A stretch of DNA of 64,000 nt from an uncultured Mollicutes bacterium. Its GTDB lineage: Bacteria; Bacillota_I; Bacilli_A; RFN20; CAG-826. This document shows, piece after piece, positions 1 through 64,000 of this stretch. Under the pieces are notes generated by a model. That model saw only the letters and a program-made list of their open reading frames with translations, had not been told where the DNA came from and did not search any database. The stretch is from positions 20,260-84,259 of the forward strand of contig UQXJ01000002.1 of the NCBI GenBank assembly GCA_900545015.1, written 5' to 3'. The position numbers and the translations under genes are program-made. The stretch's first letter is position 1, and each line of letters opens with the position of its first letter.

Positions 1-219
1 AAGAGTAACAAAATTAATCAAGATATTAAAAATATTATTAATTATAAAGAACTTGCTGAAGGGAATATTTTACTTGTTAATAGAGATAGAATGAAATTTT
101 CAGAAATTAATAATATTTTATCTCAAGCTGAAACACTCTTCTTTAATGGTGACTTTAAGTCATCTTATGAAATGAGTCAAACAGCTATTCAAAAATTGGA
201 CTTTAAAGATAAGAATTAA
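1..219 (+). CDS. 3' end of a CDS that starts left of the window; helical C-terminal tail, tentatively EzrA-like septation-ring regulator
   Basis: Frame 1 is open from base 1 to TAA 217-219 (...LSQAETLFFNGDFKSSYEMSQTAIQKLDFKDKN*). Only 72 aa are visible and there is no diagnostic motif. The call rests on the ezrA / cysteine desulfurase / thiI neighbourhood known from Bacillus and Staphylococcus. Confidence 0.3.
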   Translation, partial: KSNKINQDIKNIINYKELAEGNILLVNRDRMKFSEINNILSQAETLFFNGDFKSSYEMSQTAIQKLDFKDKN

Positions 220-221
220 AT

Positions 222-1349
222 ATGATTTATTTTGATAATGCAAGCAGTACGAAACCTAGTGAAACTGCTTTAAAAGTATTTTTAGAAACAAGTGAAAAAT
301 TTTATTTTAATCCAAATTCTATTCATAAATATGGAATGAAAGAATTTAATGAAATTAAACACATTAAAGATAAAATTTTAAGTGAATTAAAGTTAGATTC
401 TACCTATGATGTTTTATTTACAAGTGGTGCAACTGAAAGCAATAACCTTGCAATTCGTGGATATTGTTTAAAAAATAAAGGTAGAGGAAATCATATTATT
501 ACAACAAAAATTGAACATGAGTCTGTTTTAAATGTTTTTAAAAATTTAGAAGATTTAGGTTTTAAAGTCACTTATTTAGATATAAATAGCGATGGAAAAA
601 TCGATATAGAAAATTTTAAAAAAGTCATGGACAAGGATACAATTCTTGTATCAATAATGCCTGTAAATAATGAAGTTGGAAATGCCTTAAATATAAAGGA
701 TATAAATGAAGTTGTAAAAAATTATCCTAAATGTGTTTTACACTGTGACTGTGCGCAAACACTAGGAAAATATGATTTCAATTATAAATTAGCTGATTTA
801 ATTACTATCAGTGCTCATAAAATTTGTGGTATTAAAGGAATTGGTGCTTTGATTAAAAAGAAAAAGATTATGCTTGAACCAATTCATTATGGTGGTGGTC
901 AAGAAAACGGATTAAGAAGTGGGACAAGTGATTATCCAGCAATTGTATCTTTCTTTGAATCAATTAAAGAAGTTAATATAGAATTTAAAGATACGTATAA
1001 AAAAGTTACTTTAATTCATAACTACCTAGTCGAAGAATTAAGTAAACTTGATAACATTAAGCTTCATCTTTATAAAGATTATTCACCATATATTTTGAAT
1101 TTTTCTTTATTAAATAAGAAGGCTAGTGTTATCGTTGAAGCTTTATCAAATGAAGATATTTTAGTTAGTAGCGTAAGCGCATGTAATTCTAAAAAAGAAG
1201 AGCCATCATATGTTTTGTTAGCACTTGGAAATTCTTTATTAGAAGCGAAAAATGCTATAAGAATATCACTTGGAAAATACAATACGCTCGATGAAGCGAA
1301 AGAATTTGTTAGTAAATTTAAAGAAATTTTAGAAAGAGTTAGGGGCTAA
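222..1349 (+). CDS. cysteine desulfurase (class V aminotransferase, NifS/IscS-like), probable sulfur donor for ThiI
   Basis: 375-aa ORF with PLP-lysine motif ITISAHKICGIKGIGAL and catalytic-cysteine loop SSVSACNSK. Its stop abuts the thiI start at 1351. Confidence 0.85.
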   Translation: MIYFDNASSTKPSETALKVFLETSEKFYFNPNSIHKYGMKEFNEIKHIKDKILSELKLDSTYDVLFTSGATESNNLAIRGYCLKNKGRGNHIITTKIEHESVLNVFKNLEDLGFKVTYLDINSDGKIDIENFKKVMDKDTILVSIMPVNNEVGNALNIKDINEVVKNYPKCVLHCDCAQTLGKYDFNYKLADLITISAHKICGIKGIGALIKKKKIMLEPIHYGGGQENGLRSGTSDYPAIVSFFESIKEVNIEFKDTYKKVTLIHNYLVEELSKLDNIKLHLYKDYSPYILNFSLLNKKASVIVEALSNEDILVSSVSACNSKKEEPSYVLLALGNSLLEAKNAIRISLGKYNTLDEAKEFVSKFKEILERVRG

Positions 1350-1350
1350 T

Positions 1351-2508
1351 ATGGAATATAACGTAATAGTAGTTAGATTTGGTGAATTATCAACAAAAGG
1401 AAAGAACAAGAAAGATTTTATTAATAGTTTAGCTAGATCAATCAGACATACTTTGAAAGAAGATGAAGAAAAGTATGAAATGATTATTAGACATGACCAT
1501 ATCTATTTAAATTTAAAAGAGAAAATAGATGGTATAGAAGACAAATTAAAAGACATAAGTGGTATGTATTCCTTCTCTTTATGCTTAAAAATCGATGCGG
1601 ATCCTGATAATTTATTAGAAAAGGCTTTTGAAATTATTAGAGATGAACCTGGCTCAACATTTAAAGTAAGAACAAGAAGAATTGATAAATCTTATCCTTA
1701 TATTAGTGATGAAATGAATAGAATGATTGCAACAAAAGTTCTTAAAAACACTAATAAAAAAGTCGATGTTCATAATCCAGATACTTTACTTGATATTGAA
1801 ATTAGAGAAGATGGCGCGTATTTATTTACTGAAACCATTAAAGGAATGGGCGGATATCCAAGTGGAACAATTGGTAAAACTTTAGTTATGCTTTCTGGTG
1901 GTATTGATTCTCCAGTCGCTGCATATTTATTATTAAAAAGAGGAATTGATATTACTTGTATACATTTTGCAGCTCCACCTTATACAAATAGTGGTGTCAT
2001 TGATAAACTTGAAGATATTCTTCATTCATTAACAAAATATCAAACTAAAATTAAATTATATGTAATTTCATTTACTAAGATTCAAGAAAAAATTTATGAA
2101 GTAAGTGATGAAGGCTATCCAATTACTATCATGAGAAGAATGATGTATCGAATTGCAACAATGCTTGCCCATAGATTAAGAATTAATTCATTAGCAAGTG
2201 GAGAATCAATTGGGCAAGTCGCAAGTCAAACTATTGATAGCTTAGCAGTCATTAATGAAGTTACAAATGTACCTGTTTTAAGACCATTATGTACTTATGA
2301 TAAAGTTGATATTATTAAAATAAGTAAAGAAATTGGAACTTATGACATTTCAATTAGACCATATGAAGACTGCTGTACAATTTTTGCTCCAGTAAGACCT
2401 AAAACATCACCTAAACTTGAAGAATGTTATAAAATCGAAGAAAGATTTGATTTTACTCCATTACTAGAAGAAGCAGTGAAAAACGCTGAACTTAAAGTTA
2501 TTAAATAA
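1351..2508 (+). CDS. thiI: tRNA 4-thiouridine synthase ThiI (short form without rhodanese domain)
   Basis: 385-aa ORF with PP-loop motif MLSGGIDSPVAAYLL and a THUMP-like N-terminal half. It is adjacent to a cysteine desulfurase. Confidence 0.9.
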   Translation: MEYNVIVVRFGELSTKGKNKKDFINSLARSIRHTLKEDEEKYEMIIRHDHIYLNLKEKIDGIEDKLKDISGMYSFSLCLKIDADPDNLLEKAFEIIRDEPGSTFKVRTRRIDKSYPYISDEMNRMIATKVLKNTNKKVDVHNPDTLLDIEIREDGAYLFTETIKGMGGYPSGTIGKTLVMLSGGIDSPVAAYLLLKRGIDITCIHFAAPPYTNSGVIDKLEDILHSLTKYQTKIKLYVISFTKIQEKIYEVSDEGYPITIMRRMMYRIATMLAHRLRINSLASGESIGQVASQTIDSLAVINEVTNVPVLRPLCTYDKVDIIKISKEIGTYDISIRPYEDCCTIFAPVRPKTSPKLEECYKIEERFDFTPLLEEAVKNAELKVIK

Positions 2509-2513
2509 AGCAA

Positions 2514-2551
2514 ACAAAAAACTCTAGGAATCGAACCTAGAGTTTTTTTCT
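2514..2551. terminator. bidirectional rho-independent terminator between convergent thiI and rplT
   Basis: Stem ACTCTAGG (2521-2528) / CCTAGAGT (2536-2543) with a 7-nt loop. It is flanked by an A-run on the left and a T-run (2544-2550) on the right. Confidence 0.75.
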
Positions 2552-2563
2552 ATAAAGTTTTAA

Positions 2564-2914
2564 TTATTTAGCAGCTTTAGCAACTTTGACTAATTCTGCG
2601 AAACCTTTTTCATCGTGGATTGCGATTTCACTTAACATCTTTCTGTTGAGATCGATTTTAGCTACTTTTAATCCGTGCATGAATTTTGAATATGAGATGT
2701 CATTTAATCTGCAAGCAGCATTAATTCTCTTAATCCAAAGTTTTCTGAAGTCTCTCTTAATTCTTCTTCTATCGATATATGCATATCTTTTTGAACGCAT
2801 TACTTGTTCTTTAGCGGTCTTGAATAAGATATGTTTACTTCCGAAGTAACCCTTAGCTTGCTTTAAAACTCTTTTTCTTCTTAAATGTGTAACTTTTCCA
2901 CCTTTTACTCTCAT
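2564..2914 (-). CDS. rplT: 50S ribosomal protein L20
   Basis: 116-aa [28 protein letters not shown]..., a canonical L20 N-terminus. AGGAGG lies 8 nt upstream of the ATG. Confidence 0.95.
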
Positions 2915-2931
2915 TTTCTAGACCTCCTAAA

Positions 2932-3126
2932 CTATTGTTGAATGAGATACTTAATTCTCTTCATATCAGACTTTGTAACTAAAGTTGCTTTTCTTAAGTG
3001 TCTCTTTTGTTTGTGTGTTTTGTGTGGTGCTAAGTGGCTGACATATGCGTGATGTCTTCTAACTTTTCCACTTCCTGTAACCTTAATTCTCTTTGTTAAG
3101 GCTTTTTTACTCTTCATTTTTGGCAT
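2932..3126 (-). CDS. rpmI: 50S ribosomal protein L35
   Basis: The ORF-track frame runs to 3171. The ATG at 3126, preceded by GAGAGGAAA, gives MPKMKSKKALTKRIKVTGSGKVRRHHAY... (64 aa), the canonical L35. Confidence 0.9.
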   Translation of the reverse strand: MPKMKSKKALTKRIKVTGSGKVRRHHAYVSHLAPHKTHKQKRHLRKATLVTKSDMKRIKYLIQQ

Positions 3127-3142
3127 AAAATTTCCTCTCTTT

Positions 3143-3709
3143 CTACTTTTTAATTTTGCTTGATAGGACACATGTAAGCCATCTACCGTCTAAGACAGGC
3201 TTCTTTTCGATGACTGCATAATCCTTAACGTATTCAAGAAACTTGTTGAGTACCTCATCTCCAACTTCAGGATGAGACATTTGTCTTCCTTTGAATCTAA
3301 CTCCAACTTTTACTTTGTTGCCATCTTCAAGAAATTTAATAGCTGCTTTAACTTTTGTTTCTATATCGTGTTGACCAATTTGTGGTGAAAGTTGAACTTC
3401 CTTAATTTCGATAATTTTTTGGTTCTTCTTTGCTTCTTTAGCCTTCTTTTGGGCTTCAAAACGATATTTTCCATAATTAATAATTTTACAAACTGGTGGC
3501 TTGCCTTGTGGGGCTACGCAAAGTAGATCTAAGTCATATTCTTCAGCTTTTTTGTAAGCTTCAAATCTTGACATTTTTCCTAAACTTTCTCCATTTGGTC
3601 CAATTACTAATACTTCTGGGAAACGAATTCTTTCGTTAACGATATCTCCGTTATAACGATCTTTTTTGCTTGATTTATCCATTTCTGGATTTTGTTGAAA
3701 GGTTGCTAT
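3143..3709 (-). CDS. infC: translation initiation factor IF-3 (start either non-AUG ATA at 3709 or ATG at 3682)
   Basis: IF-3 core is recognisable (IVNERIRFPEVLVIGPNGE..., KPPVCKIINYGKYRFE, KEVQLSPQIGQHD). The ATG at 3682 has no SD. AGGAGG (3723-3718) sits 8 nt upstream of the in-frame ATA at 3709, with no intervening stop. Confidence 0.9.
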   Translation of the reverse strand: MATFQQNPEMDKSSKKDRYNGDIVNERIRFPEVLVIGPNGESLGKMSRFEAYKKAEEYDLDLLCVAPQGKPPVCKIINYGKYRFEAQKKAKEAKKNQKIIEIKEVQLSPQIGQHDIETKVKAAIKFLEDGNKVKVGVRFKGRQMSHPEVGDEVLNKFLEYVKDYAVIEKKPVLDGRWLTCVLSSKIKK

Positions 3710-3865
3710 GTTAATGTCCTCCTAAAACCTTTAAATAAAAAACGGGCGCTAGTAAGTGCGTCCGTTATCGATTCTAATAAATATTGAAATCTCTAGTAGC
3801 GATTGACCAATTAATACTAAGTTAATCTGGTGAGAAGCGGACGCTTTTCTTTCTACGTGCGCTTT
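3710..3865 (-). promoter_or_regulatory. infC-rpmI-rplT 5' leader, L20-leader-like attenuation element
   Basis: A ~150-nt untranslated leader, GC-richer than its surroundings. The upstream segment AAGCGUCCGC can pair with the left arm (ACGGACGC) of the terminator, which is antiterminator logic. The position matches the Firmicute L20 leader. Confidence 0.5.
3733..3765 (-). terminator. intrinsic terminator/attenuator inside the infC leader
   Basis: The minus strand reads ACGGACGC-ACTTACTA-GCGCCCGT followed by TTTTTTATTT (one A/C mismatch in an 8-bp GC-rich stem). It lies between the promoter and the infC SD. Confidence 0.6.
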
Positions 3866-3894
3866 ATAATACCAAAATCAACTAGTAATGTCAA
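3866..3894 (-). promoter_or_regulatory. sigma-70-type promoter of the infC operon
   Basis: The minus strand reads TTGACA (3894-3889), a 17-nt spacer, then TATTAT (3871-3866). Confidence 0.65.
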
Positions 3895-3896
3895 AT

Positions 3897-4331
3897 TTAT
3901 TTTTCAGGTTCAGCTTTAACTAAAATTACAATTGATAATATTACTGCGACAATTGTCAAAAGAACAACAAATGAAACTGAATTTGTAGGTGTGTAGCTTT
4001 CTGCAATGTATTTTGAACATGCGAATGTGATTGCAAATCCAAGAGCTACTACAAATGCAACAATATTAAAAATTGAAAGTGCTTTTGATGAAAATTTAGG
4101 AATAAATGTACAAACTAAATTAAATAATCCGATGAAACCTAAAATACCAATGAGTGTTGCAGAGATCGCTAAAATAGTTGTGTTTGTAAATAATTCAAAA
4201 CTGAATGCTGAAAAGTAATCACCTCTTGTAAAACCTGTATAGCAAATCGATGGTGTACTTAAGAATGCAAGGCAGAGAAGAACTATAACTACTGAGACAA
4301 TTCCTTGAAGTTTTTTTCCTATAAGTTGCAT
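3897..4331 (-). CDS. small polytopic membrane protein, unknown function
   Basis: The ORF frame runs to 4391, but GAAAGGA plus the ATG at 4331 gives MQLIGKKLQGIVSVVIVLLCLAFL... with about 4 hydrophobic spans. Confidence 0.6.
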   Translation of the reverse strand: MQLIGKKLQGIVSVVIVLLCLAFLSTPSICYTGFTRGDYFSAFSFELFTNTTILAISATLIGILGFIGLFNLVCTFIPKFSSKALSIFNIVAFVVALGFAITFACSKYIAESYTPTNSVSFVVLLTIVAVILSIVILVKAEPEK

Positions 4332-4493
4332 AAAAAAATCCTTTCTTTTTAAAGATAAATATATTGTATTTTTAAAGCTAATTTTTGGCAAGTGAATAAA
4401 TGCACAAATTGAGACTTTTGATTCATATTATGCTTATTTTTTGTTTTATATGATTCTCAAAAGGGTATAATAAAACCGGAAATGGGGTAAATT

Positions 4494-5135
4494 ATGGTCA
4501 AAGCTATTGTGTTTGATTTTGATGGAACACTTGCATCATCGTTTAGTTTAGTAGAATTTTGCTTTAAAAAGATTTATAAGGAAATTTTAGGGAAAGAAAT
4601 AACTGTTCAAGAAATTGAAAAATATTATGGACCTAGTGAAAAAGGCATAATTCAAAAGATGTTTGGAAAAGATAAATCAAAAGAAATATTTTATCAATTT
4701 TTATCTGACTATAATTTTTACCATGATCAATTTTTTAAAGACTTCTTTCCTGGAATGTGTGAATTACTTAATGAACTTAAAAAAGACGAAAAGGAAGTTT
4801 TTTTATTAACTGGAAGAAGTGAAGAAACAGCAATCATTTCGTTAACTAAATTAAATGCTTTTTCTTATTTTAAAGACTTCTATTGGGGATCAACTGAAGG
4901 TGCTATTAAAGATCAATTATTAAAAGAATTAATGGATGATTATGGATATAATAATGATGAAATAATTTATATTGGTGATTCTATTCAAGATGTTGAACAA
5001 TGTAATGATGCAAACGTAAAAATAGTTAGTGTTACATATAATGACCCTTCATATAAAGATAAACTAGAAAAGATAAATCCTGGAATGGTATTTGAAAGTG
5101 TTGGAGAACTTAAAAAATACCTTCTCGGCTTATAG
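4494..5135 (+). CDS. HAD-superfamily hydrolase (phosphoglycolate phosphatase-like)
   Basis: 213 aa with motif I VFDFDGTLA and motif IV IYIGDSIQDV. GGGGTAA lies upstream of the ATG. Confidence 0.8.
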   Translation: MVKAIVFDFDGTLASSFSLVEFCFKKIYKEILGKEITVQEIEKYYGPSEKGIIQKMFGKDKSKEIFYQFLSDYNFYHDQFFKDFFPGMCELLNELKKDEKEVFLLTGRSEETAIISLTKLNAFSYFKDFYWGSTEGAIKDQLLKELMDDYGYNNDEIIYIGDSIQDVEQCNDANVKIVSVTYNDPSYKDKLEKINPGMVFESVGELKKYLLGL

Positions 5136-5145
5136 AAAGAGAATT

Positions 5146-5895
5146 ATGAATAATAAATATTTAGCTTTTACTTTAGCTTTTGTTGGTGGAATGTTAGAAG
5201 TGTATTCCTTAGCTTATAGAGGATTTTTTTCTTTAATGCAAACTGGCAATATTATTACTGTTTTTACTTCATTGATAAGTGAACAATACGTGGAAGTTCT
5301 TCAAAGACTCGTTGTAGTTTTTTCATTTATCATTGGGTTAATAATTGCGAATTTTATTGAATATCATCATATAAAAAGAAATAAGAATTATCATGTTTTT
5401 GAATTAATTCTTATGGCAATTTGCTTAATTATATCTATCTTAATACCAACTTATTTAAAGTTTGATGAGAAGTTAATAACTCCTGATAATTCAAATTATA
5501 TAAATGTTATTGGAAACATTTTTATGGCAATAATTGGAGCAACTTTATTACAAAGTTTTAATAAAATAGAAGATAGAAATGTAACAACAACTATGTTAAC
5601 TGCTAACCTTCAAAGAACAGTTTCTTCCTTTTTTAAAGGTGTTAAAAAAGAAGACAAAAAAGAAGTAGTTGCTGGAATAAATTACGTGTTTGTTGTAATT
5701 TCTTTTATCATTGGAGCAGCTACTTCGTATTTATATTTATACCTAATAAAACAAGTTTTAATCGAGAATTGCGGGCTTTTTTATCAATATTTACCTAATT
5801 TTATATTATTTGTACCATTAATTATTACTATTATTTTAGTAATAAGATACAAAATTAAAGATAAGAAAACTAAGAAATCTTTTGAATCTGATTAA
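5146..5895 (+). CDS. YoaK/DUF1275-family membrane protein
   Basis: The ATG at 5146 gives MNNKYLAFTLAFVGGMLEVYSLAYRGFFSLMQTGNI..., a pattern typical of DUF1275, with 6 predicted TM spans. The ORF-track start at 5092 overlaps the upstream gene. Confidence 0.65.
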   Translation: MNNKYLAFTLAFVGGMLEVYSLAYRGFFSLMQTGNIITVFTSLISEQYVEVLQRLVVVFSFIIGLIIANFIEYHHIKRNKNYHVFELILMAICLIISILIPTYLKFDEKLITPDNSNYINVIGNIFMAIIGATLLQSFNKIEDRNVTTTMLTANLQRTVSSFFKGVKKEDKKEVVAGINYVFVVISFIIGAATSYLYLYLIKQVLIENCGLFYQYLPNFILFVPLIITIILVIRYKIKDKKTKKSFESD

Positions 5896-6415
5896 ATGTA
5901 AATTCAACCATTTGTTCAATTGGTTCTTTCTTTCCTGATCTAGACCAAGCAACAATTGTTGAAAAAAGAATAGAAAATTTATTTATAAAACGATATCTAA
6001 TTTCAGAATTTAATAACTCTGAATATTTTTGAGAACTTGATAGCAAGGAAAATACTTTACTAAGATAAATATAGGAATTTTCTCTAAAATTATTTGATGA
6101 AAAAACAGGATTTTCGACATATAAATCAAAAGCAAAGCGAATAATTTTCTTTCTTGCTTCGATATTTTCTTGATTTTTAATGATAGGATAGAAATTGCGA
6201 TCAAAGATTTCTATTAAACCTTTTGCGCACTCCGTTAAAACATCATCAATAGAAGAAAAATTTCTATAGTAACTAGCTCTAGAAATATTTGCTTTTTTAA
6301 CTAAATCAACAACTGTAATTTCTAGATATGGTTTTTCTCTTAATAAGCTTAGAAAGGCAGCACAAATTTTCTTCTTTGCAGAGTCTTCTTTTTTAACTAT
6401 TAATCTTTCGTTCAT
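5870..6415 (-). CDS. TetR/AcrR-family transcriptional regulator
   Basis: 181 aa with N-terminal HTH TVVDLVKKANISRASYYRNFSS. It has an ATGA overlap with the upstream gene. Confidence 0.85.
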   Translation of the reverse strand: MNERLIVKKEDSAKKKICAAFLSLLREKPYLEITVVDLVKKANISRASYYRNFSSIDDVLTECAKGLIEIFDRNFYPIIKNQENIEARKKIIRFAFDLYVENPVFSSNNFRENSYIYLSKVFSLLSSSQKYSELLNSEIRYRFINKFSILFSTIVAWSRSGKKEPIEQMVEFTFNQIQKIS

Positions 6416-6816
6416 TGTTTCTTACCACATGATTTGCAAAATAAGGAATCTTCATCAATTTCAGCTCCACAATATTTGCAATATTTTGTGTCTTTTAATC
6501 CTTCTTTCACGCTCTTTGAACTCTTTTTGATAGCGTCTTGATAAATTTCAGCACTGTTATCAGCAATGTTTTTTAAATCTTTTTTATTTTCAGATTGAAT
6601 CGCAAGTGATAACTTAATCATGAACTTAATCATTAATGGCATCATGGATACGAAGAATAAGAATGCTCCGCCTGAAGTGAGCCCAATTCCTAACATAAAA
6701 GTTCTTTGAAATTCATCTTCGCTAGTTGTGATAAAAACAACACCAGTGATTATAAGGCCGATACTAATTAGCATTAAAATTGAAAATGCTATTCTAATAA
6801 ATTTTGTGTTTTTCAT
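6412..6816 (-). CDS. membrane protein with C-terminal zinc-ribbon
   Basis: 134 aa with two TM spans and a C-terminal CKYCGAEIDEDSLFCKSCG (CxxC...CxxC). It is translationally coupled to the TetR gene. Confidence 0.7.
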   Translation of the reverse strand: MKNTKFIRIAFSILMLISIGLIITGVVFITTSEDEFQRTFMLGIGLTSGGAFLFFVSMMPLMIKFMIKLSLAIQSENKKDLKNIADNSAEIYQDAIKKSSKSVKEGLKDTKYCKYCGAEIDEDSLFCKSCGKKQ

Positions 6817-7051
6817 AATTGAATTTTAGCATATTGATAGTGTATATAAAATATTTTTTATAATGCCTTTTTTATTATTGTATTGAGTATATAATTTGGA
6901 AAATCATATAGCGATTAATATGGATTTCATATAAAGTTTTATATGGATTTATATATAAAAGTGCCTAAAAAAATTAAAAATCTCCAATTGTAGGGGTTTT
7001 TGGACTTAAAATTTCACTAAATTTTCTCAAAAATCGATATTTTAAATTTAA

Positions 7052-7080
7052 TTTACATGTTCTTTTAAATCAATTATAAT
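7052..7080 (+). promoter_or_regulatory. promoter giving a leaderless transcript for the small-peptide pair
   Basis: TTTACA (7052-7057), a 17-nt spacer, then TATAAT (7075-7080). The ATG at 7087 is only 6 nt after the -10 and has no SD. Confidence 0.5.
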
Positions 7081-7086
7081 GAAAAT

Positions 7087-7251
7087 ATGAAAGACATCTT
7101 AAGAATTTTTGACGTTATAGCTGAGCCTTCAAATACTAATGATGGTCTTGCTGAACCTTGGGTTTACGTTTTAATAATCGTTCTTACAACAGTAGTTCTT
7201 GTTGGACTTGCTGTTTTCTTTTATTTTATATGTAAAAGGAGGAAAAAATAA
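7087..7251 (+). CDS. 54-aa single-pass membrane peptide (not in ORF track)
   Basis: MKDILRIFDVIAEPSNTNDGLAEPWVYVLIIVLTTVVLVGLAVFFYFICKRRKK*. It has one TM span plus a polybasic tail. Confidence 0.45.
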   Translation: MKDILRIFDVIAEPSNTNDGLAEPWVYVLIIVLTTVVLVGLAVFFYFICKRRKK

Positions 7252-7385
7252 TGAACGTTTTTGATGTTGCAAGTGGTCCAGTAATTGGAGCTGTCGTAGC
7301 TGTTTTTATTGCTATTGTTGCTGCTATTGGTTTAATTGTTTTAGCAATTGTTTTATTAATAAAATCAAATAAAAAGAAAAAGTAA
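7251..7385 (+). CDS. 44-aa single-pass membrane peptide, paralog-like of the preceding one (not in ORF track)
   Basis: MNVFDVASGPVIGAVVAVFIAIVAAIGLIVLAIVLLIKSNKKKK*. AAAAGGAGG lies 8 nt upstream and there is a TAATG stop/start overlap at 7249-7253. Confidence 0.45.
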   Translation: MNVFDVASGPVIGAVVAVFIAIVAAIGLIVLAIVLLIKSNKKKK

Positions 7386-7709
7386 ATAAATCAAGGGACT
7401 TCCTATAAGGAAGCTTGAAAGATTGGCTATAAGTGAATAAAGCCAATTTTTATTATCCTTAATAATTAAATCATATAAAAACCATTCAATTAAAAAGACT
7501 AGTATCTCGCCAATTATTAAAAGAAAAATATATAGCCAAGTGGTATTTATAAAAGATAGAAGTGAATTTAATAATAAATTTGTTAATAAATTGATAATTA
7601 AAGAAAACCAAAGTCTTTTATCTCTTACTTTTAGTAGAAAAAGTACTACTAATTCAATGATCATAGTAAGAAGAACACATTCAATTAATTCAGTTATTTC
7701 TCGTATCAT
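7365..7709 (-). CDS. small polytopic membrane protein, unknown function
   Basis: 114-aa hydrophobic ORF that overlaps the upstream 376-aa gene by 20 nt on the same strand. Confidence 0.5.
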   Translation of the reverse strand: MIREITELIECVLLTMIIELVVLFLLKVRDKRLWFSLIINLLTNLLLNSLLSFINTTWLYIFLLIIGEILVFLIEWFLYDLIIKDNKNWLYSLIANLSSFLIGSPLIYLLFLFI

Positions 7710-8820
7710 TTTTTATTTTTCCTTTTAATATATAAACTATTAAAAGTGATAATCCAGTTAAAAAGCAAATAAGTGGAACAACAATAACGTGTGAAACGGA
7801 ATGTTTTAATATTGAACCTAATAAGAATCCAGGAATTAAAAATCCTGCAGCTAGTCCAAAAGCAAATCCTTCTTTATTTGGGAAAATTTTTCTTAAAGCA
7901 TCTAAAGTTAAAGGCATTAACATATTAAAAGAGATAACAAAGATATAATCTAAATAACTAATTGATAAGAAAAACGATAAAACAGTAGATAAAATTGTCG
8001 ATATTATAATAAGAAAATAAGGACCAGCTAAATCTAAAATAATTCCGCCAATTGCTTTGCCAACAAAAGCAGCGATTGAAAGTAATAAAAGTGCTTCCCA
8101 ACTTGATAAATCATCACTCATTTTTGCATAAAATCCTAAGAAAGATCTAACAGCAATTGCTACACAAAGTAAAACGACAATTATTATTAAAAAACTAATG
8201 TTTTTATTTTCGTAAGTTTCATAAAATAGTAGTTCAGGCTCTTCTTTACTAAATAAATATAAAAAGCTTAATACTATTGCTAACGTAACGGCACCAAGGA
8301 TTATAAAAATTTGATAAAAAGTAGTTAGCGGTATATTTCCCATCATTGAAGCAATTCCAATTCCTATTGCTCCAGTTGAAACAAAAATTCCTCCTGGGGT
8401 AGCTTTTGTTGATACTAATAATGATTCTTTTCCACCAATTACATGGAATAAAGCATTACTTGAACCTAATAAAATTGTTGAAATGAAAACTGGTGTTAGA
8501 AAACTACTAAATTCAATTGAAAAAACTAATGAAGTAAAGCCTAAGGTTAAAATACCAATTGATAATATCGTTAATGCTTTTAATGTTGATCTTAGTTTTT
8601 CTTGCTTAATTTTATCAACAAGGAAACCAAAAAATGGTTGAAGCAAAAAAGCTGTACAATTATAAACTAAGAAAATGTATTCAAAATATTCAAAATCAAT
8701 TCTATCTGCAGTGTAAGCCATTATTATGCTTCCAGCACTAATAAGATCTACTAAAAGATGAAGTAAACTTACGATAATTAAATTTTTGCTTAATAACTTT
8801 TTCATATTTTCTAAATTCAT
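7690..8820 (-). CDS. polytopic membrane protein (about 10 TM), transporter-like, unknown family
   Basis: 376-aa ORF, hydrophobic throughout (HLLVDLISAGS..., LVYNCTAFLLQPFFGFLVDKI). I could not assign a family motif. Confidence 0.55.
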   Translation of the reverse strand: MNLENMKKLLSKNLIIVSLLHLLVDLISAGSIIMAYTADRIDFEYFEYIFLVYNCTAFLLQPFFGFLVDKIKQEKLRSTLKALTILSIGILTLGFTSLVFSIEFSSFLTPVFISTILLGSSNALFHVIGGKESLLVSTKATPGGIFVSTGAIGIGIASMMGNIPLTTFYQIFIILGAVTLAIVLSFLYLFSKEEPELLFYETYENKNISFLIIIVVLLCVAIAVRSFLGFYAKMSDDLSSWEALLLLSIAAFVGKAIGGIILDLAGPYFLIIISTILSTVLSFFLSISYLDYIFVISFNMLMPLTLDALRKIFPNKEGFAFGLAAGFLIPGFLLGSILKHSVSHVIVVPLICFLTGLSLLIVYILKGKIKNDTRNN

Positions 8821-8919
8821 TTTAACAAATAAGCATAATTCATAAAGAAAATAATGATTTTTATAGAAAAAAAGGCAAAAAAATAAGATGGATTAACCAT
8901 CTCGTATTTTTAAATTTAT

Positions 8920-8996
8920 TGGTGACCCTGAGGCGACTCGAACGCCTGACCCACAGCTTAGAAGGCTGTTGCTCTATCCAACTGAGCTACAGGGCC
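8920..8996 (-). tRNA. tRNA-Arg (anticodon UCU), CCA encoded
   Basis: The minus strand reads GGCCCTGTAGCTCAGTTGGATAGAGCAACAGCCTTCTAAGCTGTGGGTCAGGCGTTCGAGTCGCCTCAGGGTCACCA. The cloverleaf folds, and the anticodon loop CUUCUAA gives UCU. Confidence 0.9.
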
Positions 8997-9127
8997 AACG
9001 TGAGTATTAATATATCACTATTATCGAGGTCTGACAAGATATAAAGTTTAAAAAATAAGAATAATTTTCACCTATAATTCTTAAATATCAATATAAAATT
9101 TGGTAAAATATCCTATTGGAGAAAACT

Positions 9128-10510
9128 ATGGATAAGAATTTAGAAAAATTGTCATTAGCTGATAGAGTTACGGCAATAAAGTTAATGACAAATAACAATA
9201 TTTTATTGATTTATAAAGGTGACAATGGAGATGCGCTTTTTTATTTTGAAACAAAATCAACTTTTAAAAATTATTTACACTTTTATTCTAGAAGTGATAA
9301 AAGGATAACTTATACAACAAGCACATTGCCTTATCCATCGGTTGATATTTTTGAATATTTGATTGAAAACACAAATACGCCTTCATCAAATGTAAAAACG
9401 TTTACAGATTTTAAAGAAAAAATAGATAATAAATTAAATGAATCTGCAAAAAGAGTTAACCCTGAGTGCTTCCTTTTAGCAACTTTTGCTTATAGTTTTT
9501 TATCTTTGAATAATGATGAGAAAGAGAAAGCAATAAATTATTTTTATGATGTAGTAGTTAAAAGAGAAGGCAAGGTAAGAGATAAGCGATTTTTTTCTAT
9601 CATTAGCATGATTGATGAATGCGAATATGCTAAAACTACTTTTATTAAAAAACATGGTGGTGATAATTTTTATGATTTAAGAAGCGATTTTTCTATAAGT
9701 GAGTTTAACAACCTTACAAAAACACAATTCTATTTTGATCTGATGGTAAGAAAATGTTTTGATAATTGTGGGATGCTTCATCAGTATTATTTTGATGAAA
9801 CTGATGAAAGATTTAAAAATCTACCTTTAGATTTGTTTTATAAAGTTGCTACTAATTATCCTAATTATATTAAATTTGAATATATTTATGATAGAAATGA
9901 GTATTTTGAGAATTATGAAAAAAATAAAGAATATATCCCTTTTAAATATCTAAGCCAAGATCCTTACTATAGTTTATTTCTTAAAAAAATTAAGGAAAAA
10001 TTAGGAGAAAATGCAGGATATCATTTTGCTATTGATGTTTTTAATAAAACCCTTTCAGTAAGTAATCTAATTAGACTTTATGAAAATTACGGAGCCGAAG
10101 AAACTGTTAATCAAAAAGTTTTAAGTTTATTAAATACGCCTAATACAAAGACCGTTTATAAGATTCTTACTAATAATAAAGTAACAAAAACAAGTTTAAA
10201 TTCTCTTGATAAAAAAACACTTAATTTGGTGGTTAAATATGCTAAAAATAGTGTAAATAAGGACGTTTTTGCGGACTTTTTGGAATCAAATATAGATAGA
10301 ATTGCAAAAAGAAAAGATGGACACAAAGAAATAGTTGACTATCTTTTACTCCTTTATCAAGTATCTCCAATTGATTATCAAAAATTACTTTTAAGAAGTG
10401 ATATTAAAGGCTATGCAAATAATTCAACACGTATTAGAGAATTTATGCTTAGAGAAATGATAAATAGCAATACGTTAGATAAACTTAAGTTAAAAGAATA
10501 TAAGGAGTAA
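9128..10510 (+). CDS. hypothetical protein (460 aa), translationally coupled partner of the SNF2 helicase
   Basis: GGAG plus the ATG at 9128 (the track start at 9116 is TTG). Its stop lies 2 nt before the SNF2 start. It is soluble and Tyr/Asn/Lys-rich with no motif I recognise. Confidence 0.6.
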   Translation: MDKNLEKLSLADRVTAIKLMTNNNILLIYKGDNGDALFYFETKSTFKNYLHFYSRSDKRITYTTSTLPYPSVDIFEYLIENTNTPSSNVKTFTDFKEKIDNKLNESAKRVNPECFLLATFAYSFLSLNNDEKEKAINYFYDVVVKREGKVRDKRFFSIISMIDECEYAKTTFIKKHGGDNFYDLRSDFSISEFNNLTKTQFYFDLMVRKCFDNCGMLHQYYFDETDERFKNLPLDLFYKVATNYPNYIKFEYIYDRNEYFENYEKNKEYIPFKYLSQDPYYSLFLKKIKEKLGENAGYHFAIDVFNKTLSVSNLIRLYENYGAEETVNQKVLSLLNTPNTKTVYKILTNNKVTKTSLNSLDKKTLNLVVKYAKNSVNKDVFADFLESNIDRIAKRKDGHKEIVDYLLLLYQVSPIDYQKLLLRSDIKGYANNSTRIREFMLREMINSNTLDKLKLKEYKE

Positions 10511-10512
10511 TT

Positions 10513-13500
10513 ATGTTTTTATATCACACTAAAGAACAATTGTTTCCATCAAGTTATATTATTAATGAAACATATAGCGCTTTAAAGAAAAATGAATATA
10601 CTGTAATTTTTTATTTTAATCCTGATAATGAAACTTTAAATTATGAAGCTGTTTTAAAAGATGAATATCTTTATTCAGATCACTTTATTTATTTAAAAAT
10701 CAAGATTGATATTTCTGGAAACATTCTAGAATATAAAGCTCTTAGTAAAAAAGATAAAGAAAGAGATTATAGTGATAAAAATGACAGCTATTATTATGAT
10801 GAGAACGATTTTGATAATTCAAATATTCATCATTTTGCATGTTACGGTTTCTATAAATATTTATATGAAAAAGAAAATTCTTTAAATGATGAACAAAGAA
10901 AGAAGATATATGGCGACGTTTATGAAACGATTTCTAAATTCGATAAATTGAGTAAAAAAGAATTAAAAGAAAGAAAAGAAAATCGAGATAATTTCCTAGC
11001 TCTTATTGATTCAATTGCTGAAACTAAGAAGAGAACTGATTCAAACGATAAATATAAATTAATTCCTACGTTTACCTTTTTTTCAAAAGAAGATGAAGAT
11101 GATCATTATTCCGATAATGAAGCGACTACTCTAAAAGCAATCAACAATGTGTTTTACGTTGATGCAAGTTATAAAATAACTAAAATTGGTGGAAAAAAAG
11201 AATATGTTGTTCGAAATATATTTAATTTATTAGCCTATATTGAAGAAGGAGCTAGAAATAAATACGGATTAGAGTGTGATTTTGTTCACACAATGGATGC
11301 TTTTGATGATAAAACACAAAAATTAATTGAATTACTTAATAAAAATAAAATTTTTGAAAGTGGCTATTATTTTTATAATGATATTAGTCGTTATATTCCT
11401 TATGGAAAAATTTTTGGTGATATTATCGATATTTATGTTGATGATTCAATAATTATTAATGCTTCAAGCAAATCACTTTCATCAGGAAGAGGGATTTATA
11501 ATGTTCTTCTAGGAAATGATCTTTATGTTGCTATTGGCGATAATGGAGAAATTAAATTAAGTGATGATGTTTCACCTATAGGATTTATTTCAAACAATAA
11601 ATATTATGAATTCAAAGATGAAAATATTTTCATTCATAATATTAAAGATGAAACAAACGCTAAGGTTATTAATTTCATTTTAGAACACCCATCTTTTAAT
11701 TTTGATGACGTTAAAGATATATTCTTAAATAAATTTTTCCCACTTGTTCAAAATAATACTGAGGTTAGTGAAACTTATAAGAAAACACACAATATTAAAG
11801 CGCTAGAAATTAAATATTTTGTATATTTTGAAGACAAGAATAATACTTTAAAAGTTGAAACTAAATATCTTTATGACAATGAAGAAATTAGTAAAGAATT
11901 TGCTCTTAAAAATTCTGCTAATGAACAAACTTTATTAGGCTTCGAACTTGCTTTAAAAGATTTAAATTTTGTACCTGATGGAATAATTAGTGATGAAGAT
12001 GATATTTTAAACTTCTTAACTTCTGATTTAACTAATCTCAAGAAATTTGCAAATGTTTTATTAAGTGAAGACCTATTAAACGCAAAGGTAAAGAGAGTTG
12101 GAACATTAAATATTTCAACAAAATACAACATGGATTGGCTTCAAGTAAATGTTGATAGTCCTGAATACACAAAAGAAGAAATAAATTCAATTATTGCTCA
12201 ATATAGAGTTAAAAAGAAATTTATTAAATTAAGAGATAACTTTGTAATTCTTGATAAAGAAGATTTAAGTGGTATTGATGATTTAGATGAAGAATTTGAA
12301 CTTGATGAAAATCTTGAATCAACTAAAGAAATCCCACTTTATGAAATCTTTAAAATCGCATCTTTTGATAAAAACTTCAATGTTTCTTATGATAAAGAAA
12401 TTACAAATATCTTAAATGAAATTAAAGATTTTAAAGATTCAAAATTTGAACCAAATAAAAACTTTAAAAAATTACTCAGAAATTATCAACTTGATGCATT
12501 TAAATGGATGTCTGTTCTTAATGAACATAAACTTTCTGGCATTTTAGCAGATGATATGGGACTTGGAAAAACACTTGAAATGATTTCTTTTATTTCTTCA
12601 ATTAAAGAAGAAAAACCTATTTTAATTATTTCCCCTAAATCACTTGTTTATAACTGGGAAAATGAATTTAAAAAATGGAAGAGTGATGATAAAGTCAAAG
12701 TAATTCATGGCGATAGAGATGTTAGAAGACAAACGATTTTAAATATTAAAAATGATAAAAAAGTTTGCTATGTTACAGCTTATGATTCTTTAAGAAACGA
12801 CGTGGATTTATATAAAGATATTAATTTTAATTTGATAGTCCTTGATGAAGCTCAATATATTAAAAATGCTAGAGCTTTAAAAACTAGAGCTATCAAAGAA
12901 CTTAAGAGTGAATCAAGGTTTGTTTTAACTGGTACTCCAATTGAAAACTCATTAACTGATATGTGGTCAATTTTTGATTTCTTAATGCCTGGATATTTAT
13001 TAAGCCATGATAAATTTAAAACAACATTTGAAAATGCAATTATGAATCAAAAAGATGATCCGCTTGCTGAAAAAAGACTTAAAGCAAGAATTACGCCATT
13101 TATTTTAAGACGTGTTAAAGAAGATGTTTTAAAAGATTTACCACCTAAAGTTACTACAAATTATTTAGTTGAATTAAATACAACTCAAAATGCTCTCTAT
13201 CAATCTTACCTTCAAAATGCTAGAATTTCACAGGCCGAAAATCCTGATAATAAACTTTCTATTTTAAAGGAATTAACTCGATTAAGGCAAATTTGTATTG
13301 ACCCATCAATGTTCCTTGAAAATTATGAGGATGATAGTGAGAAAATGTTAAGTGCTATTAATTTAATAAATGAAGCTATTATTAATGGACACAAAGTATT
13401 ATTATTTTCTTCGTTTACAAAATGCCTAGAGCATTTAAGAAGCTATTTATTAGAGGATTCAATTGAGTCTTATTACATTTGTGGAGACACTCCAGCGAAA

Positions 13501-13848
13501 GAAAGATTAAGGATTTGCGAGGATTTTAATACAAAACCTGATATAAAAGTCTGTTTAATTTCCTTAAAAGCTGGTGGAACTGGACTTAATTTAACTGGCG
13601 CTGATTTTATTATTCATCTTGATCCTTGGTGGAATATTGCTGCTGAAAATCAAGCAAGTGATAGAGCACATAGAATCGGACAAACTCGTCCAGTTACTGT
13701 AATGAAATTAGTTGCAAAAGGAACGATTGAAGAAAAAGTTATTGAACTACAAAACAAAAAGAAAGATTTAATGGATAATTTCATTGGAAATGGAGAAAAA
13801 GGCGCTTCATTTTTATCCAATGATGATATAAAATTTTTACTCTCGTAA
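10513..13848 (+). CDS. SNF2/RAD54-family helicase with long N-terminal SNF2-associated region
   Basis: 1111 aa. Helicase motifs are LADDMGLGKT (I), VLDEAQYIKN (II), LTGTPIEN (III) and QASDRAHRIGQ (VI), all in the C-terminal ~470 aa. Confidence 0.9.
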   Translation: MFLYHTKEQLFPSSYIINETYSALKKNEYTVIFYFNPDNETLNYEAVLKDEYLYSDHFIYLKIKIDISGNILEYKALSKKDKERDYSDKNDSYYYDENDFDNSNIHHFACYGFYKYLYEKENSLNDEQRKKIYGDVYETISKFDKLSKKELKERKENRDNFLALIDSIAETKKRTDSNDKYKLIPTFTFFSKEDEDDHYSDNEATTLKAINNVFYVDASYKITKIGGKKEYVVRNIFNLLAYIEEGARNKYGLECDFVHTMDAFDDKTQKLIELLNKNKIFESGYYFYNDISRYIPYGKIFGDIIDIYVDDSIIINASSKSLSSGRGIYNVLLGNDLYVAIGDNGEIKLSDDVSPIGFISNNKYYEFKDENIFIHNIKDETNAKVINFILEHPSFNFDDVKDIFLNKFFPLVQNNTEVSETYKKTHNIKALEIKYFVYFEDKNNTLKVETKYLYDNEEISKEFALKNSANEQTLLGFELALKDLNFVPDGIISDEDDILNFLTSDLTNLKKFANVLLSEDLLNAKVKRVGTLNISTKYNMDWLQVNVDSPEYTKEEINSIIAQYRVKKKFIKLRDNFVILDKEDLSGIDDLDEEFELDENLESTKEIPLYEIFKIASFDKNFNVSYDKEITNILNEIKDFKDSKFEPNKNFKKLLRNYQLDAFKWMSVLNEHKLSGILADDMGLGKTLEMISFISSIKEEKPILIISPKSLVYNWENEFKKWKSDDKVKVIHGDRDVRRQTILNIKNDKKVCYVTAYDSLRNDVDLYKDINFNLIVLDEAQYIKNARALKTRAIKELKSESRFVLTGTPIENSLTDMWSIFDFLMPGYLLSHDKFKTTFENAIMNQKDDPLAEKRLKARITPFILRRVKEDVLKDLPPKVTTNYLVELNTTQNALYQSYLQNARISQAENPDNKLSILKELTRLRQICIDPSMFLENYEDDSEKMLSAINLINEAIINGHKVLLFSSFTKCLEHLRSYLLEDSIESYYICGDTPAKERLRICEDFNTKPDIKVCLISLKAGGTGLNLTGADFIIHLDPWWNIAAENQASDRAHRIGQTRPVTVMKLVAKGTIEEKVIELQNKKKDLMDNFIGNGEKGASFLSNDDIKFLLS

Positions 13849-13869
13849 AAATATAAAAAGGAGAAACCT

Positions 13870-15513
13870 ATGAACGATTTAACTAGTAAATTAAAAAACG
13901 TTATTAAAGTTGCTTTAAAGGATGCATTTAATCTTGAAGATCAAGATTCAATTATTGCTATTGAAATTCCTAAAGAAAAAACTCATGGAGATTATTCTTC
14001 AAATATTGCGATGAGACTTGCTAGAGTACTACATAAATCACCAAGTGAAATTGCTAGCATTTTAAAAGTTGAATTAGAAAAAAGTTCATTAATTACAAAA
14101 GTTGAAGTTGCTGGACCTGGTTTTATTAACCTTTTTATTAATCAAGATAGCATCACAAAAGTTATAAAAGACATCTTAACTTTAAAAGAAAAATATGGTC
14201 AAACAAACTTTGGAAATAATGAAAAAGTTATGGTTGAATATGTTAGTGCAAACCCTACTGGTGATTTACATTTAGGTCATGCTCGTGGTGCTGCTTATGG
14301 CGATACATTAACTAGAGTTTTATCATTCGTTGGATATGATGTTTTAAGAGAATATTATGTTAACGATGCAGGAAACCAAATCGAAACATTAGGTAATTCT
14401 TTATACGAAAGATATCGCGAAGCTTTAGGCTTATCTTTTGACTTATCTAAAATTGGATATCAAGGAAAAGATGTTATTAAGCTTGCTAAAGATATCGCAA
14501 AGCAAGATGAGAATAAATGGGTCGATGATGACTCGATTGAAAGAAAAGATTATTTCAAAAAAGTTGGTACAAAACTTGAATTAGATAAGATTAAAGTTGA
14601 TTTAGATTTATATAGAGTACACTTTGATCACTACCAAAGTGAATTGGACTTATATAGAAGTGGAAAAGTTGAAAAAACATTAGAAGATTTAAAGAAAACT
14701 CCATACACATACGAAAACGAAGGTGCATTATGGTTAAGAACTACAGACTTTGGAGATGATAAAGATAGAGTTCTTGTCAAAAAAGATGGTTCATTAACAT
14801 ATTTCACGCCTGATATTGCTTATCATACAGATAAATTTAATAGAGGCTACCCACATTTAATTGATATTCTTGGTGCAGACCATCATGGATACATTGCTCG
14901 TATCAAAGCTGGAATTAAAATTATGGGAAATAATCCAGATGACTTAGAAGTTAAGATTATTCAAATCGTTCGTTTAATGGAAAAAGGCGAAGAAGTTAAG
15001 ATGAGTAAAAGAACTGGCAATGCAGTTACAATTAGAGAACTTTGTGAAGATGTCGGAGTTGATGTAGCTCGTTACTTCTTTATCTCAAAACCAATTATCT
15101 CTCACCTTGATTTTGACTTAGATTTAGCAAGAAAGCAATCAAACGAAAATCCTGTTTATTATATCCAATATGCATTTGCCAGAATGAATTCAATTCTTAA
15201 AAAAGATAATAGCTTTGTATTAAAAGATTCATATCCATTATTAACAGATGAAAAAGAAATTAACTTAATCAAACACCTTAATGAATTACCAAATTTATTA
15301 ATAGATGTTGCTAAAGTTAAAGAAGTTAATATCTTAGCAAATTATTCATACAAATTAGCTCAATATTTCCACTCATTCTATAATGACCTTGTTGTTATAG
15401 ACAAAGATAATAGAGAATTAACTGAAGAAAGATTATCTTTAGTAAAAGCTTGTTCAATTGTATTAAAGACTGTATTAAATTTACTTGGAGTAGAAGCTAA
15501 GGAGTCAATGTAA
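13870..15513 (+). CDS. argS: arginine--tRNA ligase
   Basis: 547 aa with class I motifs ANPTGDLHLGHARG (HIGH) and KMSKRTGN (KMSKS). AAAGGAG SD is present. Confidence 0.95.
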   Translation: MNDLTSKLKNVIKVALKDAFNLEDQDSIIAIEIPKEKTHGDYSSNIAMRLARVLHKSPSEIASILKVELEKSSLITKVEVAGPGFINLFINQDSITKVIKDILTLKEKYGQTNFGNNEKVMVEYVSANPTGDLHLGHARGAAYGDTLTRVLSFVGYDVLREYYVNDAGNQIETLGNSLYERYREALGLSFDLSKIGYQGKDVIKLAKDIAKQDENKWVDDDSIERKDYFKKVGTKLELDKIKVDLDLYRVHFDHYQSELDLYRSGKVEKTLEDLKKTPYTYENEGALWLRTTDFGDDKDRVLVKKDGSLTYFTPDIAYHTDKFNRGYPHLIDILGADHHGYIARIKAGIKIMGNNPDDLEVKIIQIVRLMEKGEEVKMSKRTGNAVTIRELCEDVGVDVARYFFISKPIISHLDFDLDLARKQSNENPVYYIQYAFARMNSILKKDNSFVLKDSYPLLTDEKEINLIKHLNELPNLLIDVAKVKEVNILANYSYKLAQYFHSFYNDLVVIDKDNRELTEERLSLVKACSIVLKTVLNLLGVEAKESM

Positions 15514-15514
15514 T

Positions 15515-16813
15515 ATGATAGAGCGTTATAGTGTACCTGAAATAGAAAAAATATTCTCATTAGAAAACAGATATGAAACATTTCTTAAAGTAGAATTAAG
15601 TGTTCTTAAAGGTTATGTTGAACTAGGGATCGTTCCTAAAGAAGACTACATAAAAATAAAAGAAAAAGCACATGTTGATTTGCCTTTAATAAATGAAATC
15701 GAACTTGAAACTAAGCATGATGTAATTGCATTTACTAGATCTATATCTACAATGCTTGGAGAAGAAAAGAAATGGGTGCATTATAACCTCACTTCAACTG
15801 ACGTTGTTGATACTTCTTTAAGTTTAAACATTAAAGAAGCAAATTTTTATATTCTTGAATCGTTAAATAAATTAAAAATTGTTTTAAATAATTTAGCAAA
15901 AAAATATAAATACACACCAATAATCGGAAGAACTCATGGAATACATGGCGAAGTCACATCTTTTGGATTGAAATGGGCTTTATTTTTAGATGAACTCAAT
16001 CGTGATATTGAGCGTTTTATTTTTGAAAGAAAATATGTTGAAGTCGTTAAAATAAGTGGAACAGTTGGCAATTTTGCTAACCTTCCTTATGAACTTGAAG
16101 GACTTGTTGCAACTGATTTAAAACTTAATAGACCTAATATTTCTACTCAAGTTTTAAGTAGAGATAGACTTTTAGGCTATGTTGGATCTTTGACTCAAAT
16201 TAGCTCATTATTTGAAAAAATCGCCACAGAAATCAGACATTTATCAAGAACTGAAGTCAATGAAGTCAATGAATATTTTTCAAAAAATCAAAAGGGAAGT
16301 AGTGCAATGCCACATAAAAGAAACCCAATTGGATGTGAAAATATCTGTGGCTTAAGTCGTATTGTGAAAGCAAGTTATGAAATTGCTTTAGATAATAATA
16401 TTTTATGGCATGAAAGAGATATTTCACATTCATCAAATGAAAGAATTTATTTACCAGATGATATAAGTTTAATTATTTATACAGCAAATAGATTAAATAG
16501 AATTTTATCAAATCTAGTTGTTCATGAAGATAATATGATTAAAAACATTAATTCTACTTATGGAGTTATTTTTTCAGGCAGAGTTTTAAATCACATTATT
16601 GAAAACAAAGAAGTAACACGTGAAGAAGTTTATGATGCAATTCAAAAGCTTGCTTTTAAAGCATTAGAAACTCATGTAAATTTAAAGGATCTATTAAAAG
16701 AAGATTCATATTTTTCTAGTTTATTAACAGAAAAAGAATTAAATGACTTATTCTCATACGATTACGTATTTAAAAATATTGATAACATTTATAAAAAAGT
16801 GGAGGTTAATTAA
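15515..16813 (+). CDS. purB: adenylosuccinate lyase
   Basis: 432 aa with fumarate-lyase signature GSSAMPHKRNP. Confidence 0.92.
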   Translation: MIERYSVPEIEKIFSLENRYETFLKVELSVLKGYVELGIVPKEDYIKIKEKAHVDLPLINEIELETKHDVIAFTRSISTMLGEEKKWVHYNLTSTDVVDTSLSLNIKEANFYILESLNKLKIVLNNLAKKYKYTPIIGRTHGIHGEVTSFGLKWALFLDELNRDIERFIFERKYVEVVKISGTVGNFANLPYELEGLVATDLKLNRPNISTQVLSRDRLLGYVGSLTQISSLFEKIATEIRHLSRTEVNEVNEYFSKNQKGSSAMPHKRNPIGCENICGLSRIVKASYEIALDNNILWHERDISHSSNERIYLPDDISLIIYTANRLNRILSNLVVHEDNMIKNINSTYGVIFSGRVLNHIIENKEVTREEVYDAIQKLAFKALETHVNLKDLLKEDSYFSSLLTEKELNDLFSYDYVFKNIDNIYKKVEVN

Positions 16814-18091
16814 ATGAAATCAATCGTAGTACTCGGCTCTCAATGGGGAGATGAGGGTAAAGGCAAGATTACCAATCTTTATTCTCAAAAAGCTGACATT
16901 GTTGTTAGATATCAAGGAGGCAACAACGCTGGACATACGGTAAAATTTAATGGAATGGAGTTTCATCTTCAAACTATCCCAAGTGGAATTTTTAATAAAA
17001 ATACATTAAATATCATGGGAAATGGTATGGTTGTTAACCCATTAGCAGTTTATGATGAAATGCAAACCTTAATTAAGGCTGGATTTGATTGTTCTAATTT
17101 AGTTATTTCTTCAAGAGCAAGCATTGATTTAAATTATCACCTTGAACTTGATGGACTTAAGGAAGCTTTCTTAAAAGATAAAAAAATCGGAACAACTAAA
17201 AAAGGAATTGGGCCATGTTATACAGATAAAATTAGTAGAGATGGTTTAAAAATGTGCGACTTTATCGATGAAGATTTCCCAAAAATTTATAAAGAACATC
17301 TTTTAGAAAAGAATGAAGAAATAAAAAGATATGGTGGAACTCCAATTGATTATGAAACATCAATTAAAAAATATCTTGAAGTCATTAAGTTCTTAAAACC
17401 ATACGTTAAAGAAACGATTTCAATCCTTGAAAAGGCAAAAGAAGAAAATAAAAAGATATTATTTGAAGGCGCTCAAGGAACTATGCTCGATGTTGATTTT
17501 GGTACATATCCATATGTTACAAGTTCGAACTCAACAAGTGGTGGAGCAATAACTGGTTCTGGAATTGGACTTGGGTATATTGAAGGCGTAGTTGCTATTA
17601 TAAAAAGCTATACAACTAGAGTTGGAGAAGGACCATTTGTTACTGAATTATTAGATGAAAAAGGAAGTTTGATTAGAGAAAAAGCTCATGAATATGGCGT
17701 TGTAACGCATAGACCAAGAAGAATTGGATGGCTTGATCTTGTTCAACTTAAATATTCTAGAAATGTTAATGGTTTCAAATATGGTGCATTAATGTTATTT
17801 GATATTTTATCAAATCTTGGCGATATTAATGTTTGTGTTGCTTATGAACTTGATGGAAAAGTTATTGATTATGTTCCAGCTTCATTAAAAGAAACATATA
17901 GATGTAAACCAATTTATAAAACATTCAAAGGTTGGACTGAAGATATTTCAAAGGCAAAAACATATGAAGAATTACCTGAAGCAGCTAAAAATTACATTGA
18001 ATTTATTGAAGACTTCTTAAAAATAAAAATTGTAATTATCTCAGTTGGTCCAGATCAAAAAGATACTATTATTAGAGAAGAAATTTTCTAA
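16814..18091 (+). CDS. purA: adenylosuccinate synthetase
   Basis: 425 aa with motifs GSQWGDEGKGK, GGNNAGHT and GTTKKGIGP. Confidence 0.95.
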   Translation: MKSIVVLGSQWGDEGKGKITNLYSQKADIVVRYQGGNNAGHTVKFNGMEFHLQTIPSGIFNKNTLNIMGNGMVVNPLAVYDEMQTLIKAGFDCSNLVISSRASIDLNYHLELDGLKEAFLKDKKIGTTKKGIGPCYTDKISRDGLKMCDFIDEDFPKIYKEHLLEKNEEIKRYGGTPIDYETSIKKYLEVIKFLKPYVKETISILEKAKEENKKILFEGAQGTMLDVDFGTYPYVTSSNSTSGGAITGSGIGLGYIEGVVAIIKSYTTRVGEGPFVTELLDEKGSLIREKAHEYGVVTHRPRRIGWLDLVQLKYSRNVNGFKYGALMLFDILSNLGDINVCVAYELDGKVIDYVPASLKETYRCKPIYKTFKGWTEDISKAKTYEELPEAAKNYIEFIEDFLKIKIVIISVGPDQKDTIIREEIF

Positions 18092-18131
18092 ATAGTGGAC
18101 TTTTGCAGGGTTTTTCATTAAATATACAAAT

Positions 18132-18160
18132 AAAACGAGGATTAATCTCCCCGTTTTTTA
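18132..18160 (+). terminator. probable rho-independent terminator after purA
   Basis: AAAACGAGG-ATTAATCT-CCCCGTTTTTTA. The stem has one A/C mismatch and is followed by a T-run. Confidence 0.5.
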
Positions 18161-18780
18161 TTGCCATTTTTTAATTACTATTTAAATTTTAAAGCATCTA
18201 ATTATTTTTGTGATGCCTTTGTGTAAATGAAAAAAATTTTTGAACTTTAAATTAAAACTTGAGTAAATAAGTTGTTAAATATTTCACGAGAAAAAGTTCG
18301 TTTTTTATTTGTAAAAAAAGATGCATTAAAAAGTCAAAAAAATACCCTTATATATAATAAAGAAAGAGAACATAAAAAATGGATGAAAATCTTTTGAATT
18401 TTGGTGGATTAAATTGGATTAAAAGGGGATTTTATTTGCTTAAAATTTATAAGCGAAAATACTCTTGAAAAACAAGAGAAATTTCATTAAAAAATAGTTA
18501 AAAAAATCGGTCAAAAAACTTGAAGAAAAAAATGAGTAAAAAAAGCGTTAAAATTTTATTAATTTTTTTAACAAAAAATAACATCAATTTTTAATCATTT
18601 TTAATATCTAAATATATGATTATAATCGTATAATTTTAAAAAGGAAATGTAACAAAAAACACTTACAAAAATCAATTCAAAAAAATGTCAAAAAATTTTT
18701 GTTGTTTTTTGTAATATTTTTCTATATATTTTTGTCTCGTAGAAAGAACTTTACTTTCTAATTTTTGGAGGATTGATAAT

Positions 18781-20454
18781 ATGGAAAATAACTATATTAT
18801 TGAACTTAAAAATGTTAGTAGAATCTTCGATGATGAAACTATAGCAGTAGACAATTTTAATTTGTACGTTAGAAAAGGTGAATTTATTACTTTTCTAGGC
18901 CCTTCTGGATGTGGAAAATCAACTACTTTAAGAATGATTGCTGGTTTTGACTTCCCTTCAAAAGGAGAAATTTTATTAAATGGAAGAGACATTTCTAATC
19001 TCCCACCTAATAAAAGACCAATTAACATGGTATTTCAAAGATACGCATTGTTCCCTCATTTAGATGTTTATGACAACATCGCATTCGGACTTAAACTTAA
19101 AAGAATCCCTGTTCCTAAGAAAGATAAGGAAGGAAATCTTGTTTTAAAAGTCGACTTTAAGAGAATTAGAGAATTAAAAAGAGAATACAATATCATTAAG
19201 AGAAATAAGCATCTTGATGAAAATGAAAAAAATGCAAAATTAAATGAAATTCAAGAAAAGATTGATTATCTTAAAAATACACCAACACAAAGTTATTCAT
19301 ATGCAAGACTTAGTGCAAAAGCTATAGACGAAAAAGTAGCTAAAGCTTTAAAAATTGTTGATCTTGAAGCACTTGAAGATAGAGATATCTCAACATTAAG
19401 TGGTGGACAACAACAAAGAGTTGCAATTGCTCGTGCAATTGTCAACGAACCAGAAATTCTTTTGCTTGATGAGCCATTAGGAGCTCTCGATCTCAAGATG
19501 AGAAAAGATATGCAAATCGAATTAAAAGAAATGCATAACAAACTTGGCATTACATTTATTTATGTTACTCATGACCAAGAAGAAGCTTTAACAATGAGCG
19601 ACACAATTGTTGTTATGAAAGATGGTGTTATTCAACAAATTGGTACACCAAAATCAATTTATGATGAACCAAAGAATGCTTTCGTTGCCGACTTTATTGG
19701 TGAATCAAACATTTATAACGGAACAATTATCGGAGATAAGAAAGTAAGATTCTTAGATTATAACTTCAATTGTTTAGATTCATTCCCAACAAATGAAAAA
19801 GTTGATGTTGTTGTTAGACCAGAAGATGTTAAAATCGTTAGCGAAACTGAAGGGATGATTAAAGGTAAAATTGTAACTAAAATCTTTAAAGGCGTTAACT
19901 ACCAATACACAATTATGATTGGTAAAAACGAATTAATGCTTAAAAGTACAGTAAGTTATGATGTTGATGCACTTGTTAATTTAAGAATTGAGCCTGATGG
20001 AATTCATATTATGAAGAAAGACTTCACAATCAATTCTTATACTGATGCTTGGATTAATAAAAATAATGAAGTTATGATTGATGAAGCACCATTTGCATGT
20101 GATTTAACTCAATTATTACCTGGTTCAACAATCGATGAAGAAGGGTATTTAGTTTCTAAAGATGGCAAACATAAATATGATTTAAATGATGCTGATGTAA
20201 TTGCTGAAATTCCATTAGATAAAATCGATGTTGTCGATGATATCGCTAGTGATGAATGCCAAGCTATTGGTGAAATTATTGACTCAATTTATGTTGGTGA
20301 CCACTATAGATATATTTTAAGAACAGAAAGCGAAGAAGATTTCGTCTTTGATTCAACTTATTCTTATAACTTAAACGATAAAATCGGTGTTACAGTTAAA
20401 AAAGAAGATATTAAGTTACGTTTAAAGAAGGAAATAAACAACTATGAAATTTAG
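18781..20454 (+). CDS. potA: spermidine/putrescine ABC transporter ATP-binding protein, elongated form
   Basis: 557 aa with Walker A GPSGCGKST, signature LSGGQQQRVAIARA and Walker B LLLDEPLGALD. There is a ~80-aa Lys/Glu-rich insert between the Q-loop region and the signature, and a long C-terminal extension. Confidence 0.88.
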   Translation: MENNYIIELKNVSRIFDDETIAVDNFNLYVRKGEFITFLGPSGCGKSTTLRMIAGFDFPSKGEILLNGRDISNLPPNKRPINMVFQRYALFPHLDVYDNIAFGLKLKRIPVPKKDKEGNLVLKVDFKRIRELKREYNIIKRNKHLDENEKNAKLNEIQEKIDYLKNTPTQSYSYARLSAKAIDEKVAKALKIVDLEALEDRDISTLSGGQQQRVAIARAIVNEPEILLLDEPLGALDLKMRKDMQIELKEMHNKLGITFIYVTHDQEEALTMSDTIVVMKDGVIQQIGTPKSIYDEPKNAFVADFIGESNIYNGTIIGDKKVRFLDYNFNCLDSFPTNEKVDVVVRPEDVKIVSETEGMIKGKIVTKIFKGVNYQYTIMIGKNELMLKSTVSYDVDALVNLRIEPDGIHIMKKDFTINSYTDAWINKNNEVMIDEAPFACDLTQLLPGSTIDEEGYLVSKDGKHKYDLNDADVIAEIPLDKIDVVDDIASDECQAIGEIIDSIYVGDHYRYILRTESEEDFVFDSTYSYNLNDKIGVTVKKEDIKLRLKKEINNYEI

Positions 20455-21238
20455 ATTTCAAAGGAAGTATCTTTGTATTCCTTATGCTTTATTTCTAGTC
20501 TTATTTGTTATTATTCCTATCTTTTTTATAGTTTATTACGCATTTACTGACGGAAATGGCAATTTCAGTTTTGATTCTCTAGTAGAATTCTTTACAACAA
20601 CAAATAAAATTAATGTTTTGATCGAATCACTTTTATTTTCGACGATTAATACAATTATTTGTTTAATTATTGGCTATCCTGTTGCCTACATCTTAGCTAA
20701 TAAAAAATACAATACAAATTATGTTCTTGTTCTTTTATTCGTTATGCCTATGTGGATCAACTTCGTTTTAAGAACAGGTGCGACACGTGACGTTTTAACT
20801 TGGCTTGGATTTAATGGAGGAAGTGCTCCATATACAGCTACAATTATTGGTTTAGTTTATAACTATTTACCATTCGTTATTCTTCCTTTATACACAACAA
20901 TGCTTAAGCTTGATAAATCTCAAATCGAAGCTGCTATGGATTTAGGATGCAATAGAGTTCAAGTTTTTACAAGATCTATTATTCCTCAATCTGTTCCTGG
21001 AGTTGTTGCTGCGGCACAAATGGTTTTTATGCCAACAATGAGTAGCTACGTTATTCCAGAAACATTATCTGAAGGAAAAATCGTTTTATTTGGTAATTCT
21101 ATTTATTTAGGATTTGCTAATAACCAATGGAATTCTTCAAGCTTTATGGCAATCATTATGCTTGCTATTATTGCTATCTCAATGATTATCACTAAAAACT
21201 TCAGTGAAAAGAGTGAAGATAAGGAGGCAGCATGGTAA
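20444..21238 (+). CDS. potB: spermidine/putrescine ABC transporter permease
   Basis: 264 aa with 6 TM spans and an EAA-loop-like EAAMDLGCNRVQVFTRSIIP. It overlaps both potA and potC. Confidence 0.85.
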   Translation: MKFRFQRKYLCIPYALFLVLFVIIPIFFIVYYAFTDGNGNFSFDSLVEFFTTTNKINVLIESLLFSTINTIICLIIGYPVAYILANKKYNTNYVLVLLFVMPMWINFVLRTGATRDVLTWLGFNGGSAPYTATIIGLVYNYLPFVILPLYTTMLKLDKSQIEAAMDLGCNRVQVFTRSIIPQSVPGVVAAAQMVFMPTMSSYVIPETLSEGKIVLFGNSIYLGFANNQWNSSSFMAIIMLAIIAISMIITKNFSEKSEDKEAAW

Positions 21239-22092
21239 AGAAAATATTTGCATACTCATATATTTATTTAATTCTTTTATTGATGTATGTCCCAATTTTA
21301 GTTTTAATTGTTTTCTCATTTACAAACGCTACATATATTGGAACTTGGAATGGTTTTTCATTCGATTTATATGCAAAATTATTCCAAAGCGAAGAAATTA
21401 TGATAGCTCTTGGCAACACTGTTATTATTGCTGTCATTAGTGCATTATGCTCAACAGTTTTAGGTACACTTGGTGCAATCGGTGCATTCTATTCAAGAAG
21501 AAGAGCGAGAACTGCTCTTGAAAACATAAATCAAATTCCAGTTGTTAATGCTGAAATTGTTATGGCTCTTTCGTTAGTTGTTATGTTCGTCTTTATTGGA
21601 AACATTATTTTTAAAGGTGCTAACTTATTCTCATTCTGGACACTTTTAGTAGGACACATTGTAATTAGTGCTCCATTTGTTTATTTAAATGTTAAACCTA
21701 AATTACAACAAATGGATCCATCATTATATGAAGCTGCTCTTGATTTAGGATGTTCACCACGTCAAGCATTAAGACATGCAATTCTTCCTGAAATTGTTCC
21801 AGGTATCTTTAGTGGATTTATGCTTGCAATCACATTATCACTTGATGACTTCATCGTTACTGCTTTTACAAGAGGTAGTGGTTTATTATCAGGCGCAGGA
21901 AGCATTGAAACTTTATCAACGCTTGTTCAAGCTAAAATTAAAAAAGGACCAATTCCAGCAGAAATGCGTCCTTTAACAACAATCATATTCTTAATTGTTC
22001 TTCTTGTAGTTTTTGTTATTTCTTTAAATAGAAATAAAGGATCAAAATACAAAATGTCAAAGAGAAGAAAAATGAGAGAAAGGATGAATTAA
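21232..22092 (+). CDS. potC: spermidine/putrescine ABC transporter permease
   Basis: 286 aa with EAA-loop-like EAALDLGCSPRQALRHAILP. Confidence 0.85.
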   Translation: MVKKIFAYSYIYLILLLMYVPILVLIVFSFTNATYIGTWNGFSFDLYAKLFQSEEIMIALGNTVIIAVISALCSTVLGTLGAIGAFYSRRRARTALENINQIPVVNAEIVMALSLVVMFVFIGNIIFKGANLFSFWTLLVGHIVISAPFVYLNVKPKLQQMDPSLYEAALDLGCSPRQALRHAILPEIVPGIFSGFMLAITLSLDDFIVTAFTRGSGLLSGAGSIETLSTLVQAKIKKGPIPAEMRPLTTIIFLIVLLVVFVISLNRNKGSKYKMSKRRKMRERMN

Positions 22093-22093
22093 A

Positions 22094-23830
22094 ATGAAAT
22101 TTTATAAAAAAAGTTTATTTGTTTTATCTCTTTTAAGTTTATCCTTAGTTAATCTTTCAAGCTGCTCTTCTGCAAAAGGTGCATATGATGAAATTATTTA
22201 TGTTTTAAATGCAGAAGATTATATCGATGAATCTTTATTAGGAGCTTTTGAAGATGAAGTCCTTGAAAGAGATGGCAAGAAAATTAAAGTCGTTTATGAA
22301 ACATATGACACAAACGAAACAATGTATAACACTTTAAAAACAGGCAAACAAAATTATGATATTGCTTGCTGCAGTGACTACATGATACAAAGACTTGTAA
22401 GAGAAGGTATGGCTAAAAGCTTTATGCCTGCTTTAAATGATGGATTACTTGATAATTATAAAAATTTAGTTTCCCCATTCTTAGCAAGTTATACAGGCAA
22501 TAACGATGCAAAACTTAATAAAATTGATGTAAATGTCCCTGTTTACGATGAAAATGGAAATATTACAGATTATGAAGAAGGTCATTATCTTAATGAATAT
22601 GCAATTGGATACATGTGGGGTACATTAGGCATTATTTATAATCCTGAATTAATTCTTAAAAACAATAATGCTAATTTTAATAGTTACGAAGCAACAAAAG
22701 ATTTAAGCCACGAAGAAAGAATTCAATACATCATTGATGATATGTCTTCTTTAAATGGCTGGGATTCGTTATGGAATCCATTATATAAAGGTAATGCTTC
22801 TATTAAAGACAGTATGAGAGATACATATGCTGTTGGAATTATGAAACATTATAAAGATTATTTTGACCCTAATTCTTCTTTATATATCAAAGATTTTGAT
22901 GCAAGAAATGAACAATTTAATAAGTGTGATGATGAGACTATCAAAGCTGTTCAAGGTGAACTTATTAAGTTAAAAGACAATATCTTCGGCTTCGAAGTTG
23001 ATAGTGGAAAAGATGATATCGTCACTCAAAAAGTTGGAATTAATATTGCTTGGAGTGGTGATGCAGTCAATTCTATTGGAAGAGGCTACTTTGCAGATGA
23101 AGATTTCGAAGAAGTTCGTCCTGAAGATAAGCAAGTTAATTTATATTATTCAATTCCTAAATTAGGAGCTAACGTTTGGTTCGATGCATGGTTTTTACCA
23201 ACACACGAAGATTCATATTACGAAACAGATCAATATAAATATGCAATGGAATTCTTAGATTTCTTAAATGATCCTGAAAATGCTGTTGCTAATATGTCTT
23301 ACAACGGATATACAACATTTATGGGAAGCGATTCTGATGATTCAAGTGTTCTTGCTTATACATTAGATTCATACGATTTAAGTGATGGTGTTGATGAAGA
23401 AGACTTCTCACAATATGATTCATACGATTTAAGCTATTATTTCCCATTTGAAGCTACATCTGAACCTCTTAAAATAGAAGCTGGAGAAGGTGAAGATGCT
23501 CGTACATTTGAATTTTCAGATGAAAATGGCGATGGATACTATGACATTATCGTTCACACTGATTTAAATGCTTATGAAGGAAGAGCATTAATTGCACAAT
23601 ATCCTCAAACAAGTGATGTTGATTCTTTATATGTAATGAAAGATTTCGGAAACAAAAATAACGATATTGTTCAAATGTGGGAAAACGTAAAAGTTAATCC
23701 ATTACCTGCTTGGGTAGTTGTCACTTTATTAGTCTTCTTATTTGGTATAATTGGTTATTTTGGTTCTTACAAATTAATCAGGAAATATAAGCTAAAGAAG
23801 AGAAAAGAACTTAGAAAAGAAGAAAATTAA
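22094..23830 (+). CDS. potD: polyamine-binding lipoprotein PotD-like with extra C-terminal transmembrane anchor
   Basis: 578 aa. The signal peptide has lipobox LVNLSSC. It sits at the end of the potABC operon. The C-terminus PLPAWVVVTLLVFLFGIIGYFGSYKLIRKYKLKKRK is a TM span plus a basic tail. Confidence 0.75.
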   Translation: MKFYKKSLFVLSLLSLSLVNLSSCSSAKGAYDEIIYVLNAEDYIDESLLGAFEDEVLERDGKKIKVVYETYDTNETMYNTLKTGKQNYDIACCSDYMIQRLVREGMAKSFMPALNDGLLDNYKNLVSPFLASYTGNNDAKLNKIDVNVPVYDENGNITDYEEGHYLNEYAIGYMWGTLGIIYNPELILKNNNANFNSYEATKDLSHEERIQYIIDDMSSLNGWDSLWNPLYKGNASIKDSMRDTYAVGIMKHYKDYFDPNSSLYIKDFDARNEQFNKCDDETIKAVQGELIKLKDNIFGFEVDSGKDDIVTQKVGINIAWSGDAVNSIGRGYFADEDFEEVRPEDKQVNLYYSIPKLGANVWFDAWFLPTHEDSYYETDQYKYAMEFLDFLNDPENAVANMSYNGYTTFMGSDSDDSSVLAYTLDSYDLSDGVDEEDFSQYDSYDLSYYFPFEATSEPLKIEAGEGEDARTFEFSDENGDGYYDIIVHTDLNAYEGRALIAQYPQTSDVDSLYVMKDFGNKNNDIVQMWENVKVNPLPAWVVVTLLVFLFGIIGYFGSYKLIRKYKLKKRKELRKEEN

Positions 23831-23832
23831 TT

Positions 23833-24408
23833 ATGGTCGGTGCTTCAAATACTTTAAAAATATTTTTTCCAGGAAGAAGATATTCTTGTGATAGAAGTTT
23901 CCTCTATTTCCTTGATAAATATATTAGTGGGGATTCTATTTATTTAACTTATGATCATCCTAGAATGGTAGAAGATAAATTAACAATCGAAGAGGACTTT
24001 AAGAGAGCATACGCTTATGCAAAAGAGAAATTATCTAATATTGATTTTAAGAAATATGGAGAAATTATCTTTATTGCTAAAAGCTTAGGAACAGTTGTTG
24101 CTGGAAGATTAAGAAAAGAACTAGGATTAGAAAACAGAGTAAGATTTATTTGTTTAACTCCTATTAATGAAACACTTCCATATTTAACTCAAACTGACTT
24201 TATCATAACTAGTGAAAGTGATAAATATATTGATGTTTCTTCGCTTAAACAAAAAGAAAATATGTATCCATTTTTAACTATTTATAAAGATGTCCCACAC
24301 TCTCTAGAATTACCTAGCATGTATGAAACATTAAATTTCTTAAAGGTAAATTTGGATCTTGCACTAAATTATCTTGATACATCTTATAAAGATATATTGG
24401 ATGATTAA
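23833..24408 (+). CDS. alpha/beta-hydrolase-fold protein (small, uncharacterised)
   Basis: 191 aa with nucleophile-elbow-like IAKSLGT. It sits 2 nt after potD. Confidence 0.45.
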   Translation: MVGASNTLKIFFPGRRYSCDRSFLYFLDKYISGDSIYLTYDHPRMVEDKLTIEEDFKRAYAYAKEKLSNIDFKKYGEIIFIAKSLGTVVAGRLRKELGLENRVRFICLTPINETLPYLTQTDFIITSESDKYIDVSSLKQKENMYPFLTIYKDVPHSLELPSMYETLNFLKVNLDLALNYLDTSYKDILDD

Positions 24409-24587
24409 TTTAAAACATAATTGCAATTATTGAAAAAGTCTGCAATTTGCAGGCTTTTTCAATTAAAAAGTAGATTTTTAGCATATTTTTAGTGCTAAAT
24501 TAGTGATTTGGAGCTGATAAAAACATTCATTTTCTTATTGAAATATAGCCATTCTTTTGATATATTATTTAAGCACTAAAATTGTAT

Positions 24588-24662
24588 GCTTCCTTAGCCA
24601 AGTTGGTAAGGCAATTGACTGCAACTCAATGACCAGTGGTTCGAATCCGCTAGGAAGCTCCA
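24588..24662 (+). tRNA. tRNA-Cys (anticodon GCA), CCA encoded
   Basis: GCTTCCTTAGCCAAGTTGGTAAGGCAATTGACTGCAACTCAATGACCAGTGGTTCGAATCCGCTAGGAAGCTCCA. The anticodon loop is CUGCAAC and the discriminator is U73, as expected for Cys. Confidence 0.9.
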
Positions 24663-24698
24663 TTTTAGTTAATATATAGAGGAAATGATATATTTCTC

Positions 24699-24726
24699 TT
24701 GAAGTTGATTAATTTCTTGGTATAAT
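24699..24726 (+). promoter_or_regulatory. extended -10 promoter for tRNA-Pro
   Basis: TTGAAG (24699-24704), a 16-nt spacer ending in TGG, then TATAAT (24721-24726). It lies about 20 nt upstream of the tRNA. Confidence 0.55.
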
Positions 24727-24746
24727 ATCATTTGCTTGTTAAGGAA

Positions 24747-24823
24747 CGGGACGTAGCGTAGCTTGGTATCGCGTCTGCTTTGGGAGCAGAAGGCCGCTGG
24801 TTCAAATCCAGTCGTCCCGACCA
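24747..24823 (+). tRNA. tRNA-Pro (anticodon UGG), CCA encoded
   Basis: CGGGACGTAGCGTAGCTTGGTATCGCGTCTGCTTTGGGAGCAGAAGGCCGCTGGTTCAAATCCAGTCGTCCCGACCA. The anticodon loop is UUUGGGA. Confidence 0.9.
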
Positions 24824-24836
24824 TTATGCAAATTAG

Positions 24837-24863
24837 ATCTGATATTAATTATCAGATTTTTTT
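24837..24863 (+). terminator. rho-independent terminator after tRNA-Pro
   Basis: ATCTGATA-TTAAT-TATCAGAT followed by TTTTTTT. Confidence 0.7.
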
Positions 24864-24922
24864 ATATCTTTTTAAAATGCCAATCAAAGATAAGTTCTAG
24901 TAGGATTTTTGACTTTTATTTT

Positions 24923-25891
24923 ATGCATCAATATAATTTAAGCATGAACATAGAAATAAGTGTCATTGTGCCAATTCATGGTGTAGAAAAATATTTAGAA
25001 AAGTGTCTTGAGTCTCTTTTAAAACAAACTTTTAACAAGCCTTATGAAGTTATTTGCGTAATTGATAATTGCGATGACGAAAGCGAAAAGATTGTTGATA
25101 GATTTATAGAAATTAATTCTAATGTTTTTAATAAGAAAATTGTCATAAATAAAAATGTATCTGACACTAGAAACGATGGACTTTCAATTGCTAGAGGGAA
25201 ATACATTGCTTTTGTTGATGGGGATGATTCTGTTAAAGAAGAATATTTATCAAAACTATATGATGCCATCTCGGCTAAAGATTTAGAAATTGCGTGTTGC
25301 AATTTCTTATGCCTAAACGAGAAGAATAATAAGGTTTATAAAGAATTTACTTCTTTATTTGCTTATAAAAATGATAAATCGATTAAAAAAGTAAAAAAAT
25401 CTTTTGCTTTTGATATACGAGTTAGATCTTTTGTTTGGAATAAAATTTATAAAAAGCAATTTTTAATAGAAAATAATATAAGTTTTCAAAAGCTTATAAT
25501 GCCTTTTGAAGATTTTATATTTAATTTTTTGTGTTTCTTTAAAACTAAGAAAGATGTAGGCTTTACAAAATGTAGAGAATATTTATATTTGCAAAGAGAA
25601 GGTTCTTATACAAAAAATGAAAATCAACTTAAGATTCTTGATGCTTTAATTAATTCGATTTCTTTTATTAAAGGCTATGAATTATTAAAAGAAGAAAAGT
25701 TTCCTTATCTATTTTTTTATTACTCAAAGTTGTTTCTTCTTAAATATACTTTATTTGTTAATAAAGAAATGATTGAAGATTATAACAAAGCAAGAAAACA
25801 ATATATTTCAAAATTTAAATTCATTAAAAATGCAAAATCAATTGATGATATTGAAGTAGAAGTAGTTAATTATTTAAAGTCACATTTGTAA
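24923..25891 (+). CDS. family 2 glycosyltransferase
   Basis: 322 aa with ISVIVPIHGVEKYLEKCLESLLKQTF and a DxD motif in FVDGDD. The alternative start ATG at 24944 is equally possible. Confidence 0.85.
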   Translation: MHQYNLSMNIEISVIVPIHGVEKYLEKCLESLLKQTFNKPYEVICVIDNCDDESEKIVDRFIEINSNVFNKKIVINKNVSDTRNDGLSIARGKYIAFVDGDDSVKEEYLSKLYDAISAKDLEIACCNFLCLNEKNNKVYKEFTSLFAYKNDKSIKKVKKSFAFDIRVRSFVWNKIYKKQFLIENNISFQKLIMPFEDFIFNFLCFFKTKKDVGFTKCREYLYLQREGSYTKNENQLKILDALINSISFIKGYELLKEEKFPYLFFYYSKLFLLKYTLFVNKEMIEDYNKARKQYISKFKFIKNAKSIDDIEVEVVNYLKSHL

Positions 25892-26068
25892 AGAAAATCT
25901 TTAAAAATTTAAGGTTAAATATATAAAATTTTGGTTAAAAAATAGAGTTTTAGCAGTGTTTTAGTATATTTCTAGTAGATATTCAGTATGAAAAAGGACA
26001 AAAATAATCGAAAGAATTTTTCTTATTTTTTAGTACATAGGTCTTAGCAATGTGCTAAAATATTTATT

Positions 26069-27031
26069 ATGATAACAATATTTAAAGAGAATGGAAAAGC
26101 GCTTGTAAAAGAAGAATATGACACACTAGAAGGTGTGACTTTAGAACCTGGTTCTTGGATTCATCTTGATAATCCGACAGCAGAAATTTTAAATCAAGTT
26201 GCCAAGTTAACTGAAATAAACAATGATATGTTAATGGCTACACTTGATGATGAAGAAAGCGCTCGTATTGATACTGATGATGGCTGCACATTAATAGTTT
26301 TAGATACGCCTTATGTCGAAGATGTTGAAAAAGGAATTTATACAACTGCTCCTTTTGTTATCGCATATAATAGAAGTTACTATGTAACTGCAAGCAAGCA
26401 TAATTTTGAATTAATGAGTGAACTTTTTAAAAGGGTAAAATTAATCGAGCCTCATAAGCATGTTCGCATGACATTAAATTTTGTCTATAGACTTGCAACT
26501 TTATTTATTAATTATCTTAAAAAGATTGATGTTAATACAAAAGACATTGAATTTAAATTACGTGATTCAATGAAAAATAAAGAATTATTCTCTCTTATGG
26601 ATATAAATAAGACTTTAGTTTATTTTTCTACAGCTTTAAATGCTGATAAAGGTATTCTTTCTAAATTACTTAGATCACAAAATTATAAAAAATATGAAAG
26701 TGATTTTGATTTAATGGAAGATGCAGAAGTTGAAATAAACCAAGCTATTGAAATGTGTTCTATTTATAGAGAAATTCTTGTAGGAATGATGGGTGCTTTT
26801 GGTAGTGTTATTTCAAATAACTTAAATATTGTTATGAAGACACTTGCTATCGTTACAATTGTTCTTTCTATTCCAACTCTTATTGCTTCAATTTATGGAA
26901 TGAATGTTGAAAACTTACCACTTGCGCATAATCCTTATGGATTCTACATCTTATTAGCTGTTTCTATCGTTTGCGCTTTAGTTGGTGCGATTTGTATTTT
27001 ATTTATTTCTAATAAAAGTAGAAAAGATTAA
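26069..27031 (+). CDS. corA: CorA-family magnesium/cobalt transporter
   Basis: 320 aa with the YGMNVENLP (GMN) motif between two C-terminal TM spans. Confidence 0.88.
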   Translation: MITIFKENGKALVKEEYDTLEGVTLEPGSWIHLDNPTAEILNQVAKLTEINNDMLMATLDDEESARIDTDDGCTLIVLDTPYVEDVEKGIYTTAPFVIAYNRSYYVTASKHNFELMSELFKRVKLIEPHKHVRMTLNFVYRLATLFINYLKKIDVNTKDIEFKLRDSMKNKELFSLMDINKTLVYFSTALNADKGILSKLLRSQNYKKYESDFDLMEDAEVEINQAIEMCSIYREILVGMMGAFGSVISNNLNIVMKTLAIVTIVLSIPTLIASIYGMNVENLPLAHNPYGFYILLAVSIVCALVGAICILFISNKSRKD

Positions 27032-28107
27032 TGAATTAAATTTTTAATATTTTCATCACTTAATAACTTTATGAGGTCATCTTCACTCGAGATGACTTTT
27101 TCTTTTATTAATGAATAAAAATAATTGTAGATTTTATCTTCATTATTTTTAATCTTTTTATAATCTTTTTCTGTATAGCCTAAAAAATATTCTTCAATCA
27201 AAGAAAGTAGATATCTTCTAATTAACGCAATAATTTCTTTTTCAATCCAATAAAGGTAAGTGATGTTTTTATTCTCAATTTGCTTCATCTTTATATAAAG
27301 AGGAAGAGCGTCAAATGGATTATGATATAAATCACAATAAACAAAATCTATATCTTTAAGATTTTCATTTTTATTTATATATTCAATTGCATCATCTTTT
27401 ATAATTTTAATCTTTTCTTTATTTTTAAATTGAGGAAAAAGGAACTTGCTAAAAATATCGATGATATTTTCATCTTTTTCAACGATTAAAATTTTATTAA
27501 CATCATTTTTGTTGCTTAACATATAAGCAATATAACCAAGTCCTAAGCCTTGAACGATAATATTTCCTTTCATTTTATTAATATCGTTTTTCATTGTATT
27601 AATTTCATGTGGAGTAATTGACATCCAAGTAATGTTGTTTTTAATGATTTCAATGTAAGGAAATTTATCTATAAAATAACCTAATGAATTTGTTTCTTTA
27701 TAGTATTTTTTATCATCAACTTTTATTGAATCAACCAAATTAACTTCATATGGTCTATAAAAAGATGATTTAAGAATATAATCTTTATATTTAATAGGAT
27801 TAGCAATTTTTATATTTTGAAAATATGGATTGTTTTTATATTCGTTAATATCTAATTCCTTTATATCTTTTAAATTATATGATTTTGCTAAATGGATAAA
27901 ATCATTATCTTCAGGATCGATTTCAAGAAGTTCAAGCATTGAAAAATAAATAGGAGAATCTGTTTCTTTATATTTTTCTACTAAATTTTTATCAATTGAA
28001 GTACGAAAATTTTCTAAAAATTCATTGATAATGTTATCAACTAAAATATTTGTTTCTTTTGTTTCAAGATATTTATCAACTATTGATTTCTTTAATTTTA
28101 CTTCCAT
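27028..28107 (-). CDS. hypothetical protein with spermidine-synthase-like / class I SAM-methyltransferase-like C-terminal half
   Basis: 359 aa. IIVQGLGLGYIAYML...ILIVEKDENIIDIF...IKDDAIEYI...FVYCDLY resembles the glycine-rich loop plus acidic-strand pattern of that fold. This is a weak call. Confidence 0.35.
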   Translation of the reverse strand: MEVKLKKSIVDKYLETKETNILVDNIINEFLENFRTSIDKNLVEKYKETDSPIYFSMLELLEIDPEDNDFIHLAKSYNLKDIKELDINEYKNNPYFQNIKIANPIKYKDYILKSSFYRPYEVNLVDSIKVDDKKYYKETNSLGYFIDKFPYIEIIKNNITWMSITPHEINTMKNDINKMKGNIIVQGLGLGYIAYMLSNKNDVNKILIVEKDENIIDIFSKFLFPQFKNKEKIKIIKDDAIEYINKNENLKDIDFVYCDLYHNPFDALPLYIKMKQIENKNITYLYWIEKEIIALIRRYLLSLIEEYFLGYTEKDYKKIKNNEDKIYNYFYSLIKEKVISSEDDLIKLLSDENIKNLIH

Positions 28108-28154
28108 AATTTAATCCTTTTAAACAATGAGAATTATATATAAAATATTGGAGT

Positions 28155-28712
28155 ATGAAAACTTTAATTGTATATAAATCAAACACAGGATTTACAAAAG
28201 AATATGTAGACATGATTAAAAAAAGAATAGTTGATGCTACTGTGGTTGAAATTAAAAAACTAAATTCAAAATTGATTAAGCAACACGACATTATTTTTTA
28301 TGGAGGTCCTTTAAGAAATAATGTTATTTTAGGATTAAATAAATTCTTAAAATATAACGATAAATTTGGCGATAAAGATATCTTTATTTTTGCAACTGGA
28401 ATTCAACCAATTGATAATGAGAAAAAAGAATTAGTAATTGATACAAATCATCTAGATTTATATCACGTAAGACTTTATTTACTTCCAGGTGGTTTAGATA
28501 TTTCAAAAATGAGCAAATTCCAACAAAAAATGATTAAATTTGGTCTTAAAATGGCTGAAAAGAGTGGAAAGATGCCTGGAGGAATTGACTCAAGCATGAT
28601 TGAAAGTAGATTAAATACACCATTAAATCTTGTTTCGCCTCTATCAATTGAAAGGATGATGGAAGTTTATACTCTTGTTAATTTAAAGAGAATGAAAAAC
28701 AAAACTAAATGA
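28155..28712 (+). CDS. flavodoxin-domain protein
   Basis: 185 aa with N-terminus MKTLIVYKSNTGFTKEY, typical of the flavodoxin FMN-phosphate loop. Confidence 0.65.
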   Translation: MKTLIVYKSNTGFTKEYVDMIKKRIVDATVVEIKKLNSKLIKQHDIIFYGGPLRNNVILGLNKFLKYNDKFGDKDIFIFATGIQPIDNEKKELVIDTNHLDLYHVRLYLLPGGLDISKMSKFQQKMIKFGLKMAEKSGKMPGGIDSSMIESRLNTPLNLVSPLSIERMMEVYTLVNLKRMKNKTK

Positions 28713-28731
28713 TGCACTCGCATCATTTTTT
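28709..28731 (+). terminator. rho-independent terminator overlapping the TGA stop of the flavodoxin gene
   Basis: ATGATGC-ACTC-GCATCAT followed by TTTTT. The TGA at 28710-28712 lies inside the left arm. Confidence 0.65.
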
Positions 28732-28802
28732 ACAAAGTTTTGAATAATCTTTTCTATTTAGATTTATAGAATAATTATCTAAATTAAATTATAATATTGT
28801 TC

Positions 28803-29261
28803 ATGGAAAATCCTGGAATAAAAGTAGTAACAACGAATAAGAAAGCATCGTTTAATTATTTCTTATCAAATTTTTTAGAAGTTGGAATTGAATTAACTGG
28901 TACTGAAATTAAATCAATTAAACTTCATAATGTAAGTTTATCTGACTCTTACATAGTCTTTAAAAATGGTGAAGCTTTTATTTTAAACATGAACATAAGT
29001 GTTTATGAAAAAGGAACAATTTATAATCATGATCCATTAAGAACAAGAAGACTTTTAATGCATAAAAATGAAATTCTTAAATTTGAACAAAAAACAATTA
29101 AAGAAGGTTACACAGTTGTTCCAACTAAACTTTATATAAAAAAAGGTTTAGCGAAACTTGAAATTGCTCTTGCTAAAGGTAAAAAACTTTACGATAAACG
29201 TGAAACAATTAAAGAACGTGATGATGCGAGAAACATGGCCAAAGCACTTAAAAGGGAATAA
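28803..29261 (+). CDS. smpB: SsrA-binding protein SmpB
   Basis: MENPGIKVVTTNKKASFNYFL...ELTGTEIKSIK...RTRRLLMHKNEI is the canonical SmpB pattern. The track start at 28797 is TTG and the ATG is at 28803. Confidence 0.92.
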   Translation: MENPGIKVVTTNKKASFNYFLSNFLEVGIELTGTEIKSIKLHNVSLSDSYIVFKNGEAFILNMNISVYEKGTIYNHDPLRTRRLLMHKNEILKFEQKTIKEGYTVVPTKLYIKKGLAKLEIALAKGKKLYDKRETIKERDDARNMAKALKRE

Positions 29262-29264
29262 ATT

Positions 29265-30119
29265 ATGAATAAAATGACACTTTTATATAAAATTTCATAT
29301 AGTGCCCTTTTCATAGCTCTTGGTATTATTCTTTCTAGATTTATCTCAATTCCTGCTCTTTTTGGTTTACCATTTTTAAAGATAAGTTTTGCTCCATCAA
29401 TTGTTATGTTTTCTAGTTTTTATTTAGGACCTGTTTTCGGCTTAATTGTTGGACTACTTGTAGATGTTTTAGGTGCACTTATGTTTCCAACTGGTGCTTT
29501 TAATCCTTTATTTTCGATAGCAGCAGGTTTAACTGGACTCATCCCATTTTTAGCATATTATGTAATTTCAAAAACAAAAATTGAAAATAAATTACCAATT
29601 ATAAGTATCATTTTAGTCATTGCATTTAATTTATTTATCATATTATTTATGTGTTTTAATGATGAAATTAGATCCGAAAGTGGAAAAAGAGCCTATACAC
29701 TTTATCAATGGATCAAATGGAGCGTTTCGATAACTGCTTTGCTATTATCTATCCTTTATATAATAGGAGAAATTATTTTAAGAAATAAATTTAAAGAAAA
29801 AAGATTTAATAAATTTTATAACATTTATACAATCACAAGTAGTGTCTTTGTGACTTATTTTATTTTTAAAATTCCAGTTGGAAGTTTAGTACAAGCTTTC
29901 ATTCTTGATTGGGACTTTTTAATTATTTTAACAAGCAGAATGCTAACTGGCTTTATAACGAGCTTTGTACATATATTTATTATAAGTGTAGCACTTGATT
30001 TATCGCTTTCTTTTAATGTAAAAGGCGCTCTAATCTCACCTAAAATATTAAATTTTCATGAAAATAATGAGGAAAATACAGATACTCAAATTAGCAAAGA
30101 GAAGGTAAAACAAAAATGA
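29265..30119 (+). CDS. ECF-transporter S component, folate-family-like, with ~100-aa C-terminal extension
   Basis: 284 aa and hydrophobic. ALFIALGIILSRFISIP...LKISFAPSIVMFSSFYLGPVFGLIVGLLVDVLGAL resembles FolT-type S components. Confidence 0.5.
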   Translation: MNKMTLLYKISYSALFIALGIILSRFISIPALFGLPFLKISFAPSIVMFSSFYLGPVFGLIVGLLVDVLGALMFPTGAFNPLFSIAAGLTGLIPFLAYYVISKTKIENKLPIISIILVIAFNLFIILFMCFNDEIRSESGKRAYTLYQWIKWSVSITALLLSILYIIGEIILRNKFKEKRFNKFYNIYTITSSVFVTYFIFKIPVGSLVQAFILDWDFLIILTSRMLTGFITSFVHIFIISVALDLSLSFNVKGALISPKILNFHENNEENTDTQISKEKVKQK

Positions 30120-30295
30120 TGGAAGATAATAAAACAAACGAAAAAATAGAATTAGATGAAGCTGAAAAAGAAGCTGATAAATATGAAAAAATGTTTGATG
30201 ATAAACCAAACAAATCTCATAAAGGATTACTCATTTTTATTGGCGTAATCTTTATTTTAATTATCGCTGTCTTAATAACTTTACTTTGTATTTAG
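30116..30295 (+). CDS. 59-aa tail-anchored small membrane protein (not in ORF track)
   Basis: MMEDNKTNEKIELDEAEKEADKYEKMFDDKPNKSHKGLLIFIGVIFILIIAVLITLLCI*. There is an ATGATG overlap with the TGA stop of the S-component gene. Confidence 0.4.
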   Translation: MMEDNKTNEKIELDEAEKEADKYEKMFDDKPNKSHKGLLIFIGVIFILIIAVLITLLCI

Positions 30296-31104
30296 TTCTT
30301 GAATGTTTTTAAATCTTTTTCATTGATTTTATAAATATTCATAGCATTTTGGTACATGACTTTGTTGTAGTCAGACCTATTTAATTTAATATAATTTTTA
30401 AAATAATCTTGATAGATTGGATTGTTTAATGTGTCTTCACCATCAATAGGATTATCAGTTCCAAACATAACACGATCCATTAAATTCAATTTCTTTAGTT
30501 TTCTTAAAGTTCTCATATTGACCCAAGCTGTATCAGCATAAATATTTTTGCATTCAACCATTGCTTCAATTGCGTGAATGTGGTCGGTTTCTAATTCCAT
30601 ATGCGCAGCAACAAAAATAATATCTGGATTTTTTAAAGCAACTTCTTTTAGATATTTAATTTGTGAAAACTTATCGCCTGCTGTATGGACAAGAATTGGG
30701 AGATTATATTTTCTAGCAATATCTAAATAAGGAATAAATTTTTTATTTGTTATTTTCATTCTTGAGCAAAAAGGATGAAATTTAATTCCATGGATGAAAT
30801 CGATATTTTCTTTTATAAATTTATCAACTTCTTCGTAATTATTTTCGGTGTGGGGTCTTACCCAAACAAGCATCCCCATATGTTTATGTCTTTTAATAAA
30901 ACTTAAAAGTTTTTTTGAACCTTCAATCTGCTCAGTAAATTTTTTAGAAATATTATCTTCTTTAAATTCAGTACCATCAAAACTTATTAAAGTGTAAGAA
31001 ATGTGATATTTATTTATACTTTTTAATAAATTTAATTTTGTAAGAGTTAAAGTTGGCCAATATCCAATATGTGTATGTGTATCAATAATGAAGTTGTTTT
31101 TCAT
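30292..31104 (-). CDS. metal-dependent amidohydrolase (TIM-barrel, TatD/amidohydrolase_2-like)
   Basis: 270 aa with N-terminal IIDTHTHIGYW (HxH metal motif) and later HTAGD and AAHME histidines. Confidence 0.7.
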   Translation of the reverse strand: MKNNFIIDTHTHIGYWPTLTLTKLNLLKSINKYHISYTLISFDGTEFKEDNISKKFTEQIEGSKKLLSFIKRHKHMGMLVWVRPHTENNYEEVDKFIKENIDFIHGIKFHPFCSRMKITNKKFIPYLDIARKYNLPILVHTAGDKFSQIKYLKEVALKNPDIIFVAAHMELETDHIHAIEAMVECKNIYADTAWVNMRTLRKLKKLNLMDRVMFGTDNPIDGEDTLNNPIYQDYFKNYIKLNRSDYNKVMYQNAMNIYKINEKDLKTFKN

Positions 31105-31256
31105 ACTTAAGATTATATCCTCAAAAATTTAATTTATATATGAAAGTGCGACTAAATATTTAAAAATGATACATTTTCGTTTTAATATGCAATATATTAT
31201 TATCTCAAGTTCCTTTTAACTTTAATTAGAAATTATTATTAATTATAATTAATAAT

Positions 31257-31892
31257 ATGAAAAACAAAGAACCACTTACACAAAAAACTATTTCACTAAT
31301 TACAGCAATTTCAGGAAGTCTTATTGTTGTTTTAGGATTATCAACTTTTTTCATAATTAAGGCAGTTACCCCAAATTATGCAATGATTAAAGATAATAAA
31401 GTTGTAAATGAATTAGAAGATATACTTGAATATCCTTCAGGTGAAAAGAAAATTAACATGAATAAATATTACACATTCACTTCATATACAAGTGAACAAG
31501 ATGTAATAAAAATAAATAAAGAAGAAAACGGATTAACTATTTCACTCAATAATTTATTTAATTTAAATTCAACAATCATTGAAGAAAGCAAAGATGATTT
31601 TATGTTTAATTTATATTTATCAATTATTGATGCTAATGGTGAAAAAATTGATTTTAGTAAAGGATATTACGCTTATCACATTGAAGATGGAAGCGAAAAG
31701 CCAAAACAACAACTTTTAACTTCAAATGCAATAAAACTTGAAAAGTTTCAATTTAATAAAGAATATAAAGAAAAACATAGCGAACTTAAAATTGTTTTTG
31801 ATTATAAAGAAAATGTAGATAAGGACAAATTAAAAACATTAAGTGTTGATAAAGATAGAACTTATCTTTCGTTCTTTGTAAATTTAGGATAA
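31257..31892 (+). CDS. N-terminally membrane-anchored hypothetical protein
   Basis: 211 aa with one TM span (ISLITAISGSLIVVLGLSTFFII) and no recognised motif. Confidence 0.55.
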   Translation: MKNKEPLTQKTISLITAISGSLIVVLGLSTFFIIKAVTPNYAMIKDNKVVNELEDILEYPSGEKKINMNKYYTFTSYTSEQDVIKINKEENGLTISLNNLFNLNSTIIEESKDDFMFNLYLSIIDANGEKIDFSKGYYAYHIEDGSEKPKQQLLTSNAIKLEKFQFNKEYKEKHSELKIVFDYKENVDKDKLKTLSVDKDRTYLSFFVNLG

Positions 31893-31904
31893 TGAGGTAA
31901 AAAA

Positions 31905-33098
31905 ATGAATATAGTAGATAGATTTAAAAAAATAATTGCTTTTGATACAGTAAGTGATGAAAATTCATCAACTTATCCATCAACAAAAACTCAATTTGAA
32001 TTTGGAAAAATGCTTGTTGAAGATTTACATGAAATTGGTGTAACAAATGCTTATCAAGACGAACATGGCGTAATTTATGGTTTTATTGATGCTAATAAAG
32101 AAAAAACAATTGGTTTAATTGCTCATATGGATACAGCACCAACTATTGCTGGAGGAATTAAAAATCCTAGAATTATTGAAAAATATAATGGTGAAGCAAT
32201 TAAATTAAATGAAAAATACACTATGTCACCTAGTGATTTTCCTGTTTTAAAAACAGTAGTTGGTGAAGAGCTAATGGTAACAGATGGCGAACATCTTTTA
32301 GGTGGAGATGATAAAGCTGGAATCGCTATTATTTTTGAATTTGCTAAATATTTTAATGATCACAAAGATGAATTTAATTACAATTTAGCTATTTCATTTA
32401 CGTGCGATGAAGAAATTGGAAGAGGTGCTTCTAAATTTGATGTTAAAAAAATGAAAGCTGACATTGCTTATACACTTGATGGTGAATCAATTTATGAAGG
32501 AAATTTTGAAAATTTCAATGCAGCAAGTGCTAGAGTTGTTATTAGTGGCGTCGGTGTTCATCCAGGGATGGCAAAAAATATTATGGTCAATGCTTGCTTA
32601 GTAGGCATAGATTTTAATAACGAACTTCCTAAAGATATGATTCCATCTAAAACTGAAGGCTATGAAGGATTTATTCATCTTGATGAATTTAAAGGTGATG
32701 TTGAACACGTTGAAATGAGCTATATTTTAAGAGATCATGATAAAGAAAAACTTGAAAATAAAAAAGAATTATTAGTTAAAGCAAAAGCTGCTGCTTTAAA
32801 GAAATATCCAAAAGCTCATATCGAATTAATGATTAAAGATGACTATAGAAATATGAGAGATTATTTCATAAAAGATATGAAAGCAATCGAACTTATTAAT
32901 AAAGCTTACATTGAATCTCACAATAGAATTGAGTATTTACCAATTAGAGGTGGGACAGATGGAGCAACAATTACTTATATGGGACTCCCATGTCCAAACT
33001 TAGGAGTGGGCGATTTTAATCCTCATGGTAGATTTGAATTTGTGTCTCTTACACAAATGAAAAAAATGGTTGAAATTCTTAAGTATTTATTAAAATAG
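31905..33098 (+). CDS. pepT: peptidase T (tripeptide aminopeptidase, M20B)
   Basis: 397 aa with motifs IAHMDTAP, LGGDDKAG and TCDEEIG. Confidence 0.9.
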   Translation: MNIVDRFKKIIAFDTVSDENSSTYPSTKTQFEFGKMLVEDLHEIGVTNAYQDEHGVIYGFIDANKEKTIGLIAHMDTAPTIAGGIKNPRIIEKYNGEAIKLNEKYTMSPSDFPVLKTVVGEELMVTDGEHLLGGDDKAGIAIIFEFAKYFNDHKDEFNYNLAISFTCDEEIGRGASKFDVKKMKADIAYTLDGESIYEGNFENFNAASARVVISGVGVHPGMAKNIMVNACLVGIDFNNELPKDMIPSKTEGYEGFIHLDEFKGDVEHVEMSYILRDHDKEKLENKKELLVKAKAAALKKYPKAHIELMIKDDYRNMRDYFIKDMKAIELINKAYIESHNRIEYLPIRGGTDGATITYMGLPCPNLGVGDFNPHGRFEFVSLTQMKKMVEILKYLLK

Positions 33099-33123
33099 TT
33101 GAGATTTGCAAGGTTTTTCACTA

Positions 33124-33150
33124 AAAAGGGTTTAAAATAAATCCTTTTTT
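33124..33150 (+). terminator. probable AT-rich rho-independent terminator after pepT
   Basis: AAAAGGGTTT-AAAAT-AAATCCTTTT followed by a T-run. The stem is weak. Confidence 0.4.
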
Positions 33151-33276
33151 AAAAGGTTATTTGCTTATAAAACGTTTTAAAAAACCCAGAACTTAACTTA
33201 AAAATTAGGTGTTTAATTTTAAGAATGATTAAAACTATAAAATGTAGTAGAATAACAACGCTAAAGGAGTAAAAGT

Positions 33277-33744
33277 ATGGAAACGATTTCTTGGGATGAA
33301 TATTTTATGGGTATTGCTTTATTAAGCGCAAAAAGAAGTAAAGATCCTTCTACACAAGTTGGAGCATGTATCGTTGATGAAGACAATAAAGTTGTTTCAA
33401 TCGGATATAATGGCATGCCAAGAAAAGTTGATGAAAGTCAATTAACTTGGAACAAAGGTGAAGGACTTGATTCTAAATATTTATATGTTTGCCATGCTGA
33501 ATTTAATGCAATTTTAAACACAAGAAATGGAAGTAGTTTAAAAGGATGCACAGTTTATGTTACTCTCTTCCCTTGTAATGAATGTGCAAAAGCAATTATT
33601 CAAGTTGGCATTAAAAAAGTTATTTATTTAAGTGATAAATATAAAGATTCAACAGAAACACAAGCAAGTAAGAAATTATTAACTTTAGCTGGTGTTGAAT
33701 TTGAACAATATAAAGGAAGATATAGCGAAATTTTATTAAAATAA
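33277..33744 (+). CDS. comEB: dCMP deaminase (ComEB-type)
   Basis: 155 aa with zinc motifs CHAEFNAI and PCNECAK. Confidence 0.88.
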   Translation: METISWDEYFMGIALLSAKRSKDPSTQVGACIVDEDNKVVSIGYNGMPRKVDESQLTWNKGEGLDSKYLYVCHAEFNAILNTRNGSSLKGCTVYVTLFPCNECAKAIIQVGIKKVIYLSDKYKDSTETQASKKLLTLAGVEFEQYKGRYSEILLK

Positions 33745-34566
33745 ATGGAAAAAGCAATTGAAGTTAGAAATTTAAATTTCTCTTACGAGGATGGTATTCC
33801 TGTACTAAAAGATGTATCGTTTGACGTCGATAAAGGCGAATATGTTACATTAATTGGTCATAATGGAAGTGGAAAATCAACACTTTCTAAACTTTTAGCA
33901 TACCTTGTTGAACCTAAAAGTGGAGAAATTTTTATTAATGGTCATATTTTAAATGAAAGTTATGAACCAACTTTAAGAAAAACTTTAGGAATTGTTTTTC
34001 AAAATCCAGACAACCAATTTATCGGCTCAACGGTTGAAAGTGATATTGCATTTGGACTTGAAAATAGAGAAGTTGAAAGAGAAAAAATGATTGAACTTGT
34101 GAAGAAATATTCTGCACTTGTTAATATGGATAAATTTTTAAAAAGAGCACCAGATGAATTAAGCGGTGGTCAAAAACAACGTGTTGCTATCGCTGGAATT
34201 TTAGCTCTTGGACTAAAAATTATTATTTTTGATGAATCTACATCAATGCTTGATCCAGAAGGCGTTGAAGATATTAAATCTTTAATATTTAAAATGAAAA
34301 AAGATGATCCTGAATTAACTTTTATTTCAATTACTCATGATATTGAGGAAGCTTATTTAAGTGATAGAGTAATTATCTTAAATGATGGAAAGATTTTTAA
34401 AGAAGGAACCCCTAACGAAGTATTTAAAAACGAAGAAGAAATAAAAAGTATTGGCTTAGATATTCCTTTTGTATTAAAAGTTAAGAATTCTTTAAAAGAA
34501 AAAGGAATTGACGTTCCTGAATCAATAAATTCAATAGAAGGACTTGCAGAATTTATATGTCATTAA
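33745..34566 (+). CDS. ecfA1: ECF transporter ATPase component 1
   Basis: 273 aa with GHNGSGKST, LSGGQKQRVAIAG and IIIFDEST. It belongs to the ecfA-ecfA'-ecfT-truA arrangement. Confidence 0.9.
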   Translation: MEKAIEVRNLNFSYEDGIPVLKDVSFDVDKGEYVTLIGHNGSGKSTLSKLLAYLVEPKSGEIFINGHILNESYEPTLRKTLGIVFQNPDNQFIGSTVESDIAFGLENREVEREKMIELVKKYSALVNMDKFLKRAPDELSGGQKQRVAIAGILALGLKIIIFDESTSMLDPEGVEDIKSLIFKMKKDDPELTFISITHDIEEAYLSDRVIILNDGKIFKEGTPNEVFKNEEEIKSIGLDIPFVLKVKNSLKEKGIDVPESINSIEGLAEFICH

Positions 34567-35459
34567 TCGAAACAAGAAATTTAACATATATTTATGATAA
34601 AAAAGACCCTAACGGATTTGATGCATTACATGATATAAACATTCAAATTGAAAAGGGAGATTTTGTTGCAATTGTTGGAAAAACAGGCAGTGGAAAATCT
34701 ACTCTTGTTCAAACTTTTAATGCGCTTTTATTACCTACAAGTGGTGAAACTAGAGTTGAAAATTTTATTATTACTGGTGACAAAAAAAGATTAAAAAAAG
34801 AATTAAAAGAACTCCCTATTGAAGCTCAAAAAGACAATAAGAAACTTTCGAAACTTAGGAAAAAAGTAGGAATGGTTTTTCAATTCCCAGAATATCAACT
34901 TTTTGCTGAAAATGTTTTAAAAGATGTTATGTTTGGGCCAAAGAACTTTGGATTAAGTGAAGAAGAAGCTAAAAAGAAATCAATTGAAGCTTTAAAAAGC
35001 GTTGGTTTAAACGAAAAATATTATCAAAAATCTCCTTTCGAATTAAGTGGAGGAGAAAAACGTAGAGTTGCTATTGCTGGAATTTTAGCAAGTGAACCTG
35101 AAGTTTTAATTCTTGATGAGCCTACAGCTGGACTTGATCCAATTGGTAAAAGAGAAATCATGGAACTTATTAAAAAATATCATGAAAGTGGAGACAAAAC
35201 TATTATTGTTGTCACTCATGATATGGATATAGTTTTAAATTATGCTAAGAAAGTTATTGTTTTAAGTGACTCTAAACTTATTGAAACTTTAACTCCTAGT
35301 GAGCTTTTTAATACACATGATTTAACTAATTATTCATTAGAGATTCCAACTATCTATAAATTTAAGAACTTACTAAAAAGTAATGGATTTGCAGGGTTTT
35401 TGGATGATAAAAACGATTTTAACTCAATAATTGATGAGATTACGAGGGTGAAAAAATGA
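34557..35459 (+). CDS. ecfA2: ECF transporter ATPase component 2 (with Lys-rich insert)
   Basis: 300 aa with GKTGSGKST, LSGGEKRRVAIAG and LILDEPTAGLD. It carries the insert KKRLKKELKELPIEAQKDNKKLSKLRKK. Confidence 0.9.
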   Translation: MSLIETRNLTYIYDKKDPNGFDALHDINIQIEKGDFVAIVGKTGSGKSTLVQTFNALLLPTSGETRVENFIITGDKKRLKKELKELPIEAQKDNKKLSKLRKKVGMVFQFPEYQLFAENVLKDVMFGPKNFGLSEEEAKKKSIEALKSVGLNEKYYQKSPFELSGGEKRRVAIAGILASEPEVLILDEPTAGLDPIGKREIMELIKKYHESGDKTIIVVTHDMDIVLNYAKKVIVLSDSKLIETLTPSELFNTHDLTNYSLEIPTIYKFKNLLKSNGFAGFLDDKNDFNSIIDEITRVKK

Positions 35460-36346
35460 GCAATGTATTTGGACAACTAACACATTACAACACCGTAATT
35501 CATCGTATTGATGCACGTGTTAAATTCTTTGGCTTAATCGCTTTAATGGTGGTTTGCTTTTTAAATTATGGAAATTATGCAAATCGTTTTATTATTCTCG
35601 GCGCATTAGCATTAATTATTTATATCATCATGCTTTTAGGAAAAGTTTCACTTTTATCTCTTCTTAAAAACTTAAAAGGACTTTGGATAATGATGATATT
35701 TTTACTCATAATATTTGTTTTTGTTCCTTCTAGAACTGGTTCAACTGATTCATATCATGAAATGTTTCGTTTTAACGATAATTACATTATTTATTGGGAA
35801 GGATTATTCCAAACACTTCATGTCTTTTTAAGACTTGTTTTAATGGTTGCTTTAACTTTAATTTTAACTTCAACAACTGAACCAATGGATATAACTTACG
35901 CACTTGAATGGTATTTATATCCTTTAAAATTATTAAAGTTCCCAACTCAAATCATAACAATGATTATTTCACTTGCTTTAAGATTTATTCCAACACTTTT
36001 AGGTGAATCTCAAAAGATTATGAAAGCTCAAAAAAGTAGAGGCGTTGATTATGATAGAGGTTTTTTAAGCCAAAAAATTAAAAGTATTACAACTTTAATT
36101 GTCCCTTTACTTATTAGTTGTTTCTCAAAATCAACAGAATTATCTCTAGCAATGGTCGCTAGAGGTTATGATCCATATGCGAAAAGAACAAGTTATAAAA
36201 TTTTAAAATTTAGAAAATATGATGCTTTTGCTCTCACCTTCATTTTGATAATTTTAGCGACCTTCATCACTTTAAGCTGCTTAGCAATTTATTATCCAGG
36301 TGCAGATAATTTCTTAAAATTATTTTTTGGAATTGAGGCTTTTTAA
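35456..36346 (+). CDS. ecfT: ECF transporter transmembrane component
   Basis: 296 aa, polytopic, with CbiQ/EcfT-like ...MKAQKSRG... and ...AMVARGY... coupling-helix motifs. Confidence 0.85.
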   Translation: MSNVFGQLTHYNTVIHRIDARVKFFGLIALMVVCFLNYGNYANRFIILGALALIIYIIMLLGKVSLLSLLKNLKGLWIMMIFLLIIFVFVPSRTGSTDSYHEMFRFNDNYIIYWEGLFQTLHVFLRLVLMVALTLILTSTTEPMDITYALEWYLYPLKLLKFPTQIITMIISLALRFIPTLLGESQKIMKAQKSRGVDYDRGFLSQKIKSITTLIVPLLISCFSKSTELSLAMVARGYDPYAKRTSYKILKFRKYDAFALTFILIILATFITLSCLAIYYPGADNFLKLFFGIEAF

Positions 36347-37075
36347 ATGAGATATTTACTTTGCTTTTCTTATGATGGAACTGACTTTTATGGATATGCA
36401 AAGCAAGTCAATACGCTTACAATTCAAGGCGAAGTTGAAGAAAAATTATCTTTAATTTTTAATGAAGAAATTAAGATTAATGCAAGTGGAAGAACTGATA
36501 AAGGCGTACACGCTTATAATCAATACGCACACTTTGATAGCGATAAAGAAATTAATGTAGAAAAACTAACTTATTCATTAAATAAGCTTCTAAATAAAGG
36601 CATTTTTGTGAAATATGTGAAAACTGTTGATAACGATTTTCATTCAAGATTTAACGCAAAATGCAAAATTTATGAATACAAAATCAAGGTTAATAACTAC
36701 TTACCTTTTGAAAGAAATTATGTTTATTTTTTTAAAAATCTAAATTTAAATAAAATTGAAGAAGCTTCAAAATTATTTATTGGCGAACATTCATTTAAAA
36801 ATTTTACGAGTAAACCTGATGATGAAAATAATTTCGTTAGGAACATTTTTGATATCAAAATAATTCACGAAGGAGATTATTGTTTTCTAGATTTTTTAGG
36901 TGATGGATTTATGAGATATGAAATTCGAAAAATCGTAGGTTCTCTCATTGCTTATGCAACTGATAAAATTGATTTAAAAACTCTAAAAGAGTATTTAGAC
37001 AAAAGTGAAAGAGATATAATCAACTTCCAAGCACCTAGCCAAGGCCTTTATTTAAAAGACGTAATTTATAAATAA
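36347..37075 (+). CDS. truA: tRNA pseudouridine(38-40) synthase
   Basis: 242 aa with catalytic motif SGRTDKGVHA. Confidence 0.9.
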   Translation: MRYLLCFSYDGTDFYGYAKQVNTLTIQGEVEEKLSLIFNEEIKINASGRTDKGVHAYNQYAHFDSDKEINVEKLTYSLNKLLNKGIFVKYVKTVDNDFHSRFNAKCKIYEYKIKVNNYLPFERNYVYFFKNLNLNKIEEASKLFIGEHSFKNFTSKPDDENNFVRNIFDIKIIHEGDYCFLDFLGDGFMRYEIRKIVGSLIAYATDKIDLKTLKEYLDKSERDIINFQAPSQGLYLKDVIYK

Positions 37076-37152
37076 ACGCAATTAAAATTCAAAAATATTG
37101 AGGATACTACTTAAAAGTAGTAAAATAATTCCATTAAAGGAGATTTTTTAGT

Positions 37153-37857
37153 ATGGGTAGACATTTTGAAGTCAGAGCCGCATCTATGGCAGCAACTGCA
37201 AAGAAAAAAAGTGCAATTTACATGCGTGCATCTAAAGAAATTTATATGGCCGCAAAAAGAGGTGTCCCTGATCCAAACTCCAATCTTGCTTTAAGAGCAG
37301 CAATTGATAAATATAGAAAACAATGTCCAAAAGATGTTATTGATAGAGCAATTAAAAAAGCTCAAGGTGGCGATGCTACTAACTATATTGAAGGAAGATA
37401 TGAAGCATATGGACCAGCAGGTTCTTACATTATTATTGACACATTAACTGATAACTCAAATAGAGCTTTAGTTAACGTAAGAACAATTATTACAAAAAAA
37501 GGTGGTCACTTAGGTGATGTATCTTATAACTTCGAACAAGTTGGAATCTTAGATTTTAAATTTGATGGAACAGTTGAAAACTTAGAAGAAATGTTAATCT
37601 TAGGTGATGTTGATGTTAAAGAAATCACTGTTGAAGATGGCGTTGCTGAAGTTATCGTTGAACCAAGTGCATTTGCGAAAGCAAAAGAAGTTTTAGCAGA
37701 TAACGGAATTACTGAATTTGAAGCTGCAGAAGTTACAATGAAGGCAAATGATCCAATTACACTCGAAGGCGAAGAATTAAGAAAATTCCAAGAATTATTA
37801 GATATGCTTGATGATTGTGAAGATGTTCAAGCAGTTTATCACAACGTATCACTTTAA
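37153..37857 (+). CDS. YebC/PmpR-family DNA-binding regulator (YeeN-like)
   Basis: 234 aa. The N-terminus MGRHFEVRAASMAATAKKKSAIYMRASKEIYMAAKRG and the overall length fit the family. Confidence 0.8.
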   Translation: MGRHFEVRAASMAATAKKKSAIYMRASKEIYMAAKRGVPDPNSNLALRAAIDKYRKQCPKDVIDRAIKKAQGGDATNYIEGRYEAYGPAGSYIIIDTLTDNSNRALVNVRTIITKKGGHLGDVSYNFEQVGILDFKFDGTVENLEEMLILGDVDVKEITVEDGVAEVIVEPSAFAKAKEVLADNGITEFEAAEVTMKANDPITLEGEELRKFQELLDMLDDCEDVQAVYHNVSL

Positions 37858-37880
37858 TTTGCGCATAAGCGAAAGGAGTT

Positions 37881-38162
37881 ATGACTATGGCAGAAGTTAA
37901 AAAAGTAACTAAAAAGGCTGTAGAAGCAAAAGAAACAAAAGACGTTAAAAAGGCAGCTCCTAAAAAGAAAAAAGTTTATCACCTTAAAAAAGTTGATGGT
38001 AAATGGGAAGTTATTCTTAAAGAAGGAGAAAAAGTCATTAAGAAATTTGATACTAAAGAAGAAGCAATGGCATATTGTGAAGTTTTAGTTAAGAATCAAG
38101 ATGGCACACTTCTTGTTCATGCATCAAAAGGAAAATCAAAAGGTAGATTTATTAAATCATAA
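37881..38162 (+). CDS. DUF2188-like small protein
   Basis: YHLKKVDGKWEVILKEGEKVIKKFDTKEEAMAY... is typical of DUF2188. The second ATG at 37887 has better SD spacing. Confidence 0.6.
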   Translation: MTMAEVKKVTKKAVEAKETKDVKKAAPKKKKVYHLKKVDGKWEVILKEGEKVIKKFDTKEEAMAYCEVLVKNQDGTLLVHASKGKSKGRFIKS

Positions 38163-38173
38163 GGATTAAAAAT

Positions 38174-38596
38174 ATGTTGATTGATAATATTAAAAAAGAA
38201 AAGCTAATAGCTTTTAAGAATAAGGATAACAACAAAAGAGCAGTTCTTGAAATTGTTATCAATAAATATATGATTGCTGGTTATGAAGCAAAAGCTAGTG
38301 GGAAAGAACTTAGTGATGCTGATTTAATCAAAATCATCTCTAAAACACTTAAAGAATTGGAAGAAGAAAAAGCAAGCTACGAAAAAGCAAATAGAGTTGA
38401 TACAGTAAATGATATCAATGCTCAAATTGAAGTTTTAAGTGCTTATCTTCCTAAATTAATGTCTGAAGAAGAAATTAAAAATGTTATTCTTTCTTTAGAA
38501 GATAAGAGCGTACCTGCTGTTATGAAACATTTTAAAACAAATTATAACGGCAAATGCGATATGGCTCTTGTAAATAAAGTATTAAAGAGTTTATAA
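38174..38596 (+). CDS. GatB/YqeY-domain protein
   Basis: 140 aa with a helical YqeY-like pattern (LIAFKNKDNNKRAVLEIV...). Confidence 0.65.
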   Translation: MLIDNIKKEKLIAFKNKDNNKRAVLEIVINKYMIAGYEAKASGKELSDADLIKIISKTLKELEEEKASYEKANRVDTVNDINAQIEVLSAYLPKLMSEEEIKNVILSLEDKSVPAVMKHFKTNYNGKCDMALVNKVLKSL

Positions 38597-38627
38597 TTTA
38601 TAGGCTTGTTTCAAGCCTATAAACAAT

Positions 38628-38701
38628 GGGGATTTAGTTTAATGGTAGAGCAGCGGTCTCCAAAACCGTTGATAAGGGTTCGATTCCTTTAATCCCCGCC
38701 A
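38628..38701 (+). tRNA. tRNA-Trp (anticodon CCA), CCA end encoded
   Basis: GGGGATTTAGTTTAATGGTAGAGCAGCGGTCTCCAAAACCGTTGATAAGGGTTCGATTCCTTTAATCCCCGCCA. The anticodon loop is CUCCAAA. Confidence 0.9.
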
Positions 38702-38715
38702 TTAATTGAACAAAT

Positions 38716-38746
38716 GACAATGCGGTAGAAAGTATTGTCTTTTTTT
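38716..38746 (+). terminator. rho-independent terminator after tRNA-Trp
   Basis: GACAAT-(12-nt loop)-ATTGTC followed by TTTTTTT (38740-38746). Confidence 0.6.
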
Positions 38747-39050
38747 ATGCCTAAACTAAACTTTTTGTTGTTTAAATATGTTAGCGATGCATACGTCAAA
38801 ATATTATACGTATAAGAATAAAAGAAAAAATCAGTTTTGTTTTAACTTAGTACTATAATTTCTGACGATCTTTTTTGTCATTCCGCCATTTTTCGCCAGT
38901 GAGATTTCAACCCATTTTTAATACTTTTAGAATATGGTAATAGATTATCAATTGGCTCTTTATTTATTTTTGATATGTAAATAATAATCTTTATAAATTT
39001 AGTTCAATTTAATTATTGAAATGTAATTAAATAATATTATGAATCTTTTA

Positions 39051-39138
39051 ACAAAACTCCCTTGAATTTTCTTATAAAAAAAACAAAACTCCCTTTATAT
39101 TTCTTAAATTTTATTGAAAACTCCATTGAATTTTCTTA
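39051..39138 (+). repeat. three 24-bp direct repeats at 32-bp period upstream of ATPase 1
   Basis: ACAAAACTCCCTTGAATTTTCTTA (39051-39074), ACAAAACTCCCTTTATATTTCTTA (39083-39106), TGAAAACTCCATTGAATTTTCTTA (39115-39138). Confidence 0.85.
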
Positions 39139-39188
39139 AAATACAATTAGAAATACGTTTGGCAATAATATAAGAGAGGTTGATAACT

Positions 39189-40544
39189 ATGTATTTTAGA
39201 AGAAAAATTGATTCAAAATTATATACATGGCTTAATAATGAAGATAGAAGTCCTGCATTGGTTGTTGGTATAAGACAATGCGGAAAAACAGAAACTATAA
39301 GACAGTTTGTTACTCAAAATGGGTATCAAATCGTAGAAATAAATTTTTGGACCAATCCAGATTTTAGATTAGATTTTGAAGGTAAATTAGACGTAGATAC
39401 TATAATTTCTAATCTCTCACTTAGGTTTCCTAATATAGATTTTAATCCTAAAAAAATAATATTATTCTTTGATGAAATTCAGGATTGTCCTAGAGCAAGA
39501 CTATCATTTAAGAACTTTAAAGTAGATGGCAGATATATTGTTATTGGTAGTGGTTCGTATTTAGGCATTAATGGTTATGTCATTGGAGATTCTACGCCTA
39601 CACCTACTGGGTATGAAGATGTTTTTCATATGAAAACAATGGATTTTGAAGAATTTTTATGGGCTTTAGGATATAAAGAAGAACAAATTAATTTTTTGTA
39701 TGAGCGCTTTATTAATAGAAACGCAATACCATTAAACATGTATAACTTATATAAAGATATTTTCAATAAATATTTGTGCATTGGCGGATTTCCTAAAGTA
39801 GTTAAGGAATATATAAAAACTAATAAGATTATAGATGCATTCAAGGTATTAAATAGCACTGTATTTGACATGAAGATTGATTTTGGTAGAAGAATGAGCA
39901 ATAGTGGTAGTCCTGTGTTTAAAGCTGCTGAAGTATCAAGAATTCAGAATGTATTTGACCTAATTCCAACATTTCTTGCTAAAAAGAATAAAAGATTTAT
40001 TGTTTCTAAAGTGCAAGGTGGAACTCAATATGATAAAAATGATGCTATTGAATATTTAAAACAAGCTCATATTGTTCAAAAAGTTTATAACGTAGAAGCA
40101 CCTTCATTACCATTACAGGGTATGCGAATTGAATCACAATTTAAATTATTTCCTGAGGATATTGGAATTGTTTCTGCTATGTATGGATTAGATTTTGTAG
40201 CAGCAGTAAATAGAGGAGAATTAGGACAAGGCAAGGGAGCGTTATATGAAGCATTAGTGTTTGACGGATTAAGCAAAGCTGACATTGAGCCGTTTTATTT
40301 TGCTAAGAAAAGCGGCTTAGAAATAGATTTTGTAATTTCTTATGGTGGCTATGCTACTTTAGTTGAGGCTAAAGCTAAAAATGGTAATACTAAGTCTAGT
40401 AAAACGGTTATGAGTCATCCTGAACACTATGGCAAAACTAAACTTATAAAAATTGGCGATTACAATATTGGTGGTAATGATGATATGGTCACGATACCAC
40501 ATTATCTTGTGTTTATATTAGGCAAACTTAAATACGATTTTTAA
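39189..40544 (+). CDS. AAA+ ATPase, DUF4143-type (AAA_14 + DUF4143 architecture)
   Basis: AGAGAGG plus the ATG at 39189 (the track start at 39180 is TTG). Walker A is GIRQCGKTE and Walker B is ILFFDEIQD. Length and C-terminal pattern are typical of this family. Confidence 0.75.
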   Translation: MYFRRKIDSKLYTWLNNEDRSPALVVGIRQCGKTETIRQFVTQNGYQIVEINFWTNPDFRLDFEGKLDVDTIISNLSLRFPNIDFNPKKIILFFDEIQDCPRARLSFKNFKVDGRYIVIGSGSYLGINGYVIGDSTPTPTGYEDVFHMKTMDFEEFLWALGYKEEQINFLYERFINRNAIPLNMYNLYKDIFNKYLCIGGFPKVVKEYIKTNKIIDAFKVLNSTVFDMKIDFGRRMSNSGSPVFKAAEVSRIQNVFDLIPTFLAKKNKRFIVSKVQGGTQYDKNDAIEYLKQAHIVQKVYNVEAPSLPLQGMRIESQFKLFPEDIGIVSAMYGLDFVAAVNRGELGQGKGALYEALVFDGLSKADIEPFYFAKKSGLEIDFVISYGGYATLVEAKAKNGNTKSSKTVMSHPEHYGKTKLIKIGDYNIGGNDDMVTIPHYLVFILGKLKYDF

Positions 40545-40622
40545 TATCATTCAACACCTAATAAATAAATCTTACCTATTTACCAATAAATGAAATACTG
40601 ATCATGAGAAAATAAGTTTAGC
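40355..40622 (+). repeat. copy 1 of a 268-bp duplicated segment (3' end of ATPase 1 plus 78 bp downstream)
   Basis: It aligns without indels to 42819-43086, with about 20 substitutions counted by eye. Confidence 0.85.
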
Positions 40623-41132
40623 CAATTGATTTTAACTTGTTTATTTTAAGATTATGTGTGAAGATTTAAATACAACGAAATATACGATGAAGGCTATAAA
40701 AGCAAAAAAGGGATAACTATAACTACAATATTTACATTATTGATAACAATAATATCTAGTTTTTATTGATTTTATCTTTTAATTATAATCGTATATAATC
40801 TTCCTAAAATTAAACCCATAAAATAAAATAAAAGGTGCGTCATAAGGACTGAAAGGTACATTATATATATCAACATAATCGGAACCTCCATTTGAAGCGA
40901 GTAATGGTATTTCGTCAAACGTTCTATTGCAATTAACAGGTGATATTAAGCATTTTATATTTAAAGTAGATGTGTTTATCTTTTTGAATTATTCTATTAT
41001 CCTTTATATATCTTTGTTTTGCGAATTATAACAATCAGGAGTTTGCGTGATAATAGTTTTCAATTAAATCATCAATTGTTCCAATAGTGGTAATTATAGT
41101 TTTAAATATAAACTATACACTTTTTACATTGT

Positions 41133-41230
41133 TAATAAAATTGCGCAGTATAACACGAAAAATATGAGTTAATCAACTTATTAAACTGAGCAAAAATGTT
41201 GATATTTAATAAAGTGCGCAGTATAGTACA
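41133..41230 (+). repeat. two copies of a TAATAAA-N-TGCGCAGTATA box upstream of ATPase 2
   Basis: TAATAAAATTGCGCAGTATAACAC (41133-41156) and TAATAAAGTGCGCAGTATAGTACA (41207-41230). The second copy ends 27 nt before the start codon. Confidence 0.7.
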
Positions 41231-41256
41231 ATTAAAGACTTATGTGAGGTGAGCTT

Positions 41257-42438
41257 ATGATTATTCGAGAAAAATATTTAAAAGAAATTAGACCTTTTTA
41301 TGATAGTGATTTAATTAAAATCATTACAGGAATAAGAAGATGTGGCAAATCAGTTATTCTTAAAACTATTTATGATGAAATAAATAAAAATTCTTCAAAT
41401 ACCATATATTTGGATTTTGAAGATGCAGGCGACTTAAAGAAGGCAGGAACTTTAGAATTATTGCTGAATTATATTGATAAAAATAGAAAAGATGGTAAGT
41501 GCTATATTTTTTTAGATGAGGTTCAGAATATAAAAGATTGGGCGATAGCAGTCAGAACATTAAGACTTCATAATAATTCAGTATTTATATCTGGTTCTAA
41601 TTCTAAATTATTATCAAAAGAATTTGCTACTGAATTATCTGGCAGATATGTATCTTTTAGAATTAGACCATTTGTTTATAAAGAAATAATTGAGTATTCA
41701 AAAGAAATTGGAAGAAAGTTTAACATAACAGATTATCTAATATGGGGCGGTTTTCCAAAAAGATTTGATATGGAAAATGAAGAATCAACTGTTAGATATT
41801 TAGAAGATTTAGAAGATACTATTGTTATAAAAGATTTAATTAAAAGATATAAAATCAAAAAACCTGAATTATTTAAAAAGTTTGTAAATTTTGTGCTGAG
41901 AAATAATTCAAGATTATTATCTGCAAGATCAATTCACAAGTATTTATTAGGTCAAGGTGTTGAATGCTCATCAAATACAATTTTAGGATATATGCATTAT
42001 TTAAAAGAAGCATATGTAATAGAAGAATTACCTCAATATTCAACAAAAGTAAAAAGAGAATTAAATTTCAATCCCAAATTATATAATTCTGATGTTTGTT
42101 TTAATTCACTAAAAGTTGATAACGGAAGATACGACTTAGATCATAATTTAGAAAACATTGTATATAATGAACTTTTATATATGGGATATGCTTTAAAAGT
42201 TTTTGATAACAAAGGGAAAGAAATAGATTTTTTAGCAACTAAGAGCGGAAAAACATTTTTAATTCAAGTTGCATATAGTGTAGTTGATGAAAAAGCATAT
42301 AATAGAGAATTTGATGCTTTTGCTGATTTAGATAACGCTAATCAAAAAATATTAATAACTAATGATGAGGTAGATTATTCATCATCAACAGTGAGACATA
42401 TTAAATTAGAAGATTTCTTAATGATGGAGGAATTATAG
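41257..42438 (+). CDS. AAA+ ATPase, DUF4143-type (second, divergent paralog)
   Basis: 393 aa with GAGGTGAG SD, Walker A GIRRCGKSV and Walker B YIFLDEVQN. Confidence 0.75.
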   Translation: MIIREKYLKEIRPFYDSDLIKIITGIRRCGKSVILKTIYDEINKNSSNTIYLDFEDAGDLKKAGTLELLLNYIDKNRKDGKCYIFLDEVQNIKDWAIAVRTLRLHNNSVFISGSNSKLLSKEFATELSGRYVSFRIRPFVYKEIIEYSKEIGRKFNITDYLIWGGFPKRFDMENEESTVRYLEDLEDTIVIKDLIKRYKIKKPELFKKFVNFVLRNNSRLLSARSIHKYLLGQGVECSSNTILGYMHYLKEAYVIEELPQYSTKVKRELNFNPKLYNSDVCFNSLKVDNGRYDLDHNLENIVYNELLYMGYALKVFDNKGKEIDFLATKSGKTFLIQVAYSVVDEKAYNREFDAFADLDNANQKILITNDEVDYSSSTVRHIKLEDFLMMEEL

Positions 42439-42715
42439 TATTGTATATGAAATAATTCCGATAAAATTATTTTTATCATCCAAAATCCTAATGTTTGTAA
42501 ACACTTAAAAGCAAAATGAACTATAAGCCAAATTGCTAAACGTTGTAACGTTAAATTGCCAATTTGAATATTTTAATGCTTGAGAACAGGCATTTAATGC
42601 AATCATAAGAAAATTAATTAGAATATTTATTGAACCAAAATCGAATTGAGCAAAGAAACTAGGACGGATATAAATGAAATTGAAATATGACTTTGTTTTA
42701 TTCGTCTAGAAAAAC

Positions 42716-42779
42716 AAATCATACGGAATAGAAATACAAAATCATACGGAATAGAAACTTTAAATCATACGGAATGACA
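42716..42779 (+). repeat. iteron-like triple direct repeat, 23-bp period
   Basis: AAATCATACGGAATAGAAA (42716-42734), AAATCATACGGAATAGAAA (42739-42757), AAATCATACGGAATGACA (42762-42779). Confidence 0.85.
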
Positions 42780-42818
42780 TAAAATATAGTTGTAGAAGAT
42801 AGCATAGAAAATAGAGAA

Positions 42819-43086
42819 TACTTTAGTTGAGGCTAAAGCTTAAAATGGTAATACCAAGTCTAGTAAAACGGTTATGAGTCATCCTGAACACTATGGTAAA
42901 ACTAAACTTATAAAAATTGGTGATTAAAATATTGGTGGTAATGATGATATGGTCACAAGACCACATTATCTCGTCTTTATATTAGGCAAACTTAAATATG
43001 ATTTTTAATATTATTCAACACCTAATAGATAAATCTCACTTATTTAGCAATAAATAAAATGCTGTTTATGAAAAAATAAGTTTAGC
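42819..43086 (+). pseudogene. 3'-terminal fragment of an ATPase-1-like gene (copy 2 of the 268-bp duplication) with in-frame stops
   Basis: It is collinear with 40355-40622. AAA to TAA (GCT TAA AAT) and TAC to TAA (GAT TAA AAT) interrupt the frame, and no 5' part is present. Confidence 0.8.
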
Positions 43087-43119
43087 TAAATGCAAGTCTA
43101 AATATTACTCGTGGATTGA

Positions 43120-43443
43120 AAAGAAGTATATCGTTTATGCAAAGAAGCTAAAGTAAACATTTCATACATTAATAATGAAAATGATTTTACAATCGAATTC
43201 TCTAGAATAGATAGAAATAAAATTGGCGAATTAAATGGCGAATTAAATGGCGAATTATCTAAAGAGGAATTCTCTGTTCTAACCGTTTTTAAAACTAATA
43301 AAAATGTGATAAAAGCTGAAGTTATTAAACAAGCTGAACTTTCAAGCCGAGCAATTGATAGAATCATAAAATCATTAAAAGAAAAAGAATTGCTAAGAAG
43401 AGTGGGCTCAAATAAAATTGGTTATTGGGAAGTTTTGAAATAG
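43120..43443 (+). pseudogene. C-terminal fragment (no start codon) of a wHTH-tailed ATP-binding/Schlafen-AlbA_2-type regulator
   Basis: The frame is open only from TGA 43117-43119 to TAG 43441-43443: KEVYRLCKEAKVNISYINNENDFTIEFSRIDRNKIGELNGELNGELSKEEFSVLTVFKTNKNVIKAEVIKQAELSSRAIDRIIKSLKEKELLRRVGSNKIGYWEVLK*. The ending ...GSxKxGYWEV is typical of that family's wHTH tail, judged from memory. Confidence 0.45.
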
Positions 43444-43931
43444 AATTTTTTCTTTTGAAGTTAATTTGTAAATTTACTTTTTATGCTGATATTAAAACTA
43501 TTGAAAATTATATTTGCAATATTTGTGAGCAAGCAATGCGAGATAGCGAGATTAGACTTATTTTGAAGTTGCAAAATGCGAGTATAAAATCAAACAGATC
43601 TAGAAAACTATAAATGCGAATTGCAGCAACGTCATTAGTTTCAAATATTTTTTTGGAAAACATAATATTAAAAGTATAGGAATATTAAAACTGCCATAAC
43701 TAATAAATTAGCAGTTGTCTTTATTTTGTGGACAACTGAATTATAGTAAGTTATTAGGAAAAATTTCTTCTTTTCCACAAGCGCAATTATAATATCACTA
43801 ATGAAAAGTTTTCAGCTTTTCATCCTTCATGTGCAAATAAGTATTTTTTTAAAATTCTTTTAATTGGCATTCATTTACTAGTAGAATAAACATAAAATAT
43901 AAGGCAAAAAACTTATATTAAGAATTGTTTT

Positions 43932-44195
43932 ATGAATAAAATTACTGTAAAAAATATTAAAATTGATGTAACTGGAATTGGGGATGATGATTTTATTAGT
44001 CTTACTGATATGGCGAAAATTAAGAATTCAGAATTTCCTGCTGATGTGATTAAAAACTGGATGAGACTTAGAGCAACAATTGAATTTCTTGGCATCTAGG
44101 AACAAATAAATAATGCAAATTTTAACATGGTCGAATTCGACCAGTTTAAAAATGAATCTGGTCATAATTTTTTTGTAATGACTCCAACTAAATAG
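43932..44195 (+). pseudogene. KilA-N domain gene remnant with TAG stops
   Basis: MNKITVKNIKIDVTGIGDDDFISLTDMAKIKNSEFPADVIKNWMRLRATIEFLGI*EQINNANFNMVEFDQFKNESGHNFFVMTPTK*. This matches the KilA-N N-terminal pattern (ISLTD...NW.R.R.TIEFLG.WE..NN..F). It has TAG at 44097-44099 and 44193-44195 and no C-terminal half. Confidence 0.6.
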
Positions 44196-44333
44196 ATAAA
44201 ATACTATAGTTTAATTCAATTATTTCAAGAATGCTTTCCTTTTAGAACAAATAACTTTGTTTTAGCTAGTATAACTTAAAGCAATTGCTTTAATACTATT
44301 TATAAAATAATAATCTATTTTAAATATAAATAA

Positions 44334-44367
44334 GGATGATGTAGCAAAGTAAAATGCTACATCATCC
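44334..44367. other. perfect 12-bp hairpin at the island / operon boundary
   Basis: GGATGATGTAGC-AAAGTAAAAT-GCTACATCATCC. There is no T-run on the plus strand. It lies upstream of the putative operon promoter (ATGACA, 16 nt, GATAAT around 44408-44436). Confidence 0.6.
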
Positions 44368-44498
44368 TATGCATTATTAAGAACATATTAAGATTTTGCT
44401 AATTTAAAATGACAATCTTTTTTGTAGTTTGATAATACTTTCATGCGATGTTCGTGACGAAATTGCAAAATAGTAACATCTTTTACGGAGGTAATTGC

Positions 44499-47400
44499 AT
44501 GAAAGGAAAATTTTTAATTTTTAGTATAACTGCTCTTTTGTCTTTAACAGGTTTAACAAATTGTTCTAGTACAACTGGCGGTGGTAATACAGATACTACG
44601 TGTCCTGAATGTCCACCTTGTGAAGACAAGGGTGATGGAAAAGACGATGGACAAGGTGGAGGAACAGAAAAACCTGACACTAAAGTTGATCCTTCCCAAG
44701 GACTTATTAGTCCAGAAAAGTCTGAATGGGGAGATAAAATTACTAATTTAATGGTTGAATATCTTGGAGGAGGAATTTTACCACTTATCGAACTTGGCGA
44801 TGGCGAATTTGATGCTGAGTTTGTTAAAAACGATGAGAAAGAAGATTATAAATCATATTTAAAAATCGTTGGTGGTAGTTTCTTATCTTCAAAACTTGAA
44901 TCAGCAGTAAAATTATATAAAGAACATTACTGGAATGCATTAATGATTGGTGAATCATTCTATGCTTCAAATGATTTAATAAAAGTTGAAGTAGAAGTTA
45001 GCAAAAACTACAATGGCTTATTTGAATTAAAAGCATTCTATCAAGAACCATTTAATCCAAAAGATGCAACTGCATGGAATGAACAAACTGAAGCATTAAT
45101 TAAAGAACGTTTTGGTAGATTTGTAGTTCCATTTACTTATCTTGGAACAGTCAATTATGATTCTTCAATTAATGAAGAAGGAGCATTAGTTGTAAGTGGT
45201 GGAACTTGGAGTGATTCTGCTATTAATCAATTTGAAACATCTTTTAAAGGCTGGGAAATAACAAAAGATGAAGAAGTCTTAACTACAAGATATGCAACAT
45301 TTAAAGATGGTGAAAATGAATTAAACGCTACTTTAACAAAAGCTCATAATAAAGCTGAACTTCAAGTATCAATCAAAGAAGCATTTGATTCATCTAATCA
45401 ATCAGCTTGGTCATCAGAAGTTCTTAAAGAAATGGATAAATCTTTAAATAAAACTGTCTTACCTTATGTTTATTTAGGAGCTATTTATCCAACAATTGAT
45501 AAAGCTACAACAAATGAAAGAAATCTTACTTTAGTTGGAAAGTTCTGGGATGATAAAATCTTAGAAAATGCTAAAGACGCATTTAAAATAGATTCATCCT
45601 GGAGTGAAAAAACTGTTGAAAGTGGAGTTGCTTTTACAAAATCTAATGAGTTTGATAGCTATGAAGTTGTTGTTGATAAAAATGAAAGTGGTCTTCCAAC
45701 TTTAAAAGCATCAAGAACAGAAGTTTATAACGAAACAACTTTAAAAGCTTATCCTGAAGATCTCAAAACAGCATTTAAAGATAAATATGCTGAAGAAATG
45801 GATACTATTCCATTCTTATATTTAGGTACAGCATATCCTACATTAAATACTGAAATCCCTGCAAAACACGAAGAAGATACAAGTAAACTTGTTATTACAG
45901 GTGGCGTATACAATTCAAAAATCTTAGATAATTTTAGAACTAAATTTACTAAAGAAGCAGGCTGGTATACAGCAATTGATAATACTCATGAAGATTCTGG
46001 AACTAAAAACGATGAACCAAGTGATATATTAGCAGTTGCAATTAAAAACACAGGAGAATTCACATATAAAGTTGGTTTAGTTACTTTAGAAAATGCTGGT
46101 GAAAAAACAGCTTATCTTGAAATCAATAGATCAAAAAATATAACTACAGCCGCTACAAAATGGAGCGATGAAACTTTAGCTAACATGTCTAAAGTTTTAG
46201 GAAGTGATGTTACATTGCCTTTCTTCGATGTAGGTAGAGATACACTTGAAATTGCCTTCGATGAATCTGGACATCTTGAAATTCAATTTGTTGCTGATCA
46301 CACTAATGTATCCTTTAGAGTATGGTCTGCAATTGATAGTTTAACAAAAGCAGATTGGGAATTAACTATTGCTCATAACGATACATATTACGATTCAGAA
46401 GCTTGGATTAATCAAGTTTCTGCAACAAAAGACTTTAATGGTAAAAAAGTTCAAGTTCAAATTAACATTAACGCAAGTGCTTATTATAGATTTGTATTGA
46501 AAGGCGGAGTTAGTCCAGTTGAAACTTATGATGCTAGTAAAGTAAACGGAAGTTGGAGCGAAGATATAAGTTCAGTAATTAAAGATAAATATAAAATTGA
46601 TTTCCCTTACATCTATTTAGGTACTGATAATCCTTATATATTCGAGGATACCGAAGAAGGTACTACAAAAATTATTGGTAATGCTTTAACTAATGAATTA
46701 TTTGTAAATGCAAAAGATGTATTAACAAAGAATGGTTTCTTAATTGATACAAGTGCATCTTGGGATATGCTTGTTAAAGCAACAAAAGAAAATAGCGATG
46801 GTAATATTGTAAATGTTGAAGTTAGTTATCATGATAACAAACCTTATATTAGCTTCTCATTAACTGAAGTATTTAAACCAGGCACTCAAACAGCATGGGA
46901 TTCAAAAACTCAAGAATCTTTAAATAAAGAACTTCCTAGTGGTGTTACACTTCCTTATTTATATTTAGGAACAGCAGAACCAACATCAACTTTTGATACA
47001 AAAAATAATGTCAAAAAGATCTCTATAGTTGGTGGAAAATGGGATGATGCAGTTATTAATTTATCTAAATCATCACTTGAAACTAATTCATTTAGTGTTT
47101 CAATCGACTCTTCCTCATATTATACAGGTCCATCACTTCTTGCACATAAATTATTAGAAAGCTCTAGTGCAAAAGCTATAAGACTTAAATTAAGTGAAAA
47201 TCGTGATGATAAAATTGAACTTGATGTATATATTGACTTGGTACCAGACGCTCCAAGTGATAAAATAGCAACTTGGGACGAATTCCCTAAGTATTATGGA
47301 ACTTCTGTTACAGATGCTATGCAAACATATTTAGGAACTAAATTACCTGAATTCATTCCTAGTGCACTTGTACCATCTGCAGATGATAGCATTAGTATCA

Positions 47401-48065
47401 GCTCACCATATTCTCAACTTAGAAATAAGTATTTCAGTATGTATTCATACTATTGTGCTTATGACACATATTACTTATATGTAGCAATGGACAAACTTAA
47501 AGCTGAAGGATTTACAGTTAAATATAACCCATTCTCAAAAGATGAATTAGCTGGTTTCTCTGCTAGTAAAAAGGATGCAAATGGAACTTTATATATCTCA
47601 TTTGCTCCATCAAGTGGTAATTATAGCGATTCTAATAACGGAATGAGTTTATCGGCACTTTATCTCCCTGATGCATCTTTATACGATAGTACAACTGCAT
47701 TCTCAGAATCTGAAAAGAATACAATCTCTTCAAGTTTAGATGGGTTAGAACTTCCATATGCGAATCTTGGATCTGATAAATTAAAGATTACTGAAAGAAC
47801 TAATGAAGTAAGTTTAATTGGTTACAATTATTCCGAAAAAATTATCGAAAATATTAAAAAGTCATATGGTGATGCTGGCTGGACAGTAAATGATACATAT
47901 TCAATCAGTAATGGAGTCGCTTATAAAACTGTAAATGGCTTCTTAATTAAAAATGGTCATACTTACGTATTAACAGTTGTTCCAACTGTTTCAAAAGCAG
48001 TTAATGGAGGAGGAGCATTCTCTTCAAGCTCAGTTACAACTGAAGTTAAAGTAACAATGGCTTAA
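44499..48065 (+). CDS. 1188-aa surface lipoprotein built from about nine tandem ~110-135-aa modules
   Basis: GGAGG plus the ATG at 44499 gives MKGKFLIFSITALLSLTGLTNC (signal peptide plus lipobox-like LTNC), followed by a Gly/Asp/Cys-rich linker. The recurring module signature is xW(S/N/D)xE...LP(Y/F)xYLG(T), e.g. SAWSSEVLKEMDKSLNKTVLPYVYLGA and TAWDSKTQESLNKELPSGVTLPYLYLGT. Confidence 0.8.
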   Translation: MKGKFLIFSITALLSLTGLTNCSSTTGGGNTDTTCPECPPCEDKGDGKDDGQGGGTEKPDTKVDPSQGLISPEKSEWGDKITNLMVEYLGGGILPLIELGDGEFDAEFVKNDEKEDYKSYLKIVGGSFLSSKLESAVKLYKEHYWNALMIGESFYASNDLIKVEVEVSKNYNGLFELKAFYQEPFNPKDATAWNEQTEALIKERFGRFVVPFTYLGTVNYDSSINEEGALVVSGGTWSDSAINQFETSFKGWEITKDEEVLTTRYATFKDGENELNATLTKAHNKAELQVSIKEAFDSSNQSAWSSEVLKEMDKSLNKTVLPYVYLGAIYPTIDKATTNERNLTLVGKFWDDKILENAKDAFKIDSSWSEKTVESGVAFTKSNEFDSYEVVVDKNESGLPTLKASRTEVYNETTLKAYPEDLKTAFKDKYAEEMDTIPFLYLGTAYPTLNTEIPAKHEEDTSKLVITGGVYNSKILDNFRTKFTKEAGWYTAIDNTHEDSGTKNDEPSDILAVAIKNTGEFTYKVGLVTLENAGEKTAYLEINRSKNITTAATKWSDETLANMSKVLGSDVTLPFFDVGRDTLEIAFDESGHLEIQFVADHTNVSFRVWSAIDSLTKADWELTIAHNDTYYDSEAWINQVSATKDFNGKKVQVQININASAYYRFVLKGGVSPVETYDASKVNGSWSEDISSVIKDKYKIDFPYIYLGTDNPYIFEDTEEGTTKIIGNALTNELFVNAKDVLTKNGFLIDTSASWDMLVKATKENSDGNIVNVEVSYHDNKPYISFSLTEVFKPGTQTAWDSKTQESLNKELPSGVTLPYLYLGTAEPTSTFDTKNNVKKISIVGGKWDDAVINLSKSSLETNSFSVSIDSSSYYTGPSLLAHKLLESSSAKAIRLKLSENRDDKIELDVYIDLVPDAPSDKIATWDEFPKYYGTSVTDAMQTYLGTKLPEFIPSALVPSADDSISISSPYSQLRNKYFSMYSYYCAYDTYYLYVAMDKLKAEGFTVKYNPFSKDELAGFSASKKDANGTLYISFAPSSGNYSDSNNGMSLSALYLPDASLYDSTTAFSESEKNTISSSLDGLELPYANLGSDKLKITERTNEVSLIGYNYSEKIIENIKKSYGDAGWTVNDTYSISNGVAYKTVNGFLIKNGHTYVLTVVPTVSKAVNGGGAFSSSSVTTEVKVTMA

Positions 48066-48096
48066 TTAAAACATTTTATTAAAGGATGGTTAAATT

Positions 48097-49707
48097 ATGT
48101 TAAAAAGTTTTATCAAAAGATTAAAATTAGAAAAAATATTACAAGGATCAATCTATGCTTTAGGTGGTTTATTATTAACATCTAGCTTATTGATTGCTAT
48201 CTTTCAAATTTTAAAATTGACAGCTTGGTATTTTTATTTAATTGCTGTCGGTGGAGGTTTATTAACTTTTGTCATCATCCTTCTTGCTTATTATTTTGCT
48301 AAAAAAATAAAAGAAAAAGATGCTGCTAAAAGAGTTGATAGTAACTTTGATCTTCACGAAAAAGCATCAACCATGGTTGAATTTGAAGGAAAAAGTGGCT
48401 TTTTAATCGAAAAGCAAAGAGAAGATGCTAAAAAATGTATTAAGCATACTAATCCTAAAAAACTTGCCATTAAATTAACAATGGCAAGTTTAGTTTTCCC
48501 TTTAATTGGAGGTGGCGCATTTGCGACATCTTTCTTTACAAATAACATTGTTAATGCTTTTACTTTTGAAAATGATGATAATTTTGATAATGACACAGAT
48601 AAAATTATCGATAATATCAAAGAATATATTGGAAAGAGTCAAGCTTCAGCTGCATTTAAAGAAAAATTATATAAGATCTTAGAAGATCTTCGTGAAGACC
48701 TAAAAGGTGATGTTTCAATTCCTTCTAGAAGAGAAAAAGTAAATAAAGCAAAAGAAGAAGTTGATGTTGCTTTAGATGAAGTTAATACAAAAGAAGAAAT
48801 CGGAGAAGCATTACTTAAAGAAGATAATGATTTTACAGAAGTTGGTGCAGTAGTTTCTAGTGCTGAAGTTGAAAAACTTGAAGCAGTATTTAAAAATTTC
48901 GCTGATCAATTAAATATAGTTGTTTCAACAACTGGTTTATTAGCACTTCTTGGAGAATGGATTAATAATCTTAAAGATTTCTTTAAAGGAGTAGATATTC
49001 CTAAAACTGATGCAAACTATAATACATTCAAAAATTTATTAACAAAGTTTCAAGCAGTTCATGATAATGTCGAACAAAAACTTGCTGCAAGTTCGAATGC
49101 ATCAGGTAAAGTAATCAATCAATTAATTACAAGTTCACAAGAACAAGTTAAAAAAGCAATTGAAGAAGTTATTAAAGAACTTAAAACAAATTTAACTTTA
49201 GAAAAAGGAAATGATGAACTTGCTAAAAAAGTTAAAGATTTAATGGACCAATTAATTGATCCTAATAGTGAGAAAAAAGATAATACCGGAGCTGAAGAAG
49301 GTGGAAATGGAAAACCTGATGGCGAAGAAGGTGACATTGGCGATAAAGGCGACGAAGAAATCGATACCGATAAAGGCGATAGCGGAAATGCTGAAGGTGG
49401 TAAAGGTGACAGTGATGGCGAAAATGGCGATGGAAGCGGATCTGGCGATGGCGGAAAAGATGGCGAAGGCGATGGCCAAGGAAAAGGTGATGGCGCTTCT
49501 GGAGGCGGTGGTTCAACAAAGTACGGAAGTAACGACAAAGTCTACACTGGTGAAAATGGACAAACTGCTTATGGTGATGTAATTGGCGATTACCAAAATG
49601 GTGCAAGTGATGATGCTAAGGGCACTGGGGATGATGATTTAGAAGGCGCTATTGGAGATTATTTTGATGAACTCTATGGCGATGCAGATAGAAAATCTAA
49701 CCCTTAA
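48097..49707 (+). CDS. membrane protein: N-terminal TM hairpin plus third TM, helical/coiled-coil middle, Gly/Asp/Glu/Lys-rich low-complexity tail
   Basis: 536 aa with TM spans around aa 20-70 and 125-150. The tail is GAEEGGNGKPDGEEGDIGDKGDEEIDTDKGDSGNAEGGKGDSDGENGDGSGSGDGGKDGEGDGQGKGDGASGGGGS. Confidence 0.75.
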   Translation: MLKSFIKRLKLEKILQGSIYALGGLLLTSSLLIAIFQILKLTAWYFYLIAVGGGLLTFVIILLAYYFAKKIKEKDAAKRVDSNFDLHEKASTMVEFEGKSGFLIEKQREDAKKCIKHTNPKKLAIKLTMASLVFPLIGGGAFATSFFTNNIVNAFTFENDDNFDNDTDKIIDNIKEYIGKSQASAAFKEKLYKILEDLREDLKGDVSIPSRREKVNKAKEEVDVALDEVNTKEEIGEALLKEDNDFTEVGAVVSSAEVEKLEAVFKNFADQLNIVVSTTGLLALLGEWINNLKDFFKGVDIPKTDANYNTFKNLLTKFQAVHDNVEQKLAASSNASGKVINQLITSSQEQVKKAIEEVIKELKTNLTLEKGNDELAKKVKDLMDQLIDPNSEKKDNTGAEEGGNGKPDGEEGDIGDKGDEEIDTDKGDSGNAEGGKGDSDGENGDGSGSGDGGKDGEGDGQGKGDGASGGGGSTKYGSNDKVYTGENGQTAYGDVIGDYQNGASDDAKGTGDDDLEGAIGDYFDELYGDADRKSNP

Positions 49708-49742
49708 TTTATAGAAAAACATTGTAGAAAGAAGGTATTTAT

Positions 49743-50729
49743 ATGGAAAACGAAGAATTATTACAAGAATTTAGCTCTGCTACAGCTAAGATAAAAGAAC
49801 AAATTCATAGAGATATTATTGGTCAAGATGAAGTTGTCGACACAGTTGTTACTGCAATTATTGCAGGAGGAAACGTCTTACTTGAAGGTGTTCCTGGAAC
49901 TGGTAAAACTCGTCTTGTACGTTCAATGGGGCAAACATTATCTTTGTCCTTTTCTAGAATTCAATTCACTCCAGATTTAATGCCAAACGATGTTACTGGA
50001 ACTAATATTATTCGTAAAGATAGTGATGGAAATCTTGTTTCATCATTTAGAAAAGGACCTATCTTCTCTCAAATCGTTTTAGCAGATGAAATTAACAGAG
50101 CTACACCTAAAACTCAAGCCGCTATGCTTGAAGTTATGCAAGAACATAAAGTTACTGTAAGTGGTGTTTCTTATCCAATGGATGAACCTTTCTTTGTTTT
50201 AGCTACTCAAAACCCTATTGAACAAGATGGTACTTATCCACTTCCTGAAGCTCAAATGGATAGATTTATGTTTAAAGTCAACATGGCTTATCCAACAGAA
50301 AAAGAACTTGCTGATATTGTCAATTTAACTCAAGAAACTCAAAAAGAAAGAGCAGAAAAAGTTGTTGATGGTGAAACAATCTTACATATGCGTAAACTTG
50401 CAACTCAAGTACCAGTTATCGAAGATGTTTTAAATTATGCAATGAAACTTATTCATAAAACTCATCCTGAAGTTGATAAAACATCAGAAGTTGCTAAAAA
50501 ATATATTAAATTTGGTGCATCACCACGTGCTTGCCAAGCTTTAATTACTGGAGCAAAAATTAGAGCATTGATGAAAGGCAATTTCAATGTATCTTATGAA
50601 GATATTGATACTTTAGCTCTTCCAGTTTTAAGACATAGAATTAAACTTACATATAGTGCAATTAATGATAATTTAACAGTTGATGATGTTATTAATAAAT
50701 TAATCGAAGAAACTCATAAAGGAAAATAA
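49743..50729 (+). CDS. MoxR-family AAA+ ATPase
   Basis: 328 aa with Walker A GVPGTGKT and Walker B IVLADEINRATPKTQAAMLEVMQE, which is diagnostic of the MoxR/AAA_3 type. Confidence 0.92.
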   Translation: MENEELLQEFSSATAKIKEQIHRDIIGQDEVVDTVVTAIIAGGNVLLEGVPGTGKTRLVRSMGQTLSLSFSRIQFTPDLMPNDVTGTNIIRKDSDGNLVSSFRKGPIFSQIVLADEINRATPKTQAAMLEVMQEHKVTVSGVSYPMDEPFFVLATQNPIEQDGTYPLPEAQMDRFMFKVNMAYPTEKELADIVNLTQETQKERAEKVVDGETILHMRKLATQVPVIEDVLNYAMKLIHKTHPEVDKTSEVAKKYIKFGASPRACQALITGAKIRALMKGNFNVSYEDIDTLALPVLRHRIKLTYSAINDNLTVDDVINKLIEETHKGK

Positions 50730-50732
50730 TTT

Positions 50733-51608
50733 ATGAGACAAATCATTGATGAACGTTTTTTAAGCCAACTTGAGTTATTTTCTTTAGCAATAAAAGACAA
50801 TGTTGCTGGATTATTTGGTGGCTCTCATCAATCGAAAAAATATGGAACCTCATGTGAATTTGCTGATTATAGAGAATATGTTGAAGGGGACGATATATCA
50901 AAAATTGATTGGAACATATATGGTCGTTTTGAACAATTATATTTAAAACTTTATCTCGATGAGAAGCAGATGTATACAAAGATTTATATAGATGCTTCAA
51001 GATCAATGTCATTTTTTAATAAAGATGAATATGCTTTAAGACTTGCTGCTTCACTTGCTTATTTATCAGTATCTGAAATGGATAGGGTTTCTGTTTATTT
51101 AGTTAAAGGAAAAAGTGTTGTACCATTATTTGAAAAAATAATAGGTAGAGAAAAATTCTTTGAAAATGTTTCTAAACTAAATAGCGTTACTTTCGATGGT
51201 GAAACATTTATGTCTGAAGCTATTTTAAGAAGTGATGTCGGCTATGGAAATGGTAAAAGTATTATCATTTCTGATTTTTTAACTGATAATGATTATTTAT
51301 CAGCAATTGATTTTTTAAGAGATAAACATCGTGATGTTTTATGTATTCAACTTCTTGCTCCTGAAGAATTAAATCCTACAGCAAGAGGCAAAAACATTCT
51401 TTATGATTCTGAAGATTCAAACAAATATTTTAAAGGAAATATAAGTAGAGATGTTTTACTTGCTTATCATAAAGCTTTAGATTTTCTTGAAGAAAATTTA
51501 ACAAATTATTGTGCTTCTAGAGAAGCAGACTATGCGCTTTATGATACATCAATTTCTTTAAGAGAATTGTTTATGAATCGATTATTTAATAAGGGGGTGA
51601 TTAGATGA
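50733..51608 (+). CDS. DUF58-family protein (MoxR partner)
   Basis: 291 aa with the hallmark FADYREYVEGDDISKIDWN. It sits 3 nt after moxR. Confidence 0.88.
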   Translation: MRQIIDERFLSQLELFSLAIKDNVAGLFGGSHQSKKYGTSCEFADYREYVEGDDISKIDWNIYGRFEQLYLKLYLDEKQMYTKIYIDASRSMSFFNKDEYALRLAASLAYLSVSEMDRVSVYLVKGKSVVPLFEKIIGREKFFENVSKLNSVTFDGETFMSEAILRSDVGYGNGKSIIISDFLTDNDYLSAIDFLRDKHRDVLCIQLLAPEELNPTARGKNILYDSEDSNKYFKGNISRDVLLAYHKALDFLEENLTNYCASREADYALYDTSISLRELFMNRLFNKGVIR

Positions 51609-53494
51609 GTTTTAATTTTCCATTAGGTCTTCTTCTTTTACTTGGAATACCTGCCCTTATTATTATTTATATCATTAAAAATAGGTATAAAGAAAAAGTA
51701 GTTTCATCAGATTATGTCTGGGAATTAAGTAAAAAATTTTTAAAGAAGAGGAATCCTTTAAATTCAATATCAAACTTATTAAACCTTATTATTCAATGTC
51801 TTTGCATTTGCTTTTTAAGCTTTTCTTTAGCAGATCCTGTATTTACTTTTAGAAATGGAGCTGAAAATGAAGTCTATATTTTAGATGCTTCAGCTAGTAT
51901 GGAAACTAAAAATGAAGATGGTTTGACTCGTTTTGAAAAAGCTAAAAATGAAATTAAATCACTTGTTAATGACTCAAAAAATGGTTCAACATACACTCTC
52001 ATCGTAGGTGATTCAAATACAAGAACAATTTGTAAAAACATTAAAGAAAAAGATATTTTTAATTCTTTACTTGATAGAGTTAACATTGATTATGCTGAAA
52101 GCGGACTTGAAAATGCAATTAGTTTAGCTCAATCATTATCTTCTGAAGAAGTAGGAAGTCATTTTACTTTATTTACTGATAAAGAAGTTAAAGCTAATGA
52201 AAATTTAGCTTGTGTAAATGTTAGTGATACTAATAAAAATTATTCAATCATTAACTTAAGAGCTAACGAAATTAAAGAAGAAAAAGACAAATATTTAGTT
52301 TTAGAAGCTGACCTAATGTCATACAGCGAAGACACAACTTTAAATGTCGAATTTTTCCTTGATGATGCTTCTTTAGGAAAAGTTGAAAAAGAAGTAAAAA
52401 CTAATGAAAAAGCTGTTGCACAACTTAAATTACTAAATGTAGAAAACAAATTTTCTAAATATAGCTCAATTAAAGCAGCAATTTTAAATGAAGATTATTT
52501 AAAAGAAGATAGCGAATTTATTGTCTATAATTCTTCTGATTTTGATACAACAAAAATTATGATTGTTAGTTATTCTCCTTTTTATTTTCAATCTGTTTTT
52601 AATGCACTTAATAGGAATGGTTTAAAAATTGCTTATACAGTTGTTTCTCCAGCTCTTTATATGTTTAGCACTGGAGCAGTAGGATATGATGTTGTAATTT
52701 TTGATGGCTATGCTCCTGATACATTACCTGTTGATAGTGCTGTATGGCTATTTAACTGTGGAGAAACAATTGATAAGTCTGGTTTTAAATTCCAAAAAGA
52801 GTTAACAAAAGAAGATCCAGGAATTAAAGCAAGTTATGCAAATAATAGTGATGATGTTTTATACCAAGCATTAACGAAAGATTTAGTCAAAAGAGATGTT
52901 ACAATTAAAACTTATCTTCGTTACACATTAGATTCTAAATTTACAACAATTCTTTCTTACGATAACCTTCCATTTATTTTTGCAGGAAGAAATGAATATA
53001 ATCAAAAAGAAATTGTCTTTAATTTTGATTTACATAATTCAAATTTCCCATTACTTGCAGATTTCATAATTCTTATGAGAAATTGTGTAAGTTATTCAAA
53101 TCCATCAATTCTTAATGATTTTAATTATAGTGTAAGTGAAAAAGTAGTATTTTCTTTCCCTGACACTGCATTAAGTTGCGAAATTAAAACTCCATCTAAT
53201 AAAAAAGAATATTTAAGTTCAAATGATATTCAAACTTATAAATTAAAAGAAGTTGGAACTTATTCAATAAGTGTAAAAGTTGCTACTGGAGAAACTAAAA
53301 AGCTTAATCTTTTTAGTGCTTTCCCTGAAAAAGAAAGAGTGCCACTAGTTAAAGATGAAAAAGTTTATAGCATTTCTATTAAAGATAACGTTAAAAAAGC
53401 AGATGGAATTTTTGAAGCTTTACTTGTTGTTGTAATTATTGGGCTAGTTTTCCTTCTAGCAGACTGGATGATATATAGTTATGAGCAATTTTAA
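51605..53494 (+). CDS. BatA_N-type double-TM N-terminus plus VWA domain protein with C-terminal TM
   Basis: 629 aa. The N-terminus MSFNFPLGLLLLLGIPALIIIYIIK...LADPVF is aerotolerance-regulator-like. The MIDAS-like motif is VYILDASASM. The C-terminal TM is ALLVVVIIGLVFLLADWMIY. Confidence 0.8.
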   Translation: MSFNFPLGLLLLLGIPALIIIYIIKNRYKEKVVSSDYVWELSKKFLKKRNPLNSISNLLNLIIQCLCICFLSFSLADPVFTFRNGAENEVYILDASASMETKNEDGLTRFEKAKNEIKSLVNDSKNGSTYTLIVGDSNTRTICKNIKEKDIFNSLLDRVNIDYAESGLENAISLAQSLSSEEVGSHFTLFTDKEVKANENLACVNVSDTNKNYSIINLRANEIKEEKDKYLVLEADLMSYSEDTTLNVEFFLDDASLGKVEKEVKTNEKAVAQLKLLNVENKFSKYSSIKAAILNEDYLKEDSEFIVYNSSDFDTTKIMIVSYSPFYFQSVFNALNRNGLKIAYTVVSPALYMFSTGAVGYDVVIFDGYAPDTLPVDSAVWLFNCGETIDKSGFKFQKELTKEDPGIKASYANNSDDVLYQALTKDLVKRDVTIKTYLRYTLDSKFTTILSYDNLPFIFAGRNEYNQKEIVFNFDLHNSNFPLLADFIILMRNCVSYSNPSILNDFNYSVSEKVVFSFPDTALSCEIKTPSNKKEYLSSNDIQTYKLKEVGTYSISVKVATGETKKLNLFSAFPEKERVPLVKDEKVYSISIKDNVKKADGIFEALLVVVIIGLVFLLADWMIYSYEQF

Positions 53495-56177
53495 ATTTAA
53501 TAATCCTTGGTTACTTTTTTTAATTATTCCGCTTGTTGCACTCATTGTAATAGGCTTCTTTATAATGAAAAAAGAAAAGCGTTATTCAAAAAAGAATATT
53601 ATTTCACTTGCTTTACATCTTGTAATTGCAGTTTTAGTTTCTATATCATTTGCTGATCCTAGATACCTTTCAATTGATAAAGAAACTGAAGTATATCTTT
53701 TAGTTGATGCTTCTGCTAGTGAAAAACCATCAACTGATAAAATCGATGAAACAATTAAAAAAGTTAGCAATGAAGTTTTAAAAACACCTAATACAAAAGT
53801 TGGTGTTATTCCTTTTGCTAAAAAAGCAATTACATTAGTTGAACTTGGTGGTAAATTCGATTCAATTAATGATGTTTATGAGGACAAAAATTTTGATTAT
53901 ACTGCTACAAATCTTGAAGAAGCTTTACTTTATACAAGTGAAAAATTTAAAGAAGATTCATACAAAAGAATTGTTCTTATATCAGACGGAAATGAAACAG
54001 ATGGAGAAGCAATCAATACAATTGAAACTTTAATGCAAGAAGGCATTACAGTTGATGTTATTAATATGAATGCTGAATTTACATCAGAAATTTCTATCAC
54101 TGGAATTAAATATACAGATAACACATATTTAAATAGAGAAGAGGAAGTCGAAGTATTAATTAATGCTTCATCAACTTGCAGCGTTACTGTTAATTTATAT
54201 AAAGAAGACGAACTTGATAGTACAAAAAATTCATATTTAAATAACGGATTAAACGTTATTACTTTTCCTCTTGATACTAGTGCTCCTGGTGAATTTAAAT
54301 ATAAAGTTGTTGTAACAGGCGAAGAAGGAACAGAATTTAAAGATACTTTTATCGAAAACAATTCTCGTTCTTTTATTCAAAATGTTTCTTCTGATTTTAA
54401 ATATTTATTTTTAGGAAGTAGCGAAGCTGAATTAAATAAATTTAAAAGCTTAGCAAATTTATCAGCTGAAACAAATATTGATACATTTATTAATAAGAAA
54501 AATGTTCCTTATTCTTTAGAAGATCTAATTAAATATGATGAAATTATTTTATCTGATTTAGATTTCACTACATTAAATAACTATAATGAGTTAATTGATA
54601 ATTTATCTAAAGCAGTTTCAATTTATGGAAAATCTGTATTTACATTTGGATCAACAAATGTTGGAAATACAAATGATCCAGCACTTGTTTCTTATAACGA
54701 TTTATTACCTGTTCAATATCAACCTGATGATTCTAGAGCATTAGTTCTCGTCCTTGATTCATCTGGCTCAATGGGAGGTAATAACATTAATATGGTTATT
54801 GCTGGAGCAAAAGAAGTTGTTAAAAAATTAAATGTCAATGATTCAATTGCTGTTGTTACTTTTGAAACTAATACAGTCGTTCCAGTTACAATGACAACTA
54901 TTAGAAACGAGAAAAATAGACAAGAAATTTTAAATAAGATTGATAGAATTAAAGTTGGTGGTGGAACTAACATGATGAATGCTTTAGATGAAGCATATAA
55001 ACAAATTCAAGGTGTCACTGCTGAATATAAAAACATCATCTCTTTAACTGATGGATTAGCTGGCGACAATGTAGAAGATTTAAAAAAATATGTTACATCT
55101 ATGAGCTTTTCAAACATTTCTTCATCATTTATTAATGTAGGTGATGAAGATGGAAAAGGCGAAGAACTTTTAAAAACACTTGCTAAACTTGGCAATGGAC
55201 AATATAAATATTGTGCAGATTCATCGAACTTAAAAGACATCATGGTTGACACAATTAACCAAGAAATCCTTGATAAAGTGATTGAAAAAGATTCACCAAT
55301 CATTTATCAAAAAGAAAATGATGCTTCTATGAAAAACGGCGTCTTAAATAAACTTGAAAACGTTCAAGGATATAATTATTGCCGTATGAAAAGTGGAGCA
55401 AGTACTGTTCTTTCAGTTCAATATATTCACACAAATTCTAAAAATGAATTAAGCGTAATTGCTGTTCCTTTATATGCTTATTGGAATTTTGGTTCAGGAA
55501 AAGTAACATCATTTACATCTTCATTAAGCACAAGCTGGACAACAAAATTCTGGAATGCAGCTTCAGGAAAAACATTCTTTAGCAATATTCTTAGTGAAAG
55601 TTTACCTGATAGATTTAATAAATCTATTTTGAATATTAATTTTAAAGCAAATGGATCAACATCTAAAGTTATAGTATCTCCAAACGTTGATACGAAAGAT
55701 ACAAAAGTAAGTGTTGAATTTTCTTCTTTAGATAAAAAAGATGAAAAAATATCATATGATTTAATTTTTGATGGTGATAGTTTTAGTTATAATCTTCCTA
55801 CTCCAAAAGTTGGTTTTTATAAAGCAACGATTAGCTTCTCTAAATTAAATACTGTAACTAACGCTTATGAATTATCTGAAAAAGTAGAAATGACATATAG
55901 CTTTGATTATTCATCTGAATTTAATTTCTTTGATGATAATAGAAACACTTTATTAAATGAAATATCTTCTCAATGTGGAGGTTCAATCCTTGCTGAAAAT
56001 AATATTCATTTTAATATAGCAGACAATCAACTTACTGAAGCAAGTTATGTGTCGCTAATGGTTTGGATTCTTCTTGCTGCGGTTATCTTATATCTTGCTG
56101 ATATCGTTATTAGAAAATCTTTATTTAAGAAAAAAGTTAAAAAAGAAAAAGAAGAAATTAAAGACAATTATTTCTAA
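53481..56177 (+). CDS. BatA/BatB-like membrane protein with two VWA domains and C-terminal TM
   Basis: 898 aa. The N-terminus is FNNPWLLFLIIPLVALIVIGFFI...FADPRY. The MIDAS motifs are YLLVDASAS and LVLVLDSSGSMGG. The C-terminal TM is VSLMVWILLAAVILYLADIVI. Confidence 0.85.
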   Translation: MSNFKFNNPWLLFLIIPLVALIVIGFFIMKKEKRYSKKNIISLALHLVIAVLVSISFADPRYLSIDKETEVYLLVDASASEKPSTDKIDETIKKVSNEVLKTPNTKVGVIPFAKKAITLVELGGKFDSINDVYEDKNFDYTATNLEEALLYTSEKFKEDSYKRIVLISDGNETDGEAINTIETLMQEGITVDVINMNAEFTSEISITGIKYTDNTYLNREEEVEVLINASSTCSVTVNLYKEDELDSTKNSYLNNGLNVITFPLDTSAPGEFKYKVVVTGEEGTEFKDTFIENNSRSFIQNVSSDFKYLFLGSSEAELNKFKSLANLSAETNIDTFINKKNVPYSLEDLIKYDEIILSDLDFTTLNNYNELIDNLSKAVSIYGKSVFTFGSTNVGNTNDPALVSYNDLLPVQYQPDDSRALVLVLDSSGSMGGNNINMVIAGAKEVVKKLNVNDSIAVVTFETNTVVPVTMTTIRNEKNRQEILNKIDRIKVGGGTNMMNALDEAYKQIQGVTAEYKNIISLTDGLAGDNVEDLKKYVTSMSFSNISSSFINVGDEDGKGEELLKTLAKLGNGQYKYCADSSNLKDIMVDTINQEILDKVIEKDSPIIYQKENDASMKNGVLNKLENVQGYNYCRMKSGASTVLSVQYIHTNSKNELSVIAVPLYAYWNFGSGKVTSFTSSLSTSWTTKFWNAASGKTFFSNILSESLPDRFNKSILNINFKANGSTSKVIVSPNVDTKDTKVSVEFSSLDKKDEKISYDLIFDGDSFSYNLPTPKVGFYKATISFSKLNTVTNAYELSEKVEMTYSFDYSSEFNFFDDNRNTLLNEISSQCGGSILAENNIHFNIADNQLTEASYVSLMVWILLAAVILYLADIVIRKSLFKKKVKKEKEEIKDNYF

Positions 56178-56184
56178 ACAAAAG

Positions 56185-56233
56185 TCACTAGTAATATGTA
56201 TTTAAAAAAAGTATATATTCTAGTGATTTTTTT
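56185..56233 (+). terminator. strong rho-independent terminator ending the six-gene operon
   Basis: A ~15-bp interrupted stem, TCACTAG(T)AATATGTA ... TATATATT CTAGTGA, followed by TTTTTTT (56227-56233). Confidence 0.7.
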
Positions 56234-56377
56234 AATTAAAAAAAGTTGCATAGTCTCAAAAAGCATAAGTTTAATTTTAATTATAAATAAATGGGAAAAC
56301 CAAAATGCCATTATTTCTTAATTTTAACCTCAAAATATGATATTGTTTAAGGGAAAGTAATAGTGTGAGGTGAAAAT

Positions 56378-57424
56378 ATGAGAGATTTCAATTATTCTAG
56401 AATAAGCAAAAACACATGGGATTCAGAAGTCTTAGGCTATATAGCTGCTATATATAAAGAAGTTGGAAAACAAGAATTGTATTTAAAACAAAGACCTGAA
56501 GAATTAGAAAAACTAGTTGAAATAGCTAAAGTACAAAGTACAGAAGCTTCAAATGCTATTGAAGGTATAGTTACAACTAATACAAGAATTAAACAATTAG
56601 TTGAAGAAAAAACCACTCCTAAAAATAGGGCTGAAGAAGAAATTGCTGGATACCGCGATGTATTAAATATAATACATGAAAGCTTTGCTGCTATACCGTT
56701 AACTCGAAATTTCATATTGCAATTACATAAGATTATGTATAGTCATATGAATAACCCTATGGCAGGTAGAACTAAAAATGTTCAAAATTATATCTCTGCT
56801 ACTCATTCTAATGGTAAAGTTGAGGTATTGTTCACACCTCTTGATCCGTTTGAAACACCAGTAGCACTTGATAAAATTTGTGATGAATATAATAGAGTGA
56901 TTGGAAATAATGAATTAGAACCATTAATCGCCATACCAGTTTTTATCCATGACTTTTTATGCATTCATCCATTTAATGATGGAAATGGTAGAATGTCTAG
57001 ACTATTGACAACATTACTATTGTATAGAAATGGATTCTATGTTGGTAAATATATTTCATTAGAAACTAAGATAGCAAAGCATAAGGATTTATATTACGAT
57101 GCGCTAGGAGTTTCACAAGAAGGATGGCTAGAAGGGAATGACAATCCTGTTCCATTCATTAAGTATTTATTGAGCACAATTCTTGCAGCATATAAAGATT
57201 TTGAAGATAGATTTAAAATCGTTGAAGAAAAGCTCCCTGCTATCGATATGGTAAGAAAAGCAGCGAATAATAAAATTGGTTGGTTTACAAAACAAGATAT
57301 AAGAGAATTATGCCCATCTCTAAGCATTAGTTCAATAGAAGGAGCATTAAGAAGATTAATTGAACTTGGCGAACTTAGACGTGAAGGCAATGGAAAGAAT
57401 AATAGATATGTTCGATTAAAATAG
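56378..57424 (+). CDS. Fic-family protein (AMPylase-type) with N-terminal inhibitory-helix motif and C-terminal wHTH
   Basis: 348 aa with Fic motif HPFNDGNGRMSRLL and the upstream TEASNAIEGI, which matches the (S/T)xxxE(G/N) autoinhibition motif. Confidence 0.88.
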   Translation: MRDFNYSRISKNTWDSEVLGYIAAIYKEVGKQELYLKQRPEELEKLVEIAKVQSTEASNAIEGIVTTNTRIKQLVEEKTTPKNRAEEEIAGYRDVLNIIHESFAAIPLTRNFILQLHKIMYSHMNNPMAGRTKNVQNYISATHSNGKVEVLFTPLDPFETPVALDKICDEYNRVIGNNELEPLIAIPVFIHDFLCIHPFNDGNGRMSRLLTTLLLYRNGFYVGKYISLETKIAKHKDLYYDALGVSQEGWLEGNDNPVPFIKYLLSTILAAYKDFEDRFKIVEEKLPAIDMVRKAANNKIGWFTKQDIRELCPSLSISSIEGALRRLIELGELRREGNGKNNRYVRLK

Positions 57425-57509
57425 TTTTCCCTTAAATTTATCTTTAAAATAATGGAAACTTATAAGAATAAGGTTAAGCATATATCATAGGTGGTAGGTG
57501 TTTTTTGTT

Positions 57510-57700
57510 GTTTGACGGGCATGCCGTATATCTAATGGGTGAAAGTCCTTAGTAGGAAAGTCGTTATAACAACATAGTGAAACTCAAGTCTGGTATCGTG
57601 AGGTATGGGATGAAAGAAGAACGTAGCAAATAGACTGGGTAACGAATAGAAACTTGATATAAGGCGATTAATTGGTGATAAAATAGCATTGCATATTAAA
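57510..57700 (+). ncRNA. candidate truncated 5' segment (domain I part) of a group II intron-like RNA
   Basis: It is an intergenic patch, GC-richer than its surroundings: GTTTGACGGGCATGCCGTATATCTAATGGGTGAAAGTCCTTAGTAGGAAAGTCG...GGGATGAAAGAAGAACGTAGCAAATAGACTGGGTAACG. It has a GUGYG-like 5' end after a T-run and a GGGUGA(R)AGUCC hairpin with a GAAA-type loop, as in bacterial group II intron 5' ends (from memory). No domain V and no RT ORF lie downstream. Confidence 0.4.
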
Positions 57701-57927
57701 ATCACAAACGCCCAGTTTTCTTAAATTAGAAAAATATAACTTTAATAGAAAAAATGCTCTGATAATAATACGTAAATAATTTATTTTCTCATTATCAATT
57801 ATGACAATATCAAATTAAAAGAGTGTGTATTTTAGTCATTTAAATTTGAATTTTTTAAATATTCGATTAGTTGAAAAAAATGGCGAGAGGCTTTATTATA
57901 CTTTGCGTAAGGTTTAATAAAATCACT

Positions 57928-58662
57928 ATGGTTATTTATAAAGTTGCAATTGTTGAAGATGATGAAAAACAATATGAAGTTGTATATTCTCTTTTAAAAG
58001 AATACGAAACTTTGAATGACGTAAGTTTTTCAGTTTCCTATTTTCATAATGGATTAGAATTTTTAAAAAAGTGTAAAGAATCATCTTTCGATTTAATATT
58101 TATGGACATCGAAATGCCTGAACTTGATGGCTTAAGTGTATCTAAAGAACTGCGATCATTTGATAAAGAAGTCCCTATAATAATTATTTCTTATTCAGCA
58201 AAATATGCTGTCAAAGGATATTACATAAATGCTTTTGGTTATTTAGTTAAACCAATATTAAAGACTGATTTTAATTTTCTTTTAAAGAAAGTGATTACTG
58301 AAATTAATCGAAAGAAAAATTCATATATTCTTTTAGAAAAGAAATCAAGTATTCAAAAAGTTTTCACAAAAGATATTTTATATATTGAAGTTGAAAACCA
58401 TTATTTACATTTTTATTTAACAAGTGGAAACGATATAGTCATAAGAGGAAAAATGGGTGATTATGTAAAGCTATTAAATAATGAAGGCTTTACAAGATGC
58501 AATGAGTGCTATCTTGTAAACCTTGCTTATGTTACAAAAATAGATAGCTCAAGTAATAGTGTTATTTTAGGAAATATCTCTCTTGCTTTGTCTAAGCAAA
58601 AGAAGAAGAGCTTCATTGAAGTTTTAACAAATTATTTAGGCGAGAACGCACAAAATGTATGA
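57928..58662 (+). CDS. LytTR-family response regulator
   Basis: The receiver is KVAIVEDDE...DLIFMDIEMPELDG. The LytTR domain is ILYIEVENHYLHFYLTSGNDIVIRGKMGDY. The track start at 57871 (TTG) adds an implausible 19-aa N-extension. Confidence 0.85.
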   Translation: MVIYKVAIVEDDEKQYEVVYSLLKEYETLNDVSFSVSYFHNGLEFLKKCKESSFDLIFMDIEMPELDGLSVSKELRSFDKEVPIIIISYSAKYAVKGYYINAFGYLVKPILKTDFNFLLKKVITEINRKKNSYILLEKKSSIQKVFTKDILYIEVENHYLHFYLTSGNDIVIRGKMGDYVKLLNNEGFTRCNECYLVNLAYVTKIDSSSNSVILGNISLALSKQKKKSFIEVLTNYLGENAQNV

Positions 58663-59968
58663 AGAATATACTGCTATTAAAGCTATAGGATATTATTTTA
58701 TCCGATTTGTTGTTCCTTTATTTGCAGCAGAGTCACTTTGTATTTTTACTCTTCCTAAAAGAAAATGGTGGATATCTTTTTATTTAAGTTCATCCCTTTT
58801 TTATTTTGTATTTAGTTTAATTGTTGTTTATTTTAACGTTGATATAAAAATAGGATGGTTCCGAATAATTTTCTTATTAATTTTCCTCTTATCCTTAATT
58901 CCAATGTTTTTTACATATAAATTAAGACCAAAGCAAATAATTCTTTTTGCTTTAAGTGCCTATGCTGTTCAAAATTTTGGTGATAATTTATCTTCGTTAA
59001 TAATATTTTCATCAGGTTTAACGAATTCAAAATATGAATTATATCAATCTTTAATTTATTCAGGCATTTATATAATTTGTTTTTTACCATATTATTATTT
59101 CTTTTTATCAAAGCTAAAAGGTGAAATGATACCAAGTTTAATTGAAGGAAATATCGTTTATTTTATGACTATTGTTACTTTAATAGTAGTTTACGTTGTC
59201 TCTATGTTTGCTCAATCAACAACGGATTATGTTGGTTATATTTCTTCAAGAATTTATGCAATGATTGCTTGCTTGTTCTTACTTATTTTTCATTACGATA
59301 ATTACTATAGAAAGAGATTGCAAAATCAAAACCAAATGCTTGAGCAAATTGTTCATAATGAAAATGAAAAATTCAAACAATCTAAAAGAAATATGGAATT
59401 AGTAAATATGAGAATTCATGATTTAAAACATCAAGTTGATGGATTAAAAGAATATGCTAAATCAAATAAAGAACTCGATGTTATTGAATCACTCGAAAAA
59501 GAATTACATATTTATGATAATGCTATTGAAACTGGCAACGCGACAATTGATTTTATACTTGCTGAAAAATCATTATATTGTAAAAAACACAACATTCGAT
59601 TCTCTTCATTAATTGATGGAGAAAAACTATCATTTATGTCAAGTACTGATATTTATTCATTTTTTGAAAATAGCCTTGATAATGCGATTGAAGCTGTTTT
59701 AAAAGCAAATAAAGAAGATAGAACAATCATAATTAATGTTGTTACAAAGGGATCTTTTGTGGTAGTTCATATTGAAAATTATTGTATTCAAGATGTTAAA
59801 TTTGAAAATGGTTTGCCTCAAACAAATAAAGATAAAACATTCCATGGATATGGAATTAAATCTATTGTAAGAGTTGTTAAAAAATATAATGGATCCTTAG
59901 CTTTTAGACTTGAAAATAACATTTTTTCATTAAATGCGCTGTTTCCTTTAGAGAATTTTAAAGAATAA
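58655..59968 (+). CDS. membrane sensor histidine kinase, AgrC/LytS-like GHKL type
   Basis: 437 aa with about 6 N-terminal TM spans, H-box RIHDLKHQV, N-box FFENSLDNAIEA and G-box FHGYGIKSI. It overlaps the RR gene by 8 nt. Confidence 0.85.
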   Translation: MYEEYTAIKAIGYYFIRFVVPLFAAESLCIFTLPKRKWWISFYLSSSLFYFVFSLIVVYFNVDIKIGWFRIIFLLIFLLSLIPMFFTYKLRPKQIILFALSAYAVQNFGDNLSSLIIFSSGLTNSKYELYQSLIYSGIYIICFLPYYYFFLSKLKGEMIPSLIEGNIVYFMTIVTLIVVYVVSMFAQSTTDYVGYISSRIYAMIACLFLLIFHYDNYYRKRLQNQNQMLEQIVHNENEKFKQSKRNMELVNMRIHDLKHQVDGLKEYAKSNKELDVIESLEKELHIYDNAIETGNATIDFILAEKSLYCKKHNIRFSSLIDGEKLSFMSSTDIYSFFENSLDNAIEAVLKANKEDRTIIINVVTKGSFVVVHIENYCIQDVKFENGLPQTNKDKTFHGYGIKSIVRVVKKYNGSLAFRLENNIFSLNALFPLENFKE

Positions 59969-60113
59969 TTTACGAGATTAAATACGCTATTTTGTGTTTT
60001 AAATACGCCAAAAGAAAGACAAACAAATAATCAATACGATATATTGAAAGCGCTTACAAGCAAGTCTTTTGAAATTATTCATTTGAAAATTTAAAAAGAC
60101 GGAAGGGAAAACA

Positions 60114-63020
60114 ATGAAAAAGAAATTAGCAAATGCGATTGCGTTCGGAGTTGCATCAGTCGCAGTAATTGCGGGTTTAATTGTTGGCAATTCAATAGTT
60201 AATAGGTATGAAAACGAAATAAATTCATATCTTAATCCACCTATTGTCGATAAAGACGCACTTAACGTAAGTTCAGCAAACGGACAAGAGTTATCTAAAA
60301 AGCTTATGCAAGAAGGCGCTATCCTTCTTCAAAATGATGGAACATTACCATTAAGTTATTCGGAAACTAAAAAAGTAAATGTTTTTGGATGGAGAAGTGT
60401 TGACTGGGTTTATGGTTCAGATGGTCAAAATGCTTCTGGTAGAGTTGCTCCTGAAGATGGCGATTTTAATAAAAATGTCGATTTAGTGAAAGCACTACAA
60501 AATTATGGTATTGAAACAAACTCACGTTTATACGATATGTATCGTGCTTATAGTAAACCAATGTGGGAACTCATGGATACAAGAAATTCTCACATTAATA
60601 CTATGACTCCACTTAGAGAACCAAATATTAATGATTTATCAACAGGTTCAGAAAAAGAAGGATACTATACAAATGACCTTCTTTCTTACTCAAAAGAATT
60701 CTCTGATACAGCAATTGTTGTTATTGGTAGAATGGCTGGAGAAGGCATGAATTGTAATCCTACAACTCAAGTCAAAGAAGGCAATATAAATAATGATGAT
60801 CCTACAAGACATTATCTAGAAATTAGTACTGAAGAAGAAGCAATGCTTCGTTATTGTGGTGAAAATTTTAAGAATGTAATTGTTATGATTAACGCAGCTA
60901 ATCCATTTGAAATGGGATTTATGAAAACAATTCCTGGATTAGACGCAGCGATGTATGTTGGCTTTACTGGAACACGTGCTGCTAGTGTACTTCCAAAATT
61001 ACTTTATGGAGAAGTATCTCCTTCTGGAAGAACAGTTGATACTTTCCCATATGATATGTTTACAAATCCTGCAAACATCTATTTAGGTGGCCAAAATTAT
61101 CTTGATTATGAAAAAAGTTATGTAGATGCAATTGAAAACGTTTATTTAGGATATAAACGGTATGAAACTGCAGATAATGAACATTATTGGGATAGCGTAG
61201 ATAATGAATATGGCAAAGGCTATGATGGCGTTGTTTATGCTCCATTTAGTTATGGACTTAGTTATAACGAATATGCGTGGAATGTTTCAAAAATAGAAGT
61301 TAAAAAAGATGGTAAAGAAGAACCAGTAGCTTATACTGAAGGCATGTCTTTTAATGATAAAGACAAAATCGAATTTACAGTTTCAGTTACAAATAATGGC
61401 TCTGTTCCAGGACAAGATGTTGTTGAAATATACGCAATTGCTCCATATTATGGACACGCAAACGAGCAAGCTGTTGAAAAACCATATGTTAATTTAGCAG
61501 GTTTTGCTAAAACAAATATTCTTCAGCCAAACGCAACTGAAGAAATTAAGGTTAGCGTTGATCCATATGATTTTGCTTCATATGATTGCTACGATAGAAA
61601 TAATAATGGATTTAAAGGATATGAATTGGAACATGGTTCATACACACTTTCATTACGTACATCTTCACATAGTGTTAAAAATGTTACATTTGATTCAAAA
61701 GAAACAGCTGGAGATTTTACTTTTAAAGTTGATGAAGACATTAAAATTGATAAAGATCCAGTTACTGGAAGTGAAGTAAAAAATCTTTTTACAGGTGAAG
61801 ACGCAATAGATTTAGTTCCAATTGACGGAAAAGAAAAAGATGGCTCATTTACTCCAGATATTAACTGGTTATCTAGAAAGAGCTTCACAAGTTTAGAAGA
61901 CTTAAAAACTTCATATAATGCTAGAAGAAATGCAACTCCATCAGCTAAGAAGCCTCATGCTAATGCTGAAAGAATTATAAGCTGGGATGAAGCAACTGGT
62001 GTTGATGTTTTTGGAGACCCAATTCCAACAGAAAAACCAACTTGGGGAGCTTCAAATGGCTTAAAAGTTTCTGATAACGATATTATTAATGACCTCGGAA
62101 GAAAACTAGGCGAAGATTATAATGCGCCAGAATGGGAAAAACTTCTTGACCAATTAACTATGGAAGAAGTAATCAAAATGGTTAAACGTTATTATGGTTC
62201 ACAAGCATTACCATCCATTGGTAAGCCTTATTTAACTGATGTTGATGGCCCATCACAAATTAAGAGTTTCGTTGCTGCTCCAAGAGGCACAGGTTACCCA
62301 ACAATGACAACAATTGCTGCTACTTGGAACACTAAATTACTTTATGAATTTGGCAAATCATTTGGTGATGATATGAAGAGTCTTGGTGTCATGGGAGATT
62401 GGGGATTTGCAATGGATTGCCATAGAACATCTTTCTTTGGAAGAAATCATGAATCTCCTTCAGAAGATATGATGCTTGCTGGTACATTAATGGCAGAAGC
62501 TGTTCGCGGACTTGGAACAAAAGGAAGATACAACATGATGAAACACTTTGCTCTTTACGGCTATGGTGGAGATCAAGTTTGGATGACTGAACAAGGTTTA
62601 AGAGAAAACTTCCTTAAATCATTCCGTAAAGTTGTTCTTGATGGAGGATGCTTAGGTGTCATGACAACTTATCAAGGTGTTGGTGCTGAACACTCTGAGA
62701 CAACTCAAGCTCTTCTTCGTGGAGTCTTACGTAAAGAATGGCAATTTAAAGGTGCAATAACAACTGACTATATTGGAAATAATAATTATATTGATACATT
62801 ACTTCGCTGTGGTGGTGACTTCGGAATGGGTGTAAGCCTTGGAACAGTTAAAGGTGTTACATACAATGCATCATCAAGTGCAAGAGTTCAACATGCACTT
62901 CGTGATGTTGCTCATCACGTTACTTATATGTGGTTACGTGCTAATTATTATGAGCTTCAATATAAAGCTAACCCAGATAAAGATGATAGTTTTATCAGCT
63001 CAATCTCAACTGATTCATGA
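60114..63020 (+). CDS. glycoside hydrolase family 3 enzyme, membrane-anchored, with permuted domain order
   Basis: 968 aa with an N-terminal TM anchor. The alpha/beta-sandwich-type region (ILLQNDGTLPL...KVNVFGW) and the Fn3-like region (VSVTNNGSVPGQDVVEIYA) come before the barrel-type region (KHFALYGYGG, GVMTTYQGV, GAITTDYIG). Confidence 0.8.
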   Translation: MKKKLANAIAFGVASVAVIAGLIVGNSIVNRYENEINSYLNPPIVDKDALNVSSANGQELSKKLMQEGAILLQNDGTLPLSYSETKKVNVFGWRSVDWVYGSDGQNASGRVAPEDGDFNKNVDLVKALQNYGIETNSRLYDMYRAYSKPMWELMDTRNSHINTMTPLREPNINDLSTGSEKEGYYTNDLLSYSKEFSDTAIVVIGRMAGEGMNCNPTTQVKEGNINNDDPTRHYLEISTEEEAMLRYCGENFKNVIVMINAANPFEMGFMKTIPGLDAAMYVGFTGTRAASVLPKLLYGEVSPSGRTVDTFPYDMFTNPANIYLGGQNYLDYEKSYVDAIENVYLGYKRYETADNEHYWDSVDNEYGKGYDGVVYAPFSYGLSYNEYAWNVSKIEVKKDGKEEPVAYTEGMSFNDKDKIEFTVSVTNNGSVPGQDVVEIYAIAPYYGHANEQAVEKPYVNLAGFAKTNILQPNATEEIKVSVDPYDFASYDCYDRNNNGFKGYELEHGSYTLSLRTSSHSVKNVTFDSKETAGDFTFKVDEDIKIDKDPVTGSEVKNLFTGEDAIDLVPIDGKEKDGSFTPDINWLSRKSFTSLEDLKTSYNARRNATPSAKKPHANAERIISWDEATGVDVFGDPIPTEKPTWGASNGLKVSDNDIINDLGRKLGEDYNAPEWEKLLDQLTMEEVIKMVKRYYGSQALPSIGKPYLTDVDGPSQIKSFVAAPRGTGYPTMTTIAATWNTKLLYEFGKSFGDDMKSLGVMGDWGFAMDCHRTSFFGRNHESPSEDMMLAGTLMAEAVRGLGTKGRYNMMKHFALYGYGGDQVWMTEQGLRENFLKSFRKVVLDGGCLGVMTTYQGVGAEHSETTQALLRGVLRKEWQFKGAITTDYIGNNNYIDTLLRCGGDFGMGVSLGTVKGVTYNASSSARVQHALRDVAHHVTYMWLRANYYELQYKANPDKDDSFISSISTDS

Positions 63021-63200
63021 TGCTGGCGGAAATCTCTTGTTTTAACTCTTAATGTTTCTATTTCTGCTTTATTAGTTATGTGGGGTGGATTCGTATTAGT
63101 AAGTTTCTTTACTAAAGATGGAAAATATATGGAATTTTATAATCCATTTAGTAAGAAAGAAAAAAATAAAGATGAAGCTGACCAAGAGGAGGCTAAATAA
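63021..63200 (+). other. in-frame continuation after the GH3 TGA stop encoding a TM segment plus charged tail
   Basis: The same frame as the GH3 gene stays open for 59 codons: CWRKSLVLTLNVSISALLVMWGGFVLVSFFTKDGKYMEFYNPFSKKEKNKDEADQEEAK*. There is no in-frame ATG/GTG/TTG before the hydrophobic segment. Confidence 0.4.
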
Positions 63201-63201
63201 T

Positions 63202-64000
63202 ATGAAAATGAAGAAAAAGACTTTTAATATCGTATTAGCATCAACGGCTAGTTTTGTAATTGTCGTAACAGCGGCAAGTGCAATTGGTGGCTCATATGCT
63301 GCTTATATGAATTACTACAATCAAGTTCAAAGTGAAAAAGAACATCAAAAATATTTAGATAGTTTACCGTTAGAATTTTTAGGAATTACTGCAAAACTCA
63401 AAGATGGTGTTAAATATTTTTCTAACGGAAGAGCTAATCCTCAACCTGAAGATTTCTTAGTAAAAGCTCAATTTACTGAAAAAGGAAAAGAATCAGAAGC
63501 TATTGTTCAAAGCAAAGATATTAATATTTCAGTTCCTGATAACTTTAAAACTAATGGTGGAAAGGTTGAAGTAAGCTATACATATACTTATGAAAAAGAT
63601 AATAAATCTGATTCAACAAGCGATGGTTCAACTTCGGAAGAAATGCCTAAAAAAATTACAAAAACTGCTGAAGTAGACATATCTTTAACTGCTGTAAAGA
63701 TTGATCATTTAGTAATGGAAGAAAAGCCATATCGTGTTTATTATTCTAACGATATGAAATTCTCTCTCGATGGAATTAAATTAAAGGCTATTTATAATGA
63801 CGAAAGTGAAAAGGATGTTAAACTTTCTTCAGTTTCAATTAAAAATGGTGATGCTTTAAAAGAAGGACAATCAAGTGTACAAATCGTTTATAGTGAAGGA
63901 AGTGATGAAGCAACATTCGATGTTCCAGTCACTGTTGTTAAAAAATCTGATTATAATGATGGAAAATTAATTAGCATAGATCAAGAAGGTGAAGTAACCT
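63202..64000 (+). CDS. membrane-anchored surface protein with Ig-like/beta-sandwich repeats (partial, continues right of window)
   Basis: GAGGAGG plus the ATG at 63202 gives MKMKKKTFNIVLASTASFVIVVTAASAIGG (signal anchor). The frame is open to the window end, and repeated ...V.I.YS...ATFDVPVTV-type strands suggest bacterial Ig-like domains. Confidence 0.6.
   Translation, partial: MKMKKKTFNIVLASTASFVIVVTAASAIGGSYAAYMNYYNQVQSEKEHQKYLDSLPLEFLGITAKLKDGVKYFSNGRANPQPEDFLVKAQFTEKGKESEAIVQSKDINISVPDNFKTNGGKVEVSYTYTYEKDNKSDSTSDGSTSEEMPKKITKTAEVDISLTAVKIDHLVMEEKPYRVYYSNDMKFSLDGIKLKAIYNDESEKDVKLSSVSIKNGDALKEGQSSVQIVYSEGSDEATFDVPVTVVKKSDYNDGKLISIDQEGEVT

Follow-up and report, generated by a model that had tools for sequence, protein, structure and literature searches.

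Genes 2 to 6 (g2 to g6) of a six-gene block in the window, the whole 64-kb stretch of DNA analysed here, are best read as a MoxR(MRP)-DUF58-VWA ('Bat-like') membrane system in a conserved Firmicute form of five genes. The first gene of the block, g1, represents an undescribed lipoprotein family built on a new α/β module of ~115 aa, which is linked with the cassette in one lineage only, and there not always as an operon. As a constant neighbour of the cassette in that group of uncultured gut bacteria, g1 provides a concrete candidate partner for the MoxR/DUF58/VWA machinery.

Structure of the block and its six proteins

Six plus-strand ORFs are packed between two strong hairpins. From g1 to g6 they are separated by gaps of 31, 35 and 3 nt and then overlap by 4 and 14 nt, and the ORF coordinates and spacing given in the preliminary description of this DNA are exact. 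The features are as follows.

44333-44368, no strand given: upstream hairpin, a terminator-like boundary of 14 perfect pairs with an 8-nt loop
44409-44436, plus strand: sigma-70-like promoter candidate, ATGACA-16-GATAAT, 63 nt 5' of the g1 start
44489-44494, plus strand: Shine-Dalgarno sequence GGAGGT, read directly, 4 nt before the g1 ATG
44499-48065, plus strand: g1, 1188-aa lipoprotein with signal peptide (Cys22), stalk and nine modules
48097-49707, plus strand: g2, 536-aa membrane protein with transmembrane (TM) helices, loop, coiled coil and acidic Gly-rich spacer
49743-50729, plus strand: g3, cytoplasmic MoxR-type AAA+ ATPase (AAA_3, E 3e-60, and AAA_lid_2)
50733-51608, plus strand: g4, DUF58 protein (E 4e-23) with a DxSxS (MIDAS-type) motif at aa 87
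51605-53494, plus strand: g5, BatA_N/VWA protein (BatA_N, E 8e-9, and VWA_2)
53481-56177, plus strand: g6, protein with two VWA domains (E 1e-26) and a weak GATase1_like match
56180-56238, plus strand: intrinsic-terminator-like hairpin (56180-56231) followed by TTTTTTT

The upstream hairpin (dG -23 kcal/mol, z -7.3; none of 200 shuffles equally stable) carries its T-rich tail on the minus-strand side; it had been described as a 12-bp hairpin and is real, but its pairing is two base pairs longer. The downstream hairpin (dG -21.4 kcal/mol, z -7.4), with its run of seven T, corresponds to the strong terminator proposed earlier and was missed by a simple terminator scan because its stem is AT-rich. 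No significant structure was found in the two internal intergenic regions of the block (z -0.75 and -0.41). The block looks like one transcription unit, as had been suggested. The promoter candidate is known by its agreement with the consensus alone, at 10 of 12 positions, and sites of this kind are no more numerous in the region than expected from shuffled sequence. An alternative ATG for g1 is possible upstream at 44448, but the start at 44499 is supported by the Shine-Dalgarno sequence and by full-length 1188-aa homologues beginning MK(G/K)KF. The upstream region, a putative decayed mobile island in the preliminary description, contains two AAA_14/DUF4143 genes, the end of a gene duplicated over 274 nt, and ~200 nt with 76% identity to streptococcal satellite-phage DNA.

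The g1 protein has a signal peptide of the ordinary lipoprotein type and a disordered acidic/Pro/Gly stalk that extends to about aa 62, followed by nine homologous α/β modules of ~110-135 aa each, with the motif W..(20)..LP[YF]xYLG. Eight modules are recognized by module HMMs at iE 1e-5 to 1e-19 and one, degenerate, at iE 0.012; the structure model agrees, and the nine-module architecture first proposed is thus found by both methods. No family match was obtained in Pfam or NCBIfam, and no convincing match in fold comparisons including the PDB.

The g2 protein begins with two TM helices and a predicted cytoplasmic loop (aa ~65-120), in which the motif R79xD81...KQREDA106-111 is invariant and 8 of the 13 most conserved positions are located. 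A probable third TM helix at 123-141 is marginal (H = 1.59); beyond it come a coiled coil predicted to be extracellular, a Gly-rich acidic spacer (aa ~396-472) and the conserved C-terminal motif YT..G...YG.VI.DY...DYF..LYG. The family is large and unannotated (1,944 clusters at E<=1e-3), and the motifs of the loop and of the C-terminus both recur in its distant members. In one relative (P0187), a transglutaminase-like core is fused to a g2-like N-terminus.

The domain matches listed above for g3 to g6 bear out their earlier assignment to a MoxR/DUF58/VWA (Bat-like) cassette. The g3 protein matches PDB 2R44 (E 3e-69) and contains Walker A GVPGTGKT and Walker B VLADEI; Walker B is identical in 27 of 27 orthologues, while Walker A reads TGKTR in 23 and VGKTR in 4. 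The g4 protein has no TM helix and is predicted to be cytoplasmic. In g5, a BatA_N double-TM region precedes a VWA domain with the MIDAS motif DASAS at aa 94, an uncharacterised ectodomain of ~400 aa and a C-terminal TM helix (601-619), and the large domain is predicted outside the cell. In g6, a double-TM N-terminus is followed by VWA 1 (DASAS at aa 76), VWA 2 (DSSGS at aa 426), a weak GATase1-like region (617-705), a C-terminal TM helix (859-877) and a Lys-rich cytoplasmic tail. BatA_N-type N-termini had been claimed for both VWA proteins: Pfam calls BatA_N in g5 only; g6 begins with a TM pair laid out in the same way, and its alignment to g5 is weak. The C-terminal TM helices reported for both proteins were found. 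All the motifs quoted earlier are present and, apart from one g5 sequence, are kept across orthologues, DxSxS occurring in 29/29 sequences for g4, 29/30 for g5, and 23/23 and 23/23 for the two sites of g6. Judged from hydropathy and charge bias only, the VWA domains of g5 and g6 and the tail of g2 are predicted to lie outside and DUF58 inside. The predicted topology of g5 agrees with that of the VWA domain of Borrelia BB0173, which is experimentally periplasmic (PMC5700661).

Conservation of the cassette and its association with g1

The order g2, MoxR, DUF58, BatA/VWA, VWA-VWA is found in all but one of roughly 30 related loci and does not vary where the visible sequence is long enough: in the low-GC loci, in three contigs of 45-55% GC and in one spore-former. 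One orphan g2 homologue (L027) has no cassette downstream. Two MAGs (L028, L029) contain a second cassette that lacks MoxR, retains DUF58, both VWA proteins and g2, and is accompanied in each by its own g1-like genes. Identity to the window genes declines in the order g3 > g4 > g5/g6 > g2 > g1, a gradient to be expected if exposure increases outward.

The five-gene cassette is widespread in Firmicutes, spore-formers and contigs of 45-48% GC among them, and g2 is its integral, conserved first gene. It is therefore normal for this type, not the unusual addition that it had been taken for, and a role as transmembrane component is likelier for it than one as client. Uncultured low-GC gut Bacilli, from MAGs labelled "Mollicutes", carry 1-3 g1-family genes within 26-600 nt of every cassette with a visible flank, a count of '24 of 24' that represents only a handful of independent events, as the loci share descent. 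Homologues of both genes are thus syntenic with MoxR cassettes elsewhere, a point on which the preliminary description had made its reading depend. Its pairing of the two as client or scaffold comes apart: g2 belongs to the cassette itself, whereas g1 stands as a lineage-wide neighbour whose contact with the machine we infer.

Four placements of g1 relative to the cassette were found: tight co-directional, loose co-directional, divergent and convergent. The tight operon (gaps of 26-38 nt) occurs only in the window's clade; outside it, g1 genes point away from or towards the cassette, or stand 200-470 nt from it. Among the other Firmicutes examined, g1 was not found beside cassettes, and because cassettes there occur without it, g1 is not the cassette's general substrate.

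Proposed mechanism and alternatives

What the proteins contain by way of domains and conserved motifs, and how the genes and their neighbourhood are ordered, has been observed; membrane topology is predicted, and every physical contact and direction of action in the following scheme we infer. The block may encode a Bat-like transmembrane MoxR/DUF58/VWA machine whose outward MIDAS domains act on the neighbouring g1 lipoproteins, a proposal to which we give an even chance. On the cytoplasmic side, the MoxR hexamer (g3) would perform ATP-driven remodelling, with DUF58 (g4) as a VWA-like adaptor bearing its own conserved DxSxS site, and the RxD...KQREDA loop, the most conserved segment of g2, would be the dock for the ATPase or adaptor. 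At the exterior would lie the coiled coil, acidic Gly/Asp spacer and conserved C-terminal motif of g2, together with the three MIDAS-bearing VWA domains of g5 and g6, on ectodomains pinned to the membrane at both ends. The acidic ligands of these domains might be carried by the g1 lipoproteins, by the tail of g2 or by the two together, so that the machine would assemble, hold or remodel g1 lipoproteins at the cell surface while g2 couples this process to the cytoplasmic ATPase. In one lineage of uncultured low-GC gut Bacilli, the machine would have gained a fixed genomic partner in the giant lipid-anchored g1 proteins.

An inherited neighbourhood without functional coupling is a less probable but serious alternative, in which g1 proteins are independent fast-evolving surface lipoproteins (adhesins, nutrient binders or variable antigens) and the cassette serves other substrates. 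It fits the complete conserved cassettes without g1 in other Firmicutes, the rank of g1 as the fastest-diverging gene of the block, and the divergent and convergent arrangements, where g1 must have its own promoter. It also fits the g1 paralogues, single or arrayed in tandem, that are remote from cassettes (L001, L006, L007 and L041, with visible flanks free of cassettes, and L040, with a cassette-free downstream side and an upstream side that is not visible). Against it, g1 has stayed within 600 nt of the cassette through rearrangements of three or more kinds, although its identity there is only 21-28%; each of the paralogous cassettes without MoxR has g1 genes of its own; and no further g1-family gene was seen in the ~10-kb cassette flanks or elsewhere in the window.

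It is improbable that MoxR/DUF58 acts instead as a cytoplasmic export chaperone on the unfolded g1 precursor, the external VWA proteins having no direct role. A multi-module precursor of 1188 aa could plausibly need a chaperone, the window's clade has g1 directly upstream of the ATPase genes, and a precedent is reported for M. tuberculosis MoxR1 and RipA (PMC12067865, citing Bhuwan et al. 2016); but the g1 signal peptide lacks a twin-arginine motif, and the MoxR-less duplicates keep the remaining cassette proteins beside their own g1, so the conserved partners of g1 are the membrane proteins and not the ATPase. A MoxR-VWA biological-conflict system (anti-phage or counter-invader, of the kind of Kaur et al. 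2020), with g1 as a variable surface sensor or decoy, is very improbable: a secondary bpMoxR match of g3 (PF20030, E 2e-15), the fast evolution of g1 and the mobile-element debris upstream of the block would fit it, but AAA_3 scores far better, Pfam detects no β-propeller or effector domains in the six proteins, PADLOC gives no credible match to any of them (the sole hits being brief P-loop similarities of g3 and, for g2, a marginal match to ZorA, E ~1e-3, 16 bits), and the cassette occurs in a housekeeping context, in fixed order, in many species.

Comparison with known systems

The proposed machine recalls the Bat (Bacteroides aerotolerance) operon and its spirochaete homologues (Borrelia BB0170-BB0176; Leptospira batABD with moxR). 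Both possess a MoxR-proper AAA+ ATPase, DUF58, and membrane proteins with BatA double-TM N-termini and MIDAS VWA domains facing away from the cytoplasm, and in both the function is undefined, genetic work on related Bat systems having yielded no defined role. The window cassette differs in its monoderm host, in having at its head g2, a coiled-coil protein of three TM helices whose tail is acidic, in the two VWA domains and GATase1-like region of g6, and in the adjoining giant lipoprotein gene; TPR proteins (BatB/C/E type) and a BatD-like protein were not detected in it by Pfam search.

In CbbQ-CbbO, NorQ-NorD, RavA-ViaA and BchI-BchD, the partner of an AAA+ MoxR ring is a VWA/MIDAS adaptor, which takes hold of the client by an acidic residue, and client, adaptor and ATPase share one compartment. 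The DUF58 protein of the window, with its conserved DxSxS, is likewise predicted to be cytoplasmic like the ATPase, whereas the other three MIDAS sites are predicted on the opposite side of the membrane from the ATPase.

DUF4175 genes are found alongside MoxR cassettes in proteobacteria. Like g2, DUF4175 (PF13779)/TIGR02302-type proteins possess an N-terminal TM pair, a long helical region and a low-complexity acidic/Gly region. N-termini of the g2 family (aa ~6-96) give colinear, sub-threshold matches to profile positions 10-98, and one member (P0162) exceeds the gathering cut-off in its central region, which weakly supports a distant likeness of the family to DUF4175, as had been guessed; the guess is not supported for the window protein, which has no match to the profile at E<=1. 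The profile is also longer (825 positions, against about 540 aa), and the KQREDA loop and the C-terminal motif YG.V..DY...YF..LYG define g2 as a separate, unannotated family.

The mycobacterial neighbourhood ripA-ripB/moxR1-Rv1480(DUF58)-Rv1481(VWA) also has genes for exported envelope proteins immediately 5' of a MoxR-DUF58-VWA unit (PMC12067865). RipA and RipB are Tat-exported NlpC/P60 peptidoglycan hydrolases, unlike g1, a lipoprotein made of a new repeat module; the mycobacterial unit has a single VWA protein, and no g2-like gene is described for it. The PFNA cluster of Bifidobacterium (pkb2-fn3-aaa_atp-duf58-tgm), from a gut commensal, has a gene for a large, fast-evolving, multi-domain surface protein directly 5' of MoxR and DUF58, with FN3 domains in place of the g1 module and a Ser/Thr kinase and transglutaminase in place of the BatA/VWA proteins. 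The transglutaminase-like core of P0187 is a further point of resemblance to PFNA. In both neighbourhoods MoxR-DUF58 directly follows the gene of a secreted or surface protein, and as precedents they count in favour of a machine that acts on g1.

Layout of the block and the five-gene order

The six forward-strand ORFs that the preliminary description had read as one operon were recovered at the same coordinates; neighbouring genes are separated by 31, 35 and 3 nt or overlap by 4 and 14 nt. The families that it assigned to genes 3 to 6 (MoxR-type ATPase, DUF58, BatA/VWA and double VWA) were confirmed by Pfam. The features of the block, in window coordinates, are:

44333-44368, upstream hairpin with 14 perfect pairs (dG -23 kcal/mol, z -7.3)
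44409-44436, promoter-like site
44499-48065, + strand, gene 1, giant lipoprotein
48097-49707, + strand, gene 2, Gly/Asp-tailed membrane protein
49743-50729, + strand, gene 3, MoxR
50733-51608, + strand, gene 4, DUF58
51605-53494, + strand, gene 5, BatA/VWA
53481-56177, + strand, gene 6, VWA-VWA
56180-56231, downstream hairpin (dG -21.4 kcal/mol, z -7.4), directly followed by seven T

The gene 1 start at 44499 is favoured over the ATG at 44448 because it is preceded by GGAGGT and because homologues, 1178-1211 aa at full length, begin at the equivalent Met. Structure in the spacers between genes 1 and 2 and between genes 2 and 3 did not exceed chance when folding was compared with shuffled expectation, and promoter-like sites are no more frequent in this region than in shuffled sequence. 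Ahead of the block, an Rfam scan of window 42-58 kb detected neither a riboswitch nor a leader; its one match is a group II intron fragment on the downstream side. Judged by its sequence features, the block is laid out as expected of a single operon.

The same order is encountered widely outside the window, in related loci of other contigs (denoted by L-numbers). The gene 2 homologue is followed by MoxR, DUF58, BatA/VWA (620-660 aa) and the two-VWA gene (810-940 aa) in all but one locus with enough sequence. The order is present in near relatives, including L011-L020, in members at 30-40% identity and in three contigs of 45-55% GC; four loci come from a metagenome scan with a tight subset of the gene 2 family alignment. 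A spore-former, with SpoIVA nearby, shows the same order up to the end of its contig, before the fifth gene. The exception is an orphan gene 2 homologue (L027 266-1906), with MoxR, DUF58 and VWA not found in the 9.5 kb downstream; this contig is possibly a chimera, or the locus may have decayed, since long ORFs are scarce in the downstream sequence and its GC content is higher (36-43%). The recurrence of this order defines the conserved unit as five genes that include gene 2, referred to here as the cassette.

Two paralogous second cassettes, L028 10058-17110 and L029 5765-12870, lack MoxR only; about 66 nt separate gene 2 from DUF58. Both MAGs also hold a complete cassette (L034 and L025, respectively), and each MoxR-less cassette has its own divergent gene 1-like genes. 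We infer from these duplicates, which suggest as much, that one ATPase can serve two DUF58/VWA/gene 2 sets.

The remainder of the window is ordinary chromosome, with genes for ArgRS, PurB, PurA, ABC transporters, CorA, SNF2 helicase, YebC, a Fic protein, a LytTR two-component system and a GH3 enzyme. TGA is taken as a stop codon in the host, because long ORFs read through under table 11. Several further observations were made around the block. A full-length match to group-II-D1D4-3 (RF02001; 50.5 bits, gathering score 32) at 57592-57759 (+), flanked by the Fic gene and the gene for the LytTR response regulator, has no reverse-transcriptase ORF next to it and may be a group II intron that is truncated or lacks an ORF. 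Positions 40355-40628 recur at 42819-43092 as a direct repeat of 274 nt with 92% identity; it represents the 3' end of the first AAA_14/DUF4143 gene plus downstream sequence, copied after the second such gene. Directly upstream of the first AAA_14/DUF4143 gene, at 39053-39160, lie three copies at 32-nt spacing of a unit beginning AAAACTCC(C/A)TT(G/T)(A/T)AT(A)TTTCTTA, which may form an iteron- or operator-like array. The region 42439-44330 (about 2 kb) has no long ORF, consistent with gene decay upstream of the cassette. Within it, at about 43984-44202, a patch of about 170-215 nt matches 'hypothetical protein' genes of the Streptococcus satellite phages Javan279/559/581 at 76% identity and, at 67% identity, a transcriptional-regulator gene from Staphylococcus phage EW; this patch lies shortly before the boundary hairpin and resembles the remnant of a mobile element. 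Finally, AAA_14/DUF4143 ATPase genes and a histidine-kinase/response-regulator pair are found near gene 1 and the cassette both in the window (39180-42438 and 57871-59968) and in the distant relative L009 (1-2535), which could be coincidence or a conserved wider neighbourhood.

The cassette proteins

Gene 2 of the window has no Pfam or NCBIfam match, and a PDB sequence search with it returned only generic coiled-coil chains. A word-indexed search found 115 relatives and an exhaustive profile search 1,944 clusters at E<=1e-3 (261 at E<=1e-30), mostly of 470-510 aa; the sole name on them is 'hypothetical protein', for example from a Clostridia MAG. Gene 2 is the founder of a large family absent from current domain-library annotation. 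Close and distant members share a basic N-terminus, two TM helices and, in a loop of some 55 residues, the motif A.R.D..(G)L.E[RK]..TM......QR[ED]DA, of which KQREDA is invariant in the close family. A third, moderately hydrophobic helix (aa 123-141, H = 1.59) is followed by an extended helical stretch with VNTKEEIG, then by an acidic Gly-rich spacer and a conserved C-terminal motif, Y..V...Y....L......I..YF..L; residues 391-536 have a net charge of -27. Eight of the 13 most conserved positions in a broad alignment of 27 sequences fall in the loop, which is predicted to be cytoplasmic.

A relationship to DUF4175, raised earlier as a lead for gene 2, has weak support for the family, in which 8 of 18 members match the profile, but none for the window protein itself, which gave no match at E<=1. 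Six members align colinearly at the N-terminus, residues about 6-96 to profile positions 10-98, with 12-20 bits. Against a gathering score of 27.3 for DUF4175 (PF13779), the family protein P0162 scores 28.0 bits in its central region and P0198 24.2 bits. The evidence, weak but consistent, suggests that gene 2 is a short, distant relative of DUF4175-type proteins. In one relative, P0187 (672 aa), a gene 2-like N-terminal region with TM helices, loop motif and coiled coil continues into a C-terminal transglutaminase-like core (PF01841, E 5e-19), a fusion that links the family to the transglutaminase partner of other MoxR-DUF58 clusters.

Gene 3 matches AAA_3 with 202 bits (cut-off 27, E 3e-60) and AAA_lid_2 with 57.8 bits in Pfam, and its closest solved relative is a Cytophaga MoxR-like protein (PDB 2R44, E 3e-69). 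Walker A (GVPGTGKT) and Walker B (VLADEI) are intact, the latter (LADEI) being identical in 27 of 27 orthologues; motif counts here and below refer to orthologues from about 30 loci. By its domains, Walker motifs and DUF58/VWA neighbourhood it belongs to MoxR-proper (MRP), which is distinguished by DUF58 and VWA neighbours in the account that a later paper gives of Snider & Houry (2006). Gene 4 contains DUF58 (PF01882, 82.4 bits vs cut-off 23.4, E 4e-23), for which a PDB sequence search gave no match. Its DxSxS motif at aa 87 is kept in all 29 orthologues; a second one at aa 271 is not conserved among orthologues and was dismissed as chance. Gene 5 contains BatA (36.2 bits, cut-off 25.9) and VWA_2 by Pfam, and gene 6 two VWA domains (E 1e-26), a weak GATase1-like match and an N-terminus laid out like the BatA of gene 5, without a Pfam call. 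The MIDAS-type DxSxS motifs are kept in 29 of 30 orthologues for gene 5 (aa 94) and in 23 of 23 for each of the two in gene 6 (aa 76 and aa 426). Separately, the gene 6 orthologue of a Clostridium sp. CAG:568 scaffold (L023 15653-18411) is divided into two ORFs of 402 and 512 aa, either by a frameshift/sequencing error or as a pseudogene.

The topology of genes 3 to 6 was read from hydropathy and charge bias. Products of genes 3 and 4 have no TM helix and should be cytoplasmic. Those of genes 5 and 6 each possess two N-terminal helices with a Lys/Arg-rich linking loop, a large ectodomain and a C-terminal helix, with a strongly basic tail in gene 6. From this helix layout and charge bias, their VWA domains are predicted to face outward, an orientation that agrees with the VWA domain of Borrelia BB0173, found by experiment to be periplasmic (PMC5700661).

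The modular lipoprotein and its linkage to the cassette

Gene 1 has no Pfam or NCBIfam family. Profiles made from single modules recover eight of the repeats with iE between 1e-5 and 1e-19 and a ninth copy, which is degenerate, with iE 0.012; the module boundaries fall near residues 74, 190, 300, 416, 552, 684, 797, 936 and 1065. An AlphaFold2 model of the whole protein has a mean pLDDT of 86, with residues 1-62 disordered, and a single module modelled with eight paralogues reaches pLDDT 90.6 and pTM 0.82, in the order helix, two strands, helix, four strands. A described family or fold would have been accepted on a significant Pfam/NCBIfam match, or on a fold match of TM > 0.5 with a significant E-value. 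The best hits of the module fall short of this in the PDB (E 0.028, TM at most 0.49) and in BFVD (E 0.006, TM 0.54, an uncharacterised Campylobacter phage protein). KA1/CIPK domains, DcrB, Flpp3 and Mog1 were rejected as its fold, being too weak (best TM 0.42-0.54, E >= 0.006). Whole-protein matches to KICSTOR, fatty acid synthase, hot-dog thioesterases, TbpB and the phage P68 fibre were set aside as spurious multi-domain alignments (TM at most 0.16). The repeat of about 115 aa is a new module without a solved structural relative. Module HMMs gave no significant match in genes 2 to 6, so the uncharacterised parts of the gene 5 and 6 ectodomains are not modules of this type.

By its signal peptide (h-region H = 2.13) and lipobox, sought as [LVI][ASTVI][GAS]C, gene 1 is classed as a bacterial lipoprotein with predicted lipidation. 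Cys22 is conserved in at least 90% of the family, mostly as L-x-G-C or L-[VI]-G-C, the window protein having the atypical L-T-N-C, and an Lgt gene was found in a related contig. The net charge is -58. The stalk is variable, acidic and Pro-rich with CPxCPxC in the window's clade and Ser/Thr-rich in distant members. At residues 34-40 (window 44598-44618) it reads CPECPPC, with a consensus CPxCPxCEE conserved only in that clade; lying in the disordered stalk just after the lipid-anchor Cys, this could be a metal-binding or redox site.

One to three gene 1 family genes, their membership verified separately, lie within 26-600 nt of every low-GC cassette with at least about 3.4 kb of visible flank.

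Arrangement of gene 1 family genes beside low-GC cassettes
Co-directional, gaps 26-38 nt: window, L004, L011-L020 apart from L019
Co-directional, gaps 202-474 nt, single or tandem triplets: L008, L019, L023
Divergent, gaps 237-600 nt: L002, L009, L021, L022, L024, L026, L028, L029, L032-L034
Convergent downstream, gap 426 nt: L010

The other parts of these flanks, and the rest of the 64-kb window, yielded no further gene 1 family genes. When distant gene 1 homologues were taken as the starting point, two adjoined a cassette and five lay elsewhere, alone or in tandem arrays. The low-GC loci are labelled uncultured gut 'Bacilli', 'Mollicutes' (UMGS238), 'Bacillales UBA6879' and 'Clostridium sp. 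CAG:568', with a few bins implausibly named, and derive from a lineage that is probably order RF39. Outside it, module HMMs find no gene 1, and the genes next to the cassette are housekeeping or two-component genes. In short, gene 1 represents a multi-copy, lineage-specific family of which at least one locus is kept beside each cassette despite rearrangements and duplication.

Chance is a poor explanation for such retention. The loci share a phylogenetic history, so they amount to few independent events, about four arrangements and the duplication, and an adjacency inherited without functional coupling is a possible, if doubtful, reading; the block would then amount to a Bat-like cassette of the ordinary kind with a variable lipoprotein gene next to it. 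A physical link would offer a tractable route to the coupling of a cytoplasmic AAA+ ATPase with MIDAS domains across the membrane. The lineage-wide locking of the cassette to gene 1 through rearrangements and duplication provides a natural experiment and a specific candidate partner.

Candidate mechanism and relation to known systems

In the solved MoxR/VWA pairs (CbbQO, NorQD, RavA-ViaA and Mg-chelatase), the client is held at an acidic residue by a VWA/MIDAS adaptor while the AAA+ ring remodels it. By analogy, the cytoplasmic DUF58 protein with its conserved DxSxS would be the adaptor for MoxR. Gene 2 is the best candidate for the coupling element, since its loop, with the acidic QREDA, is the sole strongly conserved cytoplasmic segment among the membrane proteins. 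Outside, the three MIDAS sites of genes 5 and 6 would face the acidic tail of gene 2 and the strongly acidic gene 1. Based on the adaptor analogy, the conservation of the loop and these outward sites with acidic partners, a membrane complex of gene 2, 5 and 6 products is proposed that would bind gene 1 lipoproteins and organise them on the cell surface, with MoxR/DUF58 in control, each contact being one that we infer. Sequence identity to the window declines in the order gene 3 > gene 4 > genes 5/6 > gene 2 > gene 1, which fits growing exposure to the outside. It is tentatively suggested that the giant lipoproteins might be physiological partners or clients of this transmembrane machine, in which the cytoplasmic AAA+ ring, through DUF58 and the loop of the DUF4175-like gene 2 protein, would steer the grip of the external MIDAS domains on a lipoprotein coat and its arrangement on a reduced-genome gut bacterium. 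If so, this would be the first Bat-type cassette to name its own substrate in cis, and the MoxR-less duplicates would show a single ATPase serving several adaptor-plus-client sets.

The same duplicates bear on a cytoplasmic export chaperone in the style of RipA/MoxR1, which is improbable because they dispense with MoxR but keep all other components next to their own gene 1 genes. A conflict or defence system is highly improbable: PADLOC gives only short P-loop matches for gene 3 and a marginal ZorA match for gene 2, and, unlike MoxR-vWA-β-propeller conflict systems with their bpMoxR-type ATPase and propeller, the block has a bpMoxR score far below that for AAA_3 and no propeller or effector domain by Pfam.

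To our knowledge, MoxR-DUF58-VWA (Bat-like) cassettes are among the most widespread bacterial clusters without known substrates, their role being unsettled by genetics in Bacteroides, Leptospira, Francisella and Borrelia. The cassette described here belongs to the MoxR-proper/DUF58/VWA class and resembles Bat operons in the BatA-type protein (double TM plus VWA) encoded by gene 5, but differs from them in that TPR proteins (BatB/C/E) and BatD were not found in the six window proteins at E<=0.1. In Leptospira, no aerotolerance or oxidative-stress phenotype was found for bat. Genes for exported or surface proteins precede MoxR-DUF58 in mycobacterial ripAB, according to the part of PMC12067865 that describes it, and in the bifidobacterial fn3 case; given these precedents, an upstream surface gene is not new in principle. 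In the Bifidobacterium PFNA MoxR-DUF58 cluster, the third partner is a transglutaminase-like protein. With the five-gene Firmicute form of the cassette now defined, what is new in comparison is gene 2 as a conserved fifth component with its large unannotated family, the nine-module lipoprotein family of undescribed fold with its lasting pairing with the cassette in one gut lineage, and the MoxR-less duplicate cassettes.
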